From: Thermoproteota archaeon
GTDB taxonomy: Archaea > Thermoproteota > EX4484-205 > JAAOZP01
Direction of reading: 5' to 3'
DNA length: 64,000 nt
NCBI GenBank assembly: GCA_049700215.1
Contig: JBNAVT010000002.1
Location: 41,981-105,980, forward strand
The notes beneath the pieces are model-generated. The model made no database searches and was not told the origin of the DNA. It saw only the letters and a list, made by a program, of their open reading frames with translations. Made by a program: the position numbers and the translations under genes. Numbering within the stretch: position 1 is the stretch's first letter; every line of letters begins with the position of its first letter. This document shows, one piece after another, positions 1 through 64,000 of this stretch.

Positions 1-687
1 TCCACAGCCGGGGCTGGAACGTCGAAAGGACCCATGGCTTCCTCAACCTTTCTCAAGACGGATCTTTCCCCTGCAAGATAGCCTGACCTTAAGCCCGCCA
101 ACCCGTATGCTTTAGAGAAGGTCCTGACTAGCACAAGGTTGTTGAAGCCGCGTAGAAATGAGATAAGGCTTTTACCATAGTACTCCGCATAGGCCTCGTC
201 CACTATAACCATTCCGAACTCTTCAAGAAACCTTCTCACAATCCTCTCTTCAACAACCTCTCCAGTCGGATTGTTTGGCGATCCTAACAATAGTACTGCG
301 TCGCTGCCCGAGAGGCTAAAAACAGTATCCCAGCCCCTGCCAAGCCAAGAAGGGGTCTGCTCAACCTTGTCGAAGAAAAGCCTGGAAAACCTTGTGTACA
401 TTAGGAAGGCTGGTGAAGGTATTATAGCCCGCTCATATTTTTTCGACAAGCATTGCAACAGGGCCTGCAGCCCCCTGTCGCTGCCCGGGGTTGGAAGAAC
501 CTCCCCGGGCTGTAGACCAAGGCGGCTCGATAAAAGCTCCCTGTATTCAACGTAATCCGGATACCTGTTTAGACGCATAGCTGCATTAAAATAGGCTAGT
601 AAGGCCCTCGGAGATGGGCCAAACGGGTTTTCATTCGTGTCTAGACGGATGGGTTTTCCTTCATATCCGGATGATGGGAATTTCATG
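1..687 (-). CDS. Class I/II PLP-dependent aminotransferase, histidinol-phosphate aminotransferase-like; partial, C-terminus beyond window start
   Basis: Minus-strand translation from ATG at ~685-687 reads MKFPSSGYEGKPIRLDTNENPFGPSPRALLAYFNAAMRLNRYPD... ending ...VLRKVEEAMGPFDVPAPAV. The LDTNENPxGPSP segment is the HisC-type N-terminal motif. It is absent from the ORF track because no stop falls inside the window. Confidence 0.6.
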
Positions 688-757
688 GGAATAATGTTCC
701 ACTGGGAACCCACATGTTTATAAGCTTTTCCAAAGCCCCTAAACAAGGAAGATAAGC

Positions 758-1174
758 ATGCCGAAGACGTATCTTCTTAAAATAGACGATAGGGGCAGAA
801 TCCTGATACCTCAAGCCGTTAGAGACCTTATGGGGCTTAGGCCGCAGTCTGAGACCGTCGGAACCTACGATTCTGAGAAAAACGTTTTCACGCTTATGCC
901 TGCTAGGCAGGGTGGGTACTTCGTCAGGATTGTTTTTAAAATATCTGACCAACCAGGCTCCTTGGCTAAGGTGGCTAACTCGCTCGCATCCTCGGGGATA
1001 AACCTTGTGGCAACGAGCTCGACAACCCTGGTGCCGGGTAAGCTGGCTGAGTGGGAAGTTATTGCAGACATTGACAAGGATTACCCGTTGAAGGAGCGTT
1101 TAAAAGGGGTTGTGGATGCCCTAAGGGGGATCGTGTTCGAGTATGAAGCGGAGGAGGCTAGGGTTGAAACATAG
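758..1174 (+). CDS. AbrB/SpoVT-type N-terminal domain fused to ACT domain, small regulatory protein
   Basis: 138 aa. The N-terminus LLKIDDRGRILIPQAVRDLMGL resembles a swapped-hairpin AbrB/MazE fold, and the C-terminal half has ACT-like beta-alpha-beta-beta-alpha-beta periodicity. It is divergent from the aminotransferase gene. Confidence 0.45.
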   Translation: MPKTYLLKIDDRGRILIPQAVRDLMGLRPQSETVGTYDSEKNVFTLMPARQGGYFVRIVFKISDQPGSLAKVANSLASSGINLVATSSTTLVPGKLAEWEVIADIDKDYPLKERLKGVVDALRGIVFEYEAEEARVET

Positions 1175-1252
1175 TTTTCAGTTTTTCTACCAGGCTGGAA
1201 TCAAAAAGATTTTTAAGCATCCTTAGAGAATCCTTCTACGAATAAAGCCTAA

Positions 1253-1573
1253 ATGGTAGGGATAGAGGAAGCGTTAGGTGAAAGGATAAAGCCGTTTGAC
1301 GACAAGGAAATTTTCGAGGAGCTAAGTAAGGAGGAACAGGTAATAACGATAAGGCTTGAGGTGACCAGGTGGAACAAGCAAATGACTATAATTGAAGGCA
1401 TTGATCCCAAGGAAGTCGACTTGGCCGGCTTGGCTAAGAAGCTTAAGACTTACTGCGCATGCGGGGGAACCGTTAAGAACAATGCTATAATGCTTCAGGG
1501 CGACCACAGGCAGAGGGTCTACAACTATTTGTCTAAAAACGGCTTCTCAGAAAGAAACATAACAATACTGTAG
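1253..1573 (+). CDS. SUI1: Translation initiation factor SUI1/eIF1 homologue (aSUI1)
   Basis: 106 aa. QVITIRLEVTRWNKQMTIIEGI...LKTYCACGGTV...IMLQGDHRQRV matches the SUI1 fold signature, and the length is typical. Confidence 0.85.
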   Translation: MVGIEEALGERIKPFDDKEIFEELSKEEQVITIRLEVTRWNKQMTIIEGIDPKEVDLAGLAKKLKTYCACGGTVKNNAIMLQGDHRQRVYNYLSKNGFSERNITIL

Positions 1574-1673
1574 CCTGGAAAACAGGCTAAAATGCTGGTG
1601 GGGAGGGTCTTTTCTTAGACTGTGGTAGGAGTGTCAACGGAAAACCTTATCTTCAGGAATACATGTTTTTCAA

Positions 1674-2198
1674 GTGTTGGACGCGTTTGAATGCATCTCG
1701 AGAAGGAGGAGTGTAAGATCATTCTTAAAGAAGCCGGTTCCGAAGGAGCTTCTCGACAGGGTTCTTGAAGCCGCCCTCATGGCTCCCTCGGCCGGGGACA
1801 TACATCCTTACAGGATAGTCGTCGTAGAGGATGAGGGTAAGATAAGGCGTATTGCTGAAGCTGCTCTAAACCAAACGTTCATATCTCAGGCTCCCGTGGT
1901 AATAGTGTACCTGGTTTCACTGGAGGAGGCTTCAGCATACGGAAAGAGGGGGGTTGAACTTTACAGTATTCTTGACGTGGGCGCGTCAATGGAGAACCTT
2001 ATGCTGGCAGCCACGAGCCTAGGCTTGTCAACATGCTGGATCGGGGCTTTCGACGAGAGGCGGGTTGAAGAAGTTCTTAATGCTCCGAAAGGCTACAGGG
2101 CGGTTTCACTCACCCCCCTAGGCTACTCAGATTCCACAGCCCGCGGGAGGCCACCCCCGCCTAGAAGCGCGAAGATCCTTTACGAGGGGTTTCGATAA
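1674..2198 (+). CDS. Nitroreductase-family FMN oxidoreductase
   Basis: 174 aa. RRSVRSF...PSAGDIHPYRIVVV...GASMENLMLAA..LGLSTCWIG follows the nitroreductase pattern. Confidence 0.8.
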   Translation: MLDAFECISRRRSVRSFLKKPVPKELLDRVLEAALMAPSAGDIHPYRIVVVEDEGKIRRIAEAALNQTFISQAPVVIVYLVSLEEASAYGKRGVELYSILDVGASMENLMLAATSLGLSTCWIGAFDERRVEEVLNAPKGYRAVSLTPLGYSDSTARGRPPPPRSAKILYEGFR

Positions 2199-2199
2199 G

Positions 2200-2832
2200 A
2201 TGGGGAGCAGGGGGTTTCGGGATGTTGCTGAAGCGATAAACCGTTTAAGCGGGCTGGAAGAGCAGGATGCTGTCAAGGAGATGGCTGCCCTGTTTAAAAG
2301 GATTGATGCTGATTGCCTCAAGACTCTTCTCAGGATAATGAGGAGGGATTTCGGGGAGGCTTCAAGGCTGATTGGAACACACTTGTTAAGGAGAATAGTT
2401 TCAGAAGCCTTGGCCAGAATAACGCTTCTAAAACAGGATGTGGCTGAAGGGCTTGTGCAATCCGGAAGGCTGAAGGATGTTTTAAACAGGAGGAGCAGCG
2501 TACTTCTTGAGAAAGAGTTAAGCATCGACCAGGCTTATCTAGGGATGCTTGAGGCCTGTAGGATAAGCGGGAAGAGTAGCATTGCCTCCAAGGTTAAAAG
2601 CTTGGCGGGGCTACTTAACAAGGCTTCTGACGAGGAGGCTATTCTGATAGTAAACATGCTAATGGGTAGACAGGAGCCTGTGGACGACAGGCTGATTCTA
2701 AGAGCCTTAGTCGAAGCATTCCACGGTTCAGCCGCCACTGGAGCGGGGATGATTAAGGAGGAGGGCTCTCAAGACATTTATAAGGTAGCGATGCAGGTAG
2801 TTAAAAATGCAGGACGAGTTGAAGCAGGGTAA
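2200..2832 (+). CDS. Stand-alone protein resembling the N-terminal DNA-binding domain of ATP-dependent DNA ligase
   Basis: 210 aa. GKSSIASKVKSLAGLLNKASDEEAILIVNMLMGRQEPVDDRLILRALVEAFH aligns with the ligase I N-domain motif G.GSQ..K...LA.L...A...EAKY..R..LG..R.GV.E.L..A...AFH. No adenylation (KxDG) or OB domain follows. Confidence 0.45.
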   Translation: MGSRGFRDVAEAINRLSGLEEQDAVKEMAALFKRIDADCLKTLLRIMRRDFGEASRLIGTHLLRRIVSEALARITLLKQDVAEGLVQSGRLKDVLNRRSSVLLEKELSIDQAYLGMLEACRISGKSSIASKVKSLAGLLNKASDEEAILIVNMLMGRQEPVDDRLILRALVEAFHGSAATGAGMIKEEGSQDIYKVAMQVVKNAGRVEAG

Positions 2833-3010
2833 GAAAGAGGATTCTGGAAGAATTGAGCAAACAATAGAGTGTGCTGAAGAATTATCCAAGATGGTTCAGA
2901 GCCTGAATACTGCTCTGTCGCGAGGGGACTTCGAAGAGCTGAGGGAAATCTTAAGCAAGGTTAAACGACGCATACTGGAGTTGGAGAACTATCTAAATAT
3001 GATTGATTAA
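2807..3010 (+). CDS. Small hypothetical coiled-coil protein
   Basis: 67-aa ORF overlapping the 3' end of the previous gene. Charged heptad-like sequence. No recognisable family. Confidence 0.25.
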   Translation: MQDELKQGKKEDSGRIEQTIECAEELSKMVQSLNTALSRGDFEELREILSKVKRRILELENYLNMID

Positions 3011-3102
3011 ACCTGATTCCTCTTTTTATGAATATTGGTCACGTTTTTCCACCGGTCTTTCTCAGGAGTAAAAGCTTAATAGGTTAGAAGGCACCTAAAA
3101 AC

Positions 3103-3384
3103 ATGGTGGTCTTAATGTCTGAGGTTGAGGCGAAGATTGATGAATGCATAGCTGAGTTGAAGCCCTACAGGATGTTCTCCTCCGAGGCCAGTAGCGCTAT
3201 AAAGGGCTTAGAAATGCTCAAGGAACAGTTGAAAAATCTAACGAAGGAAAACATTGATGAAGTTATAAGGAGTGTGGATGAAGGATACCGGGGAAGCCTA
3301 GCGTATGCGAATTACATTCCCAAGACGGTTGAGAACCTTAGGTTCATAAAGGAATATCTCGAGAAAGTAAAGGCTTCTCTCTAG
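3103..3384 (+). CDS. Hypothetical protein
   Basis: 93-aa ORF with a plausible upstream A/T-rich promoter. No recognisable family. Confidence 0.3.
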   Translation: MVVLMSEVEAKIDECIAELKPYRMFSSEASSAIKGLEMLKEQLKNLTKENIDEVIRSVDEGYRGSLAYANYIPKTVENLRFIKEYLEKVKASL

Positions 3385-3521
3385 CTTACCAGCATGGGGT
3401 GGAATTGATCCCAGGTAACTAGGTGTTCTTTCTCCGCCGCGTTTTTACTCGCTGGATAAACGTTGGTGAGGAAGCGGGATGCCGGCTAATCTTTTTAAGC
3501 CTGTTTTCTAGGAAACAGTCT

Positions 3522-4565
3522 ATGAGGCAGGTTAAGTTTGGTGTAGTCGGCGCTGGGGTGGGAGCCAGCTTTGCTCTTCGCGCCATGAAGCTCCTTGAGG
3601 AGAAGGAAGGGATCGTAAAAGCTGTGGCTGTGAGCGATGTGGTTGAGGATTTGGCAAGGAAAACGGCGGAGGAGTTTGGAATAAAATATTTTCTCAACTA
3701 TAGGGATTTATTGACCCAGGAAAAGGTTGACGCGGTTTTCATTTCAACGCCGCACTATCTGCATTTCCCCATGGCAATAGATGCTATAGAGGCTGGTGTA
3801 AACGTGCTTGTTGACAAGCCTATGGCCATTAGCCTCAGGGAGGCGGATGAGATGATAAGGAGGGCTAGGAGGACTGGTGTGAAGCTGGGTGTAAACCTTC
3901 AGGGCAGGTTCGACCCCAGCGTGTTAAAGGTTAAGGAGGCGGTGGACACAGGCAGGCTCGGCAGGCTTTTCTACGGGGAGGCGACTGTAAAATGGTTCAG
4001 GACAAGAGAATACTATGATAAAAGCCAGTGGAGAGGAAGATGGGCCACTGAGGGAGGTGGAGCGCTCATAAACCAGGCTATTCACACTCTAGACCAGCTT
4101 GTCTGGATCATGGGTCCGGTTGAATACCTCTGGGCTCAATGCGACACTGTTTTCCACAATATAGAGGTTGAGGACCTGGCTGTTGCTACCCTAAGGTTTA
4201 AGAACGGTGCTCTCGGCCTTGTTCAGGCGGGCACAGCGCTCTACCCCGGTTTCCCAACCGGGCTTGAGCTATATGGGACGAATGGCACAGCAATCATAGA
4301 GGGAGAGGTGATTAAACTCTTGGACGTGAAGGGTGAGAAACCATACTCGGAGAAGGAGCCTAAGGGAGGCTTAGAGACATGGGCTAGACCAGAGGCTGCA
4401 CCCCCTTTGAACCATGCAGCATCCATAAGAGACTTTGCCCAAGCCATCCTGGAGGACAGGGAGCCGAAGGTTTCCGGCGAGGAGGGAAGGAGGTCTATCG
4501 AGATCATAAACGCTATCTATCAGTCCAGTAAAAATAGCCAGATAGTCAGGCTCCCGCTGAAGTGA
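3522..4565 (+). CDS. Gfo/Idh/MocA-family NAD(P)-dependent oxidoreductase
   Basis: Rossmann N-terminus MRQVKFGVVGAGVGASFALRAM plus ...FISTPHYLHFPMAIDAIEAGVNVLVDKPMA, the canonical family motif. The start was moved to the internal ATG at 3522 within ORF 3423..4565. Confidence 0.8.
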   Translation: MRQVKFGVVGAGVGASFALRAMKLLEEKEGIVKAVAVSDVVEDLARKTAEEFGIKYFLNYRDLLTQEKVDAVFISTPHYLHFPMAIDAIEAGVNVLVDKPMAISLREADEMIRRARRTGVKLGVNLQGRFDPSVLKVKEAVDTGRLGRLFYGEATVKWFRTREYYDKSQWRGRWATEGGGALINQAIHTLDQLVWIMGPVEYLWAQCDTVFHNIEVEDLAVATLRFKNGALGLVQAGTALYPGFPTGLELYGTNGTAIIEGEVIKLLDVKGEKPYSEKEPKGGLETWARPEAAPPLNHAASIRDFAQAILEDREPKVSGEEGRRSIEIINAIYQSSKNSQIVRLPLK

Positions 4566-4637
4566 TTTAAAATAGTTTTGCAGACGGGTTGCGAGAGCTT
4601 GAAGCAATTTTCTTCGAAAAAGAGCTTCACGGGCTAT

Positions 4638-5546
4638 TCAGAGTTTCAAAACCTTCTTCGCATTCCCATGCATGATTTTATCATAGGCTTTTCGAGATAT
4701 TTTTCCCTCCTCTCTCAAGCCGCGGAGATATTTCAACTGGGGTATGTTCTGATCCGGCATGTCTAAGTCTGTTCCGAACATCAGCCTGTCTTGAAACTCC
4801 TCCAGGAACTGGACTCCGAACTCAGGGTCTCTCGAGACAGCGTTATACCCGCTGCCAGCCGAAAGATCCCCGTAAAGGTTTTGATATTTTTTGAACAAGT
4901 CGACAACTCTCCCGCCAGGCGCAACCCTGCCCGCCGGGTAGCTGTTCCTATCCTCCGGCTTAAGGTCTCCAGATATCTCAGCCCAGAATGGTTGAGAGTG
5001 CCCTATGAATATCAGGTTTGGAAACATCCGCAGGCATTTCTCAAGCCTAGGCAGGCCCGGCTCATCCGCAAGGCCGTAGCAGCCGCCAAGCTGAGGACCA
5101 ATATGGAATATTACGGGTAGCTCGAGTTCCTCGCAAACCCTGAAGAGGCTCAGGGTCCTCGGGTCGTCGAAGTATATGTTGGCAGTTATTTCACCCACGC
5201 CTTTACATCCCTCGTTTTTATAATCCTCCAATATGAATCTCAGGCTCTTTTCTGAGCCTGCGTTCAGCCTTGGATCCGGGTTTCAAAAAGGAATCCGCCT
5301 GCCTCTATGCTTTTTACAGAACTCTATTACCTCGCGAGTGGTCACCGGCTCTATGGTGCTTTCGGGGCTCGGCAGTGGGAGAACAATCGCTACGTCTATC
5401 CCCTCTTCCCCCATTCTTTTAACGAGTTCAGACACCGTTATCCACCGTATGTACTGGTTTTTAACGGGATCGTAAGAAAGCCAACTTGGCCCGGGAGAGC
5501 AATGCGCGTGAATATCGATTATCATGCTCACCGTCTCGCGGAGCAA
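4638..5546 (-). pseudogene. Metal-dependent amidohydrolase (TIM-barrel hydrolase) interrupted by one in-frame TGA
   Basis: ORFs 5283..5546 (MIIDIHAHC... metal-binding N-terminus) and 4638..5231 (C-terminal half) are in the same frame, separated by TGA at ~5283-5285. The spacer translates as ...RRIPF*NPDPRLNAGSEKSLRFILEDYKNEG, continuous with family homology. Confidence 0.6.
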
Positions 5547-5710
5547 GTTATTTAAGCATTCGGTTTAAACAGGAAGACGCGTACGCCTCTTTTCAAAGCG
5601 TGGTTTTGAGAACCCGAGTGCCGTAAACCTCTAGGGTTCAAAGTCGGTTGGGAACATGGAGGCGGAAATATTTAATATCCGCTGAAACAGTTTAATAGCG
5701 GTTTAAACGG

Positions 5711-7046
5711 TTGAGAAGCAGCCTAGCTCTCCTGGGGGGTTCGAAGACTGTTAGATCTGAACCCGGAGACATATTCGCCTGGCCGATTATAACGAGGGAG
5801 GTTGAGGAGGCTGTTTTAGAAGTACTCCGCGCTGGGAAAATGTCAGACGTAGATGTGACTCAAAAATTCGAAGAAGAGTTCGCTCAATGGTTGGGCGTGG
5901 AATACGCGCTTGCACACAACACTGGAACCGCTGCTCTGCACAGCGCGATGTTCGGCATAGGCATAGGGAAGGGAGACGAGGTCATTTGTCCAAGCATCAC
6001 CTACTGGGCCTCCTGTCTACAAGTCTACTCGCTGGGTGGGACCGTTGTCTTCGCTGACATTGATCCTGAAACGCTTTGTATTGATCCCATGGATATTGAA
6101 CACTGGATTACTCCAAGGACTAAGGCAATTATGGTTGTCCACTACCTTGGAATGCCGGCGGATATGGACGCGATAATGAAGATAGCTGAGAGAAACGGCT
6201 TAATGGTGATCGAGGATTGTTCTCATGCTCACGGCGCCCTTTATAAGGGTAGAATGGTTGGGACCTTTGGAGACGTTGCAGGCTTCTCGCTAATGTCAGG
6301 CAAATCTCTTGCTTGCGGCGAGGGGGGGAATGATGACTACGGGCGACAGGCGGATCTATGAGAGGGCAGTGGTCTTCGGCCATTATGAGCGCCACGGGTT
6401 TGCCCTAACGCTTGAAGACCTTAAGCGTGGATCAGGGTTGCCCTGGGGAGGTTACAAGTATAGGATGCACCAGTTAACCTCTGCAGTGGGCCGTGTCCAG
6501 TTGAAGCATTACCCGGAGATTATGGCTGAGATCGATAAAGCGATGAACTACTTCTGGGACCTGCTTGAAGGCGTCCCAGGGATCAGGAGCCATAGGCCTC
6601 CAAAAGACTCTGGGTCGACCAAGGGCGGGTGGTACGCACCCCACGGCATCTATCATCCGGAGGAGTTAGGGGGCCTATCTGTTAACCGGTTCTGCGAAGC
6701 AGTAAGGGCGGAGGGGGCTCCGTGCTACCCAGGATGCAATCTTCCGCTCCATCTACACCCCTTGTTTAACGAGGTAGACGTCTACAACCAGGGTAGGCCG
6801 ACGCGCATAGCAAATTCTCCCCCGGGCGTCGACGTGAGGCAGCCTCCGGGCAGCCTCCCTGTTTCAGAGAGCGTGCAGGAGCGGGTGTTCACTGTCCCAT
6901 GGTTCAAGCATTACAGACCCGAGATTATTGAAGAGTATGCTCAAGCATTCAGGAAGGTTGCTGAAAACTACATGGATCTTCTTCCGGGAGACGCTGAACG
7001 TGGCGAGCCTGCTGGTGGATGGAGCACTTTCTGGACTTCAAGGTAG
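5711..7046 (+). pseudogene. DegT/DnrJ/EryC1/StrS-family PLP aminotransferase, frameshifted in a G7 homopolymer (or sequencing error)
   Basis: ORF 5711..6361 gives ...GKSLACGEGG and ORF 6309..7046 gives MMTTGDRRIYERAVVFGHYER.... Removing one G from the G7 tract at ~6326-6332 restores GEGGMMTTG, matching the TTGEGG region of this family. Confidence 0.65.
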
Positions 7047-7134
7047 CGCTCGGGCTCCATGATACGGGGGAATTCGTGAAACAAGTCGGCATAGTAAACA
7101 GTTGGGCAGGCCGCTACGATTCCTTCCCCCGGAG

Positions 7135-7947
7135 TCAGTACCAGCCTAGTATTCCCATTGCTTCAAGCAGGTCGTCCCCACGGACGATGACAGTCCGGGA
7201 ATCGAGGCGTTCTACGCCGGGCGTTCTACACTGAACGTCCGCGTAATTCGGATGGGAGTATTCGACTTTAAGCACTATAGGGGGCTTAACTTTGAAAGGC
7301 TTGAAATCGGCGGCGTTTTTAACAGCCTTCTCAGCTGCCTCTCGAATCAGCTTCCTGCTCAATGCCGGCGGCAGACAAACCGCGAAGTTCCTGCTTAAGC
7401 CTTCTTTCACAGCAACGGTCTCAACCCTGCCCAGTAGAGCCCTAGCCTCCTCAACAGCAATCCTGCACCCGCTCACTAAAGCCACAGGTACTTCAAAATA
7501 CCCGAGGATTGCAGCATCTATCCCTATTTCGCCAACCCGCTTCTCGTTTACGTAAGCGTTGACTATGACCCTACTGGCCATCGTGTGGTCTAAAACCGCA
7601 CCCCTGCTCCCAGCCATAGCGTGGTACCCTATCATGAACGCTAGGCTAAAGCTCCTGTCGAGGCCAGCCATCCTACACGGCCTCGGCCCCCCGGTTACGT
7701 ACTTCGCCCCCTCATGCAGCTCCTCCGGGACAAGGTTAAAACCGCCTCGCGCCCCGTGCAGATCGTTTACCAGAACTTCTGAAGCACCCCCCTGCAAAGC
7801 TCCTTCTACAGCAGCATTCACATCCCTAGTTAGAAGAAGGCATGCTTCTTCGTATTCTCTGCTTCCAGGCTCTGTCTGCTGCTCGCGGACAATGTAGCTG
7901 GCGCCCTCCATGTCGGCTAGAACGTAAACCTTCATATCCACCACCAT
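7135..7947 (-). CDS. Peptidase M55 (D-aminopeptidase DppA-like)
   Basis: 270 aa. MKVYVLADMEGASYIV...NDLHGARGG...IGYHAMAG matches the M55 family pattern. Confidence 0.75.
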   Translation of the reverse strand: MVVDMKVYVLADMEGASYIVREQQTEPGSREYEEACLLLTRDVNAAVEGALQGGASEVLVNDLHGARGGFNLVPEELHEGAKYVTGGPRPCRMAGLDRSFSLAFMIGYHAMAGSRGAVLDHTMASRVIVNAYVNEKRVGEIGIDAAILGYFEVPVALVSGCRIAVEEARALLGRVETVAVKEGLSRNFAVCLPPALSRKLIREAAEKAVKNAADFKPFKVKPPIVLKVEYSHPNYADVQCRTPGVERLDSRTVIVRGDDLLEAMGILGWY

Positions 7948-8028
7948 TATATGGTTTTTCGAAGCCTTTAAGGATTTACAGGCCTAGCCGGAAGTTTCAT
8001 TCTAACATGATTAGCGTTCTCTCAACTT

Positions 8029-9495
8029 TTAAGGTTCATGCCGATCCACAGGCTCAGAAAGCCTTTTCCAGGCCCTACGCTTCTTATACAGGACTGCCGC
8101 CGCGCACGCGGCTACAAGTATTACGGCTACCGTTAATGGTTTAACATAGTCTATCCTCCAAACAGCTTTTACTACTCTAGACTCGTCAACATAGATTTCA
8201 ACGGTTCTCTCATCCACCATCCTGTCGTTTGGGCCTAGCCCCTCGAAATGGTCGAAAACGTAGAAGCCGCAGCTCGTTACATTCATCCGTATTAGAGCGT
8301 AGGAGCCTTCGTCATACCAGCCTGCGCCGTAGGCGTTTCCATACTCCGTTTCCACACTAATATAATGTTTCTCGGAAATCAACGCGTTTAAAAGGCCTGT
8401 TCGCCACTCTCCCTTAACCGGGTCGTAGGCTCCGAAGCCTGCGCAGAACTCCCAGTAGCACCAGGCTATTCCCCTCTTCTCCGCCTCTCTCGCTACGAAA
8501 CGTGTCCATCTCACCCTTGAATCCATATCTGCTTTACTGTAGGCTCCGAACTCGCCCATTAAAAGAGGGACACCGCCGTGTTGCGCTGCCCATTGGGCAG
8601 CCATATCCAATTCTTCAGTGATCTGTTTCTTCTCCGCCTCAGTCCCGAGCCATCGCTCACCCACGGCGGGAGAGGGACTAACCCACTCCGCCCCCTGATG
8701 GGTGAATTCGAACGGGGTGTAGAAGTGGAAGGTGACGATGATATTCTCATCCTGGGGGATCACTAGACTCTTAAGATTGTAGACACTGTTCCATCCCGTA
8801 GGGCCGATGATTATTTTTCTCGTGGGGTTTGTCTTCCTTATGGTTTCAACCGTCTCCTCAACAAGCTTGTTCCACTTCTCATCAGTCAACTCCCCGTAAG
8901 GCTCGTTCAGTAATTCGAAGTAAAGAGTTTCAGGATAATTCCTGTAGTGCTCGGATATTTGCCTCCATAAGGCTATGAAGCGGTCCCTATGGCTCAAGGG
9001 GTCTTGCATTATCTCCTCATAGTGATGAATGTTTATTATGATGATAAGATGCTGTTCCAAGGACTTGTTCACAACCCAGTCCACCCTGTTGAAGAAGTCT
9101 CCGTCTATCCTATAGGGCGGATTGTTCTCAGCGTGAGCTGACCATCTTATTGGTATTCGAACAGTGTCGAAGCCCGCTTCCCTTATCACGCTGAAATACT
9201 CGTCTCTAATGTAAACCCCCCAGTCGCCCTCCCTGGGCGCTTCTAAAGCGTTCCCGATGTTTATTCCTCTGCGCATCCCGGATTCCACGACTGCTTCTTC
9301 AAACCGGTAATCGTAAGCCAGCTGCGCCTGCTCACTATCTCCCTTCATGCTTACAAAATAGAACATAATTGTAAAAAGTAAGCCGGACAATAAGATGCAT
9401 GTTTCAAGCCTCCTCTCAAGCAGAGTCATCTCTAAACTCCTCTGCTGAAAACCTTTAAAAATATTATTCTCGGATGATGAAAGATATTTTCTCAA
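8029..9495 (-). CDS. Glycoside hydrolase family 5 endoglucanase (cellulase), membrane-anchored
   Basis: 488 aa. GH5 motifs ...FELLNEPYGELTDEKW (acid/base NEP) and LLMGEFGAYSK (nucleophile GEFG). Has an N-terminal signal-anchor and a C-terminal hydrophobic segment LTVAVILVAACAAAVLYKKRR. Confidence 0.85.
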   Translation of the reverse strand: MRKYLSSSENNIFKGFQQRSLEMTLLERRLETCILLSGLLFTIMFYFVSMKGDSEQAQLAYDYRFEEAVVESGMRRGINIGNALEAPREGDWGVYIRDEYFSVIREAGFDTVRIPIRWSAHAENNPPYRIDGDFFNRVDWVVNKSLEQHLIIIINIHHYEEIMQDPLSHRDRFIALWRQISEHYRNYPETLYFELLNEPYGELTDEKWNKLVEETVETIRKTNPTRKIIIGPTGWNSVYNLKSLVIPQDENIIVTFHFYTPFEFTHQGAEWVSPSPAVGERWLGTEAEKKQITEELDMAAQWAAQHGGVPLLMGEFGAYSKADMDSRVRWTRFVAREAEKRGIAWCYWEFCAGFGAYDPVKGEWRTGLLNALISEKHYISVETEYGNAYGAGWYDEGSYALIRMNVTSCGFYVFDHFEGLGPNDRMVDERTVEIYVDESRVVKAVWRIDYVKPLTVAVILVAACAAAVLYKKRRAWKRLSEPVDRHEP

Positions 9496-10651
9496 TCCTT
9501 CCAGCGTCCGGATTAATCTTCACATTCAACTCTATCCCTTTTTCTAAATAGTATAAATTCGCGTTAAAGTACAGGCTTGTTTGATCAAAGGGATACTCCG
9601 TCATGATCATGTCTACCTCGCACCCGGATTCTATAAGCCTGCCTGTAAGCCTATTGCTGCTCAATATCTGCATGATTCTCCGCCCCAGCTCGCTCGTCGC
9701 ATTAATAATCGAAGCCCTTGCGTATATGCTTGGTGAGACCCAGATGTTTGCCGAGCTATTCTTTAAACATGCTTCGCCCATACTGTAAGTGTATCCCGGA
9801 TCATATGGGTCTTTGGATTCCACTATCGTACCCACTATAAACCCATCACCATACTTATAAATATATACACAGATTCCATCAGTCTTATTACTCTCCTCAA
9901 GGGATATCTGCAATTCTCTGAATGCGTTAGAATCGGATATAATCCTATAGGTTTTATTAAGGATTAGGCTGCATGATGTTTCAACCCCTTCAACCACCAT
10001 TTCTATCTCCACGTTTGAAGTGGTGTCCCATTCTCTTAATATTCCCAATAGTCTAATTCTTTCAATACTGTAAGTGAAACCCTCCTCCTTAAGCCATCTG
10101 ATGAAAGACTGGTTTTCCAGGATCATGGTCACCCTATTCTTAAAGTCTTCAGGCGGGTTCCTCAGCCTTGGGTAGGATAGGTTTAGAACGTTGATCGTTG
10201 CCTCTACCAGCGTGTTGTTTACAGGCAGTTTTACTTGCTCAGGTCTTCTCCTCAACTCCTTTGTGTTAAAAACATGCTCTGTCCCATTAATCATGCTCAA
10301 AATAACCACTTCTTCATGCCACTCGATTCTGAGGGTTCCCCCTATTATTGCAGTCACAAGATTTCCCCTAGCCTCGCTCCATATCCTGTTCCCCATTCTC
10401 CCGGCTATTTCAGAAGGATAATAGATTTTAACGATCAATGTTTCAAACGTGCCTTCTCCAACCGTAATCGGTATCGCCCCCTCTTCCTCAACGCCGGGAA
10501 GCATGTTGAATAGACTTGTACGGTATGTAAGAAGTATTCCTAAGCTTAAGACTATGGGTAGTATTATAATTAAAGCTAGGAGTGCTTGGGTTGACGTTAA
10601 CACTTTTTTGAGCGAAGGCCTCTCCCCCACTTTCCCTATGTTCTCTTTCAA
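9464..10651 (-). CDS. Hypothetical membrane-anchored extracellular protein, probably co-transcribed with GH5
   Basis: 395 aa. N-terminal transmembrane segment LLALIIILPIVLSLGILL and at least 8 N-glycosylation sequons (NGT, NNT, NLS, NQS, NKT, NSS, NAT). Overlaps the GH5 start by 32 nt. TATA gctttataagg ~30 nt upstream on the minus strand. Confidence 0.45.
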   Translation of the reverse strand: MKENIGKVGERPSLKKVLTSTQALLALIIILPIVLSLGILLTYRTSLFNMLPGVEEEGAIPITVGEGTFETLIVKIYYPSEIAGRMGNRIWSEARGNLVTAIIGGTLRIEWHEEVVILSMINGTEHVFNTKELRRRPEQVKLPVNNTLVEATINVLNLSYPRLRNPPEDFKNRVTMILENQSFIRWLKEEGFTYSIERIRLLGILREWDTTSNVEIEMVVEGVETSCSLILNKTYRIISDSNAFRELQISLEESNKTDGICVYIYKYGDGFIVGTIVESKDPYDPGYTYSMGEACLKNSSANIWVSPSIYARASIINATSELGRRIMQILSSNRLTGRLIESGCEVDMIMTEYPFDQTSLYFNANLYYLEKGIELNVKINPDAGRIEKISFIIRE

Positions 10652-10751
10652 AAAGATGGAAAAACCTTATAAAGCTTTTTCCTTAAACTATTTTAAGCCG
10701 CTGCTTGTCTTTTGAATAAAGCATAAGTATTTAGAATGTTTCAAGATAACC

Positions 10752-11174
10752 ATGGGGGCTGGAGGAAAACACGGTAATTTTAAGGTTGCGGTCTACTGCA
10801 CGGTCCGTGACGTGAATGAAATGGCTGATTCAACCTGGCTGGAAAACAGTTTCAAGGTTTTGAGCAGGAGCATTCCTTTAGACAAGGTTTATCTTGAGAC
10901 CTTCGGCAGCGGTGCCTTGGCGGATAGAGGCTTAATGCAGAAGGTTAAGTCTTTTTTCAAAGATAAGGGTGTCGAGGTGTCCGGGGGAATAGCCACCAAT
11001 GGTCCACGCGGCCAATCTCTCTGCTACTCGAAGCCCGGCGACAGAGAAATGCTTGAAAACGTTGTCAAGTATACTGCTGAATTGTTCGATGAGATTATCC
11101 TGGATGACTGGCTCTTCACAAGCTGCAAGTGCGAAGCATGCGCGCGCGCTAAAGCTGGACCGAGTACCGTTTGA
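10752..11174 (+). CDS. Hypothetical protein, possibly the first fragment of a disrupted larger gene
   Basis: 140-aa ORF ending ...CKCEACARAKAGPSTV*. The next two ORFs continue without an intergenic gap in other frames. Confidence 0.35.
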   Translation: MGAGGKHGNFKVAVYCTVRDVNEMADSTWLENSFKVLSRSIPLDKVYLETFGSGALADRGLMQKVKSFFKDKGVEVSGGIATNGPRGQSLCYSKPGDREMLENVVKYTAELFDEIILDDWLFTSCKCEACARAKAGPSTV

Positions 11175-11485
11175 AGACTATGGAGGATGTTGCGCAAAAC
11201 ATCATCTTTAAAACAGCCAAGGAGGTTAACCCCAAGGTTAGGCTGATAATAAAATATCCAAACTGGTATGAGCATTACCAGTTTCTCGGCTACAGTCTCG
11301 ATTTCGAATCAAGAGTCTTCGACATGGTTTACACGGGCACTGAGACGAGAGACTCAGAGTATACTCATCAACACCTTCAGGAGTATCAGAGCTACGCTAT
11401 AATGAGGTTTCTGGAGAACGTTAAGCCGGGTTTCAACGGCGGCGGCTGGATTGATCCTTTTGCCAAGAGGCGCGCGCGCTCTTGA
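11171..11485 (+). CDS. Hypothetical protein, middle fragment of a possible disrupted gene
   Basis: 104 aa, protein-like sequence (...IKYPNWYEHYQFLGYSLDFESRVFDMVYTG...). Frame differs from the flanking ORFs. Confidence 0.3.
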   Translation: MKTMEDVAQNIIFKTAKEVNPKVRLIIKYPNWYEHYQFLGYSLDFESRVFDMVYTGTETRDSEYTHQHLQEYQSYAIMRFLENVKPGFNGGGWIDPFAKRRARS

Positions 11486-12500
11486 CCGTTACGCGGAGCA
11501 GATAAGGCTGACGCTCTTCGCTAAAGCCAGGGAGGTTACGCTCTTCTGCTACAGCGCCCTGCTCGAGTCCTTTAAGCAAGATGGGGCAAGAATTCCTATA
11601 AGCATCCTTGCACCAGTAGTCGGAACCATCTTCGAGGAGATGGATTTTCTTGTCGGGAAACTCGGCAACCCTTGTGGTGTTAAAAGCTATAAGCCGTTCA
11701 ACTCGTCCGGCGAGGATTTTCTTCAAAACTACATAGGCATGCTAGGAATTCCTGTCGAGATGACTCCGAGTTTCCCCGAGGCCAGTGAAACCGTGTTCCT
11801 AACCGAGTGTGCCAAGTTTGACGGCGGGATAATGGGGAAAATCAAGAAGCATCTTGTTAAAGGCGGGGACGTTATTATTACATCCGGTTTTCTGAGGGCG
11901 ATGCAGGATGAAGTGGTTAGAGAGCTGGCTGAGGTCAAATACACCGGTGGAAAAATACTTGTCAAAGACTTCTCACTAGGCTTTTTCCTTTTCGAAGATG
12001 TTTACCACTCGGATGTGGAAATACTTATCCCCCATATCAAATACCCGACTAACGATGTTTGGGAGGTCATTACGTGTTTAAGCAGGGGCAACGGATACCC
12101 GTTGCTGATGCTCATGAACTACGGGAGGGGAACACTATACCTACTTACAATACCGGATAACTTTAACGACCTATACCATCTCCCACCCACTGTTTTGAAC
12201 AGTATTAGAAGAATCTTCTCGAAGAATTTGAAAATAAGCCTTGAAGGACCAAGCAGGGTCTGCATTTTCCTTTACGACAACGATGCTTTAATCCTTCATT
12301 CATTCCTGCCTCATCCCTCTAGAGTCAGCGTTGTGGTTAAGGGCAAGGGTTTAAAGATGCGTGAACTCTCCTCGGGCGAGATACTTAACGGCTTCGAGAG
12401 GAAATGGGGGATGGTTTTGAAAGAAGTATTGAAACCGTGTTCCCGGTTTACTTGGCGTCGTCTTCCTACAGTGCTTTCAGGGTTGAATAATTATCTTTGA
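11451..12500 (+). CDS. Hypothetical protein, C-terminal fragment of a possible disrupted gene
   Basis: 349 aa, in the same frame as 10752..11174. (GC)5 tracts sit at ~11140-11149 and ~11472-11481, near both ORF junctions. Confidence 0.4.
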   Translation: MILLPRGARALDRYAEQIRLTLFAKAREVTLFCYSALLESFKQDGARIPISILAPVVGTIFEEMDFLVGKLGNPCGVKSYKPFNSSGEDFLQNYIGMLGIPVEMTPSFPEASETVFLTECAKFDGGIMGKIKKHLVKGGDVIITSGFLRAMQDEVVRELAEVKYTGGKILVKDFSLGFFLFEDVYHSDVEILIPHIKYPTNDVWEVITCLSRGNGYPLLMLMNYGRGTLYLLTIPDNFNDLYHLPPTVLNSIRRIFSKNLKISLEGPSRVCIFLYDNDALILHSFLPHPSRVSVVVKGKGLKMRELSSGEILNGFERKWGMVLKEVLKPCSRFTWRRLPTVLSGLNNYL

Positions 12501-12536
12501 AAAGTTTAAACCAGTTTAAAACTGGAGTGTTTCAGG

Positions 12537-13139
12537 ATGAACGCGTTTAAGCAGAATGAGCGGTTGGGCAGGGGGGTTAACATACTGGGTTACGACCCGG
12601 TTTGGAAAAACAGGTCTATGGCAAGAATGAGGAGCGAGCATTTTAGGCTGATAGGGAGCGTCGGCTTCAACAGCGTACGCATCGCTCTCCACCCTTTTCG
12701 CGACGGGGCTATGGGTTGGGGAAACCGGCTTTCGGAAGAGTGGCTTGAAACATTGGAATGGGCGGTTGAACAGGCTCTTGGAAACTGGCTTATGCCGATA
12801 ATCGATTTCCACGAGTTTATAATCATGGGGAGGGATCCGTCTGGAAACAGGGATAGGCTTCTCGCCTTCTGGGATCAGATTGGTAGACTCTACAGTAATT
12901 ATCCTGACGGAGTGGTTTTCGAGCTTCTAAACGAGCCCAATAGGGAGCTTACGCCTGAGCTTTGGAACCGTCTTCTCGCCGAGATCCTTAAAACAGTGCG
13001 CAAGACTAACCCGGATAGGACTGTGATAATAGGCCCAGCCGTCTGGAACAGCATAACCGGCCTTGATAAGCTGGTTCTCCCGGAGGAAGACAGGAATATA
13101 ATTGTAGCGCGCACTCACGTTTTGGTCAAACGCCTTTAA
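12537..13139 (+). pseudogene. GH5 endoglucanase N-terminal fragment (truncated paralogue of 8029..9495)
   Basis: 200 aa. Contains FELLNEPNRELTPELW but ends at ...NIIVARTHVLVKRL*, where the intact paralogue continues NIIVTFHFYTPFEF...GEFG. No frame carries the nucleophile region. The divergence point lies on the tagcgcgcac motif at ~13104-13113. Confidence 0.65.
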
Positions 13140-13302
13140 AAATTTGGAGTAGCAACCTTGAGGAAATTATTGCTCTAAGCTTGTATGAGCACCCTCTACT
13201 TAAGGTTAAGCGCGCGCTATTTGTATTGAATGTTAATCATCTCGTCTGTATATCTAGACGAAACTTAAATTCTTGCCTCGGAAAAGGGTTTTGGGCAGGT
13301 TG

Positions 13303-15039
13303 TCAACCTAGTGTTCCGAAGGGGAAAACGCCTGCTGAAACCCAGGCGAAGAGGAGCGCGTTGAAGACTGTGCCCGTGCCTATGGATGAGGTAATCCTGT
13401 GAAGCCACCATGAGCACGCGGTTGAGGTGACGAATTGCACCGTTATGAGCGGAAGGAACTCTATTAGGAAGCCGAGGAAAGAGGTGAGCGGCTTAACTTC
13501 GAACAGGAACATCGGGATATACTGCACGCCCATTACGAGAATGTAGGGTGCAATCTTGATCCCGATGGTTCTAAGCATTTCCAGGGCTTCCGGGAGAAAA
13601 CCGTTCTCCCTGCTTCCGCCGCGCAGAATATGCAGGTAAATCGCTTCAACGTAGAAGAAGACCAGGAAGAACGGTATGAGGGTTAGAAACAGTATGATTC
13701 TCTCCGGAACGCGGAGAACTCTGAAAATGGGTACGAAAATCCAAAGGTTCATGTCTAGGAATAGATGCACAAGGTAAACAATGGTGTAGAGCATTAGGAA
13801 CATGCTTACTGCAACCAAGACTCCTCGCCGCGTGAAGGATTCTGATGCTAATCTTCTCATTCTCAGCCTAACGCCTAAAAATCTAGGCATGGCAAACAGG
13901 ATGAGAGAACCCCCGGCTAAAGCAACCATGAGCAGCCACCAGGCTATTGAGGAGCCGAATAAAACTGGTGGGAAAGGCAGGCTGAAGCCCAGTATGAACG
14001 CTGGTAGGAGCAGCGCTATGCTCAGAGCCCCCCAAATAACCATAATCTTCCAGTCTTTAAGGGAGCCATGCTCCCGCGCCCTCTTATTCTGGGGCTTGCG
14101 CGGCGAGATGAACGTGGAGACCGGGAAGGTTAAACCTACTAGCGAGAAGACGCTCAGGAGCATCATTGTTTCACGGTAGGGGTATGTTAAGCCTTCTTCC
14201 AGCAGCCCGATTCGGCTTGCTCCACTGGGCTTGAGAGCGCTGCCCATCCAGACAACTGTTTCGGAAACAATAGTCGGGTCGAGGGGTTCAAGCAGATGGG
14301 TTGTAGCTGGGGCTACTAGTTTCCTTGCGGTTCCAGAGTTGAAATCACCGTATAGTCTTCCAGGAGAAACCTCATGAACCCCGAAAACCGGGGGTAGCCA
14401 TTCCCCAGCAACCTGGTTCAGGTTGAAAAGAACGTCCTGCCTACCTATGGCTACCAGCAGGTTCCTTGGGAAAGTGGTGTTTAGAACCCCGTATTCCAAC
14501 GGGCTGGAGGCCATTCCGCCTAAGCCTCCCGCTATGAGCACGGTTGCTTTAACCCCCCGGTGGGCGGCGGCAGCAGCCCTGACCGCTCCAGCACCCAAGC
14601 TGTGCCCAACTAGGCCGAGTGAAGAAGCGTCTACATACGGCAGCTTTTCAACGTATCTTAAGGCTGCAATAGCCCCGAGGCTGGGGTCCTTAGTTGCGCC
14701 GAGCCGCCCACCGGAGTCGCCATGGCCCACAACATCTATCGATAATGCGACGAAGCCCCTTCTAGCGAGCTCTAAGGCTATGCTGCTCATGGATTCTTTA
14801 GCACTGCTGATACCGTGCACAAGGACTACTGCCGGCATAGGGTTCTCCACGGTGGCCGCATGCGGGCGGTATAGTGCCCCGCTTATGTAGTGTTCGCCAT
14901 CCGGTATTCTAACAGTTTTTACTTCAAGCCTTCCGAAGTCGTTGTTTATTAGGAATGCTGCGACTGTCCCTAGTAGGAAGACAGTGGCTAAAACAATCAG
15001 TGTCAAACAGCTTGTTCCCGCTGGCCCCATGCGTGTCAA
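13303..15039 (-). CDS. Alpha/beta-hydrolase (serine esterase/lipase-like, GHSLG) fused to a C-terminal polytopic membrane domain
   Basis: 578 aa. N-terminal anchor, then VVLVHGISS...GLVGHSLGAG (GxSxG nucleophile elbow), followed by ~8-10 hydrophobic helices over the C-terminal 300 aa. TATA aaatatatagg upstream on the minus strand. Confidence 0.7.
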   Translation of the reverse strand: MTRMGPAGTSCLTLIVLATVFLLGTVAAFLINNDFGRLEVKTVRIPDGEHYISGALYRPHAATVENPMPAVVLVHGISSAKESMSSIALELARRGFVALSIDVVGHGDSGGRLGATKDPSLGAIAALRYVEKLPYVDASSLGLVGHSLGAGAVRAAAAAHRGVKATVLIAGGLGGMASSPLEYGVLNTTFPRNLLVAIGRQDVLFNLNQVAGEWLPPVFGVHEVSPGRLYGDFNSGTARKLVAPATTHLLEPLDPTIVSETVVWMGSALKPSGASRIGLLEEGLTYPYRETMMLLSVFSLVGLTFPVSTFISPRKPQNKRAREHGSLKDWKIMVIWGALSIALLLPAFILGFSLPFPPVLFGSSIAWWLLMVALAGGSLILFAMPRFLGVRLRMRRLASESFTRRGVLVAVSMFLMLYTIVYLVHLFLDMNLWIFVPIFRVLRVPERIILFLTLIPFFLVFFYVEAIYLHILRGGSRENGFLPEALEMLRTIGIKIAPYILVMGVQYIPMFLFEVKPLTSFLGFLIEFLPLITVQFVTSTACSWWLHRITSSIGTGTVFNALLFAWVSAGVFPFGTLG

Positions 15040-15519
15040 CGTTTTTCCTTAAGCCTATATATTTGTTTCCCTATGCTTTCTGCAAGCGTGTTGTTCAACG
15101 TTTTCACGCGTGCCCGAACCGTTTCCACTTAAGGCTGGTTTCACGTTTTCCCCGCCTATGGTTCTCCGATTTAAATTACTTATATCATTGAGTAGCAGTA
15201 ATTCGACTTAGCGCGCTGTATTCGAGCAAAAAAGTATTGGTAGAGCAGGCGAGCCTGATCCAGAACGGACTTTGATCCTTTCTATTTCGTGAAAGAACAT
15301 TACAGGAAACAGAGGTTGGTTGAGCGAAGACGCTGAAGCCTCCAGACAAAGAATGTTTACGGGATGGGTTGCACATCTCCATTTTTACTCCTGGCCGCGG
15401 GCGGGTTACTTACGTAGAGTATGTGAAGCCTTAACAATAATGGGAATCAGGAAAAGCGTAGCGCGCACTATAATCTTTGCAGGATTAAAATATTTGTTCT
15501 CTAAAGGGGTTTTATGGGG

Positions 15520-16036
15520 TCAGTCCTCCGGCATCCTTGTTTTTCTTTCAACGGCTGCTTTAGCCAGAGTCTCACCAAGCCTCTTCAACTCAGACAAGTC
15601 TTTTTCAAACGGTGATCCTTTCTCCCTGAGCCCCCAGACAACGCCTCCAGCAGTCTTCTCCATTTTGAAAGCTGGGAAAATCCTTTCTATGCTTAACAGT
15701 GCTGAGTCGCTTGAACTGCCGCCGCATGTGAATGGCTGCCGGTTTTCCAGCAGCCTTCTCCCTTACGCTCCAGGCTCTGTCGAAGAAATCCTTCAACAAT
15801 CCCGCCATGTAGCCGAAATAGTTGGGTGAGCCGAATGCTACGGCGTTGCACGATATAAGGTCTTCAACAGTAGCGTAGTCCACGCGTTTCAGCTCAGCAG
15901 TGGCGCCTTCAACCTTCTCCACGCCTTGAGCAACCACCTTAGCTAAGGCTTCAACGTTTCCCCCTCGAGAATAGTAAAGTATTAGGACTCTAACCATGTT
16001 CCCAAGCCTCCTGCTGTAACCCTGCAATCCTAACAA
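15520..16036 (-). pseudogene. Flavodoxin-like NAD(P)H:quinone oxidoreductase (WrbA/NADPH-FMN reductase family), frameshifted
   Basis: N-terminus MVRVLILYYSRGGNVEALAKVVAQG...NAVAFGSPNYFGYMAGLLKDFFDRAWSVREKAAGKPAA, then the frame is lost. The +1 frame continues FTCGGSSSDSALLSIERIFPAFKMEKTAGGVVWGLREKGSPFEKDLSELKRLGETLAKAAVERK... to TGA at ~15520. A single extra base near 15730 explains the break. Confidence 0.6.
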
Positions 16037-16111
16037 AAATACTTTACTGTGAAAGCTTTATGCTAAACTTTTGATTGCCAGAACTGGTGGAAATAAAGGT
16101 TAAAAAGGAGA

Positions 16112-17302
16112 TTGAAGAATTTTTTTCTCATGGAGGGCTTCCAGTTTCAATGTCCCACTAGAATCGTTTTCGGCAGGGGTGTTGAAAACCTGGTTGGGGA
16201 AGAGGTGAAGAAATACAGTGATAAGGTTCTTTTCCACTATGGTGGTGGAAGCATAAAGAGAATAGGTCTCTACGACAGGGTTGTAGAATCCTTGAAGAGT
16301 GCTGGCGTCAGGTTTATCGAGCTTCCAGGTGTTAAGCCTAATCCTCGTTTAAGCCTTGTTAGAAAGGGAATAGAGGTGTGTAGGAGTAGTGGTGTAGATT
16401 TCATACTGGCGGTTGGAGGCGGGAGCGTCATAGACTCTGCTAAAGCCATAAGCGTAGGCGTTCCCTATAGGGGTGACGTGTGGGATTTCTACGTTGACAG
16501 GGCTGAGCCAGCGGAGGCTTTGCCCGTCGGGGTAGTTTTAACTATACCTGGGGCGGGGAGTGAGGCGAGCAGCAGCTCAGTTATCACGAACGAGGAGGAT
16601 TGGCGTAAGCTTTCGCTCACAACTGAGCTCCTACGCCCCAGGTTCGCGTTGATGAATCCTGAGGTTACTTTTTCAGTACCGCCCTACTATACTGCTTGCG
16701 GAGCAGCTGATATAATGGCTCACGTCATGGAGAGGTATTTCACTAACGTGCGGCACGCGGACCTGACGGACAGGCTTTGCGAAGCAACTTTAAAAACCGT
16801 GATCAGGAATGTTCCAATAGTGTTAAGCGAGCCTGAGAACTATGATGCTCGAGCTGAAATAATGTGGGCTAGCACTGTTGCGCACAACGATCTTCTGGGG
16901 ACCGGCCGGATAGGAGACTGGGCTACGCACATGATAGAGCATGAGCTCAGCGGTCTATACGACGTGCCGCATGGCGCTGGGCTGGCCGTATTGTTTCCAA
17001 GCTGGATGAGACACGTGTATAAGCACCGCCTAGACATATTCGTGCAGTTCGCCGTTAGAGTCTGGAACGTTGAACCCGACTTCCAGGATCCTGAGAAAAC
17101 CGCGCTCGAAGGCATGGAGAGGCTGAAAGCCTTCTTCAGGCGGATAGGGCTTCCGACAACTCTAAGGGAACTCGGTGTTTGCGACGATAGGCTTGAGGAG
17201 ATGGCGCTTAGATGCACTGATTCAGGAGCCTCGAGAATAGGGAGCTTCGTGAAGCTGGGGAAGGACGATGTTCTGAGCATTCTGAGAAACGCCAGGGGAT
17301 AA
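16112..17302 (+). CDS. Iron-containing alcohol dehydrogenase (Fe-ADH family)
   Basis: 396 aa. ...ILAVGGGSVIDSAKAI... and the His-rich metal site (AHNDLLG, HMIEHELSGLYDVPHGAG) are typical of group III ADH. The true start may be the internal ATG at ~16130. Confidence 0.85.
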   Translation: MKNFFLMEGFQFQCPTRIVFGRGVENLVGEEVKKYSDKVLFHYGGGSIKRIGLYDRVVESLKSAGVRFIELPGVKPNPRLSLVRKGIEVCRSSGVDFILAVGGGSVIDSAKAISVGVPYRGDVWDFYVDRAEPAEALPVGVVLTIPGAGSEASSSSVITNEEDWRKLSLTTELLRPRFALMNPEVTFSVPPYYTACGAADIMAHVMERYFTNVRHADLTDRLCEATLKTVIRNVPIVLSEPENYDARAEIMWASTVAHNDLLGTGRIGDWATHMIEHELSGLYDVPHGAGLAVLFPSWMRHVYKHRLDIFVQFAVRVWNVEPDFQDPEKTALEGMERLKAFFRRIGLPTTLRELGVCDDRLEEMALRCTDSGASRIGSFVKLGKDDVLSILRNARG

Positions 17303-17308
17303 CTCCGG

Positions 17309-18544
17309 CTAACGCTTCTTCCTCAGGAGACCGTTCGCCCTATCGATGGGATCCTGATATTTTGAAACCCTCCCGTTTAGAACATCCCTGTACCTTACGG
17401 CTGCACGGAGCTTAGCGGACTCGTATATGGCTTCCGCTATTGCTTTTGCCATCATCCCGTCCTCGCCGTCAACCTCCGGCCTTCTTCTTTTCTGAACAGC
17501 CTCAAGAAAATCGTAGCACTCCAGTGTAATCCCGTCTGTAAAACCATGTGGGAAAAGCCTGTTCTTCCCCTCTTCACCTATGCTTCTGAGGAATTCTTCT
17601 CTAAGCTCAAGCATGGTGCGCTGAGTTCCATCCTTAAGAATGAGCACAGCATTGTCGAAAGGACCGTGGAAGACATCACCCGAGTCGAGAAGACACCCTT
17701 CAGACCCATAGTAAACAACCTTCGTAAAAGAGTGGCCCGGCGCAGCCATAGTCCAGCTCCATGTCCCGACGAGACCGTTTTCAAAGCTTATTAGCGCAAC
17801 CCAGCTGTCCTCCACCTCGCTGTAAAAGGTTTCCCCCTGCTTATCGTGGGGCCATTTTTCAAACTGTCCTACGAAAGCGTAAACCCTGTCCACCTCCCCG
17901 AAGAAATATCTCATCGAGTCGCAGAAATGTGCTCCACTATCCATAGCCAGGCCTCCCCCGCTCAGGTTCCTCTCGACTCTCCAATGCCACTTCTTGGGCT
18001 TCAAGGGGTCGTTCCAAGAGGCGTGAATCGCGTAGAACATTCTGGGCTTGCCGATCAGCCTGGCCTCGTTAATCAGCCAGTGCATAGTCCTCTGGTTCAA
18101 TCCGCGGCGAATGTTCTCCGCCGTCGCGACAATCCTCCCATGCTTTCTCCCAGCAGCTATTATCATCTTGCTCGCCCTCAATGATACTCCAAGGGGTTTC
18201 TCAACCATCACATCCGCCCCAGACCTGATACACTCTATTGCAACCTTATGGTGTTCAGAATGCGGCGTACATATGTCGACGGCCCTCGGCCTAGCCTTCC
18301 TCAACATTTCCCTGGTGTCGAGGAAGACAGGGGGCCTGTAGCCGAGGAGCTTCTCAGCCTCGTCCGCGAAAGATTCAACAGCCTCCTTTGAAACATCGTT
18401 TAAGGCGACAAGCCTGAGTTTCCCAGGCTCCTTCTCGCTGATCCTTGCATAAGCCATCAAGTGTTCACGGGCTATTCCTCCGCAACCAGCTATCGCGAGT
18501 TTAACCGTCCCATCTCCTACCATAGTGGCTCTCCTGCTTAACAC
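17309..18544 (-). CDS. Gfo/Idh/MocA-family oxidoreductase
   Basis: 411 aa. KLAIAGCGGIAREHL...ICTPHSEHHKVAIECIRSGADVMVEKPL matches the family. Confidence 0.8.
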   Translation of the reverse strand: MLSRRATMVGDGTVKLAIAGCGGIAREHLMAYARISEKEPGKLRLVALNDVSKEAVESFADEAEKLLGYRPPVFLDTREMLRKARPRAVDICTPHSEHHKVAIECIRSGADVMVEKPLGVSLRASKMIIAAGRKHGRIVATAENIRRGLNQRTMHWLINEARLIGKPRMFYAIHASWNDPLKPKKWHWRVERNLSGGGLAMDSGAHFCDSMRYFFGEVDRVYAFVGQFEKWPHDKQGETFYSEVEDSWVALISFENGLVGTWSWTMAAPGHSFTKVVYYGSEGCLLDSGDVFHGPFDNAVLILKDGTQRTMLELREEFLRSIGEEGKNRLFPHGFTDGITLECYDFLEAVQKRRRPEVDGEDGMMAKAIAEAIYESAKLRAAVRYRDVLNGRVSKYQDPIDRANGLLRKKR

Positions 18545-18822
18545 GCCTTAAAAACATATTTTTCAAAATCGCTGGAGACGCTTCTGTAATTGGGACTCTG
18601 CCTCCCTGTTAAAGGTTAAGCCTTTTTAAGACGCGCGTAAGCTTTTTAGCACTCCGTTTCCCTGTGGAACGAGGTTTTCCCCGGCTTCAAACCGGTTTTT
18701 GCATGGCGGAGCCCTATTTGGCTTCAGGCGCCTTTTCCAGAGGGCTTTATAAACAGGCGTAACCTTAATATTCACCCTTTTAGCGAATGAGCATACTGCA
18801 GGCAGGGGTCAAGGAATAAGAA

Positions 18823-19224
18823 ATGAGCACGATAATGTTTAGAGAGGTGGATTCGCTCGGCAGGGAGTATGAGGAGGCTCTTAAGAATGTTGAAACCGGT
18901 AAGAACGTTAAGACCGGCGGGGCTCTCGTCACTTTTCCGGATAAGGAGAGGAAAATCTGCGAGCTTTCAGCAACCTACATGGTGAAGCTGGGAAGGTTCT
19001 CCAAGGAGCAGAGAGTAGTAGTTACTCTCACGTTTAACAAGGATAGTAATGGGGTTTACGTGGCGAACATGGATGACTCTGTGTTCCACGTGGTTCAGGA
19101 GGAGAAGGGAGGCCTGAAAGAGGTTTGGAGTGGAAGGCTTAGAGAAGCGATGGATAAACTGGGGGATGTTGCCAGGATTCACGTAAACGTGATGTCAAGC
19201 CTCTCCAGCAAGTCTTCGTCCTGA
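18823..19224 (+). CDS. Hypothetical protein
   Basis: 133-aa ORF with TATA ggctttataaaca at ~18752. No recognisable family. Confidence 0.35.
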   Translation: MSTIMFREVDSLGREYEEALKNVETGKNVKTGGALVTFPDKERKICELSATYMVKLGRFSKEQRVVVTLTFNKDSNGVYVANMDDSVFHVVQEEKGGLKEVWSGRLREAMDKLGDVARIHVNVMSSLSSKSSS

Positions 19225-19470
19225 TTAGCGCGCGAATACTAAATATTTGGCGCATAATAAGCCGCCTCCTACGTTTAGTCTTGAGACGTAGCTCGAGGAT
19301 TAGATTAGCGCGCGTCTTTTTGGTACTCCCCTGTTCTGATAGATATTTCCTAGATTATCAATTCCTAATAAGTGCACGCGCTGTTGTTAAAGCCAAAAAC
19401 TAGCTTTGTGGCTTAATTCTTGGGCTTTGCCACAATCATGTTAAGATTTTCCACTAGCGCGCGCGCTAAA

Positions 19471-19490
19471 GCAAAAAACTTATATATTAC
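19471..19490 (+). promoter_or_regulatory. BRE/TATA promoter of the ABC substrate-binding-protein operon
   Basis: gcaaaaaacttatatatt lies 30-50 nt upstream of the start at 19524. Four GCGCGC-core palindromes sit in the 300 bp upstream. Confidence 0.5.
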
Positions 19491-19523
19491 TTCCGTAGGG
19501 TCTAAAAAAGTGAGCGATATAAA

Positions 19524-22154
19524 ATGAACATATGCTCCATGGATTTTGGAAAATATGTTGCAGTATTGACCCTTCTAGCAACAGTAGCGCTTACCCAGCT
19601 GACGATGCCTGCTTTCGCTCAGCAAGTGCCAAACGGTGGTTGGCTGGATGAAATCGTTTTCTTCAAAGAAAGCGATGCAAGCAAGATGTTCGACATGATA
19701 GAGAAGGGTGAGGCGCATGAATGGCAGTGGACGGCCCCTGTAACTCTTATTGACAGGATAAAGGCTTCTGATAAGGTTGGATATGTTTCCTCATCAGGAA
19801 TCTTTTATGTGCTCGATGTGAATCCGTGTCCGTTTAGAAGCGGCTTTAACCCGTTTGTAAACGCGAAAATGAGAGAAGCGTTAAACTACATCGTGGATAG
19901 AGAGTATCTTGCTTACACCATTATGAAGGGTGCTGGGAGGCCGAAGTATACCATACTTGTCTCCAGTTTTCCGGATTATGGTCAGGTTATAGATGTTGCT
20001 AAAATAATTGAAAGCAAGTACAGGTTTAATCTCGATGCCGCTAAGGAGATAATCTACAAGGAAATGGCTGATATGGGGGCTGTTCTCAAAGATGGGAAAT
20101 GGTACTATGAAAACAAGGTTGTCACTATAAAATTCATCATAAGAATTGAAGATGCGAGGAGAGATATTGGTGATTTCATAGCTTCACAGCTTGAAAAGCT
20201 TGGTTTCATCGTAGACAGGCAGTATAAACCAGCATCGGAGGCCTTCCCCATTAGGTATGCTACTGACGCGCGCGATGGATTATGGCACCTCTACACCGGC
20301 GGGTATGAAGCAGGCTTCGACCAATCCGGAGACTTTTGGGGCTTCTTTGCAGGTGCCTACATAGAAACGGGTGCCGTCCATGACCCAGTCTTTTCAGAAA
20401 TTGCTAGAAGGCTTTCCACGGCTGACTATACTTCTTTAGAGGAGAAAATCAGCCTAATGAAGAAAGCATTGTTAATGTCGGTGGAAGACTCAACCTACGT
20501 CGGATTGGCTGACAGGCTTTCAATATTCATGGTTTCAAAGGATGTGGTGGCAGCATACCATCTTAGCGCCGGACCTTGGAGAATGCCGTGGAGCAGAACT
20601 GTTAGGCTTAAGGACAGAGTTGGCGGAACGATAAAAGTGGGTGAACAGGATCTTCTCGTAGAGGAGATGAATCCTGTTGCACTCGGCGGATGGGTCTGGG
20701 ATATGGCTGTCTACATGCCGACTCAAGACTACGGATTCATCGAGAATCCTTACACGGTTGCATTAATCCCATTGAGAGTTAAGGAGTACAGTGTTGAAGT
20801 GACTCAAGGAATCGCGATTAAACAAACGCCGGAAGTTAAAACGGTTGACCAAGTAAGAGTTCCTTCTGACGCTATTGCCGCATGGGATGCTGTAAACAAG
20901 AAGTATGTCAATGTCGGGGAGAACAAGTATGCTAAAGCCAAGGTGACTTTAGTGTACGACTCTCCCCTCGGTAAATATCACGATGGTACGGACATAACTT
21001 TAGCAGACTTCATGTTCTGGTTCGCCCTTTCCTTTGAAAGGACAAGTAGTTCCAGCAAGATTTACGACGAGTCTGCTGTACCCGGATTCATAGCCACAAT
21101 GCGGCAATTCATAGGTTTCAAAGTTATTCGTAGCAACCCGGTGACTGTGGAAGTCTATGTTAACATGACTCACGTCGAACCGACTCGTCTCGCTGACTGG
21201 GCTGCTCAACGCTTCACGCTATCGGGATTTCCGTACTTCCCGTGGCACGACCTTGCTGTTGCAATTCTCGCTAGACAGGATGGAAAGCTTGGTTTCAGCG
21301 CTCTTGAAGCTCGGTCTCTTGGATGTGAAAGAGTCAATTTCATGTATGGTCCAAGCATGGCAATACTAAACGAGTATCTTGATAAAGCGATAAAGGAAAA
21401 ATACGTGCCTGAATGGATAAAGGATTATGTTACTCCAGATGAAGCAGTGGCAAGATACCAGAAGCTTAAAGAGTTCTACAACAAATATAAGCACTTCTGG
21501 GTTGGTTGCGGGCCGTACTATTTATACTCCACTGATCCTGTGGGGAAGGTTGCGGTGTTAAAGGCTTTCAGAGAATACGTGTATAAGGCTGACAAATTTG
21601 ATTGGCTGCTAAAGTCATCTACTCCTGAAGCCTCTTTAAAGGTTCCTGAAAAGATTGTTCCAGGCATTGAGGCAAATATTACCGTAACCATCAGTTCAAT
21701 GGGAGAACCTTATCCAAGAAGCAATATAGAGAAGGTCATGTATCTCATAACAGATCCAGCAGGCAACATGCTTTTAAGCGGTATTGCGAGAGAAACTGCT
21801 ACCGAAGGACTTTACCAAATAAGGCTTAACGGGACTGAAACTTCAAAACTGCCTCCTGGCACGCATACGGTAACCGTATATGCGTTCAGCAATATTGTCG
21901 CAGTCCCGGGAAGTGGAGAAGCAACTATCGCAGTTATACCGCCTGCAAGCTACATAACGCTGGAGCTGAATAGGGTTAGGCAAGAGATGGAGGCCAGGCT
22001 GTCCGCAATAGAAGCCTTGAACACTCAGGTCTCCAATTTATCGTCTGAAGTAAACTCGTTAAAGAGTACTTTAAACATGGCTGTAGGGATAGGGGTTGTT
22101 GCGATAATAATTGCCGTAGTGGCAGTAGTCCTTAGTATTAGAAAGAAGCGATGA
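19524..22154 (+). CDS. ABC transporter substrate-binding protein, family 5 (oligopeptide/cello-oligosaccharide type), with C-terminal coiled coil and membrane anchor
   Basis: 876 aa. N-terminal signal peptide (VAVLTLLATVALTQLTMPAFA), family-5 SBP body, and a C-terminal segment ...LNTQVSNLSSEVNSLKSTLNMAVGIGVVAIIIAVVAVVLSIRKKR (coiled coil plus transmembrane anchor, as in archaeal SBPs). Confidence 0.85.
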   Translation: MNICSMDFGKYVAVLTLLATVALTQLTMPAFAQQVPNGGWLDEIVFFKESDASKMFDMIEKGEAHEWQWTAPVTLIDRIKASDKVGYVSSSGIFYVLDVNPCPFRSGFNPFVNAKMREALNYIVDREYLAYTIMKGAGRPKYTILVSSFPDYGQVIDVAKIIESKYRFNLDAAKEIIYKEMADMGAVLKDGKWYYENKVVTIKFIIRIEDARRDIGDFIASQLEKLGFIVDRQYKPASEAFPIRYATDARDGLWHLYTGGYEAGFDQSGDFWGFFAGAYIETGAVHDPVFSEIARRLSTADYTSLEEKISLMKKALLMSVEDSTYVGLADRLSIFMVSKDVVAAYHLSAGPWRMPWSRTVRLKDRVGGTIKVGEQDLLVEEMNPVALGGWVWDMAVYMPTQDYGFIENPYTVALIPLRVKEYSVEVTQGIAIKQTPEVKTVDQVRVPSDAIAAWDAVNKKYVNVGENKYAKAKVTLVYDSPLGKYHDGTDITLADFMFWFALSFERTSSSSKIYDESAVPGFIATMRQFIGFKVIRSNPVTVEVYVNMTHVEPTRLADWAAQRFTLSGFPYFPWHDLAVAILARQDGKLGFSALEARSLGCERVNFMYGPSMAILNEYLDKAIKEKYVPEWIKDYVTPDEAVARYQKLKEFYNKYKHFWVGCGPYYLYSTDPVGKVAVLKAFREYVYKADKFDWLLKSSTPEASLKVPEKIVPGIEANITVTISSMGEPYPRSNIEKVMYLITDPAGNMLLSGIARETATEGLYQIRLNGTETSKLPPGTHTVTVYAFSNIVAVPGSGEATIAVIPPASYITLELNRVRQEMEARLSAIEALNTQVSNLSSEVNSLKSTLNMAVGIGVVAIIIAVVAVVLSIRKKR

Positions 22155-22163
22155 AAAAGCAAG

Positions 22164-23270
22164 ATGAGTCCCTCCTCTTTTTCTGGCTTTTCTAGAAGTG
22201 AATTCGAAAGGTCTTTAATCTACTTTGTAAAAAGGCTTATTGCAATACTTATATCAGTAACGATAACGTGTTATCTGACCATACTCATAGCTGAAATGGG
22301 TGGGTTTGTAGATACTGTAGTAATATCCCAGCTGAAGGATGAGATTCGAAACATGGTTAGAACCAGCCTAGAATATGCTTCACTATCTCCACAGCAGCAG
22401 GAGGAGATAATGGCAATAAAGTTGAATCTAACCATAAAGGAACGGGGTCTGGACACACCTTTCTACGTAAGGTCACTCATATACCTTAAGAATGCTCTAA
22501 CATTAGATCTTGGCAGGGCGAACATACTTGTCAGCGACAGTGGTTCCAGAAGGGTGCAGGCAATAATATTTGAAAGGCTTCCTTACACTATTCTACTCTT
22601 CACAACAGCCACTGTTTTAGGCTTCTTCATAAACATATTATTCGGATTATACTTAGCTCGCCACAGAGGTTCCCTCATAGATAGGATCATGGTTGGGTTT
22701 ACATTCCTCTCATCCATACCCGGATGGTTTTACGGAATAATCTTCATAATGGTTTTTGCAATGTATCTCGGGGTTCTTCCTTACGGAGGTCTCGTCAGCA
22801 TCCCTCCTCCCAGTGACCCGCTGCTCTATGCACTGGACATTTTGAAACACGCTATTCTCCCGATTTTTTCATGGCTTTTCTCAGGACTTTGGCTCGGGGT
22901 CTATGCGAACCGGAACTTTTTTCTTATATTCTCAACACACGGGTATGTGACTGTTGCTGATGCGAAGGGGCTTCCGGAGAGAAGAATTCTTAGTAAATAC
23001 ATTATAAAGCCTGCTCTACCGACAATCGTCACGAACCTATCTCTAGGAATAATCGGTTCATGGATGGGTGCAATGGTTACTGAAAGCGTGTTCAACTGGC
23101 CCGGTATAGGAAGCCTAACTTACAGGGCTATAAACCTCAAGGACACGCCAATAATAGTCGGTACAACAGTTATCTATGCGTATCTTCTAGGTTTAACTAT
23201 GCTGATTCTTGATATAGTCTACAGTATTCTTGATCCGAGAATAAGAGCTAGCTTGTCAGGAGGGTATTGA
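22164..23270 (+). CDS. ABC transporter permease (DppB/OppB-like)
   Basis: 368 aa, 6 transmembrane segments, family-5 permease architecture, immediately downstream of the SBP. Confidence 0.85.
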   Translation: MSPSSFSGFSRSEFERSLIYFVKRLIAILISVTITCYLTILIAEMGGFVDTVVISQLKDEIRNMVRTSLEYASLSPQQQEEIMAIKLNLTIKERGLDTPFYVRSLIYLKNALTLDLGRANILVSDSGSRRVQAIIFERLPYTILLFTTATVLGFFINILFGLYLARHRGSLIDRIMVGFTFLSSIPGWFYGIIFIMVFAMYLGVLPYGGLVSIPPPSDPLLYALDILKHAILPIFSWLFSGLWLGVYANRNFFLIFSTHGYVTVADAKGLPERRILSKYIIKPALPTIVTNLSLGIIGSWMGAMVTESVFNWPGIGSLTYRAINLKDTPIIVGTTVIYAYLLGLTMLILDIVYSILDPRIRASLSGGY

Positions 23271-23271
23271 A

Positions 23272-24693
23272 TTGTCTAAAATCAAATCTGCATCAAGGCG
23301 TTACATGGTGTTAAGTGAACTATTTCGCTCCAAGAGTGCGATAATCGGGTTTTCTATAATAATTCTAGTTTCAATATTATCCGTTTATGCGGTGATCGTT
23401 TATCCTCCTTCTGTCGTCACTAGAATATGGAGTGATCCAGAGTATTGGAGAGATAAACCAGTATTAGCACTACCGGAATGGTATAGCTCCCTCTTAGGTC
23501 TCAACCTCCCTCCTAACATAGTTTTAGATACTAGGGAGCAAGATAGTAGGATCTTGAAATACACGGTTTCTTTGAACGAGCATACGGAGCATGAAATCAC
23601 GTTTACGTTTAACTATGATTATGACGCTTTTCCGAGTGAAATGAATGCTTATGTTCATGCTAAATTCAAAACGAATCCTTTAATTGTCATGACTTTTATT
23701 CGACCTGACGGGAGAGAAATAAACCTGTGGTCCGGCACTTTAACTCAGAATGAGAGTTTCATAATTTTGTCAAACTCTCCAATCGCTAAGAAAAATGTTC
23801 AAGAGTATTTTTTCAGTACTTTTGGGGAATACGTCTCTGATCCAACTACGGAAGTAATTTTATTCGCTGTGGAAAAACGAGGTATGGATAAACCGAACAC
23901 GGCTGAAATTCTTAAGAGTGCAGGTAAAAGTTACAAGATTAAGATATGTGGAACGTTCTTTGAAAAAGACTCTAACCTTGACGTCAAGCTTATAATCTAT
24001 GGTAAAATATGGGGAATGCTTGGAACAGACGATAGAAGAAGAGACCTACTAATACCTATAATATGGGGTGCCCCGATTGCCTTAAGCTTCGGGATATCTC
24101 TTTCAATTATAACGTCTTTGCTACACATGTCCTTAGGCTCGATCAGCGCTTGGTTCGGGGGGAAAGTGGACTTCATAATCCAGAAGATAACTGAAATCTA
24201 CATGACGGTGCCATTTCTATCAGTACTCGTGATGATCTCAATGTTCTACAAGGTCAGTATAGTTGCCATATTTATTTCTGTAATAATTCTCAGCCTATTT
24301 GGCGGCGGTGTGAAGAGTTCGAGAGCTCTTGCTTTGCAGCTTAAGCAGCAACCCTTCGTAGAGGCTGCAAAAGTCTACGGGGCTAGCGGGCTTCGAATAG
24401 TCTTAAGATACATAATTTTCGCTATGGCTCCAACACTTGTACCCGGAATTATATCCTCCATACCAGGGTTTGTATTCTTAGAGGCTGCCCTAGCCTTCCT
24501 CGGATTAGGAGACCCGGTTCTTCCGACATGGGGTAAAACTATTAACGAAGCGAATTCAGCAGGTGCTTTGTACAACTTTTACTGGTGGTGGATATTGCCT
24601 CCTGTCATAATGCTTGTCTCAATATCCTTGGCTTTTTCTTTAATAGGTTATTCCCTTGATAAAATTGTAAATCCCAAGCTGAGAGAAATATAG
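23272..24693 (+). CDS. ABC transporter permease (DppC/OppC-like) with large N-terminal extracytoplasmic domain
   Basis: 473 aa. N-terminal transmembrane segment, ~200-aa loop, then a permease core. Confidence 0.85.
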   Translation: MSKIKSASRRYMVLSELFRSKSAIIGFSIIILVSILSVYAVIVYPPSVVTRIWSDPEYWRDKPVLALPEWYSSLLGLNLPPNIVLDTREQDSRILKYTVSLNEHTEHEITFTFNYDYDAFPSEMNAYVHAKFKTNPLIVMTFIRPDGREINLWSGTLTQNESFIILSNSPIAKKNVQEYFFSTFGEYVSDPTTEVILFAVEKRGMDKPNTAEILKSAGKSYKIKICGTFFEKDSNLDVKLIIYGKIWGMLGTDDRRRDLLIPIIWGAPIALSFGISLSIITSLLHMSLGSISAWFGGKVDFIIQKITEIYMTVPFLSVLVMISMFYKVSIVAIFISVIILSLFGGGVKSSRALALQLKQQPFVEAAKVYGASGLRIVLRYIIFAMAPTLVPGIISSIPGFVFLEAALAFLGLGDPVLPTWGKTINEANSAGALYNFYWWWILPPVIMLVSISLAFSLIGYSLDKIVNPKLREI

Positions 24694-24695
24694 CT

Positions 24696-25697
24696 TTAGA
24701 CTACTCCTTTAGAGTTTTTCTGGCTGTAGAGCCAGCATTTGACTTTATGGAGTTCAGACACCTCTACTTCAGGAGGCTCCTCTCTCCTGCAAACATTCAT
24801 GGCGTGTGGGCACCTCGGGTGAAACCTGCAACCAGGTGGGGGATCAAGAAGACTCGGAGGCTCTCCTGGAGGTGTTTTCCTACGTCTTTTCACGTTTAAA
24901 GGATCCAAGTCTGGAATGGCTTCGAACAAGGCTTTTGTGTAAGGATGTAACGGTTCTCTTAAAATCGTCTGTGTATCTGCTTTTTCAACAATATGGCCTC
25001 CATACATTATGAATATTTTATCTGAAAAATATCTGGTGGTGGACAAGTCATGAGTAATATATATAAAGCTTATTTTCTTGTTCTCCTGAAGCTCTCTCAG
25101 TAAAGTCAATATCTCAATCCTTACAGATGCGTCCAGCATAGAAACAGGTTCATCTGCGACGATTAATTCGGGCTGGAGTATGAGAGCTCTTGCAATAGCT
25201 ACTCTCTGCGCTTGGCCTCCGCTTATCATATGGGGATACTTTGGCAAGAAATCTTCAGCAGGTAAAAGCCTGACGTTTTCAAGCGCTTTATAAACCATCT
25301 CACCCCTACTTCTTTCATCACTGATCTTATGGATTTTCAAGGGTTCTTCAAGTATTTCTCGTATCGTTAAGAAGTATGGGAGGCTTCCGAATGGGTCTTG
25401 CTGAATCAACTGTGCCGCCCTCCTGTACCACATAAGGTTTTTTGCATCCAAGTGAGTTATGTCTTTACCGTTAAATACTAAAGTCCCCTGTGTCGGCTTG
25501 TAAAGTCTGAGTATAGTTTTGCCTAAAGTAGTTTTTCCGCTTCCAGATTCGCCTACAAGCGATACTGCCTCCCCCCTACTGAGTTTGAAGTTGACCCCGT
25601 CAACAGCCTTCACTGCCAGGGATTTGGAGAATAAGCCACGTTTGATTTCAAAGTATTTCCGTAGATCTATCACTTTTAACAGGGCATCGTCCATCAA
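24696..25697 (-). CDS. ABC transporter ATP-binding protein (OppF/DppF-like) with C-terminal oligopeptide-type extension
   Basis: 333 aa. Walker A GESGSGKTT, signature [15 protein letters not shown], Walker B LIVADEP. The C-terminal 56 aa are identical to the neighbouring ATPase. Confidence 0.9.
   Translation of the reverse strand: MMDDALLKVIDLRKYFEIKRGLFSKSLAVKAVDGVNFKLSRGEAVSLVGESGSGKTTLGKTILRLYKPTQGTLVFNGKDITHLDAKNLMWYRRAAQLIQQDPFGSLPYFLTIREILEEPLKIHKISDERSRGEMVYKALENVRLLPAEDFLPKYPHMISGGQAQRVAIARALILQPELIVADEPVSMLDASVRIEILTLLRELQENKKISFIYITHDLSTTRYFSDKIFIMYGGHIVEKADTQTILREPLHPYTKALFEAIPDLDPLNVKRRRKTPPGEPPSLLDPPPGCRFHPRCPHAMNVCRREEPPEVEVSELHKVKCWLYSQKNSKGVV
24703..24870. repeat. 168-bp exact direct repeat, copy 1, encoding the C-terminus of ATPase 24696..25697
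   Basis: actcctttagagtttttctggctgtagagccagcatttgac...ggaggctctcctgga is identical base-for-base to 25708..25875. Confidence 0.9.
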
Positions 25698-26683
25698 CTA
25701 TCAGCCACTCCTTTAGAGTTTTTCTGGCTGTAGAGCCAGCATTTGACTTTATGGAGTTCAGACACCTCTACTTCAGGAGGCTCCTCTCTCCTGCAAACAT
25801 TCATGGCGTGTGGGCACCTCGGGTGAAACCTGCAACCAGGTGGGGGATCAAGAAGACTCGGAGGCTCTCCTGGAATATGACCGAGCTTCTTGGTGGAGCG
25901 TAATGTAGGTACACTTGCCAAGAGTAATTTAGCATATGGGTGTAGAGGCTCGCTTAGAAAAGCTTCAAGGCTCGTTAACTCTACTATTTTTCCTGCATAC
26001 ATTATGGCGATCCTGTCAGAAAGCTCCGTGCTCAGCGCAATATCGTGCGTAATAAATATGTAGCTGATTTTAAGCTCAGACTTTATATCCTTCAATATGT
26101 TCATTATGTTCGCCTGAGTTATAACATCTAAGGCTGAAGTCGGTTCGTCGAGAATAACTATTTCTGGATGCGTTATCAAAGCCATTGCTATTAAAACCCT
26201 TTGCTGCATGCCTCCACTAAGCTCGAAAGGATACCTGTCTATAAAAGAACTGCTTATTCCGACAAGCGATAGAAGTTCCGATGCTTTTTCAATTGCGTCT
26301 TTTTCAGGAATACCTTTATGGATCATAAGTGGTTCTGCTACCTGTTCCCCTACTTTAAGCAAAGGATTTAAGGAGTCCATCGCTCCCTGAAAAACGATCG
26401 ACACTTTCTTCCATCTGATTTTTTTCTTAAAATCATCATCTCTCAGACTCATAATATCCATACCATCGATAAATATGCTTCCCTCATACTTTGCTATATT
26501 CTTTGGGAGCAACCTCATTAGGGCTCTAGCCAGAGAGCTTTTACCACATCCGGATTCTCCAACTAAAGAAACTGTTTCTCCTTTCCTAAGGTTAAAACTT
26601 ATATCATCTACAGCTTTCACTGTTCCTTTTCTAGTACTATAATATAGATAAAGCCTTTTTACCTCCATTAATGAGTCCAACAT
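25694..26683 (-). CDS. ABC transporter ATP-binding protein (OppD/DppD-like)
   Basis: 329 aa. Walker A GESGCGKSS, signature LSGGMQQRVLIAMAL, Walker B IVILDEP. Overlaps the downstream ATPase gene by 4 nt. Confidence 0.9.
   Translation of the reverse strand: MLDSLMEVKRLYLYYSTRKGTVKAVDDISFNLRKGETVSLVGESGCGKSSLARALMRLLPKNIAKYEGSIFIDGMDIMSLRDDDFKKKIRWKKVSIVFQGAMDSLNPLLKVGEQVAEPLMIHKGIPEKDAIEKASELLSLVGISSSFIDRYPFELSGGMQQRVLIAMALITHPEIVILDEPTSALDVITQANIMNILKDIKSELKISYIFITHDIALSTELSDRIAIMYAGKIVELTSLEAFLSEPLHPYAKLLLASVPTLRSTKKLGHIPGEPPSLLDPPPGCRFHPRCPHAMNVCRREEPPEVEVSELHKVKCWLYSQKNSKGVADS
25708..25875. repeat. 168-bp exact direct repeat, copy 2, encoding the C-terminus of ATPase 25694..26683
   Basis: Identical to 24703..24870. 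Flanking bases differ on both sides. Confidence 0.9.
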
Positions 26684-26714
26684 TCTTCCTACCTTGTATG
26701 AAAACTACTGTTTT

Positions 26715-26735
26715 CCAGCTTTTTATAAATTTTTA
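26715..26735 (-). promoter_or_regulatory. Putative BRE/TATA promoter for the convergent ABC ATPase gene pair
   Basis: The minus strand reads aaaaatttataaaaagc ~40 nt upstream of the ATG at 26683. Confidence 0.45.
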
Positions 26736-26850
26736 GAAGAGATGTATAAATGCTAAGCTTAATCTGCAATACCGTTTATACGGTTTTGCGATAGACTTAG
26801 TAGTCATGAATGTCGAGAATCCTTGTTTATTTTCTAGACGAGCTAACTTA

Positions 26851-27685
26851 GAGCATGTTTCAAAACCCCTTCTTCCTCCCATTCGCCCGCTTGTAGCATA
26901 TCAGCGCGCACGCCAAGTTCAGGAACGCCTGGTATGTACACTGCAACCTCTCGTACCTGACCTTGAGCCTCCGGTACTGGTTGATCCACGCCTGCGCCCT
27001 CTCCACAGGCCAGAGCTTCCTATACCTCCTCGGCCTCCGCCTCCTGTTCAGCAGGGGGATTATGCCCCTCTTCCTTAGTTCCCTCCTCAGCGGCTCCGAG
27101 TCGTACGCCTTGTCTCCCTTGAGCTTTAGCGGCCTTCCCACTCCATGCCTTATCGGAGGTATCGCGTCGACCAGCCTCAGGGCTACTGTAGAGTCGTGCG
27201 CGTTCGCTCCTGTAACTATTGCAGCGAGAGGGAGCCCCCTCGAGTTGGCTATGACGTGCCTCTTCGTGCCGTTCTTGGCCCTGTCCGTCGGATTGGGGCC
27301 TGTCGAGCGCCCCCTTTTAGAGCCTGCACAGGAGAGCTGTCTATCATCGCAAGCCTCATGCTTGGCTCGGCCCTATCGAGCATCTCCTTCCAGACCCTCT
27401 TCCATATGCCCTTTCGCTGCCATTCTCTAAGCCTCCTCCAGCAGCTAGGTCCGGAACTGTACTCCTTTGGGAGGGCATTCCAGGGGCAGCCGTTTAAGAG
27501 CACGTAGAGTATTCCGAGCATCGCTGTCCTGTTCGGCACAGGTGGCCTGCCGGGTGTTCCAGGGGGCTTCTGCTTCGGAAGCATGGGTTCTATTATCTCC
27601 CAAAGATCGTCCGTCAGAACCTTCTCGGGTCTAGCCATGGGGAGAGGAGGTCAGAAGGCTTGGATAAGGGTTTTGAAACACGCTC
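26851..27685 (-). mobile_element. IS5-family insertion sequence (IS427/IS1031-like), ~835 bp, with imperfect terminal inverted repeats and TTA target duplication
   Basis: Left end gagcatgtttcaaaaccc versus reverse complement of right end gagcgtgtttcaaaaccc (17/18). Flanking TTA at 26848-26850 and 27686-27688. Encodes a two-frame IS5-type transposase. Confidence 0.75.
26860..27638 (-). CDS. IS5-family DDE transposase, orfA/orfB in two frames (programmed -1 frameshift type, or inactivated)
   Basis: orfA 27249..27638 reads LTDDLWEIIEPMLP...NRTAMLGILYVLLNGCPWNALPKEY...CWRRLREWQRKGIWKRVW (DUF4096/IS5 N-terminus). orfB 26860..27141 plus upstream extension reads ...GRPLKLKGDKAYDSEPLRRELRKRGIIPLL (IS5 C-terminal DDE region). 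Confidence 0.75.
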
Positions 27686-27690
27686 TTAGT

Positions 27691-28122
27691 TTAAGTCTGC
27701 ATATAAAACTGCTCTTTAAAAAGCCTTATTTTCTTGAAACACTCTTCCTCCTCGCCGCAGTCTGCAACAAGCTTTTCAAACGGGCAGACATCGTTCTTCA
27801 TCCTGTTTAGGATTTCGGGAACAAGTTTATCATACTCGACGCTTATACTCTTCTCCTTCAAAGCGGCTAAGCCCTTCCTACTTACTACTTCCGCGTACAC
27901 TTCAGCAATATTAGCACGCCGGCAGAGCATTGCTGCTGCTCTGCCAACAACCCTGTCGGCAACAGCAGCCCCTGATAACTCTACACCATGGTTTTCAATA
28001 GCTTCAACAAGCCCCACGACGCCGTATTTCCTAGTCGCATGGATGAAAGCTCCTTGCTTAACTATAACTAGGCTGAAACCACCGTTTTTCAAAATCCTCT
28101 TAGCCGTCTCCAAGCCATTCAT
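27691..28122 (-). CDS. Hypothetical protein (possibly DUF1893-like)
   Basis: 143-aa ORF. ...DRVVGRAAAMLC... segment. The stop lies 5 bp from the IS right end. Family assignment is tentative. Confidence 0.4.
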   Translation of the reverse strand: MNGLETAKRILKNGGFSLVIVKQGAFIHATRKYGVVGLVEAIENHGVELSGAAVADRVVGRAAAMLCRRANIAEVYAEVVSRKGLAALKEKSISVEYDKLVPEILNRMKNDVCPFEKLVADCGEEEECFKKIRLFKEQFYMQT

Positions 28123-28251
28123 TTCCTCGCAGCCGTATTGTGTCTGCCAAGAGTTATATAAGCCTGTTGTTCTATTTTGGTCTCGTGTTTTGGGAACTAT
28201 TTCTGCAGCGCCTTAGTAAAATTTTTAAGTCTACCATCCTACGCACGGCTT

Positions 28252-29397
28252 ATGAAGTATAGGCGATTCGGGAAACTGGACTGGCAGGTGTCCGCCCTAG
28301 GCTTCGGATGCATGAGGCTCCCTATAATAGGCAACGATCATTCTAAGGTTGATGAGCCTGAGGCCATCAGGATGATAAGGTACGCTATAGACCATGGTGT
28401 CAACTATGTTGACACCGCGTACCCGTATCACGGGGGGAATGGTGAGATCGTCGTCGGCAAGGCTTTAAAGGATGGCTACAGGGAGAGGATTAGGCTCGCA
28501 ACCAAGATGCCTATCTGGAATATTAATTCTAGGGAGGATATGGACAGGATCTTCGAGGAGCAGCTTAAGAAGCTTCAGACGGAATACGTGGATTTTTACC
28601 TTCTCCACGCCCTGAATAAAGACACTTGGCTTAAGATTAAAAACCTGAATGTTTTCGACTGGGCTGAAAGGGTTGTTTCCGAGGACAGGATAAAGTATCT
28701 TGGCTTCAGCTTCCACGACGACTACGAGGTTTTCAAGGAGATTATAGACGCGTATGACAAATGGACCCTTTGCCAAATACAGTATAACTATGAGAATGAG
28801 GATGTTCAAGCCGGGACAAGGGGGTTGAAATACGCTGCTGGGAAAGGGCTTGCCGTGGTTATAATGGAGCCTCTTTTAGGAGGGGCTTTAGCCAATCCGC
28901 CCCCTGCTGTTAAGCAGATCTGGGATGAGGCTGGTAAGGATCCTGTGGAGATGGCGCTGCAGTGGCTTTGGAACAAGCCTGAGGTCTCAGTGGTCCTAAG
29001 CGGCATGAGCACGATGGAGCAGGTTAAGCGAAACATTGAGTTTGCCTCAAGATCAGGTGTCGGGCTGCTTACTGACGAGGATCTTAAGCTTATAGCTAGA
29101 GTACACGTGAAGTACAGGGAGCTCCGCCCGATTCCTTGCACGAGATGCGGCTACTGCATGCCGTGTCCGAACGGCGTTGATATCCCTGAGAACTTTGAGG
29201 TTTACAATCATGGTGTAGCGTATAGCACGATTGGCGCAGCCCGATGGATTTACAACAATAATATTCCTGCTGAGAGGCGGGCGAGCGCATGCGTGGGATG
29301 CAGGACCTGCGAGGAGAAGTGTCCCCAGAAGATTAAGATCAGCGAATGGATGCAGAGGATCGATAAGGAATTAAGATTCCAGCCGCCTGGAACGTGA
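28252..29397 (+). CDS. Aldo/keto reductase fused to C-terminal 4Fe-4S ferredoxin-type domain
   Basis: AKR N-terminus MKYRRFGKLDWQVSALGFGCMRL...NYVDTAYPYHGG. C-terminal CTRCGYCMPCPNG...CVGCRTCEEKCP gives two Cys clusters. The start was set at the internal ATG at 28252. Confidence 0.8.
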   Translation: MKYRRFGKLDWQVSALGFGCMRLPIIGNDHSKVDEPEAIRMIRYAIDHGVNYVDTAYPYHGGNGEIVVGKALKDGYRERIRLATKMPIWNINSREDMDRIFEEQLKKLQTEYVDFYLLHALNKDTWLKIKNLNVFDWAERVVSEDRIKYLGFSFHDDYEVFKEIIDAYDKWTLCQIQYNYENEDVQAGTRGLKYAAGKGLAVVIMEPLLGGALANPPPAVKQIWDEAGKDPVEMALQWLWNKPEVSVVLSGMSTMEQVKRNIEFASRSGVGLLTDEDLKLIARVHVKYRELRPIPCTRCGYCMPCPNGVDIPENFEVYNHGVAYSTIGAARWIYNNNIPAERRASACVGCRTCEEKCPQKIKISEWMQRIDKELRFQPPGT

Positions 29398-29464
29398 CGC
29401 TTTAAAACCTGAAACCGGCATCCGGTGCAGTTTATATATTGCCCAGGGTTTTCAATACTGCGAC

Positions 29465-32340
29465 ATGTATAGGGATGAGGCGGTGGTTTGGAGTCCCGGG
29501 GATTCTGAGAAAATTGCTGGTTTTCTGAGGCGCGTATCCCCAGGTTTCACCGAGAACGCTCAGGCCAGGGCCTGGGTTGAACCTGACGGCAGGATCCTTC
29601 TTCAAATAGTGTTCATGAAAGAGGGTGTTGCAACCAGGATGCTTGAAACATTTGTCGTTAAGGATGATGGTGGGAACATCGTCAGGGTTGAGCCTCCTGA
29701 GGCGACTGGTGAAGCGGGGGAGAGCCAGCTGGAAGGCGGTTCCCAGAATCCCTGTTTAAAAACCCTTGGGGATCGCCTCAGGGTTCTCAACTGGCATCAT
29801 AGTAATTCTCTGGCTGCTGTTGCTAAGAGGCTGGTGGGCCTCGAGGTTTTTTCCACACTTCCTTCTAAAGAGGTTGACTGGGCGAGCAGTGTTTTCAACC
29901 AGGTTTTCCCCGAGTCCCCTTTAACCCTCAGGCCCTACGGGTATTTTGATAAGGAGACGAGAGAGTACGTTATAACTCGGCCAGACACGCCTACGCCCTG
30001 GATAAACTATCTCGGCCAAGGAGGCTACGGCGGAATAATATCTAACACTGCTGGAGGTTTCTCGTTCGACCGTGACCCCCGTAACCGTCGGGTTACAAGG
30101 TACCGGTACAACGCTATTCCACTGGATCAGCCTGGGCACTATATTTATCTTAGGGATGATGAAACCGGGGAGTTCTGGAGTCCAACTTGGCAGCCTGTTA
30201 AGAACAGCCTTGAATGGTATGAGTGTAGGCATGGCGCAGGCTATACTCGTATAAGCAGCAGGCGTAACGGGGTTGAGGCCTCAATACTCTTCTTCATCCC
30301 ACCTAATCCCCCCTACGGGGAGTGTCCTGTCGAGCTTCATGTGCTACGCTTAAAAAACACTAGCGCCAGCGTTAAGAGCCTGAGCATATGGTCCTACGAG
30401 GAGCTGTCATACTGGGATGCTATCGTTGACACGACTAACCTGGATTGAGGTCAGCAAATAGTTTCAAGCTCCTACAGGAATGGTGTTATTGTCACGGGGG
30501 TTCAGTTTAAACCTACTAGAACGTTCCTCGCAAGCAGCCTCGCCCCAGATGGTTACGACACTAGCCGCGAGGTTTTCGTGGGGAGCTACGGCGACCTCTC
30601 CAGGCCGCAGGCGGTTGTCAGCGGCAAGCCGGGTTACAGTATTGCTTCACGCGGCAACAGTATTGCTTCCCTCAGACATTTTCTGGAGCTGAAGCCCCGG
30701 GAGGAGGAGACAATAGTCTACGTGCTTGGCGTGACTGATAAGCCGAGTCTAATACCTGAAACCGTTGAACACTATAGTGTCGTAGAAAACGTTGAGAAGG
30801 CTTTTAAAGAGCTTGGAGAAAACTGGGGCGAATACCTTGGGAAGCTAACTGTTGAAACACCGGATGAGGAGATGAACGCTATGATAAACTTCTGGAACGC
30901 TGTTCAGTGCTGTGCCAACCTCTACTGGTCTAGATTCGTCTCCCTGTACGATACTGGTTTAGGAAGAGGCATGGGGACGCGTGACTCTGCTCAAGACACT
31001 TTGGGCACTGTGCATAATGATCCTCAGCATGCACGCAGGGTTCTGAAAATGCTCTGGAAACTACAGTTTAAAGATGGGCACACCTGGCACCAGGTTTTCC
31101 CGCTTACTGGCGAGGGGGGGCCTGGGCATGCTGCAGAATCTCCTGAGAAACCCCAGTGGTTTAGCGACGACCACCTTTGGCTCATCTTAGCGACCTGCAG
31201 CTATCTCCGTGAAACGGGTGACTTCACACTCCTGGATGAGAAGCTGCCATACCAGGATAGTGACGCGGAGGAGACTGTTTGGGAACACGTAGAGAGGGCG
31301 GTAGGCTTCACCTGCAGGAAAAGAGGATTACACGGCCTGCCGCTGATCGGCTTCGCAGACTGGGATGACACTATGAATCTTGACCATGGTTCTGAGAAGG
31401 CTGAAAGCGTCTGGACGGGGATGCTTTTCTGCAGGGTTATGCTTGACCTTGCGGAGCTTTGCAAGAAGCTTGGGCGCGTGGAGAAGATGATGGAGTTTGA
31501 AAAGCTTCACAGGGAGATGGCTGAAACAATAAACCGGGTTTCATGGGATGGTGAATGGTATGCTAGGGCTTACGACGACGAGGGCAGGCCTGTCGGCATT
31601 AAGGGTAAGAAGTATCACTGGATAAGTCTTATTCCGCAGGCTTGGTCGGCTATTGCTGAGCTCGGCGAAGAAGAGAGGTCGAGGAAAGCCTTGGAGAGTG
31701 CACGCCGGTTTTTAAACAGCCTTTAGGATTAAGGCTGATGAGAGACCCGTTTAACAGCAGTAAGACGGATGAGGATTCAGTGGATGTTGAGAGCCTGAGG
31801 CGTTTCGGCGGAACAGCAACATACCCGCCTGGGCTCAAGGAGAATGGTGGAATATTCAACCATGCTAACACTTGGGTTATTGTTGCAGCCGCCAAGCTCG
31901 GGCTTGGAGACCTCGCCTACCAGTTTTACAGCCAGATAATGCCGCTTAGACGTAGAGATACGGATGCTCTTAAGACTGAGCCCTACGTGTATTCTCAGAA
32001 TCTGGCTGCCCCGGAGCATCCTGAGTATGGGCGTGCAAGAAACTCGTGGCTCACCGGCACAGCCTCATGGGTTTACGTGGCTGCGACACAATGGATTCTC
32101 GGCATACGCCCCACCTTCGAAGGGTTGAAAATATCTCCATGCATACCGGAATCCTGGAGCGGCTTCAAGGCTCGAAGGGTCTTCAGAGGAGTGACGTACA
32201 ATATTCTCGTTAAACGTGTTGGAAAGGGTAACAAGGTTTCGCTCAAGGTGAATAGTAAGCATGTTCCCGGAGAAGTTGTTCCGCTTCCAATCGAGGATGT
32301 GGCGAGCGTGGAAGTAGAGGTCGCGCTCGGAGGGCAATAG
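29465..32340 (+). pseudogene. GH94 cellobiose/cellodextrin phosphorylase, disrupted by one in-frame TGA (~30446) and one frameshift (~31720)
   Basis: Three ORFs cover the N-terminal domain (RPYGYFDKETREYVITRPDTPTPWINYLG), the catalytic (alpha/alpha)6 region (GRGMGTRDSAQDTLG) and the C-terminal domain (NGGIFNHANTWVI...). ORF1 and ORF2 are in the same frame and separated by TGA (...TTNLD*GQQIV...). ORF2 to ORF3 needs a 1-nt correction near aacagcc/tttagg. Confidence 0.75.
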
Positions 32341-32414
32341 TCCTGGTGTACTCGGAGCCCAGCTTGTCTCAGCAAAGTTTAAATTAAAATTTAAATGGTT
32401 CAAACCGGGAAAAG

Positions 32415-33503
32415 ATGAGGAGGTTTCTTAAACTCCCCACGGATCCAATTGACGTTAGCCCGGATAAAAAGATTAGTCAGCTGACTGATGAAATGCTGTT
32501 CACAGGCTTTCAGGGTAGGAAGGTTGCTGAGGTTGTTCAAGTATGGTCGAGAATGCTTAATAAAAGGAATATCGTAATATGGTTCGGCTTAGCCGGCGCC
32601 ATGGTTCCAGCCGGGATGAGGAGACTAATCTCGTACCTGATTGAAAGGAGAATGATCGACGCGGTTGTCTCGACTGGCGCAAATCTTTACCACGATCTCT
32701 TTGAAGCCCTAGGCGGGAAGCACTATGTCGGAACCCACATGATAGATGATGTTAAGCTGAGGAGGGAGAGGGTTGACAGGATTTACGACGTTTTCGCAGA
32801 CGAGAACAAGTTCTACGAGACCGATCTCTGGATAGAAAAGTTTTTCGCCAGGACGCTTAGGGACGATTACCCCTATTCCTCTCGTGAATTACTCTATCTT
32901 CTCGGGAAGCTTTTAAGCAAGAATGCTAAGGATAAAGACTCCATTCTTGTAAGCGCCTACAGGAGCGGCGTCCCAATATTCTGCCCCGCGTTCGGAGACA
33001 GCTCCCTGGGTTTCTCGATAATGTTCTCCAACAGGAGGGAGAGGGTTGCAAGCATGAACGGGAAGAAGGTTGTCCTTAAGAGGAAGAGGATAATTGTCGA
33101 CTATCTTAAGGATGTTGACGAGAGCTCCAGAATAACTGAGAAGGCGAAGCAGACTGGGGTGATATACATAGGTGGAGGCGTGCCCAAGAATTTTATTCAG
33201 CAAACCGCTGTGATAGCGAGCTACCAGACCAGGCACGATAGAAGCCATAGTTTTGCGATACAGATCTCCACGGACATGCCGCAGTGGGGAGGCCTATCGG
33301 GATGCACATTCGAGGAGGGTCAAAGCTGGGGGAAAATCGGGTTCCGAGCCCAGAGAGTGCAGTGCTACGCTGACGCCACCATAGTGCTTCCGCTCATAGT
33401 TCATTCTTTAAGCGAAAAGTTCAAGAGGCTTAGAAGGGATGTTCCAATCTTCGAATGGAAGGGTAGTGATTTGAAGATAACTTATGAGAGGATGAAGCTT
33501 TAG
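32415..33503 (+). CDS. dys: Deoxyhypusine synthase
   Basis: 362 aa. ...GLAGAMVPAGMR...STGANLYHD...GGGVPKNF...QWGGLSG are hallmark DHS motifs. Confidence 0.9.
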   Translation: MRRFLKLPTDPIDVSPDKKISQLTDEMLFTGFQGRKVAEVVQVWSRMLNKRNIVIWFGLAGAMVPAGMRRLISYLIERRMIDAVVSTGANLYHDLFEALGGKHYVGTHMIDDVKLRRERVDRIYDVFADENKFYETDLWIEKFFARTLRDDYPYSSRELLYLLGKLLSKNAKDKDSILVSAYRSGVPIFCPAFGDSSLGFSIMFSNRRERVASMNGKKVVLKRKRIIVDYLKDVDESSRITEKAKQTGVIYIGGGVPKNFIQQTAVIASYQTRHDRSHSFAIQISTDMPQWGGLSGCTFEEGQSWGKIGFRAQRVQCYADATIVLPLIVHSLSEKFKRLRRDVPIFEWKGSDLKITYERMKL

Positions 33504-33506
33504 CCG

Positions 33507-34907
33507 TTAGACGATAGCCTCCCCCCTCTCGGTTAGGGAATAATACTCCCTCTTCCTACCCATGACCCTCCTAGACTCCCCCCTCTTAACATACCCTTTT
33601 TCAACAAGGTCGGAAAGATGCTGGTAGACAGTTGGAATCCTGACCTTCATACCGTATTTCTCCCTTAGCCCCCTCCAAACCTCGTACCCATACATGTTTT
33701 TCTCAGACAGTAGCCTAAGGATAGCTGTCTTAGTCGGGCCCAGTCTAATACCTCCGCTCAACTCCTCTATCAACACGCCTAGGCTGGACTTTCTGAAGGC
33801 TATTTCCTTCATAACCCTCGGATCCTTGAGGCCGCTTCCCGTGACGACGCAAACCACCCTGGCGTCCCTGCTTAAGCCTCCGCTTCTAACCAGCTTAATC
33901 AAGCCGGCTAGGGAAAGGCTTCCAGCCGGCTCTGCAAGTATGCCTTCCTTCTCAGCCAGTAGACTCAGGGCTTCGAAGATCTCTTTCTCGCTGACGGATA
34001 CTGCGAGCCCGCCTGTCTGTCTTATTGCGCTCAGGGCAGCGTTTCCAAACCTGGGGTTGGCCACGTTTAAGTCGAATATCCTGCTTCTCGGCTCGGCTTC
34101 AGCCTCAACGGTTTCTAAGCCTCTTTCGAAAGCCTTTACTATGGGCTTACAGTCCTCCGGCTGGACTCCGACTATTCCTATACTGCGCTTAGCGACGCCG
34201 AGCTCCCTCAGCTCCTTCAGCATCTTGAAGGTTGCGTAGACTAGGCCTCCTTCTCCCATCGGGAGAATAACATAGTCTGGTTGCCTCCCGCTGAGCTGAA
34301 GCAGTATTTCAAGCATGATTGTTTTCTTAGCCTCGTTTATCAAGGGGTCGTGCTCCACGGCTACGATAGCCCCCCTAGTGCTACGCTTCCCAAAGGAGTT
34401 GACTACGCTGACTTCTGCACCATATATTATCATCTGGTAGAGCTTTCCAAGGTCTATTGTGGGCTTTACCTGAACGTGCGTCTTTAAACCTGCTTTAGAG
34501 GAGTATGCGGCCAGCGAGGCGCCAAGGTTCCCGGTTGAATAGGTGGAAATCCTCCCGTAGCCGAGACTCAGGGCGACGGATACGAATAAGGCTGAACTCC
34601 TGTCCAAGTAGGAGCCCGTTGGCTCAACCGTCTCATCCTTAATCCAAAGCTCTTCAACCCCGATGCTTTTCTCAATCCTCACCCCGTGCTGGAGCATTGT
34701 GGTCCCCTCTCCGAGAGAGACTCTGAACTTTCTCTCGACAGCCGGCAGTATCCCGCCATACCTCCATATTCCATGCTCCCCGGGCTCCTCTAAGAAGGAT
34801 GGTTTAACCTCCAGTGTTAATCCTTGTCCACACTTATCACACAGCTTCCTCTCCACGTTGAAACTGTAGGCTGCTCCGCAGCCCGTGCATCTTAGAACAT
34901 GGTTCAA
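33507..34907 (-). CDS. thrC: Threonine synthase with N-terminal zinc ribbon and an unusual C-terminal PadR-like winged-helix domain
   Basis: 466 aa. N-terminal CTGCG...CDKCG ribbon and a PLP fold-type II body (GNLGASLAAYSSKAG...). The C-terminal ~85 aa TKTAILRLLSEKNMYGYEVWRGLREKYGMKVRIPTVYQHLSDLVEKGYVKRGESRRVMGRKREYYSLTERG match the PadR family pattern in one continuous ORF. Confidence 0.8.
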   Translation of the reverse strand: MNHVLRCTGCGAAYSFNVERKLCDKCGQGLTLEVKPSFLEEPGEHGIWRYGGILPAVERKFRVSLGEGTTMLQHGVRIEKSIGVEELWIKDETVEPTGSYLDRSSALFVSVALSLGYGRISTYSTGNLGASLAAYSSKAGLKTHVQVKPTIDLGKLYQMIIYGAEVSVVNSFGKRSTRGAIVAVEHDPLINEAKKTIMLEILLQLSGRQPDYVILPMGEGGLVYATFKMLKELRELGVAKRSIGIVGVQPEDCKPIVKAFERGLETVEAEAEPRSRIFDLNVANPRFGNAALSAIRQTGGLAVSVSEKEIFEALSLLAEKEGILAEPAGSLSLAGLIKLVRSGGLSRDARVVCVVTGSGLKDPRVMKEIAFRKSSLGVLIEELSGGIRLGPTKTAILRLLSEKNMYGYEVWRGLREKYGMKVRIPTVYQHLSDLVEKGYVKRGESRRVMGRKREYYSLTERGEAIV

Positions 34908-35075
34908 AGCTATGCCCCATCCTAATATATAGGGGGATACTTATACATTTCCTCTCTGCTTGCAGCAATCGTTTCCCGCCAATAAGGATCCGGCTCAGCG
35001 AAACCCCTCTCGCCGCTTAAAAAGCCCCTTATGCAAGGCTGATTAAGCGGTCGTAGCAATCGTTTTATAGTTCCT

Positions 35076-36161
35076 GTGGCATTAAACCTATGGATGCAAA
35101 AACCGGATTCAAGGATGGCTCTAACGCTAGCAATACTTATTATAATTCTCTACGTAAGCCTGCTTATGGTGCAACGGACTGGGAGAAGAGTGTCACAGGG
35201 AAACTCAAGCAGCATCGAGGAGTATTTCAAAACAGTTCCCCTTGAGAAACTGGAGGTTAAGTTCTTCGGATGGGTTACGCCGGACGGTGAAAGCATCAAC
35301 AGTTTTCTGGCTAACGCTGAAAAGTTCACCTGGGTTTCTCCAACAGGCTCGATAGTCAATGAACACGGGGTTTTCACCCCTAGAGTGGACAGTAGGGTTG
35401 TCGAGGCTGCTAGAAGGAGTAACGTAAGTATTGTTCCGCTTGTAGCAAACTCAGGCTTCGACAGGAGCTTGGCTCACAGAATCCTTGCGGATCCTGAGGT
35501 TAGAAGACGCACGATAGAAGACATAGTCAGCTTCGTTGTTGAGAACAATTTTTCAGGGATCAACATTGATTACGAGAACATTCCTCCTGAGGATAGGAGT
35601 GCGTTAAACTCGTACATGAGGGAGCTGGCTTCAATCCTACACTCCCACGGGAAGATTGTTACTATAGATGTCTCGGGCAAAACTTGGGACGATGCCTCCG
35701 GTTGGGGTGGCGCATGGGACTACAGGGCTCTAGGCGAGGCCTGTGACTACGTCTGCATAATGTGTTATGATTATCATTGGTCTGGGAGCGAAGCGGGCCC
35801 CATAGGACCCTTAGGCTGGCTCAGGGAAGTCGTTGAATATGCTCTTTCAACAATACCGAGGGAGAAGATAGTAATCGGTATTCCCTTCTACGGTTACAGG
35901 TGGCTCGGGAGAAACGGTGTTGGCCTAACTTTTAAACAGGCGTTGGAGACGGCCAGGAGCGTTGATACGGAGGTTTTTTTCAGCGAGGAGGATGCTGAAT
36001 ACCACTATTCTTACGGCTCATACGAAGTATGGTTCCAGGGTGCGAAGTCGGTGGAGCTAAAGGCTTCCGCAGTGCTTTCACACGGGATAGATAAGATAGC
36101 TGCCTGGAGAGTTGGGCAAGAGGATCCGAGGGTCTGGGAGGTTATAAGCAGGAAGCCTTAA
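35076..36161 (+). CDS. Glycoside hydrolase family 18-like protein (chitinase-like TIM barrel), membrane-anchored
   Basis: 361 aa. N-terminal transmembrane segment. FSGINIDYENIPPED carries the GH18 catalytic DxDxE motif, and aromatic MCYDYHW is typical of GH18. Confidence 0.65.
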   Translation: MALNLWMQKPDSRMALTLAILIIILYVSLLMVQRTGRRVSQGNSSSIEEYFKTVPLEKLEVKFFGWVTPDGESINSFLANAEKFTWVSPTGSIVNEHGVFTPRVDSRVVEAARRSNVSIVPLVANSGFDRSLAHRILADPEVRRRTIEDIVSFVVENNFSGINIDYENIPPEDRSALNSYMRELASILHSHGKIVTIDVSGKTWDDASGWGGAWDYRALGEACDYVCIMCYDYHWSGSEAGPIGPLGWLREVVEYALSTIPREKIVIGIPFYGYRWLGRNGVGLTFKQALETARSVDTEVFFSEEDAEYHYSYGSYEVWFQGAKSVELKASAVLSHGIDKIAAWRVGQEDPRVWEVISRKP

Positions 36162-36723
36162 CGGGTTCGGGAGGATCCTGTTTCAACCCGCCGGAACCCT
36201 TGTTCTCCCTGATTATTCTGATGAGCTCAGTGAGAAGCAGTATTACGAGAAGGGTGATCAGCACTATCCTGCCGAGACCAGTATTTGCAAGCAGCAGGAT
36301 GAAGCCGACTAAGTGTATCTTTATCCCGACCCATTTTCCAACAATATCCTCGTCTCTCGGATTATAACTGTCTGGGTAAGCATTATAATCCCCTTTCGTA
36401 ACGTATCGCTTACTGCCATACTGGTCTACTTTAACCCCGATTATCCTGTGAACAATATTCCTGCCTGAATAAGGGTTTCTATAGATGATTACATCACCTA
36501 CTTGAAGATTCTCCCCCCCGCTTAAGAGCAGCAGGTCCCCCGGGAAAAGGGTCGGGTACATGCTGCTAACGTACCAGGGGCTCATATCTATCTCCACAAC
36601 CGCCAGCGGGCTACTGGTTCCCATCAGGCTGTTTAAAAGAGATATTGACACTGCTATTATTAACACAGGTATTACGATTGTTGTTAAAAACATGTTTAGA
36701 GATTCTTTAACCCTGTTATCCAT
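36142..36723 (-). CDS. Signal peptidase I (archaeal/eukaryotic SEC11-type, S26B)
   Basis: 193 aa. VSSMYPTLFPGDLLLL (SM.PT catalytic Ser box), ...IIYRNP...IVHRIIG...VTKGD, plus transmembrane anchors. Confidence 0.7.
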   Translation of the reverse strand: MDNRVKESLNMFLTTIVIPVLIIAVSISLLNSLMGTSSPLAVVEIDMSPWYVSSMYPTLFPGDLLLLSGGENLQVGDVIIYRNPYSGRNIVHRIIGVKVDQYGSKRYVTKGDYNAYPDSYNPRDEDIVGKWVGIKIHLVGFILLLANTGLGRIVLITLLVILLLTELIRIIRENKGSGGLKQDPPEPVKASCL

Positions 36724-36736
36724 TTCCTAAACCCGT

Positions 36737-37369
36737 CTAGTCTTCTTCAACTTCCACGTATCTTGTTCCGAAAGTCTCCTCAGCCGCGCTGGGGTGAGCT
36801 GCTTCCGCCTCTCTTCTGAGCCTGACTAGGGAGTACACGAGTATGACGAGCCCAGCTACGAACCCTAGGGATGGTCCCACTGTTCTCAGAAGGTCAACCT
36901 GCTCCTCCCATTGTATGTCTTTATGGAGCCATGACTCCGTTATTTTGAATGTTGCTTTAACAACACTATTACCCGTGGTGGTTGCGTTTAACACGTAAAC
37001 GTCTTCACCTGTTATCATAAGATCCTCTATAGTGTGGTTTCCAGTGTTGAAACTGTTTTGAATAATGCTCGTGCTGTTTTTCCCAAATACCAGCACGTTG
37101 AGTGTACCGTTGGTTTCAACGTTAAGACTAACCTTATACTGTTCCCCCTTCGCCGGGTTTAAGCGAACCTCCATTATCTTCTCCATGCCAGTTATAGTCT
37201 TTGAGATCGGCCCATACTCCTGCGGTGGGAACGGTATTAAAACCTCCTTGGAAGTAACCATAGTAATGGGCTTTCCAGTAAAAACCATGTTAGCCACAAA
37301 TGGTGATGAAACCGAGGCAAGTATCACGCCTGCGATAGCCATGATCAAACATTTCTTCCCAACATCCAT
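36737..37369 (-). CDS. Hypothetical secreted/membrane-anchored protein
   Basis: 210 aa. N-terminal signal-like segment and C-terminal transmembrane segment, multiple NxT/S sequons. Immediately upstream of signal peptidase on the same strand. Confidence 0.4.
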   Translation of the reverse strand: MDVGKKCLIMAIAGVILASVSSPFVANMVFTGKPITMVTSKEVLIPFPPQEYGPISKTITGMEKIMEVRLNPAKGEQYKVSLNVETNGTLNVLVFGKNSTSIIQNSFNTGNHTIEDLMITGEDVYVLNATTTGNSVVKATFKITESWLHKDIQWEEQVDLLRTVGPSLGFVAGLVILVYSLVRLRREAEAAHPSAAEETFGTRYVEVEED

Positions 37370-37375
37370 TTCCTC

Positions 37376-37696
37376 TCACCCTGATACTTTCTCCAGCCTG
37401 CCGCTTCTTTCAATTAGCAGGAATACGTGTTTACCGTCAACTTGACTGTATTTTTCTGAGACGACGCGTTTAATTTCCTCCATATGCCTCCGCGCATGCT
37501 CCTCACTCTTAAAAATTATCTTCACTGAGTAAGGATCGCCTTCCTTCACCTTCTTCTTAAGCTTCTGCCTGAATATTTTTGCCTCCTGCTCGTCAGCCAG
37601 ATAAACCTTGCCGCTTGCAATCTCCTCATTACCATAGATTATGCTAATAGCCTTAGTATACTTGTCGGGTTGCTCCGTTTCAACTATTTTCAGCAA
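37376..37696 (-). CDS. Hypothetical protein
   Basis: 106-aa charged ORF, first gene of a probable three-gene minus-strand unit. Confidence 0.35.
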   Translation of the reverse strand: MLKIVETEQPDKYTKAISIIYGNEEIASGKVYLADEQEAKIFRQKLKKKVKEGDPYSVKIIFKSEEHARRHMEEIKRVVSEKYSQVDGKHVFLLIERSGRLEKVSG

Positions 37697-37865
37697 AGGA
37701 GTTCCTCCCGATTGTTAAGGCGGTGAAGATTTAAGGTTTACGGTTTAAACTAAAACTGTTTTACAGAATTAAAAAACTCTTTCTAAGTCAAGCGCTGCTC
37801 TAAATTAGAAGCATGTCTGCCGATGCTCTTCGACACTCGGTTAACACCGCATTGGCTTAAGCATC

Positions 37866-37880
37866 AGGTTTATATATCGT
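37866..37880 (+). promoter_or_regulatory. TATA box of the luxE-like operon
   Basis: ggtttatatatcg lies ~27-35 nt upstream of the ATG at 37905. Confidence 0.5.
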
Positions 37881-37904
37881 GTTATCGGATTCTAACCCTA
37901 ACCT

Positions 37905-39161
37905 ATGAATTCCTCAGAAATATTTGAAGCCGCGTCTAAAAGTAGGCTTTTAAAAGATCCTTACGTGGAAAAAATATGGGCCTTGATGAGTGATAAAAAC
38001 CTTTTCTCAAAGTCTCCAGACTATCTCAGTAAACTCAGGAAGAGTCTTCTCAGAGATGCTTTAGACTATTTTTCGAGACATAGTGATTATTACCGTGAAC
38101 TTTTCGAGAGGCTTGGAATAAGACCCCGGGATGCTGAGCTGGAGGATCTAGCGAAGCTCGCAGTCCCATCGGATGTTCTAAGGGGAGAGGGGCATAAGCA
38201 GTTTCTAATCAAAGACGTGGAGGAGAATGGGGAGTATTTCATGTCAAGCGGCACGACTAATCCTAATCCTGTAAAGGTTTACAGGAGTCCTCTCGACCTT
38301 GCGATCATGATACTGGGCAATACCTATCTTTTCGAATACGTTTACGGGAAGGAGGTTGAAAGAGAGAGGGGAATCGCGCTTTTCATGGCTGCCCCAGAGC
38401 TTAGGCACAGGCTTAACTTTGTGGCTTTCGTGCATCTCACTCTAGAGTCAAAGAAGATTCCTCTTCTCTACGGCATGAACCTGGTTGAGGGGACTACGGA
38501 GGGGAAGCCTTGGCAGAAGCTTGTCCCCAACCAGGAGAATGTCCTTCGTTTCCTGAGAAGCAGGGAGGAGCCTAAACTCCTTTTCACCGCGCCCGCCGGC
38601 GTCTATTTGCTGTCTAAAAAGTTTAAGGATATGAACATTGTTCATAGGCTCGCATACAGGCTGCTGAAAATCATGCCGATAAACCTTGGAAGAGGAGGCG
38701 TCATCGTAACAGGCGGTGGCACAAAGGGCTTTGACCTGCCGCCTTACGATAAGACCGTTGAATTCTCCAGAAAATATTTTGTTTCACGCGACCAGGATGG
38801 AGGTGCTCAGGAGGTTCCCTTCATGGATGTTTACGGGATGACTGAGACATTAACCGCTATGCTGGATAGGTTTGGTGAAATGGATAAGATACCGCACCCG
38901 CTTTCCGAAGTTTTCATACTAAACCCTAAAACCTTCGAGTTAGCCAAGGAGGAGGATGCGGAGGGTATTGTTGGAGTATTTAATCCTTTCACAACATCTT
39001 GGCTTGAAATATTTTATCCCGGGGACATTATGCGTAGCCATCCCTCAAACAGGTATTATGGGAAGGAGTACGTGTTCGTCAGGAGGCTGAGTGTCGACGA
39101 GGGCTGGAGTCTTCAGCGAGCGTGCGGCGGAACCCTGGAGGAGCTAATGGGCAGAGGCTAG
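37905..39161 (+). CDS. LuxE-like acyl-protein synthetase (adenylate-forming, PaaK/LuxE superfamily)
   Basis: 418 aa. FMSSGTTNPNPVKVYRS is the SSGTTG-type adenylation motif of LuxE/PaaK enzymes. A Cys 10 residues from the C-terminus (...QRACGGTLEELMGRG) matches the position of the LuxE acylation cysteine. Directly followed by a LuxC-like gene. Confidence 0.6.
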   Translation: MNSSEIFEAASKSRLLKDPYVEKIWALMSDKNLFSKSPDYLSKLRKSLLRDALDYFSRHSDYYRELFERLGIRPRDAELEDLAKLAVPSDVLRGEGHKQFLIKDVEENGEYFMSSGTTNPNPVKVYRSPLDLAIMILGNTYLFEYVYGKEVERERGIALFMAAPELRHRLNFVAFVHLTLESKKIPLLYGMNLVEGTTEGKPWQKLVPNQENVLRFLRSREEPKLLFTAPAGVYLLSKKFKDMNIVHRLAYRLLKIMPINLGRGGVIVTGGGTKGFDLPPYDKTVEFSRKYFVSRDQDGGAQEVPFMDVYGMTETLTAMLDRFGEMDKIPHPLSEVFILNPKTFELAKEEDAEGIVGVFNPFTTSWLEIFYPGDIMRSHPSNRYYGKEYVFVRRLSVDEGWSLQRACGGTLEELMGRG

Positions 39162-40625
39162 TTGGACACTATGCTTGAGCTTAAACCGTTCTGCAGCCAC
39201 AGGCATACTGCCGTGGAAAAAACACAGAGCCATTACAGGATCCTAGAGGTTAGCAGAGAAAGCCTGCGGGAGATCATCAATAGGTCTTCAGAGGTTCAGG
39301 GAAGGCTTTCAAGCCTAGGGGTTCGGGAACGGCTTGGAGTAATAGAGGAGATGGGTAAAATATGGAGGGAGAAGCTTAGCGATGGCAGGCTTGAAAACCT
39401 GAAGAAGATTCTTGCTAGAACAACAGGGTATGGTGAAAAGCTGATAGAAATGGAGTTTTCACTGATCCCGATGGTTTTAAGCGGCGAAAACATCCGTGAA
39501 AATTTGGAATACTCCCCTGCCAGGGACATCCGGGTGTTTGAAAGATTCGTCGAGATGAAGAATGGTGAGAGCTTTAGAATCGCCCCCGCAGGGCCTGTAC
39601 TCATCATAAGCTCAGGCAACTCGCTCCTTCCAGCGATTATTCCTTCAACCATATCCCTTGCAACTGGAAACCTCACTATTGTAAAACCCTCTCTTTCAAA
39701 CTACCTAGGGGTTGTTGAAGTATTTGGTACACTCTGGGAAATAGCCTTAAACTCCGAGGCGGCGAGGACCATGATGGACACGCTTGTCATAAGCTACTTT
39801 ACGCATGACAGTCCTTCGCTGAGATACCTCCTTGGTGAAGCAGAACTCGGCGTGGTAAACTTTTGGGGTGGTGAGCCTGCTAGAACCAGTGTTCTGAGAA
39901 TGGTTTCGGAAAACCCGAATCACCCTAAGATCCTTGTAAACGGGCCCTTGACGGGGTGTGCTATCGTAGATGAAAAGTCTGCTGACGAGAAAACGGCTGA
40001 AGGCTTAGCGAGAAACATGGTACTTTACGATCAACAGTTGTGCAGCTCCCCAACTTCTGGGGTTTTCATCGGCTCCTGGCAGAACGCCCTCTCCTTCACC
40101 CGTATGGTTGAAAGATTCTTGGACGAGATTGGATCGGAATTCGAGTCTGATTTCGACGATACAAGCATTTTTCTCACACAGTCCGCTAGAAGGATCTTCC
40201 AGTTGAAGGGATCTCACGTTCTTTCCTCAAAAAACCCTAAGAATTTTTGGACGCTAGTGGTCTCAAGGGGGAAAAGCCTTCTGGACGAGGTGGTCAACTC
40301 ACTCCCCGCCTTTAACATCTATACTCGTAGAAGATTCTTGGAGATGGTTGTTGTAGAATCTATAGACGAGGCGCTGGAACACGTCAGTAAGGTTCCTGGT
40401 TCACCTGCTTTCAAAGGAGTAGACGGTGTCCAAACCATAGGGTATTCTGTAAACTGGGATGAAAAGATTTTTGAAAAACTGGTTTCCCTCGGGGTATTCA
40501 GGATCGTGCCTTTAAGCGACATGTTTATGAGAAGCCCCATCGAGCCCTACGATGGCGTCGCATTGTTCTCCGCCTTCACCAAAATAGTTTACCGTAGGGA
40601 TTTAGCGCTATCCTTAAAACCATGA
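39162..40625 (+). CDS. LuxC-like acyl-CoA/acyl-protein reductase
   Basis: 487 aa, similar in length to LuxC. PVLIISSGNSLLPAIIPSTISLATGNLTIVKPS matches the LuxC H/I-I-SGN-P core, and MVLYDQQLCSSPTSG gives Cys ~294 in CSSP context like the LuxC catalytic Cys. Confidence 0.65.
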   Translation: MDTMLELKPFCSHRHTAVEKTQSHYRILEVSRESLREIINRSSEVQGRLSSLGVRERLGVIEEMGKIWREKLSDGRLENLKKILARTTGYGEKLIEMEFSLIPMVLSGENIRENLEYSPARDIRVFERFVEMKNGESFRIAPAGPVLIISSGNSLLPAIIPSTISLATGNLTIVKPSLSNYLGVVEVFGTLWEIALNSEAARTMMDTLVISYFTHDSPSLRYLLGEAELGVVNFWGGEPARTSVLRMVSENPNHPKILVNGPLTGCAIVDEKSADEKTAEGLARNMVLYDQQLCSSPTSGVFIGSWQNALSFTRMVERFLDEIGSEFESDFDDTSIFLTQSARRIFQLKGSHVLSSKNPKNFWTLVVSRGKSLLDEVVNSLPAFNIYTRRRFLEMVVVESIDEALEHVSKVPGSPAFKGVDGVQTIGYSVNWDEKIFEKLVSLGVFRIVPLSDMFMRSPIEPYDGVALFSAFTKIVYRRDLALSLKP

Positions 40626-41620
40626 AGATACTTGTAACCGGGGCCTCCGGCTTCCTCGGCGGGCATTTAATCGAGGAAATGGTTTCTAAAGGGTATGATG
40701 TCGTAGGCATGGTTAGGAAAAGCAGCGATACGAGTTTCCTGAGAAGCCTCGGCGTGAAGCTTAGGGTTGGGGATCTCACTGTTCCTGAAAGCCTCGAGAA
40801 GGCTACGCGGGACATAGACATCGTCATACATCTTGCTGCATACTACACTTTCTTCGGGGAAAAAGAGACGTATAGGAGGGTTAACGTGGAAGGCACAAGG
40901 CTTCTTCTAGAGGCTTCTTTAAGAAACAATGTTAAAAGATTCGTCTACTGTAGCTCCACTGAGGCAATAGGTCCTGTTAAGAACCCTCCGGCGGAGGAGG
41001 ATTCCCCGCCGAATCCTTCCTACGAGTACGGGAGGTCTAAACTCGAGGCTGAAAAAATAGTTAGGAATTATGGTGAAAGGGGTGTTGAGTACACGATTCT
41101 GAGACCATCCGGAATATATGGTCCAAGGAATATTGACGATATCTCCTACTGGTTTATCACCGCCTACGCTAAAAACACTCTCCCGACAAGAATTATCGTT
41201 GGGGATGGGAGGAACCTTATACAGTTCGCGTACGTGAAGGACGTGGTTCAGGGTTTTCTCCTGGTTCTGGAAAAGCCTGAGGCCTCTGAAAACCAGACTT
41301 ATTTCATAAGCGAGGACAGGGCTTATACTTACCTGGAGGTTTACGAAATATTGTCTGAACTCTGCAATAGGGCTCCCCCCAGGATTCATATTCCCCCGAT
41401 GCTTGCAAAAGCGGTTGTGGCTCCTGTGGATTTGTTCAACAGGCTGAGGGGGAGAGTTGTTTTCACTTGGAGGATCAGTACTGTGAACGATCTTACTTGT
41501 GACAGGGCATACAGCGTCAGGAAAGCAATGAGGGAGCTGGGTTTCAAGCCTAAGTATGATCTTAAGACGGGCTTAAGAGAGACCGTGGAATGGTATAGGG
41601 AGAACGGCTATATCCGGTGA
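40622..41620 (+). CDS. NAD(P)-dependent epimerase/dehydratase-family SDR (extended SDR, 3beta-HSD/cinnamoyl-CoA-reductase-like)
   Basis: 332 aa. MKILVTGASGFLGGHLIEE (TGxxGxxG), ...YCSSTEAIG..., YGRSKLEAE (YxxxK). Start overlaps the LuxC-like stop by 4 nt. Confidence 0.8.
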   Translation: MKILVTGASGFLGGHLIEEMVSKGYDVVGMVRKSSDTSFLRSLGVKLRVGDLTVPESLEKATRDIDIVIHLAAYYTFFGEKETYRRVNVEGTRLLLEASLRNNVKRFVYCSSTEAIGPVKNPPAEEDSPPNPSYEYGRSKLEAEKIVRNYGERGVEYTILRPSGIYGPRNIDDISYWFITAYAKNTLPTRIIVGDGRNLIQFAYVKDVVQGFLLVLEKPEASENQTYFISEDRAYTYLEVYEILSELCNRAPPRIHIPPMLAKAVVAPVDLFNRLRGRVVFTWRISTVNDLTCDRAYSVRKAMRELGFKPKYDLKTGLRETVEWYRENGYIR

Positions 41621-41641
41621 CGAGTCGACCGGCTTAGCCTG

Positions 41642-42388
41642 ATGGTTAGAGCAATAAAATTTATCTTAAGCCGGGCTGAACCCCTTGCAAACACGATGAA
41701 GATCAGGGTGCTCCTTGGAACTATCGACAGCTCACTCGTTTATTCGGATGCGGTTGTTGCCATAGATGTTTTACGCTCATCTACAACCATATTGACAGCC
41801 TTGGCGAATGGCGCTAAGAGTGTTATACCGGCTGCGTCTGTGGACGAGGCTCTAACTGTTGGAGGCAGGCTTCAAGCAGTTGTTGGCGGGGAGGTAAACA
41901 GTGTTAAGCCCCCTATGTTTCACCTAGGAAACTCTCCACTGGAATATGTTCGAAGGAGAATAGGTGGGAAAACAGTTGTACTCTACACCTCCAGCGGAAC
42001 AAGGCTCCTAAGGTTTCTAATGGCTGTTTCGGAAAAAGTCTTCGTTGGGGCGGTTGTCAACGTTTCTAAACTTGTGGAGCACATTGTGGAAGAAGGTTTC
42101 GGCAACGTGGCGATCGTCACGGCGGGTAAAACCGGCTCACCCGCTCTTGAAGACTCTTATTGCGCAGGCCTCCTCGTTAAAAGTCTTCCTTGGAACGAGT
42201 GCGATAGGAATGCTGAGGTCGTGATGAAGATCGCTGAGCTCAAAATAGATGTTGTGAAGAGGTCGATTCACGCTTTGGAGCTTGTTAAACTCGGCTTGGA
42301 GAAAGACGTGGAGTATTCCCTAACTCCTGACCGCGTCAGTATAGTGGCTGCCGCTGATCCTTTCAAGGGATGTATCCAGCTCCCTTGA
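41642..42388 (+). CDS. 2-phosphosulfolactate phosphatase (ComB) family protein
   Basis: VVAIDVLRSSTTILTALANGAKSVIPA is the ComB family core. The true start is probably the internal ATG giving MKIRVLLGT.... Last gene of the luxE-like operon. Confidence 0.7.
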   Translation: MVRAIKFILSRAEPLANTMKIRVLLGTIDSSLVYSDAVVAIDVLRSSTTILTALANGAKSVIPAASVDEALTVGGRLQAVVGGEVNSVKPPMFHLGNSPLEYVRRRIGGKTVVLYTSSGTRLLRFLMAVSEKVFVGAVVNVSKLVEHIVEEGFGNVAIVTAGKTGSPALEDSYCAGLLVKSLPWNECDRNAEVVMKIAELKIDVVKRSIHALELVKLGLEKDVEYSLTPDRVSIVAAADPFKGCIQLP

Positions 42389-42686
42389 CAACCCCCTTCT
42401 TCAACATTTTCCTCTGCTCCTTGCTCTGCTCATACATCCTGACGGCAAGCGAGTGTGAACACATCCTTCTCTTCAAATAGCCTAGGCAGCTACAGTTATA
42501 GTTGCCGTAAGCGTCTCTCGAAACTATGTAAACCCCGTGGTCTCCCTTAACCTCGTAGCTGGATTTATCAAGCTGGCTGATCCTTTTCTCTTTAAGAATC
42601 GTCTTCGCCTTAAGCACCAGCTTCTCGACTCCTGTCGCATCCCTCTTCTCGCCTTCTTCACCCATCTCTTCAAGACCCCTGCCCAA
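42363..42686 (-). CDS. Small SWIM-type zinc-finger protein
   Basis: 107 aa. CSCLGYLKRRMCSHSLAV gives a CxC...CxH SWIM-like ligand pattern. Overlaps the ComB 3' end. Confidence 0.45.
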   Translation of the reverse strand: MGRGLEEMGEEGEKRDATGVEKLVLKAKTILKEKRISQLDKSSYEVKGDHGVYIVSRDAYGNYNCSCLGYLKRRMCSHSLAVRMYEQSKEQRKMLKKGVVKGAGYIP

Positions 42687-42786
42687 AGAGTCTTACCCAG
42701 TGTTTTTAAGATTTCCATGCCTGTTGATATGCTGGTAACAGGGTTTTGGAAGCCTAAATCGCCATCGGGGGGCAAGCATAGCGTTT

Positions 42787-44064
42787 TCAAGACAGGCTGG
42801 TGAGGCCCTCTGGAAACTCCAGCCCGAAGTCTGAAATCCTCTTCTTAACCATGCTCATTATCTTCTTGCTGCTTAGCCTCCTAATGCTCGTGGGCTGCAG
42901 TATCCCTATGTCTGTCACAATGGCCGTTATGAACCTTGGCGGGGTCACGTCGAAAGCAGGGTTGAAAATCCTAACCTGCTTCCTACCGGGCTCACGTGTC
43001 ACAATGCTTTCCGAAGGAGGCCACTCCTCCAAGGCTTTCTCGGAAACCAGTCCCCTGCTCTTCATATCCTTCGCGATCAAACTATAGGGGTATGTTACTT
43101 CATCTATGCTCCTCTCCTCGATCTCTATATCCCTCCCCTTTTTAACGTCCAGCGATATTGTAGAGTAGGAGGTAGCGTAGTAGAAGGGTGCCTTAAAATA
43201 CTTGAAAAGCCGGGCGATGTCGGCTGAGCCAACCTTGTTGGCTACTGAACCGTCTCTAGCGACTCTGTCAGCCCCGAGAATAGCCTTGTTCACACCCAGC
43301 CTTTCGAACGATATTGAAACCATGTTGTCTGTAACTATTGTCGTAGGAACCCCCACCCTGTTCAGCTCCCAGACGGTTAGCCTATATCCCTGGCTCCTCG
43401 GCCTAGTCTCCTTCGAGACAACCTTAACATCCACGCCGTTCGAGTATGCTTCCTCTATTATGCCTAGAGCATGCCCCATGAGCGTTGAGGAGAGGCTTCC
43501 ACCATTGCAGTGCGTCATTATCACGTCGCCGTTTCCAACAATCTTCAAGCCGTAGCTCCGCATATAGTAGTTTAAAGCCATGTCTTGAGCAAGTATGAAG
43601 TCTGAGATTTTGCGCAGAGCATCTGTTGATTTCTCCAGGCTTCCAGTCTCCTCGTAAACCCTCTTACAGTAGTTGTAGGCCAGGAGCGTGGCCCAGGCCA
43701 ACGGGGCTGCAGTTGGTCTTGCGTAAGCTATTTCGCGAGCCATCTGGCTCAACTGTCCAAGCGGGTCTGAGCTTCGCTTAGCCTGGGTTGCTCCGGTCAG
43801 CAAAGTGTAGGCGCCGGCTACACCTATGGCTTGAGACCCTCTTACAACCATGTTTTTAATAGCCTGAACCCCGTCCTTCCAGTCGCCTATTTCCCGTGCC
43901 GCGACTTCAAAGGGAAGCTTATTCTGATCTAGGAGAATGAGCCTTTCCTTCTCATGGTTATACCAGAGGGTTACTGGCAGAGTCGTCTTCTTATGCAAAG
44001 GGAGGCCTAGCGCAGGATCCTCCTCGAGCCCAAGCTTTTGCGAAACATGCTTCAAATATTCCAA
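42787..44064 (-). CDS. eIF-2B alpha/beta/delta-family isomerase (methylthioribose-1-phosphate / ribose-1,5-bisphosphate isomerase type)
   Basis: 425 aa. ...VRGSQAIGVAGAY..., IMTHCNGGSL, ...NKVGSADIA..., FDVTPP are family motifs. Confidence 0.8.
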   Translation of the reverse strand: MEYLKHVSQKLGLEEDPALGLPLHKKTTLPVTLWYNHEKERLILLDQNKLPFEVAAREIGDWKDGVQAIKNMVVRGSQAIGVAGAYTLLTGATQAKRSSDPLGQLSQMAREIAYARPTAAPLAWATLLAYNYCKRVYEETGSLEKSTDALRKISDFILAQDMALNYYMRSYGLKIVGNGDVIMTHCNGGSLSSTLMGHALGIIEEAYSNGVDVKVVSKETRPRSQGYRLTVWELNRVGVPTTIVTDNMVSISFERLGVNKAILGADRVARDGSVANKVGSADIARLFKYFKAPFYYATSYSTISLDVKKGRDIEIEERSIDEVTYPYSLIAKDMKSRGLVSEKALEEWPPSESIVTREPGRKQVRIFNPAFDVTPPRFITAIVTDIGILQPTSIRRLSSKKIMSMVKKRISDFGLEFPEGLTSLS

Positions 44065-44130
44065 TTCTAAGGTTTTTCAAACATTCTGGAAGTTTTTATC
44101 TTTATCTCCCGCTCCTCCTATTGGGTATGG

Positions 44131-44838
44131 ATGAAGCGTGACGCTGGAAGGCGGGTAGCCGGGGTCTTCAGGCCTGCTGAAGTAATAGTTGCCTCCGGAG
44201 TAAGACCTGGTGTTAAGCCGAGTGATGTCTACGAGGTTTGCAGCGAGGCTTTGAAACAGGGTATTAGGGATGTTTGCATACCGAGCGTATACGTCGGGGA
44301 GGCTGGGGCCCTCTTCGAGAATACTGGTTTAAAGTTGTCGACAATGATATCTTTCCCAACAGGACTGATGCCCCTCGAGCTAAAGATGATGGAGATTAGG
44401 CTCGCCTCTGAGCAGGGTGTTGAGGAAGTATACTTCTACCCTAATCTGGGAAACTATCTTGACAGTAGGATTGTCGAGTTCGAGTCCGAGCTTTCGAGGA
44501 TAACGGAGGCTTCTCAGCTAATCGGCTTGAGAAACGTTAAGCCGGTTGTCGAGATGGGCTTGGTTTCGGAAAAACAGTTAAGGGAGATCATTAGTATTTT
44601 CGAATCATCAGGTTTCGACACGGTGGTCGTCTCATCCGGCTTCGGCTTGAAGAGAATGAGTCTTGAGGAGCTGTCGATTTTGAAAAACATTGAGCAGGAT
44701 GTGACGATCGAGGCCCACTGCAGGCTGGGCTCGCTGCAGGACTTGCGGAGCCTGGTTGAAAACAGGGTGTACAAAGTATGTACGGTAGACTACAAGGTTG
44801 CTCGGGAAGAAGGCTCCGTCAAGCGGCTTGAAGAATAG
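44131..44838 (+). CDS. DeoC/LacD-superfamily class I aldolase (deoxyribose-phosphate aldolase-like)
   Basis: 235 aa. ...KLSTMISFPTG...MMEIRLASEQGVEEVYFYPNLG... and ...VVVSSGFG fit a DeoC-type TIM barrel. The start is uncertain. Confidence 0.55.
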   Translation: MKRDAGRRVAGVFRPAEVIVASGVRPGVKPSDVYEVCSEALKQGIRDVCIPSVYVGEAGALFENTGLKLSTMISFPTGLMPLELKMMEIRLASEQGVEEVYFYPNLGNYLDSRIVEFESELSRITEASQLIGLRNVKPVVEMGLVSEKQLREIISIFESSGFDTVVVSSGFGLKRMSLEELSILKNIEQDVTIEAHCRLGSLQDLRSLVENRVYKVCTVDYKVAREEGSVKRLEE

Positions 44839-44908
44839 TTCGTGGGAAAAACATATATTCGGACCCAGACAGGTCAACACGGCTTTGTCGCCGTACAGGA
44901 TTGCTTTA

Positions 44909-46057
44909 ATGCCCGGCGATGGGATTGGGCCTGAGGTGGTGAGGGAGGCGGTTAAAGTTGGATGGGGCCTACTTGAAGCCATGGGTGTCCCAATGGTTTT
45001 CGAAGAGTTTCCTAACGGTGCTGAACACTACCTTAAAACCGGTGAAACGCTTTCAGAATATACTTTGGGAAGGCTGAAGGGTTTTGACGCGATTTTCTTC
45101 GGGGCTGTTGGAGACCCGAGGGTTAAGCCAGGTGTTCTCGAGAAAGGTGTTCTCCTGAGGATGCGCTCCTCACTGGATCTTTACGTGAACCTGCGGCCAG
45201 TCAGGCTCCTCAAGGGTGTTGAAACACCTTTGAAAACATCTGGGGATAAGAGTATTGACTTCGTAGTCATACGTGAGAACACTGAGGATTTCTACGTAGA
45301 CATGGGTGGCAGAGTGTGTGAAGGATGCTCAAGGCTCTTCGAGTATACTGTTGAAGCCGGCGGGGCTAAGGGGAGCAGATACAGGGTTGAGGTTGAAAGT
45401 AGGAATGGCGAGGCCTTTCAAATAGGAATAATATCGGTTAAGGGTGCTGAAAGAATAGTAAGGTATGGTTTCGAATACGCCCTTAGAAGAGGCTTGAACC
45501 TTATAACTTTCGTTGATAAGGCTAACGTGCTCACTGAAACATACGGTCTCTGGAGGGAGGTCGTTGAAAAAGTGTGGGGAGAGTACGGCGGCAGGGTTGG
45601 TAGAGAATTCATGTATGTTGATGCTGCAGCGCTACACATGGTTTTAAACCCTGGCCGCTTCAAGATAATTGTTGCTCCAAACATGTTCGGAGACATTTTA
45701 ACGGACTTGGGGGCAGCGATCCAAGGCGGTCTGGGTTTCGCGCCGAGTGGAAACATTAATCCTGAGGGTGTTTCGATGTTTGAGCCTGTTCACGGGAGTG
45801 CTCCGGACAAGGCTGGCCTAAACATAGCTAACCCTGTTGCGGCGATACTTACCTTCTCCCTCATGCTGGAACACTTGTGGAGCAGAAGCGGTGATAAGCG
45901 TCTGCTCGAAGCCTCGAAAATAATTGAGACGGCTGTTGAGAATGTTTTAGCAAGTGGCAGGTGCAGGACGCTGGACATGGGCGGGGTCTCTAAGACGAGT
46001 GAGATGGGGGACGCTGTTCTGGATGAGTCTAAACGCTTATTGACGGATGGAAGATGA
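44909..46057 (+). CDS. Beta-decarboxylating dehydrogenase (3-isopropylmalate / homoisocitrate / isocitrate dehydrogenase family)
   Basis: MPGDGIGPEVV N-terminus, ...LDLYVNLRPVR..., NMFGDILTDLGAAIQGGLG. The start was moved to the internal ATG at 44909. Confidence 0.85.
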   Translation: MPGDGIGPEVVREAVKVGWGLLEAMGVPMVFEEFPNGAEHYLKTGETLSEYTLGRLKGFDAIFFGAVGDPRVKPGVLEKGVLLRMRSSLDLYVNLRPVRLLKGVETPLKTSGDKSIDFVVIRENTEDFYVDMGGRVCEGCSRLFEYTVEAGGAKGSRYRVEVESRNGEAFQIGIISVKGAERIVRYGFEYALRRGLNLITFVDKANVLTETYGLWREVVEKVWGEYGGRVGREFMYVDAAALHMVLNPGRFKIIVAPNMFGDILTDLGAAIQGGLGFAPSGNINPEGVSMFEPVHGSAPDKAGLNIANPVAAILTFSLMLEHLWSRSGDKRLLEASKIIETAVENVLASGRCRTLDMGGVSKTSEMGDAVLDESKRLLTDGR

Positions 46058-47169
46058 AGAGCCTAATCTTTAAGAAGGATGGTCTCCAGAGGCTGAGTGC
46101 AAGCTATATTCCTGAAAGGCTTCCAAGTAGGGAGGAGCACCAGCTTGAAATATTCAATACTGTAATAGGTTTCCTGGAGGGCAGGCTCCCTTTGAAAGCT
46201 ATTGTTTTAAACGGTCCAAGCGGCTCCGGTAAGACCGTTACTGTAAAGAAGGCTTCTGAACAGGTTTTGAAATACTGTAGCCAGAGGGGCATCAGGCTTG
46301 AATACCGTCATTTAAACACGAGGTTTGCTTCCTCAGACTTCACTCTTGCACAGATGATTGCGCTGAGCCTAATGCCTAACATTCCTGGCAGGGGCTACAG
46401 CAGCAGGGAGCTCCTGTTCACTGTCTTCGACTATCTTGAAAAATCAGGCAGGAGCTTCCTGCTCGTGCTGGATGATTTCGACAGCTTCCTAAGCGGAGTT
46501 AGAAGCAGGTTTTTCACGGATCTTTTAAAGATTTCAGAGGAGTATGAGGACAGGGTTAAGGTGATCCTGGTACTCATCGGAATAGAGGATGTTTCCCGCA
46601 AGGTTAAAGATTCTTGGGCGACCTCCTTCTTCTGGAGGATAGGCAGAAGCTTTAAACCATACACTGCTGAAGAAATCTCAGTGATACTTAAGGACAGGGT
46701 GGAGCTCTCTTTTAACGAGGATAGTGTTGACGATTCCCTAGTATACTTGATGGGTAGGCTGACTGAAAGATTCGGATACGGTTCAGCAAGATATGGCATC
46801 GAGCTCCTGCTTGCAAGCGGGCTTAACGCGAGCTACGAGGGGTCTGCCAGGGTTTCCTGCGAGCATGTGAGGGAGGCCCAGTACAGGATTGAAAGCGTAA
46901 TCACGCCTGGAGACTTGAAAACAGTTTTCTCCCAGGATCCTGAAATGCGCAGGCTTGTAGAGAGGCTTCTACGCGTCTTCGAGTCTTGCAACGAGCCTTT
47001 CGTAGGCTTTAAGACGCTTGAGGAGCATGGTGTTAGAATAAGGGATGGCAGCGTGGCTGAGAAGCTTAAGAGGCTGCATTTCGAGGGGCTGCTGGACTAT
47101 AACCCGTCTCGGAGAGAGGTTGCTTTAATAGGGATGCCCCTCCGGCTTCTTCAACAGGCTTTCGACTAG
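46054..47169 (+). CDS. orc1/cdc6: Orc1/Cdc6-family AAA+ replication initiator
   Basis: 371 aa. YIPERLPSREEHQLEIF...LNGPSGSGKT (Walker A), LVLDDFD (Walker B), and a C-terminal winged-helix region. Confidence 0.85.
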   Translation: MKSLIFKKDGLQRLSASYIPERLPSREEHQLEIFNTVIGFLEGRLPLKAIVLNGPSGSGKTVTVKKASEQVLKYCSQRGIRLEYRHLNTRFASSDFTLAQMIALSLMPNIPGRGYSSRELLFTVFDYLEKSGRSFLLVLDDFDSFLSGVRSRFFTDLLKISEEYEDRVKVILVLIGIEDVSRKVKDSWATSFFWRIGRSFKPYTAEEISVILKDRVELSFNEDSVDDSLVYLMGRLTERFGYGSARYGIELLLASGLNASYEGSARVSCEHVREAQYRIESVITPGDLKTVFSQDPEMRRLVERLLRVFESCNEPFVGFKTLEEHGVRIRDGSVAEKLKRLHFEGLLDYNPSRREVALIGMPLRLLQQAFD

Positions 47170-47830
47170 TCTTCTCCCTGCGGGAAACTAGTATGAGTAA
47201 AACTATTGCTAGAAAGGTTGCTAGAAGCAGATAGTTTAACAGGGTAACGTCTCCCTCGCTGATGCCTGCTCCAAGCTTCTCACCCATATAGCTGTAGAAA
47301 AAGGCTCTTGGAACCGTCCCCAGGAGGGTTGCGACGGTGAACGATACTAAGGCTATTCCCGTCGCCCCGGCGAAATAGGAAACGGCGTCGAAGGAAATCC
47401 AAGGTATGAATCTGGCTGCGAAAATTATTTTAGACCCGTGTTTCACGAAAAGCTTCTCCACCTTCTCAAGCTGTTGCCTGCTTACTAGTCTCTCAACCAG
47501 CGGCCTGCCGAACTTCAGGCCTATTACGTAGTTTATCAGGGCGCCGCTCATCAAGCCGAGTGTTCCAACTGCGGTGGAGGCTTCGAAGCCGAAGGCTGAG
47601 CCGCTCATAATCAGCACTGCCTCAGCAGGTATGACTGCTATTATCGATTGGACTATCATAAGCAGGTAGAAGCCGGGTAGTCCTCCTTTCAACATTGCCT
47701 TCTGAAGCTGGTTGAAATATTCGGATAAAACTCTGGGAATAATGTTGACTATAATAATGGCTGTGACCACGATTATTGAAAACAGTAGCTTGGCATCCAG
47801 CTTCATTGCAACCTCCCTAACCTCTCGCAT
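47066..47830 (-). CDS. DedA/SNARE-associated (VTT-domain) membrane protein
   Basis: 254 aa, multi-pass. ...FGRPLVERL...KHGSKIIFAARFIPW matches the DedA family. Convergent overlap of ~100 nt with the orc1 3' end. Confidence 0.75.
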   Translation of the reverse strand: MREVREVAMKLDAKLLFSIIVVTAIIIVNIIPRVLSEYFNQLQKAMLKGGLPGFYLLMIVQSIIAVIPAEAVLIMSGSAFGFEASTAVGTLGLMSGALINYVIGLKFGRPLVERLVSRQQLEKVEKLFVKHGSKIIFAARFIPWISFDAVSYFAGATGIALVSFTVATLLGTVPRAFFYSYMGEKLGAGISEGDVTLLNYLLLATFLAIVLLILVSRREKTSRKPVEEAGGASLLKQPLSETGYSPAAPRNAAS

Positions 47831-47922
47831 AAGGCCCTTATTAATCCTTAAGCCGCCTTAGAAAACCTTTAAAGAAACCTGTTTAGAGAGACGCTATTCA
47901 AAACGGTGAGGAGGGTAACTGG

Positions 47923-49065
47923 TTGGAGCCCGAATGCTCAAGCAGTATTCCGGTGCTTGACGATGTTGAGGCAGTCAGGATGATCGATAAGGGAAACATG
48001 CGGCTCATGATATCCTCGTTTCCAGCTTTACTGAAAGAGGCGGTGGAGCTGTCCAGGGGCCTGCGTCTTCCTGAAGGCTACAGGAACGCCAGGGAGATTA
48101 TTGTGTGCGGGATGGGTGGCTCAGCCATAGGTGGAGACCTTTTCAAAGACCTCTCTCAAGCGATGAGCCCGCTACGAGTCTCCGTAATCAGGGACTACGA
48201 CCTGCCTAGGCACGTTGACGAGAGTAGCCTGGTGGTGGCGGTAAGCTATTCCGGGAACACTGAGGAAACGCTTGAGTCCTTCAAGCAGGCTTACGAGAGG
48301 GGTTCCCGGATAATTGGTATTGCTTCCAACGGTCTGCTGGGGAAGGCTTGCTCCAAGCTTAAAATCCCGTTCATAGGGGTTCCATCCGGGTACACGCCTA
48401 GGTCAGCGCTTCCACTGCTATTCATACCATTGTTGAAAGTGGCTGAGGAAATAGGTTTCCCAATGGTGGGAGAGGGTGAGCTGGCTGAAGCCCACGGGCT
48501 GATTGAAGAGTATAATTCTAAACTCACCCCGGAAGTGCCTTTAAGCCGGAACCCGGCTAAGCAGCTGGCTGCTAGGCTGCATCAGAAGCTTCCAATCATA
48601 TACTCCATGGGACACTTGAAATCCGTCGCCCTAAGGTATAAGGATCAGATTAATGAGAACGCTAAGATGAGGGCTATGTGCGACCAGCTTCCAGAGGCAA
48701 ACCATAATGAGGTTGAAGCATGGGAGAAGGTTGATTTCAAAGAGCTCCTCCACGTTGTTTTCATCGACAGCCGTTTCAAGAACCCCTATATCGCTGAAAG
48801 CGTCAACAACCTTGTTTCAAAGATTGAGAAAGAGGGTGTTGGATTAAGCATGGTTAAACCGCTTGGCGGAACAATGCTTGAAGAGATGCTTTCAGCCATA
48901 ATACTGGGGGACTGGGCTAGCTACTACCTTGCTATACTTAGGGGGGTTGACCCAGCTCCCGTCAGCCTAATAAGTGAGCTGAAGAAGAAGCATGATGAGA
49001 AAACGAGATACTCTGAAAAGTTTGAAGAATGGCTGTGTAAGCTCGGTGAAAATGGTGAAGACTAG
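47923..49065 (+). CDS. Bifunctional phosphoglucose/phosphomannose isomerase (SIS-domain, archaeal PGI/PMI type)
   Basis: IIVCGMGGSAIGGDLF, VVAVSYSGNTEET SIS motifs. The N-terminal start is uncertain. Confidence 0.7.
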   Translation: MEPECSSSIPVLDDVEAVRMIDKGNMRLMISSFPALLKEAVELSRGLRLPEGYRNAREIIVCGMGGSAIGGDLFKDLSQAMSPLRVSVIRDYDLPRHVDESSLVVAVSYSGNTEETLESFKQAYERGSRIIGIASNGLLGKACSKLKIPFIGVPSGYTPRSALPLLFIPLLKVAEEIGFPMVGEGELAEAHGLIEEYNSKLTPEVPLSRNPAKQLAARLHQKLPIIYSMGHLKSVALRYKDQINENAKMRAMCDQLPEANHNEVEAWEKVDFKELLHVVFIDSRFKNPYIAESVNNLVSKIEKEGVGLSMVKPLGGTMLEEMLSAIILGDWASYYLAILRGVDPAPVSLISELKKKHDEKTRYSEKFEEWLCKLGENGED

Positions 49066-49853
49066 AGATACCTTGTTATGCCACGCTTCTCAACGCTTCT
49101 TTCCCGCATAAGGGTCTTGGTTAATTCGAGCATACTGATCCTTTTGAACTCCATCCTGTTTCTTCTCAGGATTCTTTCAGCCTCTCCCGTCACACTCGGG
49201 GCTAGGAGCACAATCCTGACGCCTGCACCAAGCCCCCCGGCATACCTCAACAACTGTCTAACAGCCTCTAAACCCGCCCTATCCTTTTTTATTTCAACTA
49301 TTGTCCTACGATTGTTCGCGTCAACTCCAACAATGTCAACCACTCCGGTTTTCTCCCTTGCTTCCGCCGACGTTACTCTAAATCCTTCCTCCACGAGCTC
49401 AGGATGCCTACGGAGGATTTCAGAAATCTCCCTCTCGCTCAGATACATTTGGAACTCCCCCTTGTCCTCAAGCCTTCCCGAGAAGATGCTTTTCACCCCG
49501 TATATTTTTACGATGATTTTCTCAGGCCTCCTGACTCTTTTAACAGTAAGGACAATATGATCCCGGTCGACGGCAATCCCGACGTAGTTCGGAGGAGGCT
49601 GCCAGTTAACCGGCTCGAGCCCGGAGGGCCTGTGAATCAGGAAGGAAGTGTCCTCCTTAACAATTAGGAGTCTCTCACCCTTCTCCAAGAATGATCTTGC
49701 CCTTCCAACGTAATCAGCCTCGCAAAGGCATGTTAACGCGATGAACTCTTTAGCGCTAACAGCCTTTTTAAGCTGCTCCGCCGCCTCCTCCAAGTCGGGT
49801 TTAACCATCAGCATCCCACGTGGCTGGCGGGATTTATTTCTTTTTTTCAACAT
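49062..49853 (-). CDS. nucS: Endonuclease NucS (EndoMS)
   Basis: 263 aa. The C-terminal RecB-like nuclease motif GVVDIVGVDANNRRTIVEIKKDRA (D...ExK) and a two-domain layout are typical of NucS. The true start is probably the internal MLMVKP. Confidence 0.75.
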   Translation of the reverse strand: MLKKRNKSRQPRGMLMVKPDLEEAAEQLKKAVSAKEFIALTCLCEADYVGRARSFLEKGERLLIVKEDTSFLIHRPSGLEPVNWQPPPNYVGIAVDRDHIVLTVKRVRRPEKIIVKIYGVKSIFSGRLEDKGEFQMYLSEREISEILRRHPELVEEGFRVTSAEAREKTGVVDIVGVDANNRRTIVEIKKDRAGLEAVRQLLRYAGGLGAGVRIVLLAPSVTGEAERILRRNRMEFKRISMLELTKTLMRERSVEKRGITRYL

Positions 49854-50016
49854 TCTGTCGCTGTTCGAATCAAGATTTTTAAACAGTTTTGCAAGGTTTT
49901 GGCATGAACGTTTTTTAACTGTTTCGTTCTACGAGCGTGCACGATGAAACTTAATAAACCCCTCCTGTGAAATCTTTCCAGTTGAAAAGTGTTGACGGGA
50001 GGGGAGATGCCGGGCG

Positions 50017-52284
50017 TTGAGCGATAAGAGGGAGGGTTTTCAAAACGATGCGGGAAGAAAGAAGGATCCGCCTGACTATGTTTACCTGCGTGTCGCTGAG
50101 GCCCAGCCTACTGACGTGGGACGGGGGTACGCTAGGATAGATCCTGAGGTTGCGAAGCTTCTGAATCTTTCACCTGGGGACGCTATAGAGATCGTTGGCA
50201 GAAGGAAGACTTATGCCCTCGTGTGGCCTGCGTCAGCCAAGGACAGGGGCCTAGGCCTGATCAGGATAGACGGATACACGAGGGAGAATGTCGGCGTCAG
50301 CCTAGACGACAAGGTTAGGATCAGAAAGGTAACGGCTAGGTATGCTACTACTGTTGTTCTGGCGCACACCGAGCAGCCTAGGATGGTTAACGGCGAGGAG
50401 TTTGTGAAAAGCATAATGATAGGCCGGATAATAAACAGGGGTGACATTATTCCGGTGAGGATAATGGGCAAGATTGTTCAGCTAGTTGTCGTCTCCTACC
50501 AGCCTGCTGCTGAAGCAGTTATCGTTACCGAGGACACTGTTGTTAAGATCAGCGAGAAAATATACCAGATTAAGAAGCTTCTCCCAAGGGTTACCTACGA
50601 GGATATAGGCGGCTTGGAGGAGGCTATACAGAAGATCAGGGAGATGGTTGAGCTCCCCCTGAGGCACCCGGAGCTTTTCGACAGGCTGGGGATAGAGGCT
50701 CCGAAGGGTATTCTCCTCTACGGTCCGCCCGGTACTGGCAAGACCCTGCTGGCGAAAGCCGTGGCGAACGAGACCAATGCGCACTTCATAAGCATAAGCG
50801 GGCCTGAGATAATGAGCAAGTACTATGGTGAAAGCGAGCAGAGGCTGAGGGAGATATTCAAGGAGGCTGAGGAGAATTCTCCAAGCATAGTCTTCATAGA
50901 TGAGCTTGACTCCATAGCTCCAAAGAGGGAGGATGTTACTGGAGAGGTTGAGAAGAGGGTTGTCGCGCAGCTTCTCTCCCTGATGGACGGTTTGCAGACT
51001 CGTGGAAAGGTTGTGGTAATAGGCTGTACGAACAGGGTTAACGCGATAGACCCTGCTCTCCGCAGGCCGGGCAGGTTCGACAGGGAGATAGAGATAGGCG
51101 TGCCCGATAAGAAGGCGAGGCTGGAGATACTTCAGATCCATATAAGGGGTATGCCGCTCTCCGACGACGTTGACCTTAAAAGGCTGGCTGAGCTAACTCC
51201 CGGTTTCGTCGGCGCTGACCTAGCGGCCCTAGCTAAGGAGGCAGCATTAAGATGCTTAAGGGAAGTGCTTCCCGAGATAGACCTTGAAACCGAGGTCATT
51301 CCGATAGAGGTTCTCAGCAAGCTCGTGGTCAGGATGAAGCATTTCATGGATGCTTTGAAAGAGATAGAGCCATCCGCGTTAAGAGAAATAATGGTTGAAA
51401 GCCCTAATGTGCACTGGGATGATATCGGTGGCCTTGAAGACGTTAAGAGGGAGCTGATAACCTCGATAGAGTGGCCCCTAAGGTTCCCGGAGCTTTTCAA
51501 GAAGCTTAACATTAGGCAGCCGAAGGGTATTCTCCTCTACGGTCCGCCCGGTACTGGCAAGACCCTGCTGGCGAAAGCCTTGGCGACTGAGAGCGAGGCC
51601 AACTTCATAAGCATCAAGGGTCCAGAGCTGCTTTCAAAATGGGTCGGCGAGTCTGAGAGGGGCATTAGAGAAGTCTTTAGGAAGGCTAGGCAGGTTGCCC
51701 CCTGCATAATCTTCTTCGACGAGATTGATTCAATCGCGCCCGTCAGGGGTAGGGATGTTAGCAGCGACGTTACCGAGAGGGTTGTCAGCCAGCTTCTCAC
51801 AGAGATGGATGGGTTGCAGGATCTCAGGGGAGTCATAGTCATAGGTGCGACTAACAGGCCTGACATAATTGACCCTGCTCTGCTGAGGGCTGGAAGGTTC
51901 GATAAGCTTATAGGCTTAAGCTGGCCTGATAGAGAGACCCGCAAGAAAATATTCCAGATACATTTAAGGGGGAAGCCTATAGCGCCTGACGTGAACATCG
52001 ATGAGCTGGCCTCGATGACTGAAGGCTTCTCCGGGGCTGACATAGCCCAATCGTGCAACGACGCCGGCCTTATAGCGATAAAAGAGTTGCTGGAGATGTC
52101 TAGCGACGAGGAGAAGGTTATGAGGATGACTGAGAAGCTAGTTATTCAAAAGAGGCACCTGATGGAGGCAATAACCAAGATAAACATCCCGTCTCCAGAG
52201 GAGCGCAGGGCCTACGAGCTCATGATGTCGAAGTTCGCTGGCACAGCAAAGTCGACAATAATGGCTTCGCCAACACTGGTTTAA
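50017..52284 (+). CDS. cdc48: CDC48/VCP-type AAA+ ATPase
   Basis: 755 aa. N-domain plus two AAA cassettes, each with [18 protein letters not shown] Walker A and second-region-of-homology motifs. Confidence 0.95.
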
Positions 52285-52343
52285 ACAGGCTTAGAGGAGA
52301 AAACATTTATTTATTTCAGTCGTGGAGACTAGTTGAGCAAGCC

Positions 52344-53198
52344 ATGTGTGCAAGCGTAAGGTACAGGCCTCCTGAGACAGCTGAAATAGGTATTTTCGGG
52401 GGAACCGGCAACTATGATCCTTCATACCTTCAGGACGCTAAACAGTTTAAAGTATACACGCCCTACGGGCCGCCCTCAGACCTTGTAACAGTAGGGTGGG
52501 TTAAAGACAGGAAGGTTGCCTTCCTGCCGAGGCACGGCAGGCACCACACAATACCGCCTTACAGGGTCAACTACAGGGCCAACGTCTGGGCCTTTAAAAC
52601 GCTGGGTGTAACCAGGATAATAAGCCCCGCCGCCGTCGGGAGTCTTCAACCGGAGTTCATAAAGCCCTATGAGTTCGTCGTGGTAGACCAGTTTTTCGAC
52701 AGGACGACGAACAGGAGGAGCCTCTCCTTCTACGAGGGCGGTGTCGTTGGGCACGTCCCCTTCAGCGACCCAGTCTGCCCGGAGCTGAGGAGAATATTCT
52801 TGGACTCAGGTAGGAGGGTGCTTCCCAACGTGAAGATCCACCCAACCCCGGAGGAGGAGGCGGGGGGAAAATCGTTCACATACGTAACCATCGAGGGCCC
52901 GAGGTTCTCAACGAGAGCTGAATCGCTCTTCTACAAGAGCCTAGGGTTCTCAGTCGTAGGTATGACGGCAGTGTCTGAAGCATACTTGGCGAGGGAGGCT
53001 GAGATATGTTTCCTCAGCATCGCGCTCATCACGGACACGGACGTGTACGGTTTAATGCCGGTTACGGCTGAAAGGGTTGCTAAAAGCATGAGGGAGAACG
53101 TTGCGAACGTCAATAGGCTTATCTACGAGACAATCCCCACGATACCGAGGGAGAGGAAGTGTGGCTGTGACACTGTGCTGGATGTTTCACTCTACTGA
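52344..53198 (+). CDS. mtnP: 5'-methylthioadenosine phosphorylase (PNP family)
   Basis: 284 aa. IGIFGGTGNYD, ...FLPRHGRHHTIPP...VNYRANVWAFKTLGV, plus a C-terminal Cys pair typical of hyperthermophile MTAPs. Confidence 0.9.
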   Translation: MCASVRYRPPETAEIGIFGGTGNYDPSYLQDAKQFKVYTPYGPPSDLVTVGWVKDRKVAFLPRHGRHHTIPPYRVNYRANVWAFKTLGVTRIISPAAVGSLQPEFIKPYEFVVVDQFFDRTTNRRSLSFYEGGVVGHVPFSDPVCPELRRIFLDSGRRVLPNVKIHPTPEEEAGGKSFTYVTIEGPRFSTRAESLFYKSLGFSVVGMTAVSEAYLAREAEICFLSIALITDTDVYGLMPVTAERVAKSMRENVANVNRLIYETIPTIPRERKCGCDTVLDVSLY

Positions 53199-53255
53199 GG
53201 AGGCTGGGGGTAAAAATCCCGACGAGGGCTCAGCAGACGGGGGAGAAGGATACGG

Positions 53256-54365
53256 GTGTCTAAACGCCTGCCGAAGACCATAGTCGGCTTCGACCCGGGG
53301 ACAACGGCTGGCCTAGCTATACTGAACCTAAACGGGGAGCTGCTTCTCCTGAAGAGCCTTAGACACTGGAGCAGGAGCAGTATTATTCTTGAAGCGCTGA
53401 GCGTCGGCGACCCTGTTCTGATAGCGACTGACAGGGCTGAGGCTCCTAGAGCAGTTAGGGAGCTCGCCCAGTCGCTCAACCTAGCTGTGTTCGAAACAGG
53501 GAAGGAGGAGGCTCTGGAGGATAAGACCAGCATTATCGACGAATATGCTTCTAAAAAGGGTGTCAGCATTGGGGACGAGCATCAGGCTTCAGCTCTCTAC
53601 GCTGCGCTTAAAGCCTACAACAGTTTCAAAAACGATTTCAGGAACATTGAGCTGAACGTTGAGAGAAGGATTGGCGAGTTCAAGGAGGCTCTGGTAGACG
53701 AGGTTAAAAGCGACCTTATCAGGGGGGTTCCGCCTGAGCGCTCGATTAGGGAGCGGCTCTCTCAAACGACTGTTCAAAGCTTCGACGCTAACCTTGTGGA
53801 GCAGCTTAGGAAGCAGCTTCTCGAAGAGAGGAGGAAGGTTGAGGTGCTTGCGCTTAAGCTTGAAAACCTTAGGAGCGAGCTTAGGAAGGCTGAGTCGAAG
53901 AAGCCGGGTAAAGACGCAGGGTTGAAAAGCGTTATAGCCTTCATGCCGGAGAGCAGTAGGCTGACGAGCTTAAGCCAGGTTCTCGGGAAGCAGGAGAAGG
54001 ATTCCGGAGAACAACTTCGAGTGGATGTTTTCTCGGAGCTGACTTCGAAGAAGGCTAGGAGCGAGGTTGGCAGCATGGTTGTAGCTGCTGAAACCCTTAA
54101 AGGCGATTTGAGCAAGATCTTTAAAGCCCTGTCTTCAAAAGGCGTAAGGATCCTTATTCTGGATTCTGAAACTATTGATGACGAGGCGGTGAGGGAGGCT
54201 GCATACCATGGTCTCCTACTCTGCGACATTAGGAGCCTGCCGTTAGAGAAGCGGAATGAGGGTCTCTACGTGAGGAGGAGCGACATCAGGGAGCTTCTAA
54301 ACAGGAAGAGGAGCCTGCTAACAACAGCCCTGATCGAGAGGCTGACTGATCTGAGCCTAAGGTAG
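53256..54365 (+). CDS. DUF460-like RNase H-fold protein (predicted nuclease) with long coiled-coil region
   Basis: 369 aa. The N-terminus IVGFDPGTTAGLAILNLNGELL is a YqgF/RuvC-like fold start characteristic of the archaeal DUF460 family. Confidence 0.45.
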   Translation: MSKRLPKTIVGFDPGTTAGLAILNLNGELLLLKSLRHWSRSSIILEALSVGDPVLIATDRAEAPRAVRELAQSLNLAVFETGKEEALEDKTSIIDEYASKKGVSIGDEHQASALYAALKAYNSFKNDFRNIELNVERRIGEFKEALVDEVKSDLIRGVPPERSIRERLSQTTVQSFDANLVEQLRKQLLEERRKVEVLALKLENLRSELRKAESKKPGKDAGLKSVIAFMPESSRLTSLSQVLGKQEKDSGEQLRVDVFSELTSKKARSEVGSMVVAAETLKGDLSKIFKALSSKGVRILILDSETIDDEAVREAAYHGLLLCDIRSLPLEKRNEGLYVRRSDIRELLNRKRSLLTTALIERLTDLSLR

Positions 54366-54367
54366 CG

Positions 54368-54643
54368 CTATATCCCTTCAGACCTGCCGACGAAAAGTAT
54401 GTTGCTCCCTCTGACCAGTACAAGGTTAAAGTTGACGGCTTCCCTATCCCCCTCGTACTCCATCGTGCCGCTCATAATCAGGTTCATCTGAGTATCCACG
54501 TTAAGCAGCATCCCCCTGTATACTGAGTGATCGTTTTTAAGCCTGAGGAAAACCTTCTTGCCAACCATGCTTCTAAGAACGTTCAGCGGCCTCTTGTTAA
54601 CAGTCTCGTCGACACTCCGGTTGCTCAACTTCGGAAAAAGCAA
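54368..54643 (-). CDS. Sm-like archaeal protein (SmAP/LSm)
   Basis: RPLNVLRSMVGKKVFLRLKNDHSVYRGMLLNVDTQMNLIMSGTMEY is an Sm1/Sm2 fold. The ORF-track start is a TTG. The true start is probably a downstream TTG or ATG. Confidence 0.85.
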   Translation of the reverse strand: MLFPKLSNRSVDETVNKRPLNVLRSMVGKKVFLRLKNDHSVYRGMLLNVDTQMNLIMSGTMEYEGDREAVNFNLVLVRGSNILFVGRSEGI

Positions 54644-54764
54644 CTTACTGCTCCCTATATAAAAATTGCTGGCTGAAGAGGGATTAACAGCTTTCCACCG
54701 GAAATCAGCGTCCAGTCTCTCACCAGCCGGGTGCTTATATACAAGCGTGCGCTAGCTGTAAACA

Positions 54765-55525
54765 CTAGTAGGGAAAGCCTTCAGCCATCTCAGCGTCGGA
54801 AAGCTCCTTAAGGAGGATGGCAATTCTCTCCACAGCAGCCTCCAATATCTTCTCCCCCTTCTCACTAGATGATTTCAACGGGTTTCCGAAGCCGGAGTTC
54901 CTGGTTAAAACATGCCAGGGCCTCGTAAACCTGGCCCAAGAATAGGAAGACTCAACCTTGGGTGTATTCACAGTCCCCTCCTCCGCCTCCCACATGTGCA
55001 CGAGACACGGGAACAGGGCAAGCCCAACGCTTGTCTCAAACTCGTCGCCATGCTCCCCGGGCTCCTCTATAATCCTGCTCCTCACATCGTCGACTGTTCT
55101 CCACCAGTCTACTGTGACGATGAAAACCCTGGTCCTGCCGTAGAGGTCTCGCATCAAGGGTGTGAAATCGTTACCGCCATGCCTGTTTAGAATAACTAGT
55201 TTCATCACACAATGGTGCTCGAGCGATTCAACGATATCTCTAACCACCATGTTCAGTGTCGACTGGTCGAGGTTTATCGTCATCGGGAAGCCGAGCGAGT
55301 TCTTGTTGAACCGTAGGGTATGGCGGGGAGCATAACCACTTTAGCACCCATCTCTACAGCCTTTCCGCAAGCCATCTCGGCAACAGCCTTAGCCTGGTAG
55401 AAATCCATTCCATAGGGCAAGTGTAGGCCATGGGGCTCGGTTGAGCCGACAGGTAGAACAGCAACCTCAAACCTAGACTCCTTAACATCCTTAAGCGTAG
55501 ACTCCTGAAGGTTTCACGCAACCAT
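54765..55525 (-). pseudogene. Creatininase-family amidohydrolase (ArfB-like) with in-frame TGA at codon 4 and a -1 frameshift
   Basis: From ATG at ~55523-55525 (TATA aaatttatatg ~30 nt upstream) the sequence reads MVA*NLQESTLKDVKESRFEVAVLPVGSTEPHGLHLPYGMDFYQ...IPYGST, then shifts frame into ...FPMTINLDQ...LNRHGGN...EHGDEFETS (ORF 54765..55283). The indel is near an AA/AAA run at ~55290-55310. Confidence 0.6.
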
Positions 55526-55613
55526 GAGGCTAAGCTTGCTTGTCAAGCATATAAATTTTCATAGGCTAGCTTTGGGGGAAACTTGCTGAAAGCTACATGG
55601 ACTCGCTTAAAAA

Positions 55614-55781
55614 TTATTTTTCTTTAGAAACTATGCCTTGAACAGCACCGCATTGTTTGCAGAAAACAATCGTCAGAAGCTTGTCGCTCAAAGGGTATTC
55701 GATGAAGGTGAATGAAGCTATGTCGGCTCCACACTTGAAGCAAACAGGCTTATTCTTAACAGTCCTGTCTTCCATACTCAT
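55614..55781 (-). CDS. Small C4 zinc-ribbon protein (55 aa), not in ORF track
   Basis: [55 protein letters not shown] carries two CxxC pairs. A GGAGGTGA Shine-Dalgarno-like motif lies 6-8 nt before the ATG and an A/T-rich box further upstream. Confidence 0.5.
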
Positions 55782-55857
55782 CCTGCGCCATCACCTCCGT
55801 CTATTTTTATTATGAACAGTTCGCTTTTAGACTGCTGATACTGTTCATCCCCGTTGA

Positions 55858-56008
55858 ACTTCGGATTCAGGCTGATTGCCCTGGCTATCGCCACCCTTTG
55901 TCTCTGTCCGCCTGACAATTGGTGCGCATACTTATTCATAAAGTACTCTGGGGGAGTTAATGCAACCAGGTGCAGAAGCTCAACCACCTTACTCCTTATT
56001 TCGCTCTC
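55858..56008 (-). pseudogene. Isolated ABC-transporter ATPase fragment (signature-motif region only)
   Basis: Within ORF 55778..56056: [44 protein letters not shown] is the ABC signature (LSGGQ) region. There is no Walker A upstream or Walker B/H-loop downstream in any frame. Confidence 0.5.
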
Positions 56009-56113
56009 ATTCGCACGCGCGTCAATCCGCGTGTAGCGCGTGCACGCTGTATCCATCCTGCTATAGCGGTCTATTTATTTGGCCATAGCCCATCATTAAA
56101 AGGAAAGACGGCT

Positions 56114-57589
56114 TTACCCAGATAAATTCTTAACCGCCTTTCTTTCTATCTCTGAAAGCTGTTCAATAACCTGCTTGTCAATAACTGGCTCCGGAGGATA
56201 ATTCTCCCTAATAATCCTGTTTAAGGCATCCTGGGCTTTCTTAAGCAGGTCTCTGCAACCTTTCTTCTCCCAGCCTATCCAATCATCCCTGTTGAAGAGG
56301 TTCGGATACCAGAGTTCCCCACGCATTTTCCTCAAGGTGTGTTGCTCCCCTAGGAAGCTTCCGCCTACTCCGACTCTTTTAATCACTTCAAGCGCTAAAG
56401 TCTCCTTGTTTACTTCAAACCCTTTAAGAATACGGTTGACATAGCTGAGCCACTCGTTGTCGATTATAAGCTGCTCGAGGCTCGCTCCCTGGTCTGCTCC
56501 AACTATCCCCTGTTGACCTATGCCCTCCGCCCCCGCCGCCAAAACCAGAGCAGTGCTCACCGCCTTCTCAAAGCCTGCTTGAAAGTCTGGAATGTTTGAA
56601 TCAGTCAGAGCCACGTTTGCGAAGCAGCTTAACCCGAGTTCTCTAGCCACTTGTATCCCTGCCAGGGATGCTAGCGTGTTTTCAGGCGCTCCGAAGGAGC
56701 ATAGGGCAGTCCTCTGGTCTAACACGTGTATCGACGTTGAGAAGCCGATGGGAGAATCAGGGTTGAGAAGATTGACCAGCACTATGCCCGCCAGGACCTC
56801 GGCTGCATGCAGGCTCAACGCGCCAGCCAGTGTTACTGGGGCAGTGCCTCCCAGGAGGCTCATAGAGCCTGACGCGCTTATGGGAAGCCCATACTTAGCC
56901 ATCTCCATAAGAATCTCTATAGCGTGGTGTGAAAGCTGAAGCGGGCTCGTAGGCTCCGCCCCATAGCCGATAATCTTCTTCCTTAGCTCATCCTCTCCCC
57001 CGGCAACAGCCTTAGCCATATCCAGAATATGCCTGCAGGATTCGATGGAGTATATCCAGGCGTAAAACGGTTTACGCGAATACGTGAAGAGAAGCCTATG
57101 CTCCCTCACGTCCGCTATCCTCACAGGCACGTCGCTGGGCACGACGAAGGGGGATACAACACTCACGTTTTCAAGCTCGTTGCCGACTGTTATCGATTTT
57201 ACACAATCCTCAGTCCTCCCTGGTCGGCGTTCCATCCTACTGTAATCCACGAGTTGAATCTCCAATCCCATGGTGGCCTTTATGCTTCCGTCTCCGAAGT
57301 AGACAGCGTCACCCTGGGGAGGCTCAACAATATACTGCTTAGGAGCTTTTTTAAGACAGTCTAGAATAAGCTCTCTGGGAAGCTTAGCCACCTCGCTCCT
57401 GTAATCGATAATCGCCCCATGCTCCTTAAGCATCTCTAGAGCGCCCCTATGCCTGTATGCAAAACCAACTTCTTCCAGTATTTCCAGCGCGCCCTCCTTT
57501 ACTGCTTCAACCCCTTCTCTGGGAAGCAGCTCAAGCCTCTTGTTGAAAACCGGCCTCATTCTCAACCACCCGGATACATAACCATCCAT
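56114..57589 (-). CDS. MttB-superfamily methyltransferase (trimethylamine / quaternary-amine:corrinoid methyltransferase family, non-pyrrolysine member)
   Basis: 491 aa. Segments TLAGALSLHAAEVLAGIVLVNLL, LEQLIIDNEWL, KETLALEVIKRVGVGGSFLG align with the MttB TIM-barrel core. No in-frame TAG. Confidence 0.8.
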   Translation of the reverse strand: MDGYVSGWLRMRPVFNKRLELLPREGVEAVKEGALEILEEVGFAYRHRGALEMLKEHGAIIDYRSEVAKLPRELILDCLKKAPKQYIVEPPQGDAVYFGDGSIKATMGLEIQLVDYSRMERRPGRTEDCVKSITVGNELENVSVVSPFVVPSDVPVRIADVREHRLLFTYSRKPFYAWIYSIESCRHILDMAKAVAGGEDELRKKIIGYGAEPTSPLQLSHHAIEILMEMAKYGLPISASGSMSLLGGTAPVTLAGALSLHAAEVLAGIVLVNLLNPDSPIGFSTSIHVLDQRTALCSFGAPENTLASLAGIQVARELGLSCFANVALTDSNIPDFQAGFEKAVSTALVLAAGAEGIGQQGIVGADQGASLEQLIIDNEWLSYVNRILKGFEVNKETLALEVIKRVGVGGSFLGEQHTLRKMRGELWYPNLFNRDDWIGWEKKGCRDLLKKAQDALNRIIRENYPPEPVIDKQVIEQLSEIERKAVKNLSG

Positions 57590-57639
57590 ACTTATATGCT
57601 TTCTTCATCCCTTTAAACTCGGCATCAAAAGTCAGCGTG

Positions 57640-58820
57640 CTAAACATATTTTTCAGCAGCAGAGGAGGCTATCCTCGCCCACTCCCATAGGCGTTGAGGC
57701 TGGTACCTAACGGTGCTAATGTCCTTCATATGGATCTCCATCACGCAGTTAAACCTCCTCGCCTTCCCAAGCTTCTCCTCCATGTCTCTGCGCACTTCCT
57801 CCGGGTTCCAACTCGACTCAGCCAGCACAGCGGGATTAGGCTTCCAAGCGAATATGAACTCGTCACCCACGTTTTCAACAGCCTTGTCGAATCTATGAAG
57901 GGGCTCATAGAGATCCTGCGCAGCCTGGGTATGTTCCTCCTCAAAACGTCAACCTTATGGTGGAGAGGCTCGCAGCACCCATAGTAGTTCAACCCCCATT
58001 TCTCATACCAATGTTTCTCATGCTTCAACGCAAACTCCTCATGCATAGCAGGAGATACTGCTGAAAAAGCCTGTGCCGCTCCAACCCCCCAAAGCCTCGT
58101 GGGAGAGTCGCGCAGCAATCCGAGTTTCTCATACTGGTCCAGCCGGTGGAGCCAAGCGTCAACCATCCTCTCGGCAAGCCTATGCACATACCCTGGCCTA
58201 CGATGCATATCTATAAGGATCTCCCTAACCCCGGTCAGCATAACGATCTCATCCCAGGGGGCGAACCAGAAGGCGCTGACCCCACGCTTCTCAACAGGCA
58301 GAACCCCGTCGAAAACCTCGCAAAGCATCTCGAAATCCTCCTCAGCCCTTTCTTCGTCGAAAAACACTCTCGGCATCCGGATCTTCTCAACGTCTTCTTC
58401 AGACTTGATTTGAGCATGGTAACGGTGGGAAACTACAGGATTCTTCTCATCAGTCTTAACAATATCCTCCTTAACACGGATGCCTATGTCAGTGTCAGCA
58501 ACATAGTCCTGAAGCGGCTGCTCCACCACAGGCTCCAAACCTAGGCTGCTGCTGAAACGGGGATCATCCACCAGCACCCCCAGTCCATGCCTCCACTTAT
58601 AGATCAAGCGTCTAAGCCTCTCCTCGTATCTCCTGCATAACGGATGCCTAGTCCTCAGCGTTAGCTCATTGTTAACATTCATCTCGTGCCACGGGATCTC
58701 GTAAACATAGACCGGAGGCTTCACCATCTCCAGGTTGATCACCCTTTTTTGCAGCTCAAAATACTCCTCGTTAACGGGTGAGGCTGCGATTTCAGCGCGC
58801 GCTATTCCGCTGCAAACCAT
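57640..58820 (-). pseudogene. Uroporphyrinogen-decarboxylase-family protein (MtaA/MtbA-like methylcobamide methyltransferase type), frameshifted
   Basis: ORF 57741..58820 loses family similarity after ...YYGCCEPLHHKVDVL. The -1 frame continues FEEEHTQAAQDLYEPLHRFDKAVENVGDEFIFAWKPNP... (ORF 57640..57870) to a family-typical C-terminus. One T is missing in a T4 run at ~57925. Confidence 0.65.
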
Positions 58821-59379
58821 CTATCGTCTACAGCCTCCTCTTCTAAGCCCACACCTCCGCTGGAAAAGACTTTAAAAAACATTACTGGGAAAGTCATACA
58901 ATGAGACCCGGTTTTTCAAGCACCGTATGTTCTGGAAACGGACAGGTGTGTTTCTTAATATATTTCACTTCGTAGATGGCGCGGGGGAGGTGGTAGTACG
59001 CGCGCTAATGCATAGTATCCGTGCTAATAGCTATGGCTTTCTCGCCACCTGAGGAAACGTAGAGGCTTCTAGCATATAAAGGGTCATGCACACCTTTAAA
59101 AAAGGTGTGGCGCGCTAAAACGACCAACTATTTCTACAATCATCTCGAGCATCAACCAGTCTCAGGCTGGAGATACGACGTGACTGATCAAGGCATCGGA
59201 AGTTAAAAAAAGGAAAATGATTTGAAACTCAATGAAAGAAACCGAATGATAAGCATTCGTGCCTACAGCATTCTTCACTAAACAAGCTTGATTTATGCAG
59301 ATAGCGAGTCTAGAAGTGACACGGTTAGAATTAGAGTTCAGCCAGCATAGAGGTGAGAATAAGAGCTACCTTATTCTTC

Positions 59380-59900
59380 TAACAGCCTCCTTGATTATCG
59401 GGTCCTCAATCCAGTAGTAGCCCTCCTTCTCCTCCACTATCATCGCGGAGGAAAGAGTTTCCAAGACTATTTAGCGCGCGCGAGGGGTGAAGCAGGGCTC
59501 GGCTCTAAGAACCTGCGCAGGATTCCAACGTATGATCCTGAGAAAACTATCCTTATACCTCTGTATTCATCCCAAACACTTTTCAAAACTTTTAAAAAAT
59601 AATGTGAATACACTTCTTGCATCTCGTCTAAAGCAATAACCCTATCCTTGACGCGTGAAAAAAACGTCTTCCAAGACTCTAGTCCACTTCCTGTACAAAC
59701 TTCAAGTCTAGGCCGATCTCTCCGAGCTTAAACCCGGATTCAGCCGCCAACTTCCTAACCACGTCCTCAATACTCCTAGCACCCATCAGATTTACGTAAA
59801 ACCCATTGTTCTCATTGGAGAAAGTTTTAAGCGGGCTCGTCTTACCCGTCATCCTCTTCCCGACGACAGCAACCCATAAGCGCGCGCTCTAAAAATAAGA
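59380..59900 (-). pseudogene. Remnants of a second Arch_ATPase (PF01637-type) gene
   Basis: Minus-strand fragments: ...VAVVGKRMTGKTSPLKTFSNENNGFYVNLMGARSIEDVVRKLAAESGF (Walker A region, ~59690-59880) and ...EGYYWIEDPIIKEAVRRI (~59380-59450, compare ALYRIADPYMAFWFRYV in the intact paralogue). No continuous ORF. Confidence 0.4.
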
Positions 59901-60048
59901 CGCTTACCAAAGTCACACCTGCTCCTGGAAACATTAGGTGTATTCACTCCAACCAGCCACATAACCAGATAGTGAACTCATACGCAAAGGGTCTTTCTGC
60001 TGGTTAACCGCACCAGTACCAAAAAAGTTTACGCGGGCTAGATGCAAG

Positions 60049-61455
60049 CTATTTTTTCTCCAAAATGTCTTTAAGTTCAAGGATGATGTAGCCTTTCTTA
60101 GAAAGCTCTTCCTTACCCTCGATTTTTCTGGCAACTAAGCCGAAGTACTCTCTCCGCCTCGATTTCCTCCACTTAAAGTTTTGAGCCTTCTGTTTTAATG
60201 CTTGAATTATTCCTTCAGCCTTAACCCCCTTCAGGCTGCTCCACTTTACTTCAAAGAAGGCTGATGAAGACTGGGCCTCGTCCAAAGCTACAGCATCTAT
60301 TTCCTGATCTTTAAACCACCACTTCCCCACGATCTTCGGACGGAATGGAATCTTCTTGAGGCTGTAGAGGCTTTCTCTAAAAATCTGTTCGTAAACCATC
60401 CCGAGATAAGCATCATAGTCCCGCTTAACCTTCTCCAAAACCGGGTCAACATTTCCAAGCTCGAGCTCCGATTTATTCGGGAAAACGTAGCGGAACCAGA
60501 AAGCCATATAGGGGTCAGCTATACGGTAGAGGGCTTTCCGCGGCTTAATTCTCTCTCCAACAGGGTAGAGGCGTTCAACCCATCCTAATTCCTCCAGCAC
60601 GTCAAGATACTTCGAAAGAAGAGTTTTTTCAAGGCCGGTGAAGCCAGCTATCTCGCCGAAGGAGGAAGCTCCGAATGCTACAGCCTTAAGTATTGCCGAG
60701 TATAGCCTTGGCTCACGAAGCTCCTCCCTAAGCAAGAACTCTGCCTCACCGTAAAGGAACTCGCCTTTTCTGAATATTCGGGTAGCCACATTATCCCAGA
60801 ACGGGATATTCGGGTCAAACTTAAGGAGGTATGCTGGAACCCCGCCCAGACACCCGTAAACCCTGACAAGATCCTCCTCAGAATATTCTTTGAAGAACTC
60901 TCGGAGACAATTAAAGCGTAGGGGCTGAAGCTTCCATTGCCCAGTCCTCCTACCGTAAAGCGGGCTCCTGTAGCTTAAGACCTCAGTCTCCATCATGCTG
61001 ACGGAGGAGCCGAGGAGGATTAGCACGACATGACTGTTTTTAAGCTCGAGATCCCATATTTTCTGGAAAACAGAAGGTATCGCCTTATTATCCTCTATCA
61101 GCATCGGAAACTCATCTATCACGATAATAACCTTCCCACCCTTCCACCATTTCAGAAACTCTTTGAAGAGCTCCAGCCAGTTTCTAACTTCAAGCTTCGA
61201 GAAGGATTCGTCGCGAAGAGCCTGCGACATCTTCTCCTTAAACTCCTCAAGCAGGTCTCTCTCCGGCCTCCTGTCCGCCAGGAAGTATACAGCGGGCTTC
61301 CCCCTGATGAACCTCGCAACAAGCTCCGTCTTCCCGATTCTCCTACGCCCGTAAATAACCAGGAGCTCAGGATTCGTGCTTCTAAACTTCTCCTCCAAGT
61401 ATTGTAGCTCATCCTCCCTATCGACAAATAGTTGAATCACGAGTATTATACTCAT
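60049..61455 (-). CDS. Archaeal ATPase (Arch_ATPase AAA+ domain with DUF234 C-terminal domain)
   Basis: 468 aa. FVDREDELQYLEE...LLVIYGRRRIGKTELV (Walker A), VIIVIDEF (Walker B), C-terminal YRIADPYMAFWFRYV DUF234 motif. TATA atttaaatag upstream. Confidence 0.8.
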   Translation of the reverse strand: MSIILVIQLFVDREDELQYLEEKFRSTNPELLVIYGRRRIGKTELVARFIRGKPAVYFLADRRPERDLLEEFKEKMSQALRDESFSKLEVRNWLELFKEFLKWWKGGKVIIVIDEFPMLIEDNKAIPSVFQKIWDLELKNSHVVLILLGSSVSMMETEVLSYRSPLYGRRTGQWKLQPLRFNCLREFFKEYSEEDLVRVYGCLGGVPAYLLKFDPNIPFWDNVATRIFRKGEFLYGEAEFLLREELREPRLYSAILKAVAFGASSFGEIAGFTGLEKTLLSKYLDVLEELGWVERLYPVGERIKPRKALYRIADPYMAFWFRYVFPNKSELELGNVDPVLEKVKRDYDAYLGMVYEQIFRESLYSLKKIPFRPKIVGKWWFKDQEIDAVALDEAQSSSAFFEVKWSSLKGVKAEGIIQALKQKAQNFKWRKSRRREYFGLVARKIEGKEELSKKGYIILELKDILEKK

Positions 61456-61896
61456 GGTTCAACAACTATTTAAATCTGCCTCCTCCCTTATTAAGCGGCG
61501 TATGCCAGCCGAGAAAATTAAAGCTCCTCCACCATCGTCACAAGGAAAGGCTTCAATAAGAGTTTAGCGGACTGTATCCTGCGGGCTTAATAAAGCAGCA
61601 TACGGTATAGCCGATTTAGCCAATTCTATGCAAACCCTGACCCTCCTACCGTTGTTTCTCACCTGCTTGCCGAGCCAGTTGACTATCGAGCTGAGCGGCA
61701 GGTATTTGGCTTCCCAGCAGCCTTTTCTAAGCAGCTTGCTCACCACGTCAGCCTTGATCTCGCGCGCGCCTACCGTCTCTATTCACCCATAGATGCCCGA
61801 GGAACTCTACATAGAAAGGAATACGAGTCGATCCTGCTCAAATGCTTCGGAAGCTCCCCCAAGCTCAGAATAATAGACTTCCTATTCGACAACCCG

Positions 61897-62142
61897 TTGT
61901 TTGACTTCACTAAGAAGGAGATTATAGAAGCACTAGGCATGAGCAAGCAAACATTCTACAAGCATTTTACAGGCATAGAGAAAAACGGTCTAGTCAAAGT
62001 CTCAAGAAGAATAGGCAGGGCTAAACTCTGCAGGATAAACCTGGAGAACCTAATGGTCAAAATGCTAAGAGAAAGCGAAACACAGCTCTCCCTGCAAACA
62101 GCAGAGCAGGAAGCTGAAAAGAAACAAATAGAGGTAAAATAG
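61897..62142 (+). CDS. Small winged-helix DNA-binding protein
   Basis: 81 aa. FTKKEIIEALGMSKQTFYKHFTGIEKNGLVKV gives an HTH and wing. Flanked by (CG)4 tracts at ~61763 and ~62143. Confidence 0.45.
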   Translation: MFDFTKKEIIEALGMSKQTFYKHFTGIEKNGLVKVSRRIGRAKLCRINLENLMVKMLRESETQLSLQTAEQEAEKKQIEVK

Positions 62143-62189
62143 TTTTCGCGCGCGAGAGGAATCTATGCATATTCAAGACCCTATGAGAA

Positions 62190-62561
62190 TCATATTTCTA
62201 CAAGCCCGTCGATAAACCTCAAATACCATCCTACAAACTCCCTCTGAGTCGCCACGTGTATTTCAACTGGTACGGACGGCCCCATCCTTTGCAGGATCCT
62301 CGCCTTTAAACTTGCTGCTCCCTCCTTTACTGCTTCATTAGACACTATGAGAACATCTATATCGCTTGAAGCCGTGTACCTTCCACTCACCACTGATCCG
62401 AAAACGTAGACCTTCGCATCCTTATAATCCTCCTTTACGATATCCTTAACGGAAGCAGCAACCTCCCTATATTTCTCGAGGTACTCTAACGTTTCCCTCC
62501 CCAGCTTCACATATTGCTCAAACATTCCTAATAACCTTCTCGAACTTGTCAGCGAACTCAA
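62190..62561 (-). CDS. Minimal nucleotidyltransferase (MNT) of a HEPN-MNT toxin-antitoxin pair
   Basis: 123 aa. VYVFGSVVSGRYTASSDIDVLIV is the GS...SDxD NTase motif. Confidence 0.8.
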   Translation of the reverse strand: MSSLTSSRRLLGMFEQYVKLGRETLEYLEKYREVAASVKDIVKEDYKDAKVYVFGSVVSGRYTASSDIDVLIVSNEAVKEGAASLKARILQRMGPSVPVEIHVATQREFVGWYLRFIDGLVEI

Positions 62562-62901
62562 TTAGCTGTTTAACCTCCTTCTCCTCATACCTCCTCGGGA
62601 AGTATCTGGAAATTACATAAGCATCCTCAACCTTAGTGAGAATCATTATCTCCGAATCGATTAGCGACGCTAGACCCCTCCCAGACGCAGCATCATCAAG
62701 CACCCTTAACAATCTCACTATCGAGTGTGTCCGGGGATACGTTCCAGTTTTTACGAGAAGCTTGTATTTCAGAATAAGTTGAAAGAATTGCTCGACACTG
62801 AACGCTGCAAGGTCAAATTCTCTCTCCTCAAAAAGCCTCTTAGCATTCCTCAGGAAGGCATACGCTCTTTCCCTGAGAACCTCAGCCTCTTCGAATGACA
62901 A
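62518..62901 (-). CDS. HEPN-domain protein (partner of MNT)
   Basis: 127 aa, helical. R-x-x-H-type motif (YPRTHS). Overlaps the MNT gene by ~44 nt in the classic HEPN-upstream arrangement. Confidence 0.7.
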   Translation of the reverse strand: MSFEEAEVLRERAYAFLRNAKRLFEEREFDLAAFSVEQFFQLILKYKLLVKTGTYPRTHSIVRLLRVLDDAASGRGLASLIDSEIMILTKVEDAYVISRYFPRRYEEKEVKQLIEFADKFEKVIRNV

Positions 62902-63596
62902 TACGTACGCTTTTCAAGAAGCTTAATATTTAAGTCTTAATAGAGGCTTAGAGCCTTTGCAGCGACTATTTCAATATCATTCCCAGTCAACTCGTTACCG
63001 CGAGAATACCACAGCGAAACACCCACTTGAAACCACGAATCATCCCGCTTGCAGAAGCCTTAACATCCCCGGTCAGACGTACACGTCCCTTCCCTCCTCA
63101 CGTGAGCATCACTGGGCTCAACCGTGCCGTCAACCCAATCCGTATGGCTCCACCCCAACCAGCCTGGACACCGAAAACAGGCGTGCCACGCTTATAGCGA
63201 GAATAACAAGATGCCTCCCGGGATTTTTCTCAATTCTGCTTTATAACCCTTGTCAACATTCAGGTTTTTACAAGGAAACACAGGCTAAGGTGCTAGGGCC
63301 TCAATTTTCTACATGCTTCCCTGCATATGGGATCAAGGAATTCGTAATCCTTCACGATGCTCATCATTTCAAGCGCGCGCTACAAGTCGTTTCGAGACGA
63401 CTTCCCAATGTCGAAAAGCAAGTTCCGGTTCGGAACTATTAAGCTTACGGCAACCATCACCAAGCAACTTATCCCCACCCGTCCTCATCCATCACCACCC
63501 GCCCAATTTGAAACACCAAGACCCATCCCGGAAAACCCCTGAAGAACACTGGCTCCAAAACCTTAAATACACCATCAGCCTAACGCCCAGCGAAAG

Positions 63597-64000
63597 ATGA
63601 CGGCGGAAAAATCAAAGAAATACGTGCTCTGGTTCAACGAAATAGGCATCGAAGACGTTCCCCTAGTAGGAGGAAAATCAGCAAGCCTAGGAGAAATGCT
63701 GCGTAAAACAGGCGCCCCGGTGCCAAACGGCTTCGCAACAACCGCCGAGGCCTACAGGTACTTCATAAAATACAACAATCTAGAGCAGAAAATAGCGGAC
63801 ATACTCAGCGAGCTGAAAGACCCCAACGACACCAAAACACTCCAAAACATAGGGGCAAGAATACGGAGAACAATCGTCGAGGCCAAAATGCCGCCTGAAA
63901 TAGAAAGCGAAATCAAAAAATACTACACTCAGCTCGAACAGGAAGTCAAACAGAAAAACCCGTTCGTAGCAGTAAGATCATCAGCAACAGCCGAAGACCT
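63597..64000 (+). CDS. ppsA: Phosphoenolpyruvate synthase (pyruvate, water dikinase), N-terminal part; continues beyond window
   Basis: MTAEKSKKYVLWFNEIGIEDVPLVGGKSASLGEMLRKTGAPVPNGFATTAEAYRYF is the conserved PpsA N-terminus. Strongly A-rich, T-poor codon choice, unlike the rest of the window. Confidence 0.85.
   Translation, partial: MTAEKSKKYVLWFNEIGIEDVPLVGGKSASLGEMLRKTGAPVPNGFATTAEAYRYFIKYNNLEQKIADILSELKDPNDTKTLQNIGARIRRTIVEAKMPPEIESEIKKYYTQLEQEVKQKNPFVAVRSSATAED

Follow-up and report, generated by a model that had tools for sequence, protein, structure and literature searches.

The PdxR/MocR regulators of Bacteria consist of an N-terminal GntR-type winged helix-turn-helix (wHTH) and a sensory domain derived from a PLP enzyme, a fold-type I aminotransferase, and regulator and target are typically divergent. 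MocR proteins keep the PLP lysine. Canonical PadR regulators have an N-terminal wHTH followed by dimerizing helices, with the effector at the dimer interface, and their operator is of the ATGT-N8-ACAT type. Two archaeal vitamin regulators, ThiR and RbkR, are built from an enzyme domain and a DNA-binding domain. The latter is enzyme-derived and was found by comparative genomics (PMC5397151); it joins a pathway enzyme fold to a wHTH, retains riboflavin kinase activity, occurs lineage-wide in archaea and regulates the genes by which this vitamin is made and taken up. Reconstructed MocR/PdxR regulons contain pdxST, pdxK and pdxU, and MocR is reported to be absent from Archaea (PMC5320631).

The stretch of DNA analysed here (the window) comprises 64,000 nucleotides from a Thermoproteota archaeon. 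The gene at 33507..34907 on the minus strand was delineated from the ORF list, Pfam and NCBIfam scans and an AF2 model, and encodes a 466-residue protein made up of a zinc ribbon, a ThrC-like pseudoenzyme domain and a PadR-type wHTH. We give a probability of roughly 0.65 to the reading, drawn from sequence, that it is a non-catalytic, threonine-synthase-derived transcription factor, most likely responsive to vitamin B6 (PLP or another vitamer). For the family as a whole, the odds seem slightly better than even that it is the missing archaeal B6 regulator, that is, a lysine-less pseudoenzyme with a reversibly bound cofactor as effector that would act on pdxST and the gene of a PdxU-like ECF transporter by way of a 24 bp inverted repeat lying over the core promoters, convergently with PdxR, in TACK and Asgard archaea.

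As an earlier note on this DNA had described, the ORF is uninterrupted; it has a TTG start and its stop codon at 33507–33509. The AF2 model is confident (pLDDT 88.6, pTM 0.80). An N-terminal zinc ribbon (residues 5–33, 34809..34895, minus strand) of three short strands carries Cys7, Cys10, Cys23 and Cys26 in a CxxC...CxxC arrangement; the Zn-ribbon Pfam matches are weak, and the four cysteines are each at least 90% conserved and nearly invariant across the family (alignment A1). Residues 63–357 (33837..34721, minus strand) form a fold-type II PLP-fold domain that matches Pfam PALP (PF00291) with an E value of 2.1e-56. Its best PDB matches by sequence and fold are the threonine synthases 2zsj, 6cgq and 1uim, and in Foldseek the top matches are ThrC structures with TM(target) values of 0.80–0.83. 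All matches in the PDB fold search were to single domains of the ThrC type, and none provided a precedent for the two-domain arrangement. A low-confidence linker (residues 358–390, 33738..33836, minus strand) follows, in which AF2 places two helices (363–373 and 375–386) with block pLDDT values of 56–74 over approximately residues 360–390.

The C-terminal PadR-type wHTH occupies residues 391–466 (33510..33737, minus strand). The domain scan proposed in the earlier note bore out this assignment, with Pfam PadR (PF03551), whose gathering score is 27, matching residues 396–464 of the full protein at 52.7 bits (E = 4.4e-14) and the tail scanned alone reaching 54.9 bits. By sequence, the tail matches the PadR and RosR entries 1xma, 5dym, 4esf, 5zqh and 6qfd, and it has the YGY / YQHL / YY-LT-G signature of PadR regulators such as the first four of these. 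In the AF2 model the domain (pLDDT approximately 83–94) consists of helices 391–402, 407–418 and 424–436 and strands 440–448 and 451–458; the recognition helix is IPTVYQHLSDLVEKG and the β-hairpin wing spans residues 440–458. Both the wing and the recognition-helix motif VYQHLxEL are strongly conserved in the family. After the wing the model has a six-residue helix (460–465) and nothing more. In contrast to canonical PadR proteins, the wHTH is thus C-terminal and ends 5–6 residues past the wing, and dimerization and sensing would therefore have to come from the ThrC-like body, which we propose as both ligand sensor and dimerization body.

The neighbours are those that had been noted, deoxyhypusine synthase at 32415–33503 (plus strand) and a divergent GH18 gene at 35076–36161 (plus strand). 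Compared with its orthologue, a GH94 gene elsewhere in the window has an in-frame stop and lacks 1 nt.

At the position of the PLP Schiff-base lysine the protein has Leu101 (codon TTG, 34605..34607, minus strand), which in HMMER alignments pairs with Lys61 of 1uim (Thermus thermophilus ThrC) and with the equivalent lysines of 2zsj and 6cgq; the motif reads EPTGSYLDRSS, compared with PTGSFKDRG in threonine synthase. Nearly all fused relatives lack this lysine too: it is found in 0/114 close homologues and in none of the 78 species loci with a readable motif (79 loci in total). For a wider comparison, 150 diverse representatives clustered at 50% identity were sorted by PadR tail and lysine, counting readable motifs. 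The tail accompanies a non-lysine residue in 72 representatives and lysine in two (P0161 and P0177), whereas the tailless representatives comprise 62 with lysine and three without, so that lysine loss is strongly associated with the PadR fusion (Fisher P = 3.9e-33). The three unfused exceptions are a fragment, a frameshifted R-type protein and P0162, and all 59 full-length unfused relatives retain the lysine.

The window protein also scores under all NCBIfam threonine-synthase cutoffs (PRK05638, 246.9 against 421; TIGR00260, 136.4 against 167.1; PRK08197, 219.8 against 303); several lysine-less fused proteins exceed the TIGR00260 equivalog cutoff. The protein is not a complete threonine synthase because Leu101 replaces the Schiff-base lysine and, judged by its residues, the product of 33507–34907 is very probably no working threonine synthase. 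The description 'complete ThrC' in the earlier note overlooked this loss and has to be withdrawn. Its claim that fusions of this kind are unknown is true of characterized enzymes but not of profiles, as PRK05638, which is titled 'threonine synthase', already covers the PadR tail (model positions 369–437).

The remainder of the pocket is under constraint. The equivalents of Asn87 and of Thr317-Gly-x-Gly-Leu-Lys, which contact the cofactor ring, are each present in 114/114 homologues, PTGS...DR is invariant and the substrate-carboxylate 'asparagine loop' S-x-G-N is kept. The Gly-rich PLP-phosphate loop is changed from GNAGN to GEGGL, with Glu219 in 51/114, and PLP itself may accordingly be disfavoured as the ligand. 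Residues Thr88, Asn154, Ser155, Arg160 and Asn188 of T. thermophilus ThrC, which we take to be the O-phosphohomoserine phosphate-binding residues, correspond here to L, V, gap/E, I and E. These substitutions had been considered a strong sign of lost catalysis and were downgraded to weak evidence, because the nearest unfused lysine-containing relatives vary at the same positions. In overall terms the protein resembles threonine synthase in fold, in the zinc ribbon (as in PRK08197-type ThrC), in its 29–34% identity to solved ThrC structures and in the conserved PTGS..DR, SxGN and TGxGLKD motifs. It differs in the missing Schiff-base lysine, the added PadR domain, the scores below the equivalog cutoffs and a gene context unrelated to threonine.

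The fusion is far from rare. In a collection with one genome per species, at least 590 stretches encode a relative; they come from TACK and Asgard archaea and are mostly annotated as 'threonine synthase'. The survey of orthologues that had been suggested found the same extension: the PF00291+PF03551 architecture is present in 120/120 of the best database homologues. Full-text searches of the literature on threonine synthase–PadR proteins and archaeal B6 regulators returned no description of the family.

Gene neighbourhoods were compared over 79 species-level loci. A PF07155 ECF S-component (PdxU/HmpT-like) is immediately adjacent in 57/79 loci and lies at 2.3 kb in one, and pdxS-pdxT, encoding PLP synthase, adjoins the regulator gene in 5/79. 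Linkage to pdxST and/or a pdxU-like gene is seen in 63/79 loci, and a B6-related neighbour is absent in ten. Conversely, the 58 ECF-S ORFs in 1.17 Mb all lie beside the regulator gene. No threonine- or methionine-pathway gene recurs beside it in the neighbourhoods surveyed. Gene context thus supports a link of the family to vitamin B6, not to threonine biosynthesis. The ECF-S neighbours probably carry B6 vitamers. Their sole PDB match is chain S of 4HZU (HmpT/PdxU2; E = 9e-15), and of six residues of the proposed HmpT pocket three are identical, one is conservatively replaced and two differ non-conservatively; the ECF-S neighbour scores under every NCBIfam cutoff. Pyridoxamine was the substrate extracted from HmpT/PdxU2 (PMC4860826), and PF07155 includes both PdxU and PdxU2 (PMC9997740).

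The closest relatives outside the window subclade (70–77% identity; L011–13, L016–18, L024, L094, L095 and L097) are divergent from pdxS-pdxT at 18–62 bp, with otherwise identical synteny. In these nearest outgroup relatives a pdxS-pdxT-transaldolase block stands beside the gene, and this block is missing in the window, where tblastn with seven seed proteins gave zero matches to pdxS, pdxT or ECF-S in 64 kb. No adjacent B6 gene was found in the window subclade (L001, L014, L015, L093 and L098). Because the block is missing, the window would hold the autoregulatory site only.

In L/I/V-type members a 24 bp inverted repeat, ATATATAAG-N6-CCTATATAT, lies approximately 39 nt before the start codon. 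This bipartite element, with near-invariant positions, was found in 27 species between −32 and −48; in 1.14 Mb it stands directly before the regulator gene, apart from an additional, reverse-oriented copy at −80 in L030. The candidate operator in the window (34921..34948, minus strand) overlies the core promoter, with 13 nt between its end and the TTG start; it consists of ATGTATAAG (34940–34948), the spacer TATCCC (34934–34939) and CCTATATATTAGG (34921–34933), with a 1 nt insertion in the right box that is shared by the subclade. It is present as a single copy (0.00 expected by chance) and is invariant across nine orthologues while its flanks diverge. The canonical PadR operator ATGT-N8-ACAT was rejected as a description of it, as the left box contains ATGT but there is no ACAT partner; the half-sites, about 15–16 bp apart, are also more widely spaced than in that operator. 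A metagenome scan with ATGTATAAGTATNNNCCTATATAT for a second operator copy in the window clade gave regulator promoters and chance AT-rich matches (L096 and L099) only.

The 12-mer with its GC flanks occurs 33 times (at most one mismatch) in 1.14 Mb. Of these copies, 28 lie no more than 60 bp upstream of the regulator, and three of the other five precede an ECF-S gene by 30–65 bp (L021, L069 and L030; the 51 bp in L030 are measured from the called end of the ECF-S ORF). Where the ECF-S gene is not divergent from the regulator, the palindrome is found upstream of the former (33 bp in L021, 47 bp in L004 and 30 bp in L069). It therefore moves with the ECF-S gene when this gene is separated from the regulator. 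From this distribution we infer that the protein binds the ATATATAAG-N6-CCTATATAT element, which, like the sites of PadR regulators, would be an inverted-repeat operator. The earlier suggestion of a moonlighting DNA-binding or autoregulatory enzyme, or a ligand sensor, gains support from the conserved promoter repeat for its DNA-binding, autoregulatory and ligand-sensing part; the enzyme half is unsupported, with the catalytic lysine absent here and in nearly all fused relatives.

The mechanism that we propose is as follows. The ThrC-like body would dimerize as threonine synthases do and, without the Schiff-base lysine, the retained cofactor pocket would hold a vitamer reversibly rather than covalently. 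Ligand occupancy would shift the pair of PadR winged helices at the C-termini, and these are predicted to recognize the ATATATAAG-N6-CCTATATAT repeat. Both in the promoter of the regulator itself and in that of the divergent target, the repeat overlaps the TATA/BRE region; a bound regulator would therefore be in competition with TBP/TFB or RNA polymerase and would repress transcription when B6 is plentiful. The targets across archaea would be a PdxU/HmpT-like ECF S-component or the pdxS-pdxT operon.

Four other explanations were weighed against this one. That the fusion is an artefact, with a sequencing or assembly error hiding a stop between two genes, is hardly credible: the GH94 gene does indicate that local errors or pseudogenes exist in the window, but hundreds of assemblies made independently, from several phyla, have the same continuous architecture and length, and both parts are covered by the curated model PRK05638, which all but disposes of the hidden stop that the earlier note had named as a refuting case. 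A bifunctional threonine synthase that also regulates its own gene would fit the best profile and fold matches, the database names of the relatives and the lysines of the fused P0161 and P0177. We regard it as very unlikely given the leucine here, the absence of lysine from 72/74 fused representatives against its presence in 59/59 full-length unfused ones, the scores under all ThrC equivalog cutoffs and a context of B6 genes rather than threonine genes.

It is likewise improbable, if less so, that the wHTH serves protein contact or dimerization instead of specific DNA binding, and that the AT-rich element is a strong core promoter shared by divergent genes. Winged-helix folds sometimes serve protein contacts, and, as both boxes of the element resemble archaeal TATA boxes, it could be no operator but a specialized core promoter for divergent genes; it also sits where a core promoter is expected. 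Against this stand the conserved recognition helix and wing, the confinement of most 12-mer copies to regulator and ECF-S promoters rather than other promoters, the travel of the element with an ECF-S gene parted from the regulator and its invariance in the window subclade despite the lost divergent target. The strongest competitor, still unlikely, is a transcription factor with a different effector, the ThrC-like pocket of which would sense an amino acid or phospho-amino acid (threonine, O-phosphohomoserine or a PLP–amino-acid adduct) while the ECF-S protein carries another micronutrient. The descent of the ThrC-like domain from an amino-acid-metabolizing enzyme, the retained S-x-G-N loop, the altered PLP-phosphate loop, and the sub-cutoff scores and two deviating pocket residues of the ECF-S protein all favour it. 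However, the neighbour is a PdxU/HmpT-like transporter in some loci and pdxS-pdxT in others, for which B6 is the common denominator, threonine- and methionine-pathway genes do not recur, and the presumed O-phosphohomoserine phosphate positions, at which unfused relatives also vary, are now hydrophobic (L, V and I).

A B6-responsive regulator of this kind would resemble PdxR/MocR in the fusion of a PLP-enzyme-derived sensory domain to a winged helix, in the pdxST and pdxU-class genes that adjoin it and in the divergent arrangement of regulator and target. Unlike MocR, it has a C-terminal PadR wHTH with no GntR match in Pfam, a fold-type II ThrC-like domain with a zinc ribbon and no PLP lysine; the resemblance is analogy, not homology. 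With RbkR it would share the general design, the lineage-wide occurrence in archaea and the control of biosynthesis and transport genes of one vitamin, but the fold is unrelated, the vitamin is another and the catalytic residue has been lost where RbkR retains its activity.

If correct, this reading would supply a candidate regulator of vitamin B6 homeostasis in Archaea, where PdxR/MocR is reported to be absent (PMC5320631), and lend indirect functional support to the existence of an archaeal PdxU-like B6 transporter, a subject said to have received little study (PMC9997740). It would also show clearly how an enzyme can turn into a sensor, with the loss of a single residue, the Schiff-base lysine, going almost without exception together with the acquisition of a DNA-binding domain, and would provide a defined operator for regulon prediction. 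A systematic misannotation would be corrected: thousands of lysine-less proteins carry the name 'threonine synthase', which would distort metabolic reconstructions (e.g. of threonine prototrophy) for uncultured archaea, Bathyarchaeia and Asgard among them.

The R-type members stand apart. The element is found in 0/32 of them, and the N-terminus of the recognition helix and the length of the wing also differ. With the R-type member P0117 as the query, the matches listed were all metagenomic or MAG Bathyarchaeia proteins.

The gene of the proposed regulator occupies 33507..34907 on the minus strand as a single continuous ORF of 466 aa with a TTG start; the ORF list places it exactly where the earlier note had put it, and the nearest upstream in-frame stop is at 34941-34943. 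The TTG start is common to the close orthologues of the window's subclade, and L016, a locus with a more distant orthologue, has ATG one codon before the TTG position. A full-length PALP domain was identified with Pfam at residues 63-357 (E 2.1e-56) and a PadR domain at residues 396-464 (E 4.4e-14). The PadR-type C-terminal domain proposed earlier scores 52.7 bits in the full protein and 54.9 bits with the tail alone, against a gathering score of 27. A CxxC...CxxC zinc ribbon lies N-terminal to the PALP domain, with all four Cys residues at least 90% conserved in the family. The AlphaFold2 model, calculated from an input alignment of 35 sequences, is confident (mean pLDDT 88.6, pTM 0.80) and consists of a ThrC-like body, a two-helix linker (approximately residues 360-390, low confidence) and a wHTH with three helices and a β-hairpin wing that finishes almost at the C-terminus. 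The reported neighbours were also recovered, with deoxyhypusine synthase convergent at 3 bp and, 168 bp upstream, a GH18 gene in divergent orientation. From the ORF, domains, model and neighbours, the ThrC-like and PadR fusion is real.

The body is not the complete ThrC that had been described. In HMMER alignments the PTGSFKDRG motif of the threonine synthases 2zsj, 6cgq and 1uim aligns with PTGSYLDRS of the query, so that Leu101 (codon 34605-34607, minus strand) is found at the position of the PLP Schiff-base lysine (Lys61, T. thermophilus numbering), and the query scores below each NCBIfam ThrC equivalog cutoff. Lysine is found at this position in 0 of 114 close homologues with a recognisable motif (Leu in 59, Ile in 29, Met in 10, Arg in 7, Phe in 5 and Val in 3) and in 0 of the 78 species loci with a readable motif (79 loci in total). 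The loss is a family-wide property and not a private mutation of the window gene. When 1.84 billion cluster representatives (50% identity) were searched, 150 proteins were retrieved, fused and unfused mixed, among which the PadR tail is associated with the residue at the lysine position (Fisher P = 3.9e-33): 72 have the tail and a residue other than Lys, two have the tail and Lys, 62 have Lys and no tail, and three have neither. Of these three, P0174 is a fragment and P0235 is a frameshifted R-type protein; the third, P0162 (519 aa, Val at the lysine position, no PadR tail detected), stands as an exception. Two proteins, P0161 (NPTSSFKDRS) and P0177 (NPTNSFKDRA), are fused to PadR yet carry Lys at the Schiff-base position, and are like the Arg type in other respects. 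R-to-K reversion or an ancestral bifunctional state may account for them, and they would be useful for dating the lysine loss relative to the fusion.

The equivalents of Asn87 and of Thr317-Gly-x-Gly-Leu-Lys, which we take to be PLP-ring contacts, are each kept in 114 of 114 close homologues, a constraint like that in real enzymes. The Gly-rich phosphate loop, GNAGN in the enzymes, is G-[E/S/T]-G-G-[L/H] in the family. Hydrophobic or acidic replacements are found at the positions that bind the phosphate of O-phosphohomoserine in canonical ThrC (T. thermophilus structures); these changes were given little weight because the nearest unfused Lys-containing relatives also vary there.

All 120 best homologues have the architecture PF00291+PF03551, and relatives are encoded in a one-genome-per-species collection by no fewer than 590 matching stretches; the taxa include Brockarchaeota, Bathyarchaeia, Nitrososphaeria, Methanomethylicia and Caldarchaeum, and the Asgard Thor-, Hermod-, Prometh-, Jord- and Baldr-archaeota. 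The closest sequences to the query are from a MAG labelled 'uncultured Nitrososphaerota' (95%) and then a Candidatus Brockarchaeota MAG (88%), which points to a Brockarchaeota-like TACK archaeon as the probable source. That no such fusion is known is true of characterised enzymes only: the fusion is widespread and already in databases as 'threonine synthase'. A full-text literature search, beyond whose coverage a description may exist, found no account of the family as a regulator. A PDB fold search gave no solved structure of the combination. The NCBIfam model PRK05638 'threonine synthase' covers the whole architecture (PadR tail at model positions 369-437), and the lysine-less relatives P0117 (205.8 versus 167.1), P0072, P0107 and P0087 score above the TIGR00260 thrC cutoff. 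NCBI and JGI label lysine-less relatives 'threonine synthase', which is probably a systematic misannotation and affects metabolic reconstructions of uncultured archaea.

A vitamin B6 role is argued mainly from the identity of the neighbour, which is a B6-type transporter at some loci and PLP synthase at others. In the orthologues that are 70-77% identical to the query (L011-13, L016-18 and L024; also L094, L095 and L097), synteny is as in the window (GH18 ... gene - DS - GH94), but GH18 is separated from the regulator by a pdxS-pdxT operon and a transaldolase gene, pdxS being divergent from the regulator at 18-62 bp. The neighbour in most other lineages is a PF07155 ECF transporter S-component (ECF-S), divergent at 15-160 bp in the types with L/I/V/M in place of the lysine and co-directional, 42-113 bp downstream, in the Bathyarchaeia Arg type; in L090 (Arg type) pdxS-pdxT instead follows the regulator at 3 bp. 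The L090 contig (DATHCJ010000024.1) is assigned to a 'Candidatus Limnocylindrales bacterium' MAG; either an archaeal contig was mis-binned here or the genes have moved into Bacteria. Across the 79 species loci, ECF-S is adjacent in 57 and at 2.3 kb in one, pdxST is adjacent in five, neither is a neighbour in ten and six are truncated where the contig stops. Every one of the 58 ECF-S ORFs in 1.17 Mb is regulator-associated. The sole PDB sequence match of ECF-S is 4HZU chain S (E 9e-15), which is HmpT/PdxU2, with pyridoxamine as the extracted substrate (PMC4860826); PdxU and PdxU2 are PF07155 B6 transporters (PMC9997740). ECF-S shares three of the six residues proposed for the HmpT pocket, has a conservative change at one (E41 to D) and differs at two, and it scores below all NCBIfam cutoffs; a B6 transporter is for these reasons plausible but not secure. 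No pdxS, pdxT or ECF-S gene is present in the 64-kb window. From its sequence only autoregulation can be proposed for the window itself, and the targets of its regulator are elsewhere or lost.

In the aligned upstream regions of nine orthologues a 30-bp block, AAATGTATAAGTAT[T/C]NCCCTATATAT, is invariant while the flanking intergenic DNA has diverged, and this extends to the four loci without pdxST. L/I/V-type genes across phyla have ATATATAAG-N6-CCTATATATAGG(C), starting 32-48 nt (mode 39) 5' of the start codon; the bipartite element is present in 27 species; most of its positions do not vary, and self-complementarity extends to 7-8 of the nine outer positions. Matches to this pattern in 1.14 Mb of locus DNA lie immediately 5' of the regulator gene, and L030 has a further copy in reverse orientation at -80. 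With up to one mismatch allowed, the 12-mer palindrome is immediately 5' of the regulator gene in 28 of 33 occurrences, and three of the other five are 30-65 bp upstream of an ECF-S gene (L021, L069 and L030; the 65 bp of L030 is counted from the regulator start, and 51 bp separate the palindrome end from the called ECF-S ORF). Non-divergent ECF-S genes have the palindrome 33 bp (L021), 47 bp (L004, separately identified) and 30 bp (L069, 2.4 kb from the regulator) upstream, so that the element follows the presumed target gene. None of 32 Arg-type loci has the element, and the Arg-type wHTH differs in the recognition-helix N-terminus (R-A-A-I versus I-P-S/T-V) and wing length, as would be expected if protein and site co-vary.

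The window has one copy of the candidate operator, at 34925-34948 (24-mer; 34921-34948 if the full right box is included); 100 shuffles gave an expectation of 0.00 copies. Its right box (34921-34933) has a 1-nt insertion and reads CCTATATAT-T-AGG instead of CCTATATATAGG. The subclade with this insertion (the window, L001, L014, L015, L093 and L098) has lost the divergent pdxS-pdxT; the left box and spacing are invariant there. A metagenome scan with the clade-specific operator gave no further copy. An extra palindrome copy, GCCTATATATAAGC, at L047:14845 (Bathyarchaeota) is 68 bp upstream of a DJ-1/PfpI-family ORF (14187-14777, minus strand) that may be a further regulon member; the L047 regulator has no ECF-S neighbour. 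Arg-type (R-type) loci of Bathyarchaeia, which have no palindrome, share another motif, approximately TTGTAAAC[A/G]TTAAAAAG, about 60-70 nt upstream of the gene (for example in L008, L044, L054, L055, L060, L083 and L088); it may represent a promoter (BRE/TATA) or a separate operator.

The best explanation, with a probability of about 0.65, is that a dead threonine synthase gave rise to an autoregulated transcription factor that responds to vitamin B6. The DNA-binding, autoregulatory or sensing role suggested earlier agrees with the upstream element; the word 'enzyme' does not survive the loss of the catalytic lysine. Both boxes of the element are TATA-like, and the left box is preceded by a purine-rich BRE-like GGAAA. 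In archaea the centre of the TATA box is about 26 nt 5' of the transcription start; on this basis the left box would serve the regulator promoter, with a leader of roughly 8-10 nt, and the right palindrome would lie between TATA and the start site. For a divergent target on the other strand the roles of the boxes would be reversed, so that a dimer across the repeat would block access of TBP/TFB or RNA polymerase to both promoters, as archaeal repressors usually do. The dimer would be supplied by the ThrC-like body, since the wHTH extends just 5-6 residues past the wing, without the C-terminal dimerisation helices of canonical PadR proteins, and ThrC enzymes are homodimers. The simplest effector would be PLP or a different B6 vitamer, bound non-covalently by the pocket that lacks the lysine; more speculatively, Glu219 of the phosphate loop in the window's clade may favour unphosphorylated vitamers.

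By analogy, the functionally closest system is bacterial PdxR of the MocR subfamily, in which a PLP-enzyme fold and a wHTH are combined and pdxST, pdxK and pdxU are controlled (PMC5320631). We propose analogy rather than membership because PdxR/MocR proteins have a GntR wHTH and a fold-type I domain, whereas the regulator has a PadR-type wHTH and a ThrC-like body, and because the subfamily is reported to be absent from Archaea (PMC5320631). RbkR is an archaeal vitamin regulator built from a pathway-enzyme fold (PMC5397151). The regulator differs from threonine synthase in missing the defining catalytic lysine, and it matches PadR in wHTH profile and fold but not in canonical architecture.

Near the regulator, the GH94 gene (cellobiose/chitobiose phosphorylase-like; 29465-32340, plus strand) is split into three ORFs. 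Compared with the intact 958-aa L001 orthologue (95.3% nucleotide identity), a stop codon at 30446-30448 interrupts the frame and one nucleotide is missing near 31720; this is either a pseudogene or an assembly error. The regulator-GH18 intergenic region contains an exact 11-nt direct repeat, AGCAATCGTTT, at 34964-34974 and 35055-35065 (91 nt apart), one copy of which adjoins a promoter-like sequence of GH18, CTATAAAA; the region also has a 14-nt inverted repeat (35013-35026 and 35037-35050; 86% complementary, 10-nt loop). These repeats could represent a site for GH18 regulation, or else a scar left when the pdxS-pdxT-TAL block was lost.

Follow-up and report, generated by a model that had tools for sequence, protein, structure and literature searches.

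An archaeal three-gene operon that probably encodes a LuxE/LuxC-type carboxylic acid reductase and an aldehyde reductase

Does an archaeon reduce carboxylic acids by the route that luminous bacteria use to make fatty aldehyde? The question is raised by four plus-strand open reading frames (37905..39161, 39162..40625, 40622..41620 and 41642..42388) in the 64,000-nucleotide stretch of Thermoproteota archaeon DNA analysed here (the window), which a preliminary description had read as a four-gene operon behind a single TATA box. All four reading frames are present. The TTG start of gene 2 immediately follows the TAG stop of gene 1 (junction 0 nt), and gene 2 and gene 3 share a 4-nt ATGA overlap. 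The promoter (37860..37876, plus strand, as are all features below) consists of a TATA box TTTATATA at 37869-37876 and a BRE-like element AGCATCAGG 5' of it; TTTATATA and the adjoining AAGCATCAG do not vary among nine Brockarchaeota-like loci, in contrast to their drifting flanks. Genes 1-3 form one operon, whose mRNA would be leaderless or near-leaderless because the TTTATATA box begins 36 nt before the ATG of gene 1. The fourth gene could not be kept in the operon, as it has a TATA box of its own and is linked to the others in 8 of 69 testable loci.

Neighbourhood profiling gave the same division. The order gene 1>gene 2>gene 3 was retained in 61/69 loci (gene 1>gene 2 in 64/69, gene 3 after gene 2 in 61/69), and the set of four was confined to one lineage. 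The conserved unit is three genes, without the ComB-like fourth gene; the arrangement of genes 1-3 is far beyond chance, and linkage of gene 4 holds within one lineage only. Such a module had been called unexpected in an archaeon. It is instead typical of archaea: it is present in about a dozen archaeal lineages, including Brockarchaeota, Methanomethylicia, Methanomassiliicoccales, Odinarchaeia, Sulfolobales and Thermofilaceae, and a gene 1 relative is encoded by 92 species-representative genomes. All three genes co-evolve, with r about 0.9; for gene 3 the identity matrix correlates with those of genes 1 and 2 at r = 0.88-0.92. Gene 1 stands alone in five loci (L025, L044, L046, L047, L076) and the gene 1-gene 2 pair lacks gene 3 in two (L017, L030). 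Distant branches (30-45% identity) and bacteria likewise have genes 1 and 2 side by side, and protein P0251 is a possible natural fusion of the two.

Gene 1 (37905..39161, 418 aa) is predicted to encode an acyl-protein synthetase of the LuxE type, very divergent and belonging to the ANL adenylating enzymes but without their C-terminal subdomain. Of the Pfam matches expected for genes 1 and 2, only that of gene 2 to LuxC was obtained; gene 1 of the window matched no Pfam model and scored 13.9 bits against the NCBIfam LuxE model (cut-off 550), and its orthologs P0006 and P0028 exceeded the PF04443 cut-off. HHalign matched the whole of gene 1 to a bona fide LuxE with a probability of 98.8%, the Cys tails included in the alignment, and phmmer searches with gene 1 reached the Pfam-LuxE members P0287 and P0290. 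The SSGTTG-like adenylation motif noticed earlier is indeed present as a P-loop-like FMSSGTT, in which S114-S115-G116-T117 (38244..38255), the ANL phosphate-binding (A3-like) motif, are invariant in 45 orthologs. The T269-G275 segment (TGGGTKG, 38709..38729), with T269, G270, G271, G272, K274 and G275 all invariant, aligns with STGGWKG of a Pfam LuxE member and is the counterpart of the LuxE GGGWK loop, which bears the catalytic Lys238 (PMC9157457). A third invariant region (39081..39128) runs from the Arg pair R393-R394 through Q404-R405-A406-C407-G408 in the C-terminal tail, where QRACGG corresponds to QRGCAI in the alignment with a LuxE member; LuxE itself has R354/R355 and C364 (PMC9157457), and its mechanism and defining residues have been described (PMC9157457, PMC12041015). 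The LuxE-like terminal cysteine reported before is Cys407, the single cysteine of the protein, invariant and 11 residues from the C-terminus. The tail is disordered from residue 408 (pLDDT below 50), and distant relatives (28% identity) terminate in ...REGCG. We propose that this tail with Cys407 is an acyl-carrying swinging arm.

Gene 2 (39162..40625, 487 aa) starts with TTG at 39162, an alternative ATG lying 9 nt downstream, and is a predicted LuxC-family acyl-thioester reductase. It scored 76.1 bits against Pfam LuxC (cut-off 21), and LuxC 7xc6 was found at 2e-10 by phmmer and at 5e-17 with the family profile. Superposition, proposed earlier as a check, agreed: Foldseek with the AF2 model (pLDDT 90.6) ranked 7xc6_A first among solved folds (TM 0.76/0.78, about 0.77). 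The CSSP cysteine of the LuxC core, previously placed near 294, lies exactly at residue 294 (codon 40041..40043) within an invariant YDQQLCSSPT block; it is aligned to the catalytic cysteine in YDQQACFS of LuxC, is invariant in 45 orthologs and is predicted to accept the thioester. Bacterial partners of LuxE-like genes share QQ[LM]CSSPTE. The residue adjoining Cys294 is an invariant Ser where LuxC has the essential Phe297. No sequence alignment with gene 2 was obtained for the cleft-forming C-terminal third of LuxC, and for this reason the fatty-acyl cleft may not be conserved.

Gene 3 (40622..41620, 332 aa) had been recognized as an extended SDR, in line with its Pfam matches (Epimerase 2.8e-51, NAD_binding_4 1.5e-23). 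Among solved structures the best match is the putative oxidoreductase 3wj7, and R32 (an NADP marker) and the S-Y-K triad (S111, Y136, K140) are invariant. It appears to be of the NADP(H) type, and we propose that it is an aldehyde reductase.

We consider it probable that one leaderless operon, genes 1-3, specifies both a carboxylic acid reductase of the LuxE/LuxC type and an aldehyde reductase coupled to it. This reading is based on homology and folds, on the invariance of catalytic residues, on operon structure and the co-inheritance of the genes, and on the Zn-ADH that stands in for gene 3 in a bacterial branch; every chemical step, the complex of the gene 1 and gene 2 proteins, the cofactor and, most of all, the substrate we infer. 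Gene 1 would consume ATP to adenylate a carboxylic acid by means of its P-loop (S114-T117), Lys274 of the GGGxKG loop and the pair Arg393/Arg394, and would move the acyl group onto its own Cys407 on the flexible tail. The tail would swing into gene 2 and hand the acyl group to Cys294 by transthioesterification, and gene 2 would use NAD(P)H to reduce this thioester, yielding a free aldehyde; because gene 2, as LuxC, is without the ALDH general-base Glu, it should be incapable of thioester hydrolysis. Gene 3 would convert the aldehyde to a primary alcohol. The acid>thioester>aldehyde>alcohol route, with the SDR in the last step, was already put forward in the preliminary description and is still the best reading. 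It is reinforced by three bacterial loci (L089, L090, L094) with the order LuxE-like>LuxC-like>Zn-dependent MDR alcohol dehydrogenase, as replacement of the SDR by this non-homologous enzyme supports aldehyde-to-alcohol conversion as the third step. Thus, the module would use the mechanism of luminous bacteria, most likely with ATP and NADPH. It is a real but uncharacterised archaeal version of the LuxE/LuxC kind of system, and no publication describing a LuxE-LuxC-SDR archaeal module was found in the literature. Neighbour genes, papers and lipid profiles gave no pointer to the substrate; with low confidence, we suggest a hydrophobic monocarboxylic acid of the fatty, isoprenoid or aryl kind.

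The named families nearest to gene 3, HpnA (2e-47), SdmB (2.5e-39) and OleD (1.2e-38) in NCBIfam, handle 3-oxo/3-hydroxy lipid acids and not aldehydes, and gene 3 could therefore work before the reductase. The aldehyde made by genes 1 and 2 would then be the end product (e.g., for transamination or condensation). Gene 3 would have its place earlier in the route or at a different functional group; it might, for example, be a 3-ketoacid reductase or, similarly to OleD or NSDHL/SdmB, a decarboxylating 3-hydroxy-acid dehydrogenase, and so provide the acid that gene 1 activates. These enzymes act next to the carboxylate on lipidic substrates, the SDR OleD partners the ANL enzyme OleC in the Ole pathway, and in the distant branches L081-L084 and L091 the pair occurs without any SDR or ADH. 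We nevertheless regard an end-product aldehyde as unlikely: all three matches are far below the family cut-offs, the bacterial Zn-dependent alcohol dehydrogenase fits aldehyde reduction better than keto-acid chemistry, and the order of the genes and the ATGA overlap fit a step after gene 2.

The same chemistry might also have a catabolic or protective role, as a broad-specificity conversion of environmental acids (short-/medium-chain fatty, aromatic) to alcohols, which seems to us quite unlikely. As is typical of detoxification or catabolism, the bacterial relatives adjoin TetR, MarR and AraC regulators, a ring hydroxylase and genes of the glyoxalase type. One such case would be the butyrate/butanol link noted for Brockarchaeota, where a butanol dehydrogenase and a 'putative aldehyde dehydrogenase' were reported along with a butanol pathway described as unknown (PMC8065059). 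In addition, some genomes dispense with the module. However, the very high conservation of gene 1 across phyla (54-72%) points to a single, specific substrate. Each acid would cost ATP (to AMP) and two NADPH, a high price for fermentative anaerobes, to which an ATP-free aldehyde:ferredoxin oxidoreductase route is available, and the module is kept in a streamlined 1.54-Mb genome (L013; PMC12244365).

A pairing of an ordinary PaaK-type acyl-CoA ligase (gene 1) with a CoA-dependent acyl-CoA reductase (gene 2), in which free acyl-CoA instead of a protein Cys would be the carrier, is very unlikely. Gene 1 has a PaaK-like N-domain fold, its nearest solved folds being PaaK-family CoA ligases, several of its orthologs are annotated by JGI as phenylacetate-CoA ligase and those of gene 2 by NCBI as acyl-CoA reductase, and LuxC can accept acyl-CoA too (PMC9157457). 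Against this, gene 1 scored 14.5-16.3 bits with the NCBIfam PaaK models (cut-offs 646-700) and has 44 residues left after YPGD374 (the A7-like motif), so that the PaaK C-terminal subdomain with the catalytic Lys and CoA site is missing; the sole Cys is invariant in the terminal tail, even in the 28%-identity relatives, and HHalign groups the family with LuxE. The original assignment to LuxE and not to PaaK/F390 synthetase was thus upheld.

Gene 4 is a ComB-family protein (2-phosphosulfolactate phosphatase fold), as first assigned (PF04029 6e-53; PDB 2yyv 1.5e-35). Its longest reading frame begins at 41642, 21 nt after gene 3, but that ATG is not conserved, whereas the one at 41696 is shared without exception by the nine Brockarchaeota-like loci; the gene most likely spans 41696..42388 (230 aa), with a gap of 75 nt. 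The TATA-like box TTTATCTT (41660..41667), conserved in 9 loci, begins exactly 36 nt before this ATG, a spacing equal to that of the gene 1 box. An ATG with a long ORF at exactly +36 follows 3/10 such boxes within the window (gene 1, gene 4 and ORF 44131) versus a background of 0.9% per site. Because the box is conserved at a spacing so rare in the background, we conclude that gene 4 has its own promoter; as there is no T-run between genes 3 and 4, read-through may still occur. The ComB-like gene is a lineage-specific neighbour outside the conserved module and may or may not feed the pathway in Brockarchaeota. The phosphorylated or sulfonated substrate once deduced from it finds no support, the core module being without ComB in every other lineage. 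ComB enzymes (EC 3.1.3.71) release 2-hydroxy acids, gene 4 follows gene 3 not only in the window but in each of the 8 Brockarchaeota-like loci that could be tested, and the interval has no T-run terminator. Yet it is highly doubtful that in this lineage the ComB-like phosphatase supplies the acid from a 2-phospho-hydroxy acid (phosphosulfolactate, phospholactate or phosphoglycerate) and that genes 1-3 reduce it to a diol (e.g., sulfolactate to sulfolactaldehyde to DHPS), given that ComB is absent at the other 61 loci, has its own conserved box, scores under every NCBIfam ComB equivalog cut-off, and leaves the core proteins 55-72% identical across lineages with and without it, which argues for the same substrate everywhere.

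Among known systems, the LuxC-LuxE fatty acid reductase of Photobacterium phosphoreum (PDB 7XC6; PMC9157457) likewise has an ANL-type synthetase without C-terminal subdomain and an adjoining ALDH-superfamily reductase that retains only the catalytic Cys. In the synthetase the shared elements are the GGGxK loop with its catalytic Lys, the two paired Arg residues and the Cys that carries the acyl group on a short, flexible C-terminal tail. The archaeal module differs in its low similarity (about 19% identity to LuxC; LuxE detected by profile comparison only), a gene 1 about 45 residues longer, QQLCSSPT instead of QQACFS with Phe297 replaced by Ser, an SDR in the operon, no LuxD acyltransferase or luciferase genes, and anaerobic archaea as hosts. 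LuxC/LuxE pairs of flagellin glycosylation islands (Aeromonas, Enterobacteriaceae; PMC7874193, PMC4875605), known by annotation only, also lie outside bioluminescence, but adjoin ACP, FabG, AMP-ligase, pse and glycosyltransferase genes, none of which is found beside the archaeal trio (80 loci).

CAR (A-PCP-R) with aldehyde reductase, and FAR, perform the ATP/NADPH-dependent conversion of free acid through thioester and aldehyde to alcohol that is predicted here, and gene 3 shares the NAD_binding_4/thioester-reductase-type extended-SDR fold. Unlike these, the archaeal module has no phosphopantetheine carrier domain, the proposed carrier being a Cys of the synthetase itself, and its thioester reductase belongs to the ALDH superfamily and not to the SDRs. 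The PaaK phenylacetate-CoA ligase family and EhpF supply the nearest solved folds for gene 1, at about 15% identity and without the PaaK C-terminal subdomain, its CoA chemistry or scores reaching the NCBIfam PaaK models. The bacterial LuxE-like (...REGCG)>LuxC-like (QQMCSSPTE)>Zn-ADH trio, whose protein family includes Pseudonocardia sediminis WP_165438172.1, differs in identity (28-33%), in a third enzyme of the MDR superfamily and in its regulatory and catabolic setting, but shares the subfamily, the CSSPT motif, the terminal Cys and a layout of three steps with an NAD(P)-dependent, alcohol-forming enzyme as the last.

The four plus-strand reading frames of the preliminary description were all recovered where it had placed them, and the motifs it had read from them proved genuine: FMSSGTT in gene 1 (37905..39161), in which S114-S115-G116-T117 is invariant, the lone Cys407 of the same protein, and the CSSP of gene 2 (39162..40625), which begins at Cys294. 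The TAG stop codon of gene 1 immediately adjoins the TTG start codon of gene 2, and gene 2 overlaps gene 3 (40622..41620) in a shared ATGA. A TTTATATA box (37869-37876) with AAGCATCAG just 5' of it is invariant in nine close loci, while the surrounding bases drift. The gene 1 protein is 93-96% identical to proteins from Candidatus Brockarchaeota MAGs and related hot-spring MAGs. The G+C content of the window is 48.8%, and an Rfam search of the window gave no match at gathering score.

Gene 2 encodes a LuxC-family reductase. The protein scores 76.1 bits against the Pfam LuxC model (PF05893; cut-off 21) over residues 53-469, and both a phmmer search (2e-10) and a family profile search (5e-17) of the PDB matched only LuxC in the LuxC-LuxE structure of Photobacterium phosphoreum (7xc6; PMC9157457). 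YDQQLC294SSP of gene 2 is found opposite YDQQACFS of 7xc6_A and Cys294 is invariant; the catalytic cysteine of LuxC is Cys296 in the numbering of that paper (PMC9157457). The essential Phe297 of LuxC, in contrast, faces an invariant Ser295 in gene 2. The resemblance to LuxC extends to the fold: with the predicted model of gene 2 (pLDDT 90.6) as a query, 7xc6_A was the first-ranked Foldseek match (E 2e-22, TM 0.76/0.78, full length), and generic aldehyde dehydrogenases (ALDHs) followed with TM values of 0.62-0.70. Where oxidising ALDHs bear the general-base Glu, gene 2 has NGPLTG (260-265) opposite FGPKKS of LuxC. The corresponding motif of oxidising ALDHs is ELGG. LuxC represents the non-hydrolysing, reductive ALDH type (PMC12041015), and gene 2, which lacks the general-base Glu, is predicted to be of the same type. 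Gene 2 is not an ortholog of the LuxC of bioluminescence, as it reaches 54.5 bits against the NCBIfam LuxC equivalog (of the NF052244/NF052251 pair) with a cut-off of 750.

The assignment of gene 1 required more distant comparisons. Whereas gene 2 passes its Pfam model, a Pfam search with gene 1 gave no match even at E<=10 and the gathering threshold of the LuxE model PF04443 (24.9 bits) was not reached, but two orthologs narrowly pass it (P0006, 76% identity, 30.1 bits; P0028, 65% identity, 25.9 bits). NCBIfam searches returned only faint N-terminal matches, to FlxY (4e-6), PaaK, LuxE (0.02) and F390 synthetase, and the score against the LuxE equivalog of the NF052244/NF052251 pair (13.9 bits) is below its cut-off of 550. 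Affiliation with PaaK, the phenylacetate-CoA ligase, is not supported, since the scores of 16.3 and 14.5 bits, over the N-terminal 90 residues only, are far under the equivalog cut-offs (700 and 646) and the C-terminal subdomain with its catalytic Lys is absent; coenzyme F390 synthetase (TIGR03335) is rejected at 11.9 bits against a cut-off of 458.7. Neither the gene 1 sequence nor a 22-member profile significantly matched a PDB chain; only 118 residues of LuxE are resolved in 7xc6, so that fold searches could not return LuxE. The family is small and isolated: 1.84 billion representatives were searched exhaustively, and just 60 relatives were found at E<=1e-3.

A phmmer search using gene 1 as a query identified full-length, weak matches to P0287 (E 3e-7) and P0290 (1e-5), which are themselves solid members of PF04443 (6e-40 and 9e-33). 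HHalign aligned the gene 1 family with P0287 over 352 columns at 98.8% probability, placing TGGGTKG opposite STGGWKG and QRACGGTLEELM opposite QRGCAIKLEEFM. Gene 1 consists of an ANL N-terminal domain and lacks the C-terminal subdomain, with just 44 residues beyond the A7-like YPGD374. Across 45 orthologs, T269-G272, K274, G275, R393 and R394 do not vary. Cys407, the sole cysteine, is also invariant, lies 11 residues from the C-terminus and aligns with the Cys of the LuxE member; from residue 408 onwards the tail of the predicted model is disordered (pLDDT <50). The R-x-G/A-C-G tail is kept even in relatives of 28-37% identity, several of which end in ...REGCG. LuxE is characterized by the absence of the C-subdomain, by Lys238 as the catalytic residue of the GGGWK loop, by the pair Arg354/Arg355 and by a flexible C-terminal motif that contains Cys364 (PMC9157457). 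The invariant K274, R393/R394 and C407 of gene 1 occupy the places equivalent to K238, R354/R355 and C364, and gene 1 is accordingly best described, on these alignments, as a putative divergent LuxE-type protein.

Gene 3 encodes an extended SDR (Pfam Epimerase, 174.7 bits, 2.8e-51; also NAD_binding_4), with the Rossmann fold, the length of ~330 amino acids and the C-terminal substrate domain of this type and with S111, Y136 and K140 as an invariant Ser-Tyr-Lys triad. Arg32 following beta-2 is invariant as well; in SDRs an Arg after beta-2 marks a preference for NADP(H), and gene 3 is therefore predicted to be NADP(H)-preferring. Its best named relatives in NCBIfam are HpnA (161.7 bits, cut-off 367.65), SdmB (136, cut-off 600) and OleD (133.3, cut-off 580), all scoring far under the cut-off, and the closest solved relative is 3wj7, a putative oxidoreductase.

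The distribution of the three genes was analyzed by scanning a single genome for each species. Relatives of gene 1 were present in 92 genomes; 80 loci were retained, with gene calls made as simple longest ORFs and lineage names as labelled in the database records, and gene order was counted in the 69 loci with sufficient downstream sequence. Gene 2 directly follows gene 1 in 64 of these 69 loci, and the complete order gene 1-gene 2-gene 3 (the trio) is conserved in 61, in addition to one locus with a frameshifted gene 3 (L054). The carriers belong to the Brockarchaeota, hot-spring Nitrososphaeria, Methanomethylicia, Methanomassiliicoccales, Odinarchaeia, Sulfolobales/Desulfurococcaceae, Thermofilaceae, Methanofastidiosia, Conexivisphaerales and Archaeoglobales. 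Between carrier lineages identity is 54-72% for gene 1, 49-68% for gene 3 and 38-51% for gene 2. The three pairwise-identity matrices correlate (r = 0.88-0.92), which indicates that the genes are inherited as one unit. In some genomes the trio is decayed or incomplete: one locus has an intact gene 1 followed by just a C-terminal stub of gene 3 (residues 277-332) and no gene 2 (L025, 8001-9523), gene 1 stands by itself in two Methanomethylicia (L044, L076) and two Sulfolobales (L046, L047), and gene 3 is missing behind the gene 1-gene 2 pair in L017 and L030. Consistent linkage of any further gene to the trio was not found in the 80 loci.

The preliminary description had placed a ComB-like gene 4 (41642..42388) with the other three behind one TATA box as a four-gene operon for acid activation and reduction. 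Its core reading is borne out for three of the four genes (LuxE-like, LuxC-like and SDR) but not for gene 4, and the conservation of the neighbourhood is likewise confined to the trio, as a ComB-like gene comes next in only 8 of the 69 loci, all of them Brockarchaeota-like. The ATG at 41696 is invariant and the ATG at 41642 is not conserved. A conserved TTTATCTT box (41660-41667) begins 36 nt 5' of the ATG at 41696, a spacing identical to that of gene 1. The general motif TTTATMTW has 10 occurrences in the window, as many as expected by chance; for three of the 10 boxes (gene 1, gene 4 and the ORF at 44131) an ATG with a long ORF follows at exactly +36, a geometry with a background of 0.9% per site, and for a further three at +32 to +35. 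Based on this conserved box and its geometry, gene 4 is probably driven by its own promoter, and it appears to be a neighbour of the trio and not a member of it. Since no T-run follows gene 3, transcriptional read-through from gene 3 into gene 4 is possible. The inference of a phosphorylated or sulfonated substrate, which had been drawn from ComB, falls along with the ComB link. Gene 4 itself has the ComB fold (PF04029, 179.7 bits, cut-off 26.4, 6e-53; PDB 2yyv, 1.5e-35), but is under the cut-off in all eight NCBIfam ComB models (TIGR00298, 103.6 versus 175.05), which rejects it as a coenzyme M-type ComB at the equivalog level.

Seven of the 10 TTTATMTW boxes, at 10888, 26652 (minus strand), 29431, 37869, 41660, 44095 and 54663 (minus strand), precede, by 29-36 nt, the start codon of an ORF that encodes 85 or more amino acids. 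This spacing suggests that transcripts in the window are mostly leaderless and that it can be used as a promoter rule for this genome.

Three further reading frames in the window deserve mention. On the minus strand, 33507-34907 encodes a 466 amino acid protein that combines a Cys-rich N-terminus, a threonine-synthase-like PLP (PALP) domain and a C-terminal PadR-type winged helix, an unusual enzyme-regulator fusion that is conserved in Brockarchaeota-like loci (cluster 23). A 107 amino acid ORF (42363-42686, minus strand), which has no Pfam match and shows a SWIM-like Cys/His pattern (CSCLGYLKRRMCSHS), is convergent with gene 4, overlaps its final 26 nt and is also conserved in Brockarchaeota-like loci (cluster 12). 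The 235 amino acid ORF at 44131-44838, again with no Pfam match, shares 41 nt with the 5' end of an isocitrate/isopropylmalate dehydrogenase gene (44798-46057), which was called from a TTG and whose true start may be further downstream.

The recurrent or linked genes around the trio share no theme across loci that would hint at its substrate, and neither LuxD acyltransferase nor luciferase genes are present among the recurrent or tightly linked annotated neighbours in the 80 loci or in the annotated flanks of the window. In many Methanomassiliicoccales loci a gene for a MenA-like prenyltransferase of the UbiA family is found on the same strand, 35-190 nt 3' of the trio (pattern in L029, L034-L039, L049-L051, L053, L054, L062, L074 and L075), and many of these loci have a GrpB-family gene 5' of the trio and, opposite, a convergent radical SAM gene (weakly PTO1314/HpnH-like); examples of these neighbours are L037:11785-12738, L074:12988-13941 (minus strand) and L035:7388-7927. 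These genes may represent a lineage-specific extension of the pathway to a prenylated product. In Methanomethylicia (L012, L013, L016, L023, L024, L076) a glutaredoxin-like gene follows the trio, or the lone gene 1 in L076, and overlaps by 4 nt a gene for a fusion of a ferredoxin-thioredoxin-reductase catalytic subunit with a rubredoxin-like domain (e.g., L012:5063-5979); a convergent DUF169 gene is next in most of these loci. M20 peptidase, Zn-dependent alcohol dehydrogenase and ornithine cyclodeaminase genes are sporadic neighbours.

The LuxC partner is retained without exception in the more distant branches of the gene 1 family (L081, L082-L084, L088). In L081 (4596-9747; 45% identity) a FIST-domain protein is encoded 5' of the LuxE-like/LuxC-like pair, and a 157 amino acid ORF without Pfam match and then a V4R-domain protein are encoded 3' of it; FIST and V4R are small-molecule sensor or binding domains. 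In Theionarchaea-like loci (L082:240-4044, L083:3730-6652, L084:300-3670; 33-35% identity) the LuxE-like gene begins directly behind a radical SAM/SPASM gene or overlaps it at its 5' end, the LuxE-like and LuxC-like genes overlap by ~25 nt in different frames, and no SDR is present. An 884 amino acid protein (P0251) on two metagenome contigs is an apparent LuxE-like/LuxC fusion; it gives a weak indication of a real fusion, and may be a frameshift artefact, since its relatives have separate genes with the ~25 nt overlap in different frames. A bacterial branch of 28-33% identity includes Pseudonocardia sediminis (WP_165438172.1). In three of five bacterial loci (L089:8001-11705, L090:8001-11759, L094:6001-9727) the order is LuxE-like (...REGCG), LuxC-like (QQ[LM]CSSPTE) and a zinc-dependent MDR alcohol dehydrogenase, with TetR, MarR and AraC regulators and glyoxalase and ring-hydroxylase genes as neighbours. 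In these bacteria a non-homologous alcohol dehydrogenase thus holds the position of the archaeal SDR, and this replacement is the strongest computational argument that the third step would be the reduction of an aldehyde to an alcohol.

Homology, folds, invariant residues, operon structure and co-inheritance of the trio are matters of observation, and from the homology we infer the following chemistry. Using ATP, gene 1 would convert a carboxylic acid to an acyl-AMP, and the acyl group would be transferred to Cys407 of gene 1 and then to Cys294 of gene 2. The thioester on gene 2 would be reduced by NAD(P)H to an aldehyde, which gene 3 would reduce with NADPH to an alcohol. The substrate tilts weakly towards a hydrophobic acid, because the positions of gene 2 that map to the N-terminal part of the long, L-shaped acyl cleft of LuxC are hydrophobic or small (M97, L101, M104, G108, I111, P157, I160; the C-terminal third that forms the rest of the cleft has no sequence alignment) and the relatives of gene 3 are of lipid type. 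The published lipids of the cultured carrier LWZ-6 are archaeol, GDGTs and GMGTs only.

Several specific products were considered. A role in coenzyme M biosynthesis is rejected, as ComB is not linked to the trio in most carriers and the carriers include several non-methanogens. The distribution of the trio does not match that of the butanetriol backbone of BDGT lipids, and this backbone arises by methylation. A bypass from aspartate via aspartate semialdehyde to homoserine is considered unlikely, as the actinobacteria that encode bacterial relatives possess the canonical pathway.

LuxC/LuxE pairs beyond luminous bacteria are known from the annotation of flagellin glycosylation islands, with a putative function (PMC4875605, PMC7874193). 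Literature searches for archaea or the carrier lineages in connection with LuxC/LuxE, an acyl-protein synthetase or a fatty acid reductase returned no description of the trio and no paper naming LuxC alongside any carrier lineage. The description of Brockarchaeota mentions only a 'putative aldehyde dehydrogenase' and the open question of a butanol pathway (PMC8065059). Database records label orthologs of gene 1 'hypothetical protein' or 'phenylacetate-CoA ligase' and those of gene 2 'aldehyde dehydrogenase family protein' or 'acyl-CoA reductase'. The archaeal trio is best regarded as a LuxE/LuxC-type reductase subfamily that carries a CSSPT motif, is coupled to a putative aldehyde reductase and is conserved across archaeal phyla. 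With its broad and strong conservation in important archaeal lineages, the trio is a worthwhile, uncharacterised orphan pathway, and it is directly testable because Methanosuratincola petrocarbonis LWZ-6 and M. verstraetei LCB70 (Methanomethylicia) and Zestosphaera tikiterensis NZ3 (Sulfolobales/Desulfurococcaceae) are in culture.

If the proposed mechanism is true, acid reduction by LuxE/LuxC would not be a curiosity of luminous bacteria but a conserved module shared horizontally among anaerobic archaea, spanning Asgard archaea and recently cultured methanogens of the Thermoproteota. A function would be given to a family now labelled 'hypothetical protein' or mislabelled 'phenylacetate-CoA ligase' and 'aldehyde dehydrogenase', the module would point to an archaeal alcohol or aldehyde metabolite that is invisible to lipidomics limited to known archaeal lipids, and thermostable carboxylic acid reductases that need no carrier protein might become available for biocatalysis. 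The trio is a real finding, and its chemistry is a predictable extension of that of LuxCE. A more far-reaching reading, which we offer tentatively and consider rather doubtful, is that the trio is the signature of one specific, unrecognised metabolite common to anaerobic archaea that are only remotely related (Asgard Odinarchaeia, Thermoproteota methanogens, Methanomassiliicoccales, Brockarchaeota, Desulfurococcaceae-type Sulfolobales and Thermofilaceae), either a primary alcohol or an aldehyde, such as a precursor of a lipid, a cofactor or a prenylated compound, and that together with its bacterial counterpart containing the zinc-dependent alcohol dehydrogenase it would represent a third widespread route of carboxylate reduction, with a protein cysteine as the carrier, besides CAR and the tungsten enzyme AOR.

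Follow-up and report, generated by a model that had tools for sequence, protein, structure and literature searches.

In a 64-kb stretch of archaeal DNA (the window), an intact gene of the MttB superfamily lies directly downstream of a broken gene with a predicted UroD fold. We lean towards reading this pair as the remnant of an operon conserved in hot-spring Brockarchaeota, whose products would act as first and second methyltransferase (MT1 and MT2) on a non-acidic methylated substrate, using a corrinoid protein encoded elsewhere. The locus itself is decaying, and MttB is the sole intact gene of the module. The comparative neighbourhood pattern is new here, whereas a Brockarchaeota MttB without a neighbouring corrinoid gene has been known since 2021. 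The host is a Brockarchaeota-like Thermoproteota MAG and a non-methanogen, in line with the context described in an earlier sequence-only reading. The following features are referred to below:

54765..55530, minus strand: creatininase-family pseudogene (PF02633 on the 3' part; compared with the intact gene of relative locus L002)
55614..55781, minus strand: CxxC..CxxC ORF of 55 aa; relatives keep it downstream of the module (matching ORFs of 53-55 aa in L002 and L014)
55855..56003, minus strand: 149-bp remnant of an Opp/Dpp-type ABC importer, now deleted, from its second ATPase gene (PF00005 fragment; 90.6% identity to L002 15240-15388)
56114..57589, minus strand: intact, non-pyrrolysine MttB-superfamily gene (PF06253 match; exact identity to MGB9717087.1)
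57640..58797, minus strand: 5'-truncated pseudogene of a cryptic UroD-fold family (88% identity to P0001, 86% to P0002; predicted fold)
57890..57891, minus strand: frameshift by a 1-nt deletion in the UroD-like gene (DNA alignment to L002 and three-frame translation)
58795..58802, no strand assigned: GCGCGCGC tract at the junction of the replaced UroD-like 5' end (comparison with relatives)

The MttB-family protein lacks several residues of known amine methyltransferases

The ORF at 56114..57589 encodes 491 aa free of internal stop or TAG codons. In a Pfam scan PF06253 matched it nearly over its full length (E 6.8e-77, 259 bits, profile positions 30-494 of 500), and the profile search proposed in the sequence-only reading thereby supports its assignment as a full-length, TAG-free member of the MttB superfamily (COG5598). 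NCBI calls the start at Met11 (57559), which is the likely one and yields the 481-aa protein MGB9717087.1, an exact match. A PDB sequence search returned solved relatives with E values from 2e-54 to 3e-37, the closest being M. barkeri MttB (7xcl, E 2e-54). The protein is 96% identical to P0121 and 88-89% identical to proteins of the MAGs DRTY-6.80 and GD2_1, and at 115 conserved columns it shows just three deviations, all conservative. With a dN/dS of 0.12 versus L002, the gene is still under purifying selection, even though the neighbouring UroD-like gene is dead. An MttB paralogue, P0127, was found as a stand-alone gene.

MttB sensu stricto depends on a UAG-encoded pyrrolysine at position 334 and on Tyr364, both central in the activation of trimethylamine (TMA; PMC9842639). 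Neither residue is present in the window protein, where the alignment places Leu and Gly, respectively, and the TIGR02369 score of 344 bits stays under the NCBIfam equivalog cutoff of 525. Although the top solved match is M. barkeri MttB and the Brockarchaeota protein is annotated accordingly in PMC8065059, a genuine trimethylamine:corrinoid methyltransferase serving TMA methylotrophy is thus very improbable.

The non-pyrrolysine enzymes MtgB, MtpB, MtcB, MtyB and MthB, which work with MtqC/MtqA in D. hafniense and E. limosum, share superfamily and TIM-barrel fold with the window protein, and MtgB likewise carries Leu at the pyrrolysine position. For MtgB, a salt bridge by Arg312, cation-pi contacts by Y97 and F356, and a role of H348 have been described, and R312 is conserved in every characterised acidic quaternary-amine methyltransferase (PMC13080624). 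All five enzymes have R312, but the window protein does not: at the sites of MtgB Y97, R312, H348 and F356 it has L, F, G and D. Of 89 aligned relatives, 78 share the Gly and 77 the Asp, which makes this Gly/Asp pair near-invariant in the subclade. The subclade's pocket is more polar (Q/E at MttB position 112, Asp where MtgB has F356) and lacks the aromatic and Arg side chains by which quaternary amines are held. In the MttB active-site region, Met249 is kept in 72 of 84 sequences and Asp336 in 80. Ruegeria-type proteins (L092-L096) show another active-site signature (A, A, M, E, L).

The upstream gene belongs to a cryptic UroD-fold family

The upstream gene, at 57640..58820 on the minus strand, is split into two ORFs of 359 aa and 76 aa. 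It falls into a family of more than 5,000 members with full-length homologues of 406-416 aa. PF01208 scored 13.8 bits against the protein, below the cutoff of 23.9, the NCBIfam models for MtaA, CmuA and HemE (TIGR01464) gave zero matches, and hhalign against E. coli HemE returned a probability of 3%. Sequence searches of the PDB with the protein and with the family profile found nothing meaningful. It was structure prediction alone that revealed a UroD-type (beta/alpha)8 barrel, and by this predicted fold the gene belongs to the UroD structural superfamily.

Identity amounts to 12-16% to HemE and 11% to MtaA/MtbA, the methylcobamide:CoM methyltransferases of the UroD superfamily. The His-x-Cys zinc motif of MtaA is replaced by Asn-x-Tyr in the cryptic family (N-x-Y-G for HxCG, in an alignment that stops before the C-terminal Cys position), which in addition has an invariant Cys-Cys of its own, Cys305/Cys306, directly after the strand bearing NxY. 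A further difference lies in the Brockarchaeota-like host without methanogenesis. Because no MtaA, CmuA or HemE model matches and HxC has become NxY, the gene cannot be classified as MtaA/MtbA-like. The sequence-only reading had placed a UroD-family gene with the fold of MtaA/MtbA here and had favoured a methyltransferase over HemE. The gene is present and gave no HemE match, but the filing with MtaA/MtbA did not hold; in the profile searches the gene matched neither HemE nor MtaA. To our knowledge, archaeal heme is made by the siroheme route and HemE is not used. A methyl-transfer role of the UroD-fold partner is plausible, and it is the gene neighbourhood only (loci L048 and L146 and the recurrent UROD->MttB order, see below) that makes it so.

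The locus is decaying

One T is lost from a TTT run of the UroD-like gene (GATTTCGAC in the relative, GATTCGAC in the window). The sequence-only reading had noticed this frameshift but placed it in a T-run near 57925, and it missed a second lesion: homology to the relatives ends at 58797, so that other sequence now stands in place of the promoter and the first ~31 codons. The pseudogene also carries G134D-like and R293H-like changes at sites conserved to at least 95%. Relative to other loci, 5.5 kb and 1.65 kb are deleted, with loss of an Opp-type ABC importer and a mechanosensitive (MS) channel; the segment of L002 that corresponds to the 149-bp remnant falls inside an ABC_tran/oligo_HPY gene. 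The creatininase-family gene is interrupted by a TGG->TGA change at codon 4 and a frameshift after IPYG, and the GH94 gene of the window contains a TGA in frame. CDC48, MTAP and DUF460 are full length. Of the options raised before, a decaying module is therefore the one that the two UroD-like lesions, the conserved-site changes, the deletions and the creatininase pseudogene bear out.

Programmed frameshifting in the UroD-like gene was excluded, since every relative has an uninterrupted ORF. Recoding of the in-frame TGAs in the GH94 and creatininase genes was rejected because TGA is the stop codon of 14 among 32 intact genes, and where creatininase reads TGA here, the relative reads TGG. A MITE or repeat origin of the (CG)n tracts found no support, the sites sharing no sequence beyond 16 nt.

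It is improbable that sequencing or assembly errors produced the lesions in a module that the organism has intact. The source is a MAG, the frameshift concerns one base in a short T run, and the 5' junction sits at a (CG)n tract able to mislead an assembler. However, a substitution nonsense codon in the neighbouring creatininase gene, the in-frame TGA in GH94, two clean deletions with a remnant kept, non-conservative changes at conserved UroD-like sites and three full-length genes nearby all speak against such an origin.

Conserved synteny and neighbourhoods of relatives

In relatives (L002-L005, L014/L015, L017-L020 and L022, of which L017-L020 and L022 are five GTDB species genomes), the cryptic UroD-like gene lies 70-90 bp 5' of MttB on the same strand, and this tight spacing is kept in at least six species-level genomes. 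The intact operon runs from the cryptic UroD-fold gene to MttB, followed in some lineages by genes for an ABC importer of the Opp/Dpp type, an MS channel and a creatininase-family protein; in L002 the intact pair spans 6912-9682. The window gene is an orthologue of the Brockarchaeota 'MttB' of De Anda et al. 2021 (PMC8065059) in the same synteny (UroD-like, MttB, ..., LSM, DUF460, MTAP, CDC48), except that here the UroD-like gene is a pseudogene and downstream genes are deleted. In that account MttB was called a TMA enzyme and a second methyltransferase was reported missing; the upstream UroD-fold gene evaded Pfam/COG annotation and is not discussed there.

We compared 80 loci around the closest relatives of MttB. 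Their commonest neighbour was a UroD-family gene (37 loci): within 6 kb of MttB, 32 loci have a PF01208 URO-D gene and 5 a member of the cryptic family. The UroD-family gene directly adjoined MttB in 21 loci, upstream in 17 (12 canonical PF01208, 5 cryptic) and downstream in 4. Other neighbours were GH4 (31 loci), sugar ABC permeases (24), ROK (22), NagB-like (18) and GFO/IDH/MocA (9). UroD-family partners recur in unrelated phyla, many contain the HxCG motif, and MtaA/CmuA models outscored hemE (77 vs 33 bits and 137 vs 75 bits); for the canonical URO-D neighbours in L013 and L016, a PDB sequence search alone made no assignment between HemE and MtaA. Around the cryptic family itself (80 metagenome loci), the usual neighbours were canonical URO-D, alpha-L-fucosidase and sulfatase genes, with MttB nearby in only 2 loci and a corrinoid protein in only 2.

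No corrinoid protein was found in the 64-kb window by a Pfam scan of its 37 ORFs, by searching all six frames with an HMM of two Pfam-confirmed, bona fide corrinoid proteins (best E 0.81) or by the DxHxxG..SxL..GG motif, which extends its earlier noted absence within 10 kb to the whole window. This arrangement had been regarded as possibly unconventional, but it is the norm in the MttB subclade: a corrinoid gene within 10 kb was absent from 79 of the 80 loci. Separation of corrinoid and MT2 genes from MttB-family genes is also known in E. limosum (PMC8604678), and Brockarchaeota corrinoid genes are located with mtaB, not mttB (PMC8065059). In the relative DRTY-6.80, whose syntenic locus is L015/L017, the corrinoid protein lies beside mtaB on a separate scaffold (PMC8065059, main text and Suppl. 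Data 9), and by analogy a corrinoid protein may be supplied in trans here. The exception is a Parabacteroides locus (L048) with the order MttB, corrinoid protein (PF02607+PF02310), MtaA-like UROD, the latter with an HxCG...GCD motif. In L146 the order is URO-D, corrinoid protein, cryptic UroD-like. All characterised MttB-superfamily members are corrinoid-dependent (PMC8604678, PMC13080624); for this subclade, with 79 loci lacking a corrinoid gene, such dependence is an assumption.

A proposed methyl-transfer system and its alternatives

In the system that we favour, the MttB-family protein would be the substrate-specific MT1: it would demethylate a non-acidic compound imported into the cell and methylate Co(I) of a corrinoid protein whose gene lies elsewhere in the genome. 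This compound would be neither TMA nor a betaine and probably derives from a glycan or an amine. As MT2, the UroD-fold protein would pass the methyl group to an acceptor. We infer these roles, the supply of the corrinoid protein in trans and the substrate class. In the window genome the system would be in the course of being lost, with the UroD-fold gene truncated and frameshifted, importer and channel deleted and the creatininase inactivated; the surviving MttB may work with other partners or be only recently orphaned. Against an MT2 role stands the cryptic family's lack of the MtaA His-x-Cys and of any MtaA/HemE model match, and against the pairing the rarity of MttB around this family (2 of 80 loci) and L001, the locus of the closest UroD-like homologue, which has no MttB.

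The proposal resembles the quaternary-amine systems, in which the MT1 may be encoded away from the corrinoid protein and MT2, but the partner here is UroD-fold instead of the pterin-binding MtqA/MtgA type, and the gene context is glycan utilisation, not acetogenesis. The split MtgBCD of Ruegeria pomeroyi (PMC12478193) likewise combines an MttB-family MT1 with a shared corrinoid module encoded elsewhere, yet it is an aerobic glycine-betaine system.

In a different reading, the pair would not be a corrinoid methyltransferase system: the MttB subclade and its UroD-fold partners would be TIM-barrel enzymes recruited to a cobalamin-independent step in sugar or amino-sugar catabolism. The near-general absence of corrinoid genes, the sugar-related neighbours and the polar pocket in place of quaternary-amine aromatics and Arg are consistent with this. 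It is nevertheless unlikely, as in L048 MttB and the MtaA-like gene flank a bona fide corrinoid protein, L146 places one beside a cryptic UroD-like gene, Met249 and Asp336 are largely kept, and corrinoid dependence holds for all characterised members. Incidental adjacency, with a UroD-like gene from a glycan-related family of separate function and MttB as an orphan MT1 never reliant on it, appears more doubtful still. It would account for the mostly MttB-free contexts of the cryptic family, for L001, for the solitary paralogue P0127 and for the purifying selection that persists on MttB beside a dead UroD-like gene, but not for the tight same-strand spacing across species or for UroD-family partners beside MttB in unrelated phyla.

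The recurrence of the MttB/UroD-family pairing, free of a B12-carrier gene, in sugar-utilisation clusters of many anaerobes hints at an undescribed demethylation system. Tentatively, and with less confidence than for the Brockarchaeota operon, the Gly/Asp MttB subclade and a UroD-fold partner could form a widespread anaerobic demethylation system acting on methylated sugars or amino sugars, or on further methylated, non-acidic compounds derived from glycans. Its genes would be those embedded in the GH4/NagB/ROK/ABC loci of gut Firmicutes and Bacteroidota, of Anaerolineae, of spirochaetes and of Brockarchaeota. The partner would be MtaA-like in bacteria and of the cryptic family in Brockarchaeota; that family would then be their 'missing' second methyltransferase and a new corrinoid methyltransferase family tied to fucosidase/sulfatase loci. 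In a full-text literature search, no paper was found to connect MttB with genes of the UroD family, with GH4 or with amino-sugar loci. We know of no sugar demethylation route in anaerobes, the described systems being aerobic P450 only, and a demethylase tied to glycan uptake would fill this gap.

As the window locus is a decaying copy, the presence of mttB is no proof of a working pathway. If the proposal is true, a large branch of MttB proteins would be given a function, and the model of Brockarchaeota methylotrophy would gain its lacking second methyltransferase. At present this branch is routinely mis-annotated as 'trimethylamine methyltransferase', so that the potential for TMA use and methylotrophy is overestimated in metagenomes.

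The MttB-family gene and the decay of its locus

The features considered here are as follows.

54765-55530 (-): creatininase-family pseudogene closing the operon, frameshifted and with codon 4 changed from TGG to TGA
55855-56003: ATPase remnant of 149 bp, left over beside the losses relative to L002
56114..57589 (-): MttB-superfamily open reading frame, 491 aa, free of internal stops
57640..58820 (-): UroD-like pseudogene, split into ORFs of 359 and 76 aa, 50-80 bp from MttB
59380-59900: ATPase_2 gene fragments, within a 4.75-kb insertion
60049-61455: intact ATPase_2/DUF234 gene, within the same insertion
62190-62901: nucleotidyltransferase/HEPN pair, within the same insertion

The window MttB matched PF06253 across almost the entire profile in a Pfam scan (E 6.8e-77); among solved structures, it matched MttB (E 2e-54) and MtgB (E 2e-45). 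The profile match and the uninterrupted 491-aa frame bear out the sequence-only reading of a full-length, TAG-free superfamily member. Its exact 481-aa product from Met11 is deposited at NCBI as MGB9717087.1, on a 109.5-kb contig of a 'Thermoproteota archaeon' MAG, and the housekeeping neighbours of this entry group with proteins labelled Candidatus Brockarchaeota. Three of 115 conserved columns deviate, all conservatively.

Alignment of the upstream UroD-like gene to an intact relative revealed the loss of a single T from a TTT run at 57890/57891. The frameshift first read from the sequence is therefore present, but 35 nt away from the position assigned to it. Homology to relatives stops at 58797, with ~31 N-terminal codons and the promoter swapped for unrelated DNA, and the reconstructed protein carries G to D and R to H exchanges at sites shared by 95% or more of homologues. 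Locus L002, which is 91% identical, contains two stretches that are absent from the window. The first, of 5.5 kb, carries genes for an SBP_bac_5 binding protein and two permeases, a 71-aa ORF and one and a half ATPase genes; the second, of 1.65 kb, carries an MS channel gene and what remains of the second ATPase. The creatininase-family gene is intact and MttB-linked in L002 and the archaeal locus L010, and fragmentary in L014. Decay of the locus, one of the two options initially raised, is thus well supported, and MttB is the sole intact member of the module in the window. The dN/dS values against L002 (0.12 for MttB, 0.14 for the UroD-like gene) indicate that inactivation was recent. TGA recoding was considered for the in-frame TGA lesions and rejected; since TGA ends 14 of 32 intact genes of this genome and is a normal stop, the lesions are genuine.

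A second decaying glycan gene of this MAG, a GH94 phosphorylase gene at 29465-32340 (+), lies in three ORFs, broken by a frameshift near 31726 and by a TGA in frame at 30446. When compared with L001, the locus of the closest relative, positions 58797-63551 form the 4.75-kb insertion, in place of 165 bp. Tracts of GCGCGCGC occur at nine sites (11140, 11470, 13210, 19457, 58795, 59474, 59880, 61762 and 63373; 0.57 expected), mostly flanked by A...T; no longer repeat is common to them, one coincides exactly with the UroD-like truncation junction, and the related loci checked (8-21 kb each) hold 0-2 tracts.

Pfam scans of 37 window ORFs, which encode GH5, GH18, the broken GH94, SBP_bac_5 ABC systems, GFO/IDH/MocA and housekeeping proteins, detected no B12-binding domain. 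Searching all six frames with an HMM derived from two corrinoid proteins that Pfam had confirmed likewise returned nothing (best E 0.81), so that the reported lack of a nearby corrinoid protein holds for the entire window.

A cryptic family with a UroD-type fold

By sequence, the UroD-like protein is not recognisable as UroD or MtaA: it scores 13.8 bits with Pfam URO-D, for which the cutoff is 23.9, and neither NCBIfam models nor PDB searches by sequence and by profile gave a match. Its family comprises >5,400 proteins, most of them named 'hypothetical', of Bathyarchaeia, Thermoproteota, Planctomycetota and other groups, with weak partial URO-D matches in 21 of 40 sampled members. The AF2 model of P0002, an intact homologue (86% identical), is confident (pLDDT 90.1), and its best 21 PDB matches in Foldseek are all HemE, which identifies a UroD-type barrel at the level of the predicted structure. 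The family profile also matched canonical URO-D neighbours of MttB genes (probability 95.8%, E 8e-9), while E. coli HemE aligned along a weak central stretch alone. In the profile comparison, the canonical His-x-Cys-Gly zinc motif aligns to Asn-x-Tyr-Gly, directly followed by an invariant Cys-Cys. Judged by motif, the protein is thus not HemE or MtaA; of the earlier proposal of an MtaA-like UroD-family gene, the fold stands and the MtaA assignment does not. The cryptic family is therefore a separate family within the UroD superfamily, whose known members include MetE, HemE and the corrinoid methyltransferases that remove methyl groups from O, S or halogen (PMC10418091).

Active-site residues

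The window MttB scored 344 bits against the TIGR02369 equivalog for true trimethylamine (TMA) methyltransferase, below the cutoff of 525, and has Leu at the pyrrolysine position and Gly at MttB Tyr364. MtgB binds glycine betaine through Y97, R312, H348 and F356, of which R312 is reported to be kept in every characterised member, all acting on acidic quaternary amines (PMC13080624). The window MttB instead has L, F, G and D. Its subclade also lacks R312 and mostly has Gly there. Near-invariant in the subclade are a Gly in place of H348 (78/89 aligned relatives) and an Asp in place of F356 (77/89); position 112 is Gln/Glu, and Met249 and Asp336 are kept. Given these differences, the protein is neither a TMA enzyme nor a known betaine, carnitine or phosphocholine enzyme. 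Judging from the residues, its pocket seems more polar and more acidic, which would suit a substrate that is not acidic and may be cationic or rich in hydroxyls.

Gene neighbourhoods of relatives

Directly upstream of MttB, the cryptic gene is present in L002-L005, L014/L015 and five GTDB species genomes (L017-L020, L022); DRTY-6.80 and GD2_1, both published as Brockarchaeota MAGs, are among the genomes with this arrangement. The more distant archaeal MttB loci L010, L013 and L016 have a canonical PF01208 or cryptic gene 1.7-7.5 kb off. Neighbours within 6 kb were clustered for the 80 closest MttB relatives in species-representative genomes (30-89% identity).

Neighbours within 6 kb of MttB (loci out of 80)
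PF01208 URO-D: 32/80
GH4: 31/80
Sugar ABC permease: 24/80
ROK: 22/80
NagB-like deaminase: 18/80
580-aa protein, likely binding protein: 16/80
GFO/IDH/MocA: 9/80
BadF/BadG-type kinase: 8/80
Cryptic UroD-like family: 5/80

Gene orders recur in Oscillospiraceae, Anaerolineae, Bacteroidales and spirochaetes, for example GH4, binding protein, two permeases, UROD, MttB. UROD partners score higher with MtaA/CmuA models than with hemE models, and many carry HxCG. A corrinoid protein within 10 kb was found in L048 alone (1/80), where Parabacteroides sp. PH5-46 encodes ROK, NagB, MttB-like, corrinoid and MtaA-like UROD (HxCG...GCD) proteins at 9971-13049. In 80 metagenome loci of the cryptic family, of which many were short, the most frequent neighbour was canonical URO-D (19/80), followed by alpha-L-fucosidase (15/80) and sulfatase (7/80); MttB and a corrinoid protein each occurred in 2/80.

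Six bacterial loci (L038, L050, L056, L061, L062, L084) share, at about 4-11.4 kb in each, a recurrent operon of GH4 (alpha-galactosidase-like), the 580-aa protein, two ABC permeases, MtaA-like UROD and MttB-like genes. The cryptic gene adjoins a bona fide corrinoid protein in L119 (2094-4993), and L146 (445-4341) has the order URO-D, corrinoid protein, cryptic UroD-like. At 37905-40625 (+), the window encodes a 418-aa protein without Pfam match, then a LuxC-type acyl-CoA reductase; in relatives (L011, 4048-6767) a paralogous MttB with 75% identity, which the window does not have, lies within a few kb of this pair.

Discussion

The original observation is real, with its details corrected. The missing adjacent corrinoid gene is not new, since there are precedents in Brockarchaeota, E. 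limosum and Ruegeria. De Anda et al. reported MttB and MtaB in hot-spring Brockarchaeota, saw corrinoid genes co-localise with mtaB and proposed an undescribed protein in place of the missing MtaA; their Supplementary Data 9 lists a 482-aa DRTY-6.80 MttB on the scaffold syntenic with the window, whereas the 215-aa corrinoid protein is listed on a different scaffold, next to mtaB (PMC8065059). In E. limosum, MttB-family genes, corrinoid protein and MT2 are encoded apart (PMC8604678), and in Ruegeria the corrinoid module is shared (PMC12478193). A ComB-like 2-phosphosulfolactate phosphatase is encoded at 41642-42388 (+) (PF04029, E 6e-53), of a coenzyme M biosynthesis family, in this non-methanogen host.

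We lean towards a degraded methyltransferase pair, in which the MttB-family protein would act as MT1 and the UroD-fold protein as MT2, the corrinoid protein would be supplied from elsewhere in the genome, and the substrate would be a non-acidic methylated compound imported by the linked transporter. A cobalamin-independent role in sugar catabolism would suit the GH4 and permease neighbours and the rarity of linked corrinoid genes; with the corrinoid gene of L048, set between MttB and an MtaA-like gene, on the other side, we consider it rather unlikely. Incidental adjacency, to which the 2/80 co-occurrence in cryptic-family loci would speak and the conserved upstream position would not, receives slightly less credence still. 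That the lesions are artefactual is improbable: a single lost T could be an error, as could the junction at a GCGCGCGC tract, but two kilobase-scale losses, the TGG to TGA nonsense change in the creatininase-family gene and the exchanges at conserved UroD-like sites speak against it. Hardly any weight falls on a true TMA enzyme, superfamily membership notwithstanding, given the active site.

The window copy, which we regard as such a degraded pair, is a decaying orthologue of an already reported system. We found no description in the literature of the cryptic UroD-fold partner, of the GH4/580-aa/ABC/UROD/MttB operon or of an MttB subclade embedded in sugar-utilisation loci with UroD-family partners. 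It is in this wider pattern of subclade and UroD-family partners in sugar loci, for which gene neighbourhood is the one line of evidence, that the interest rests.
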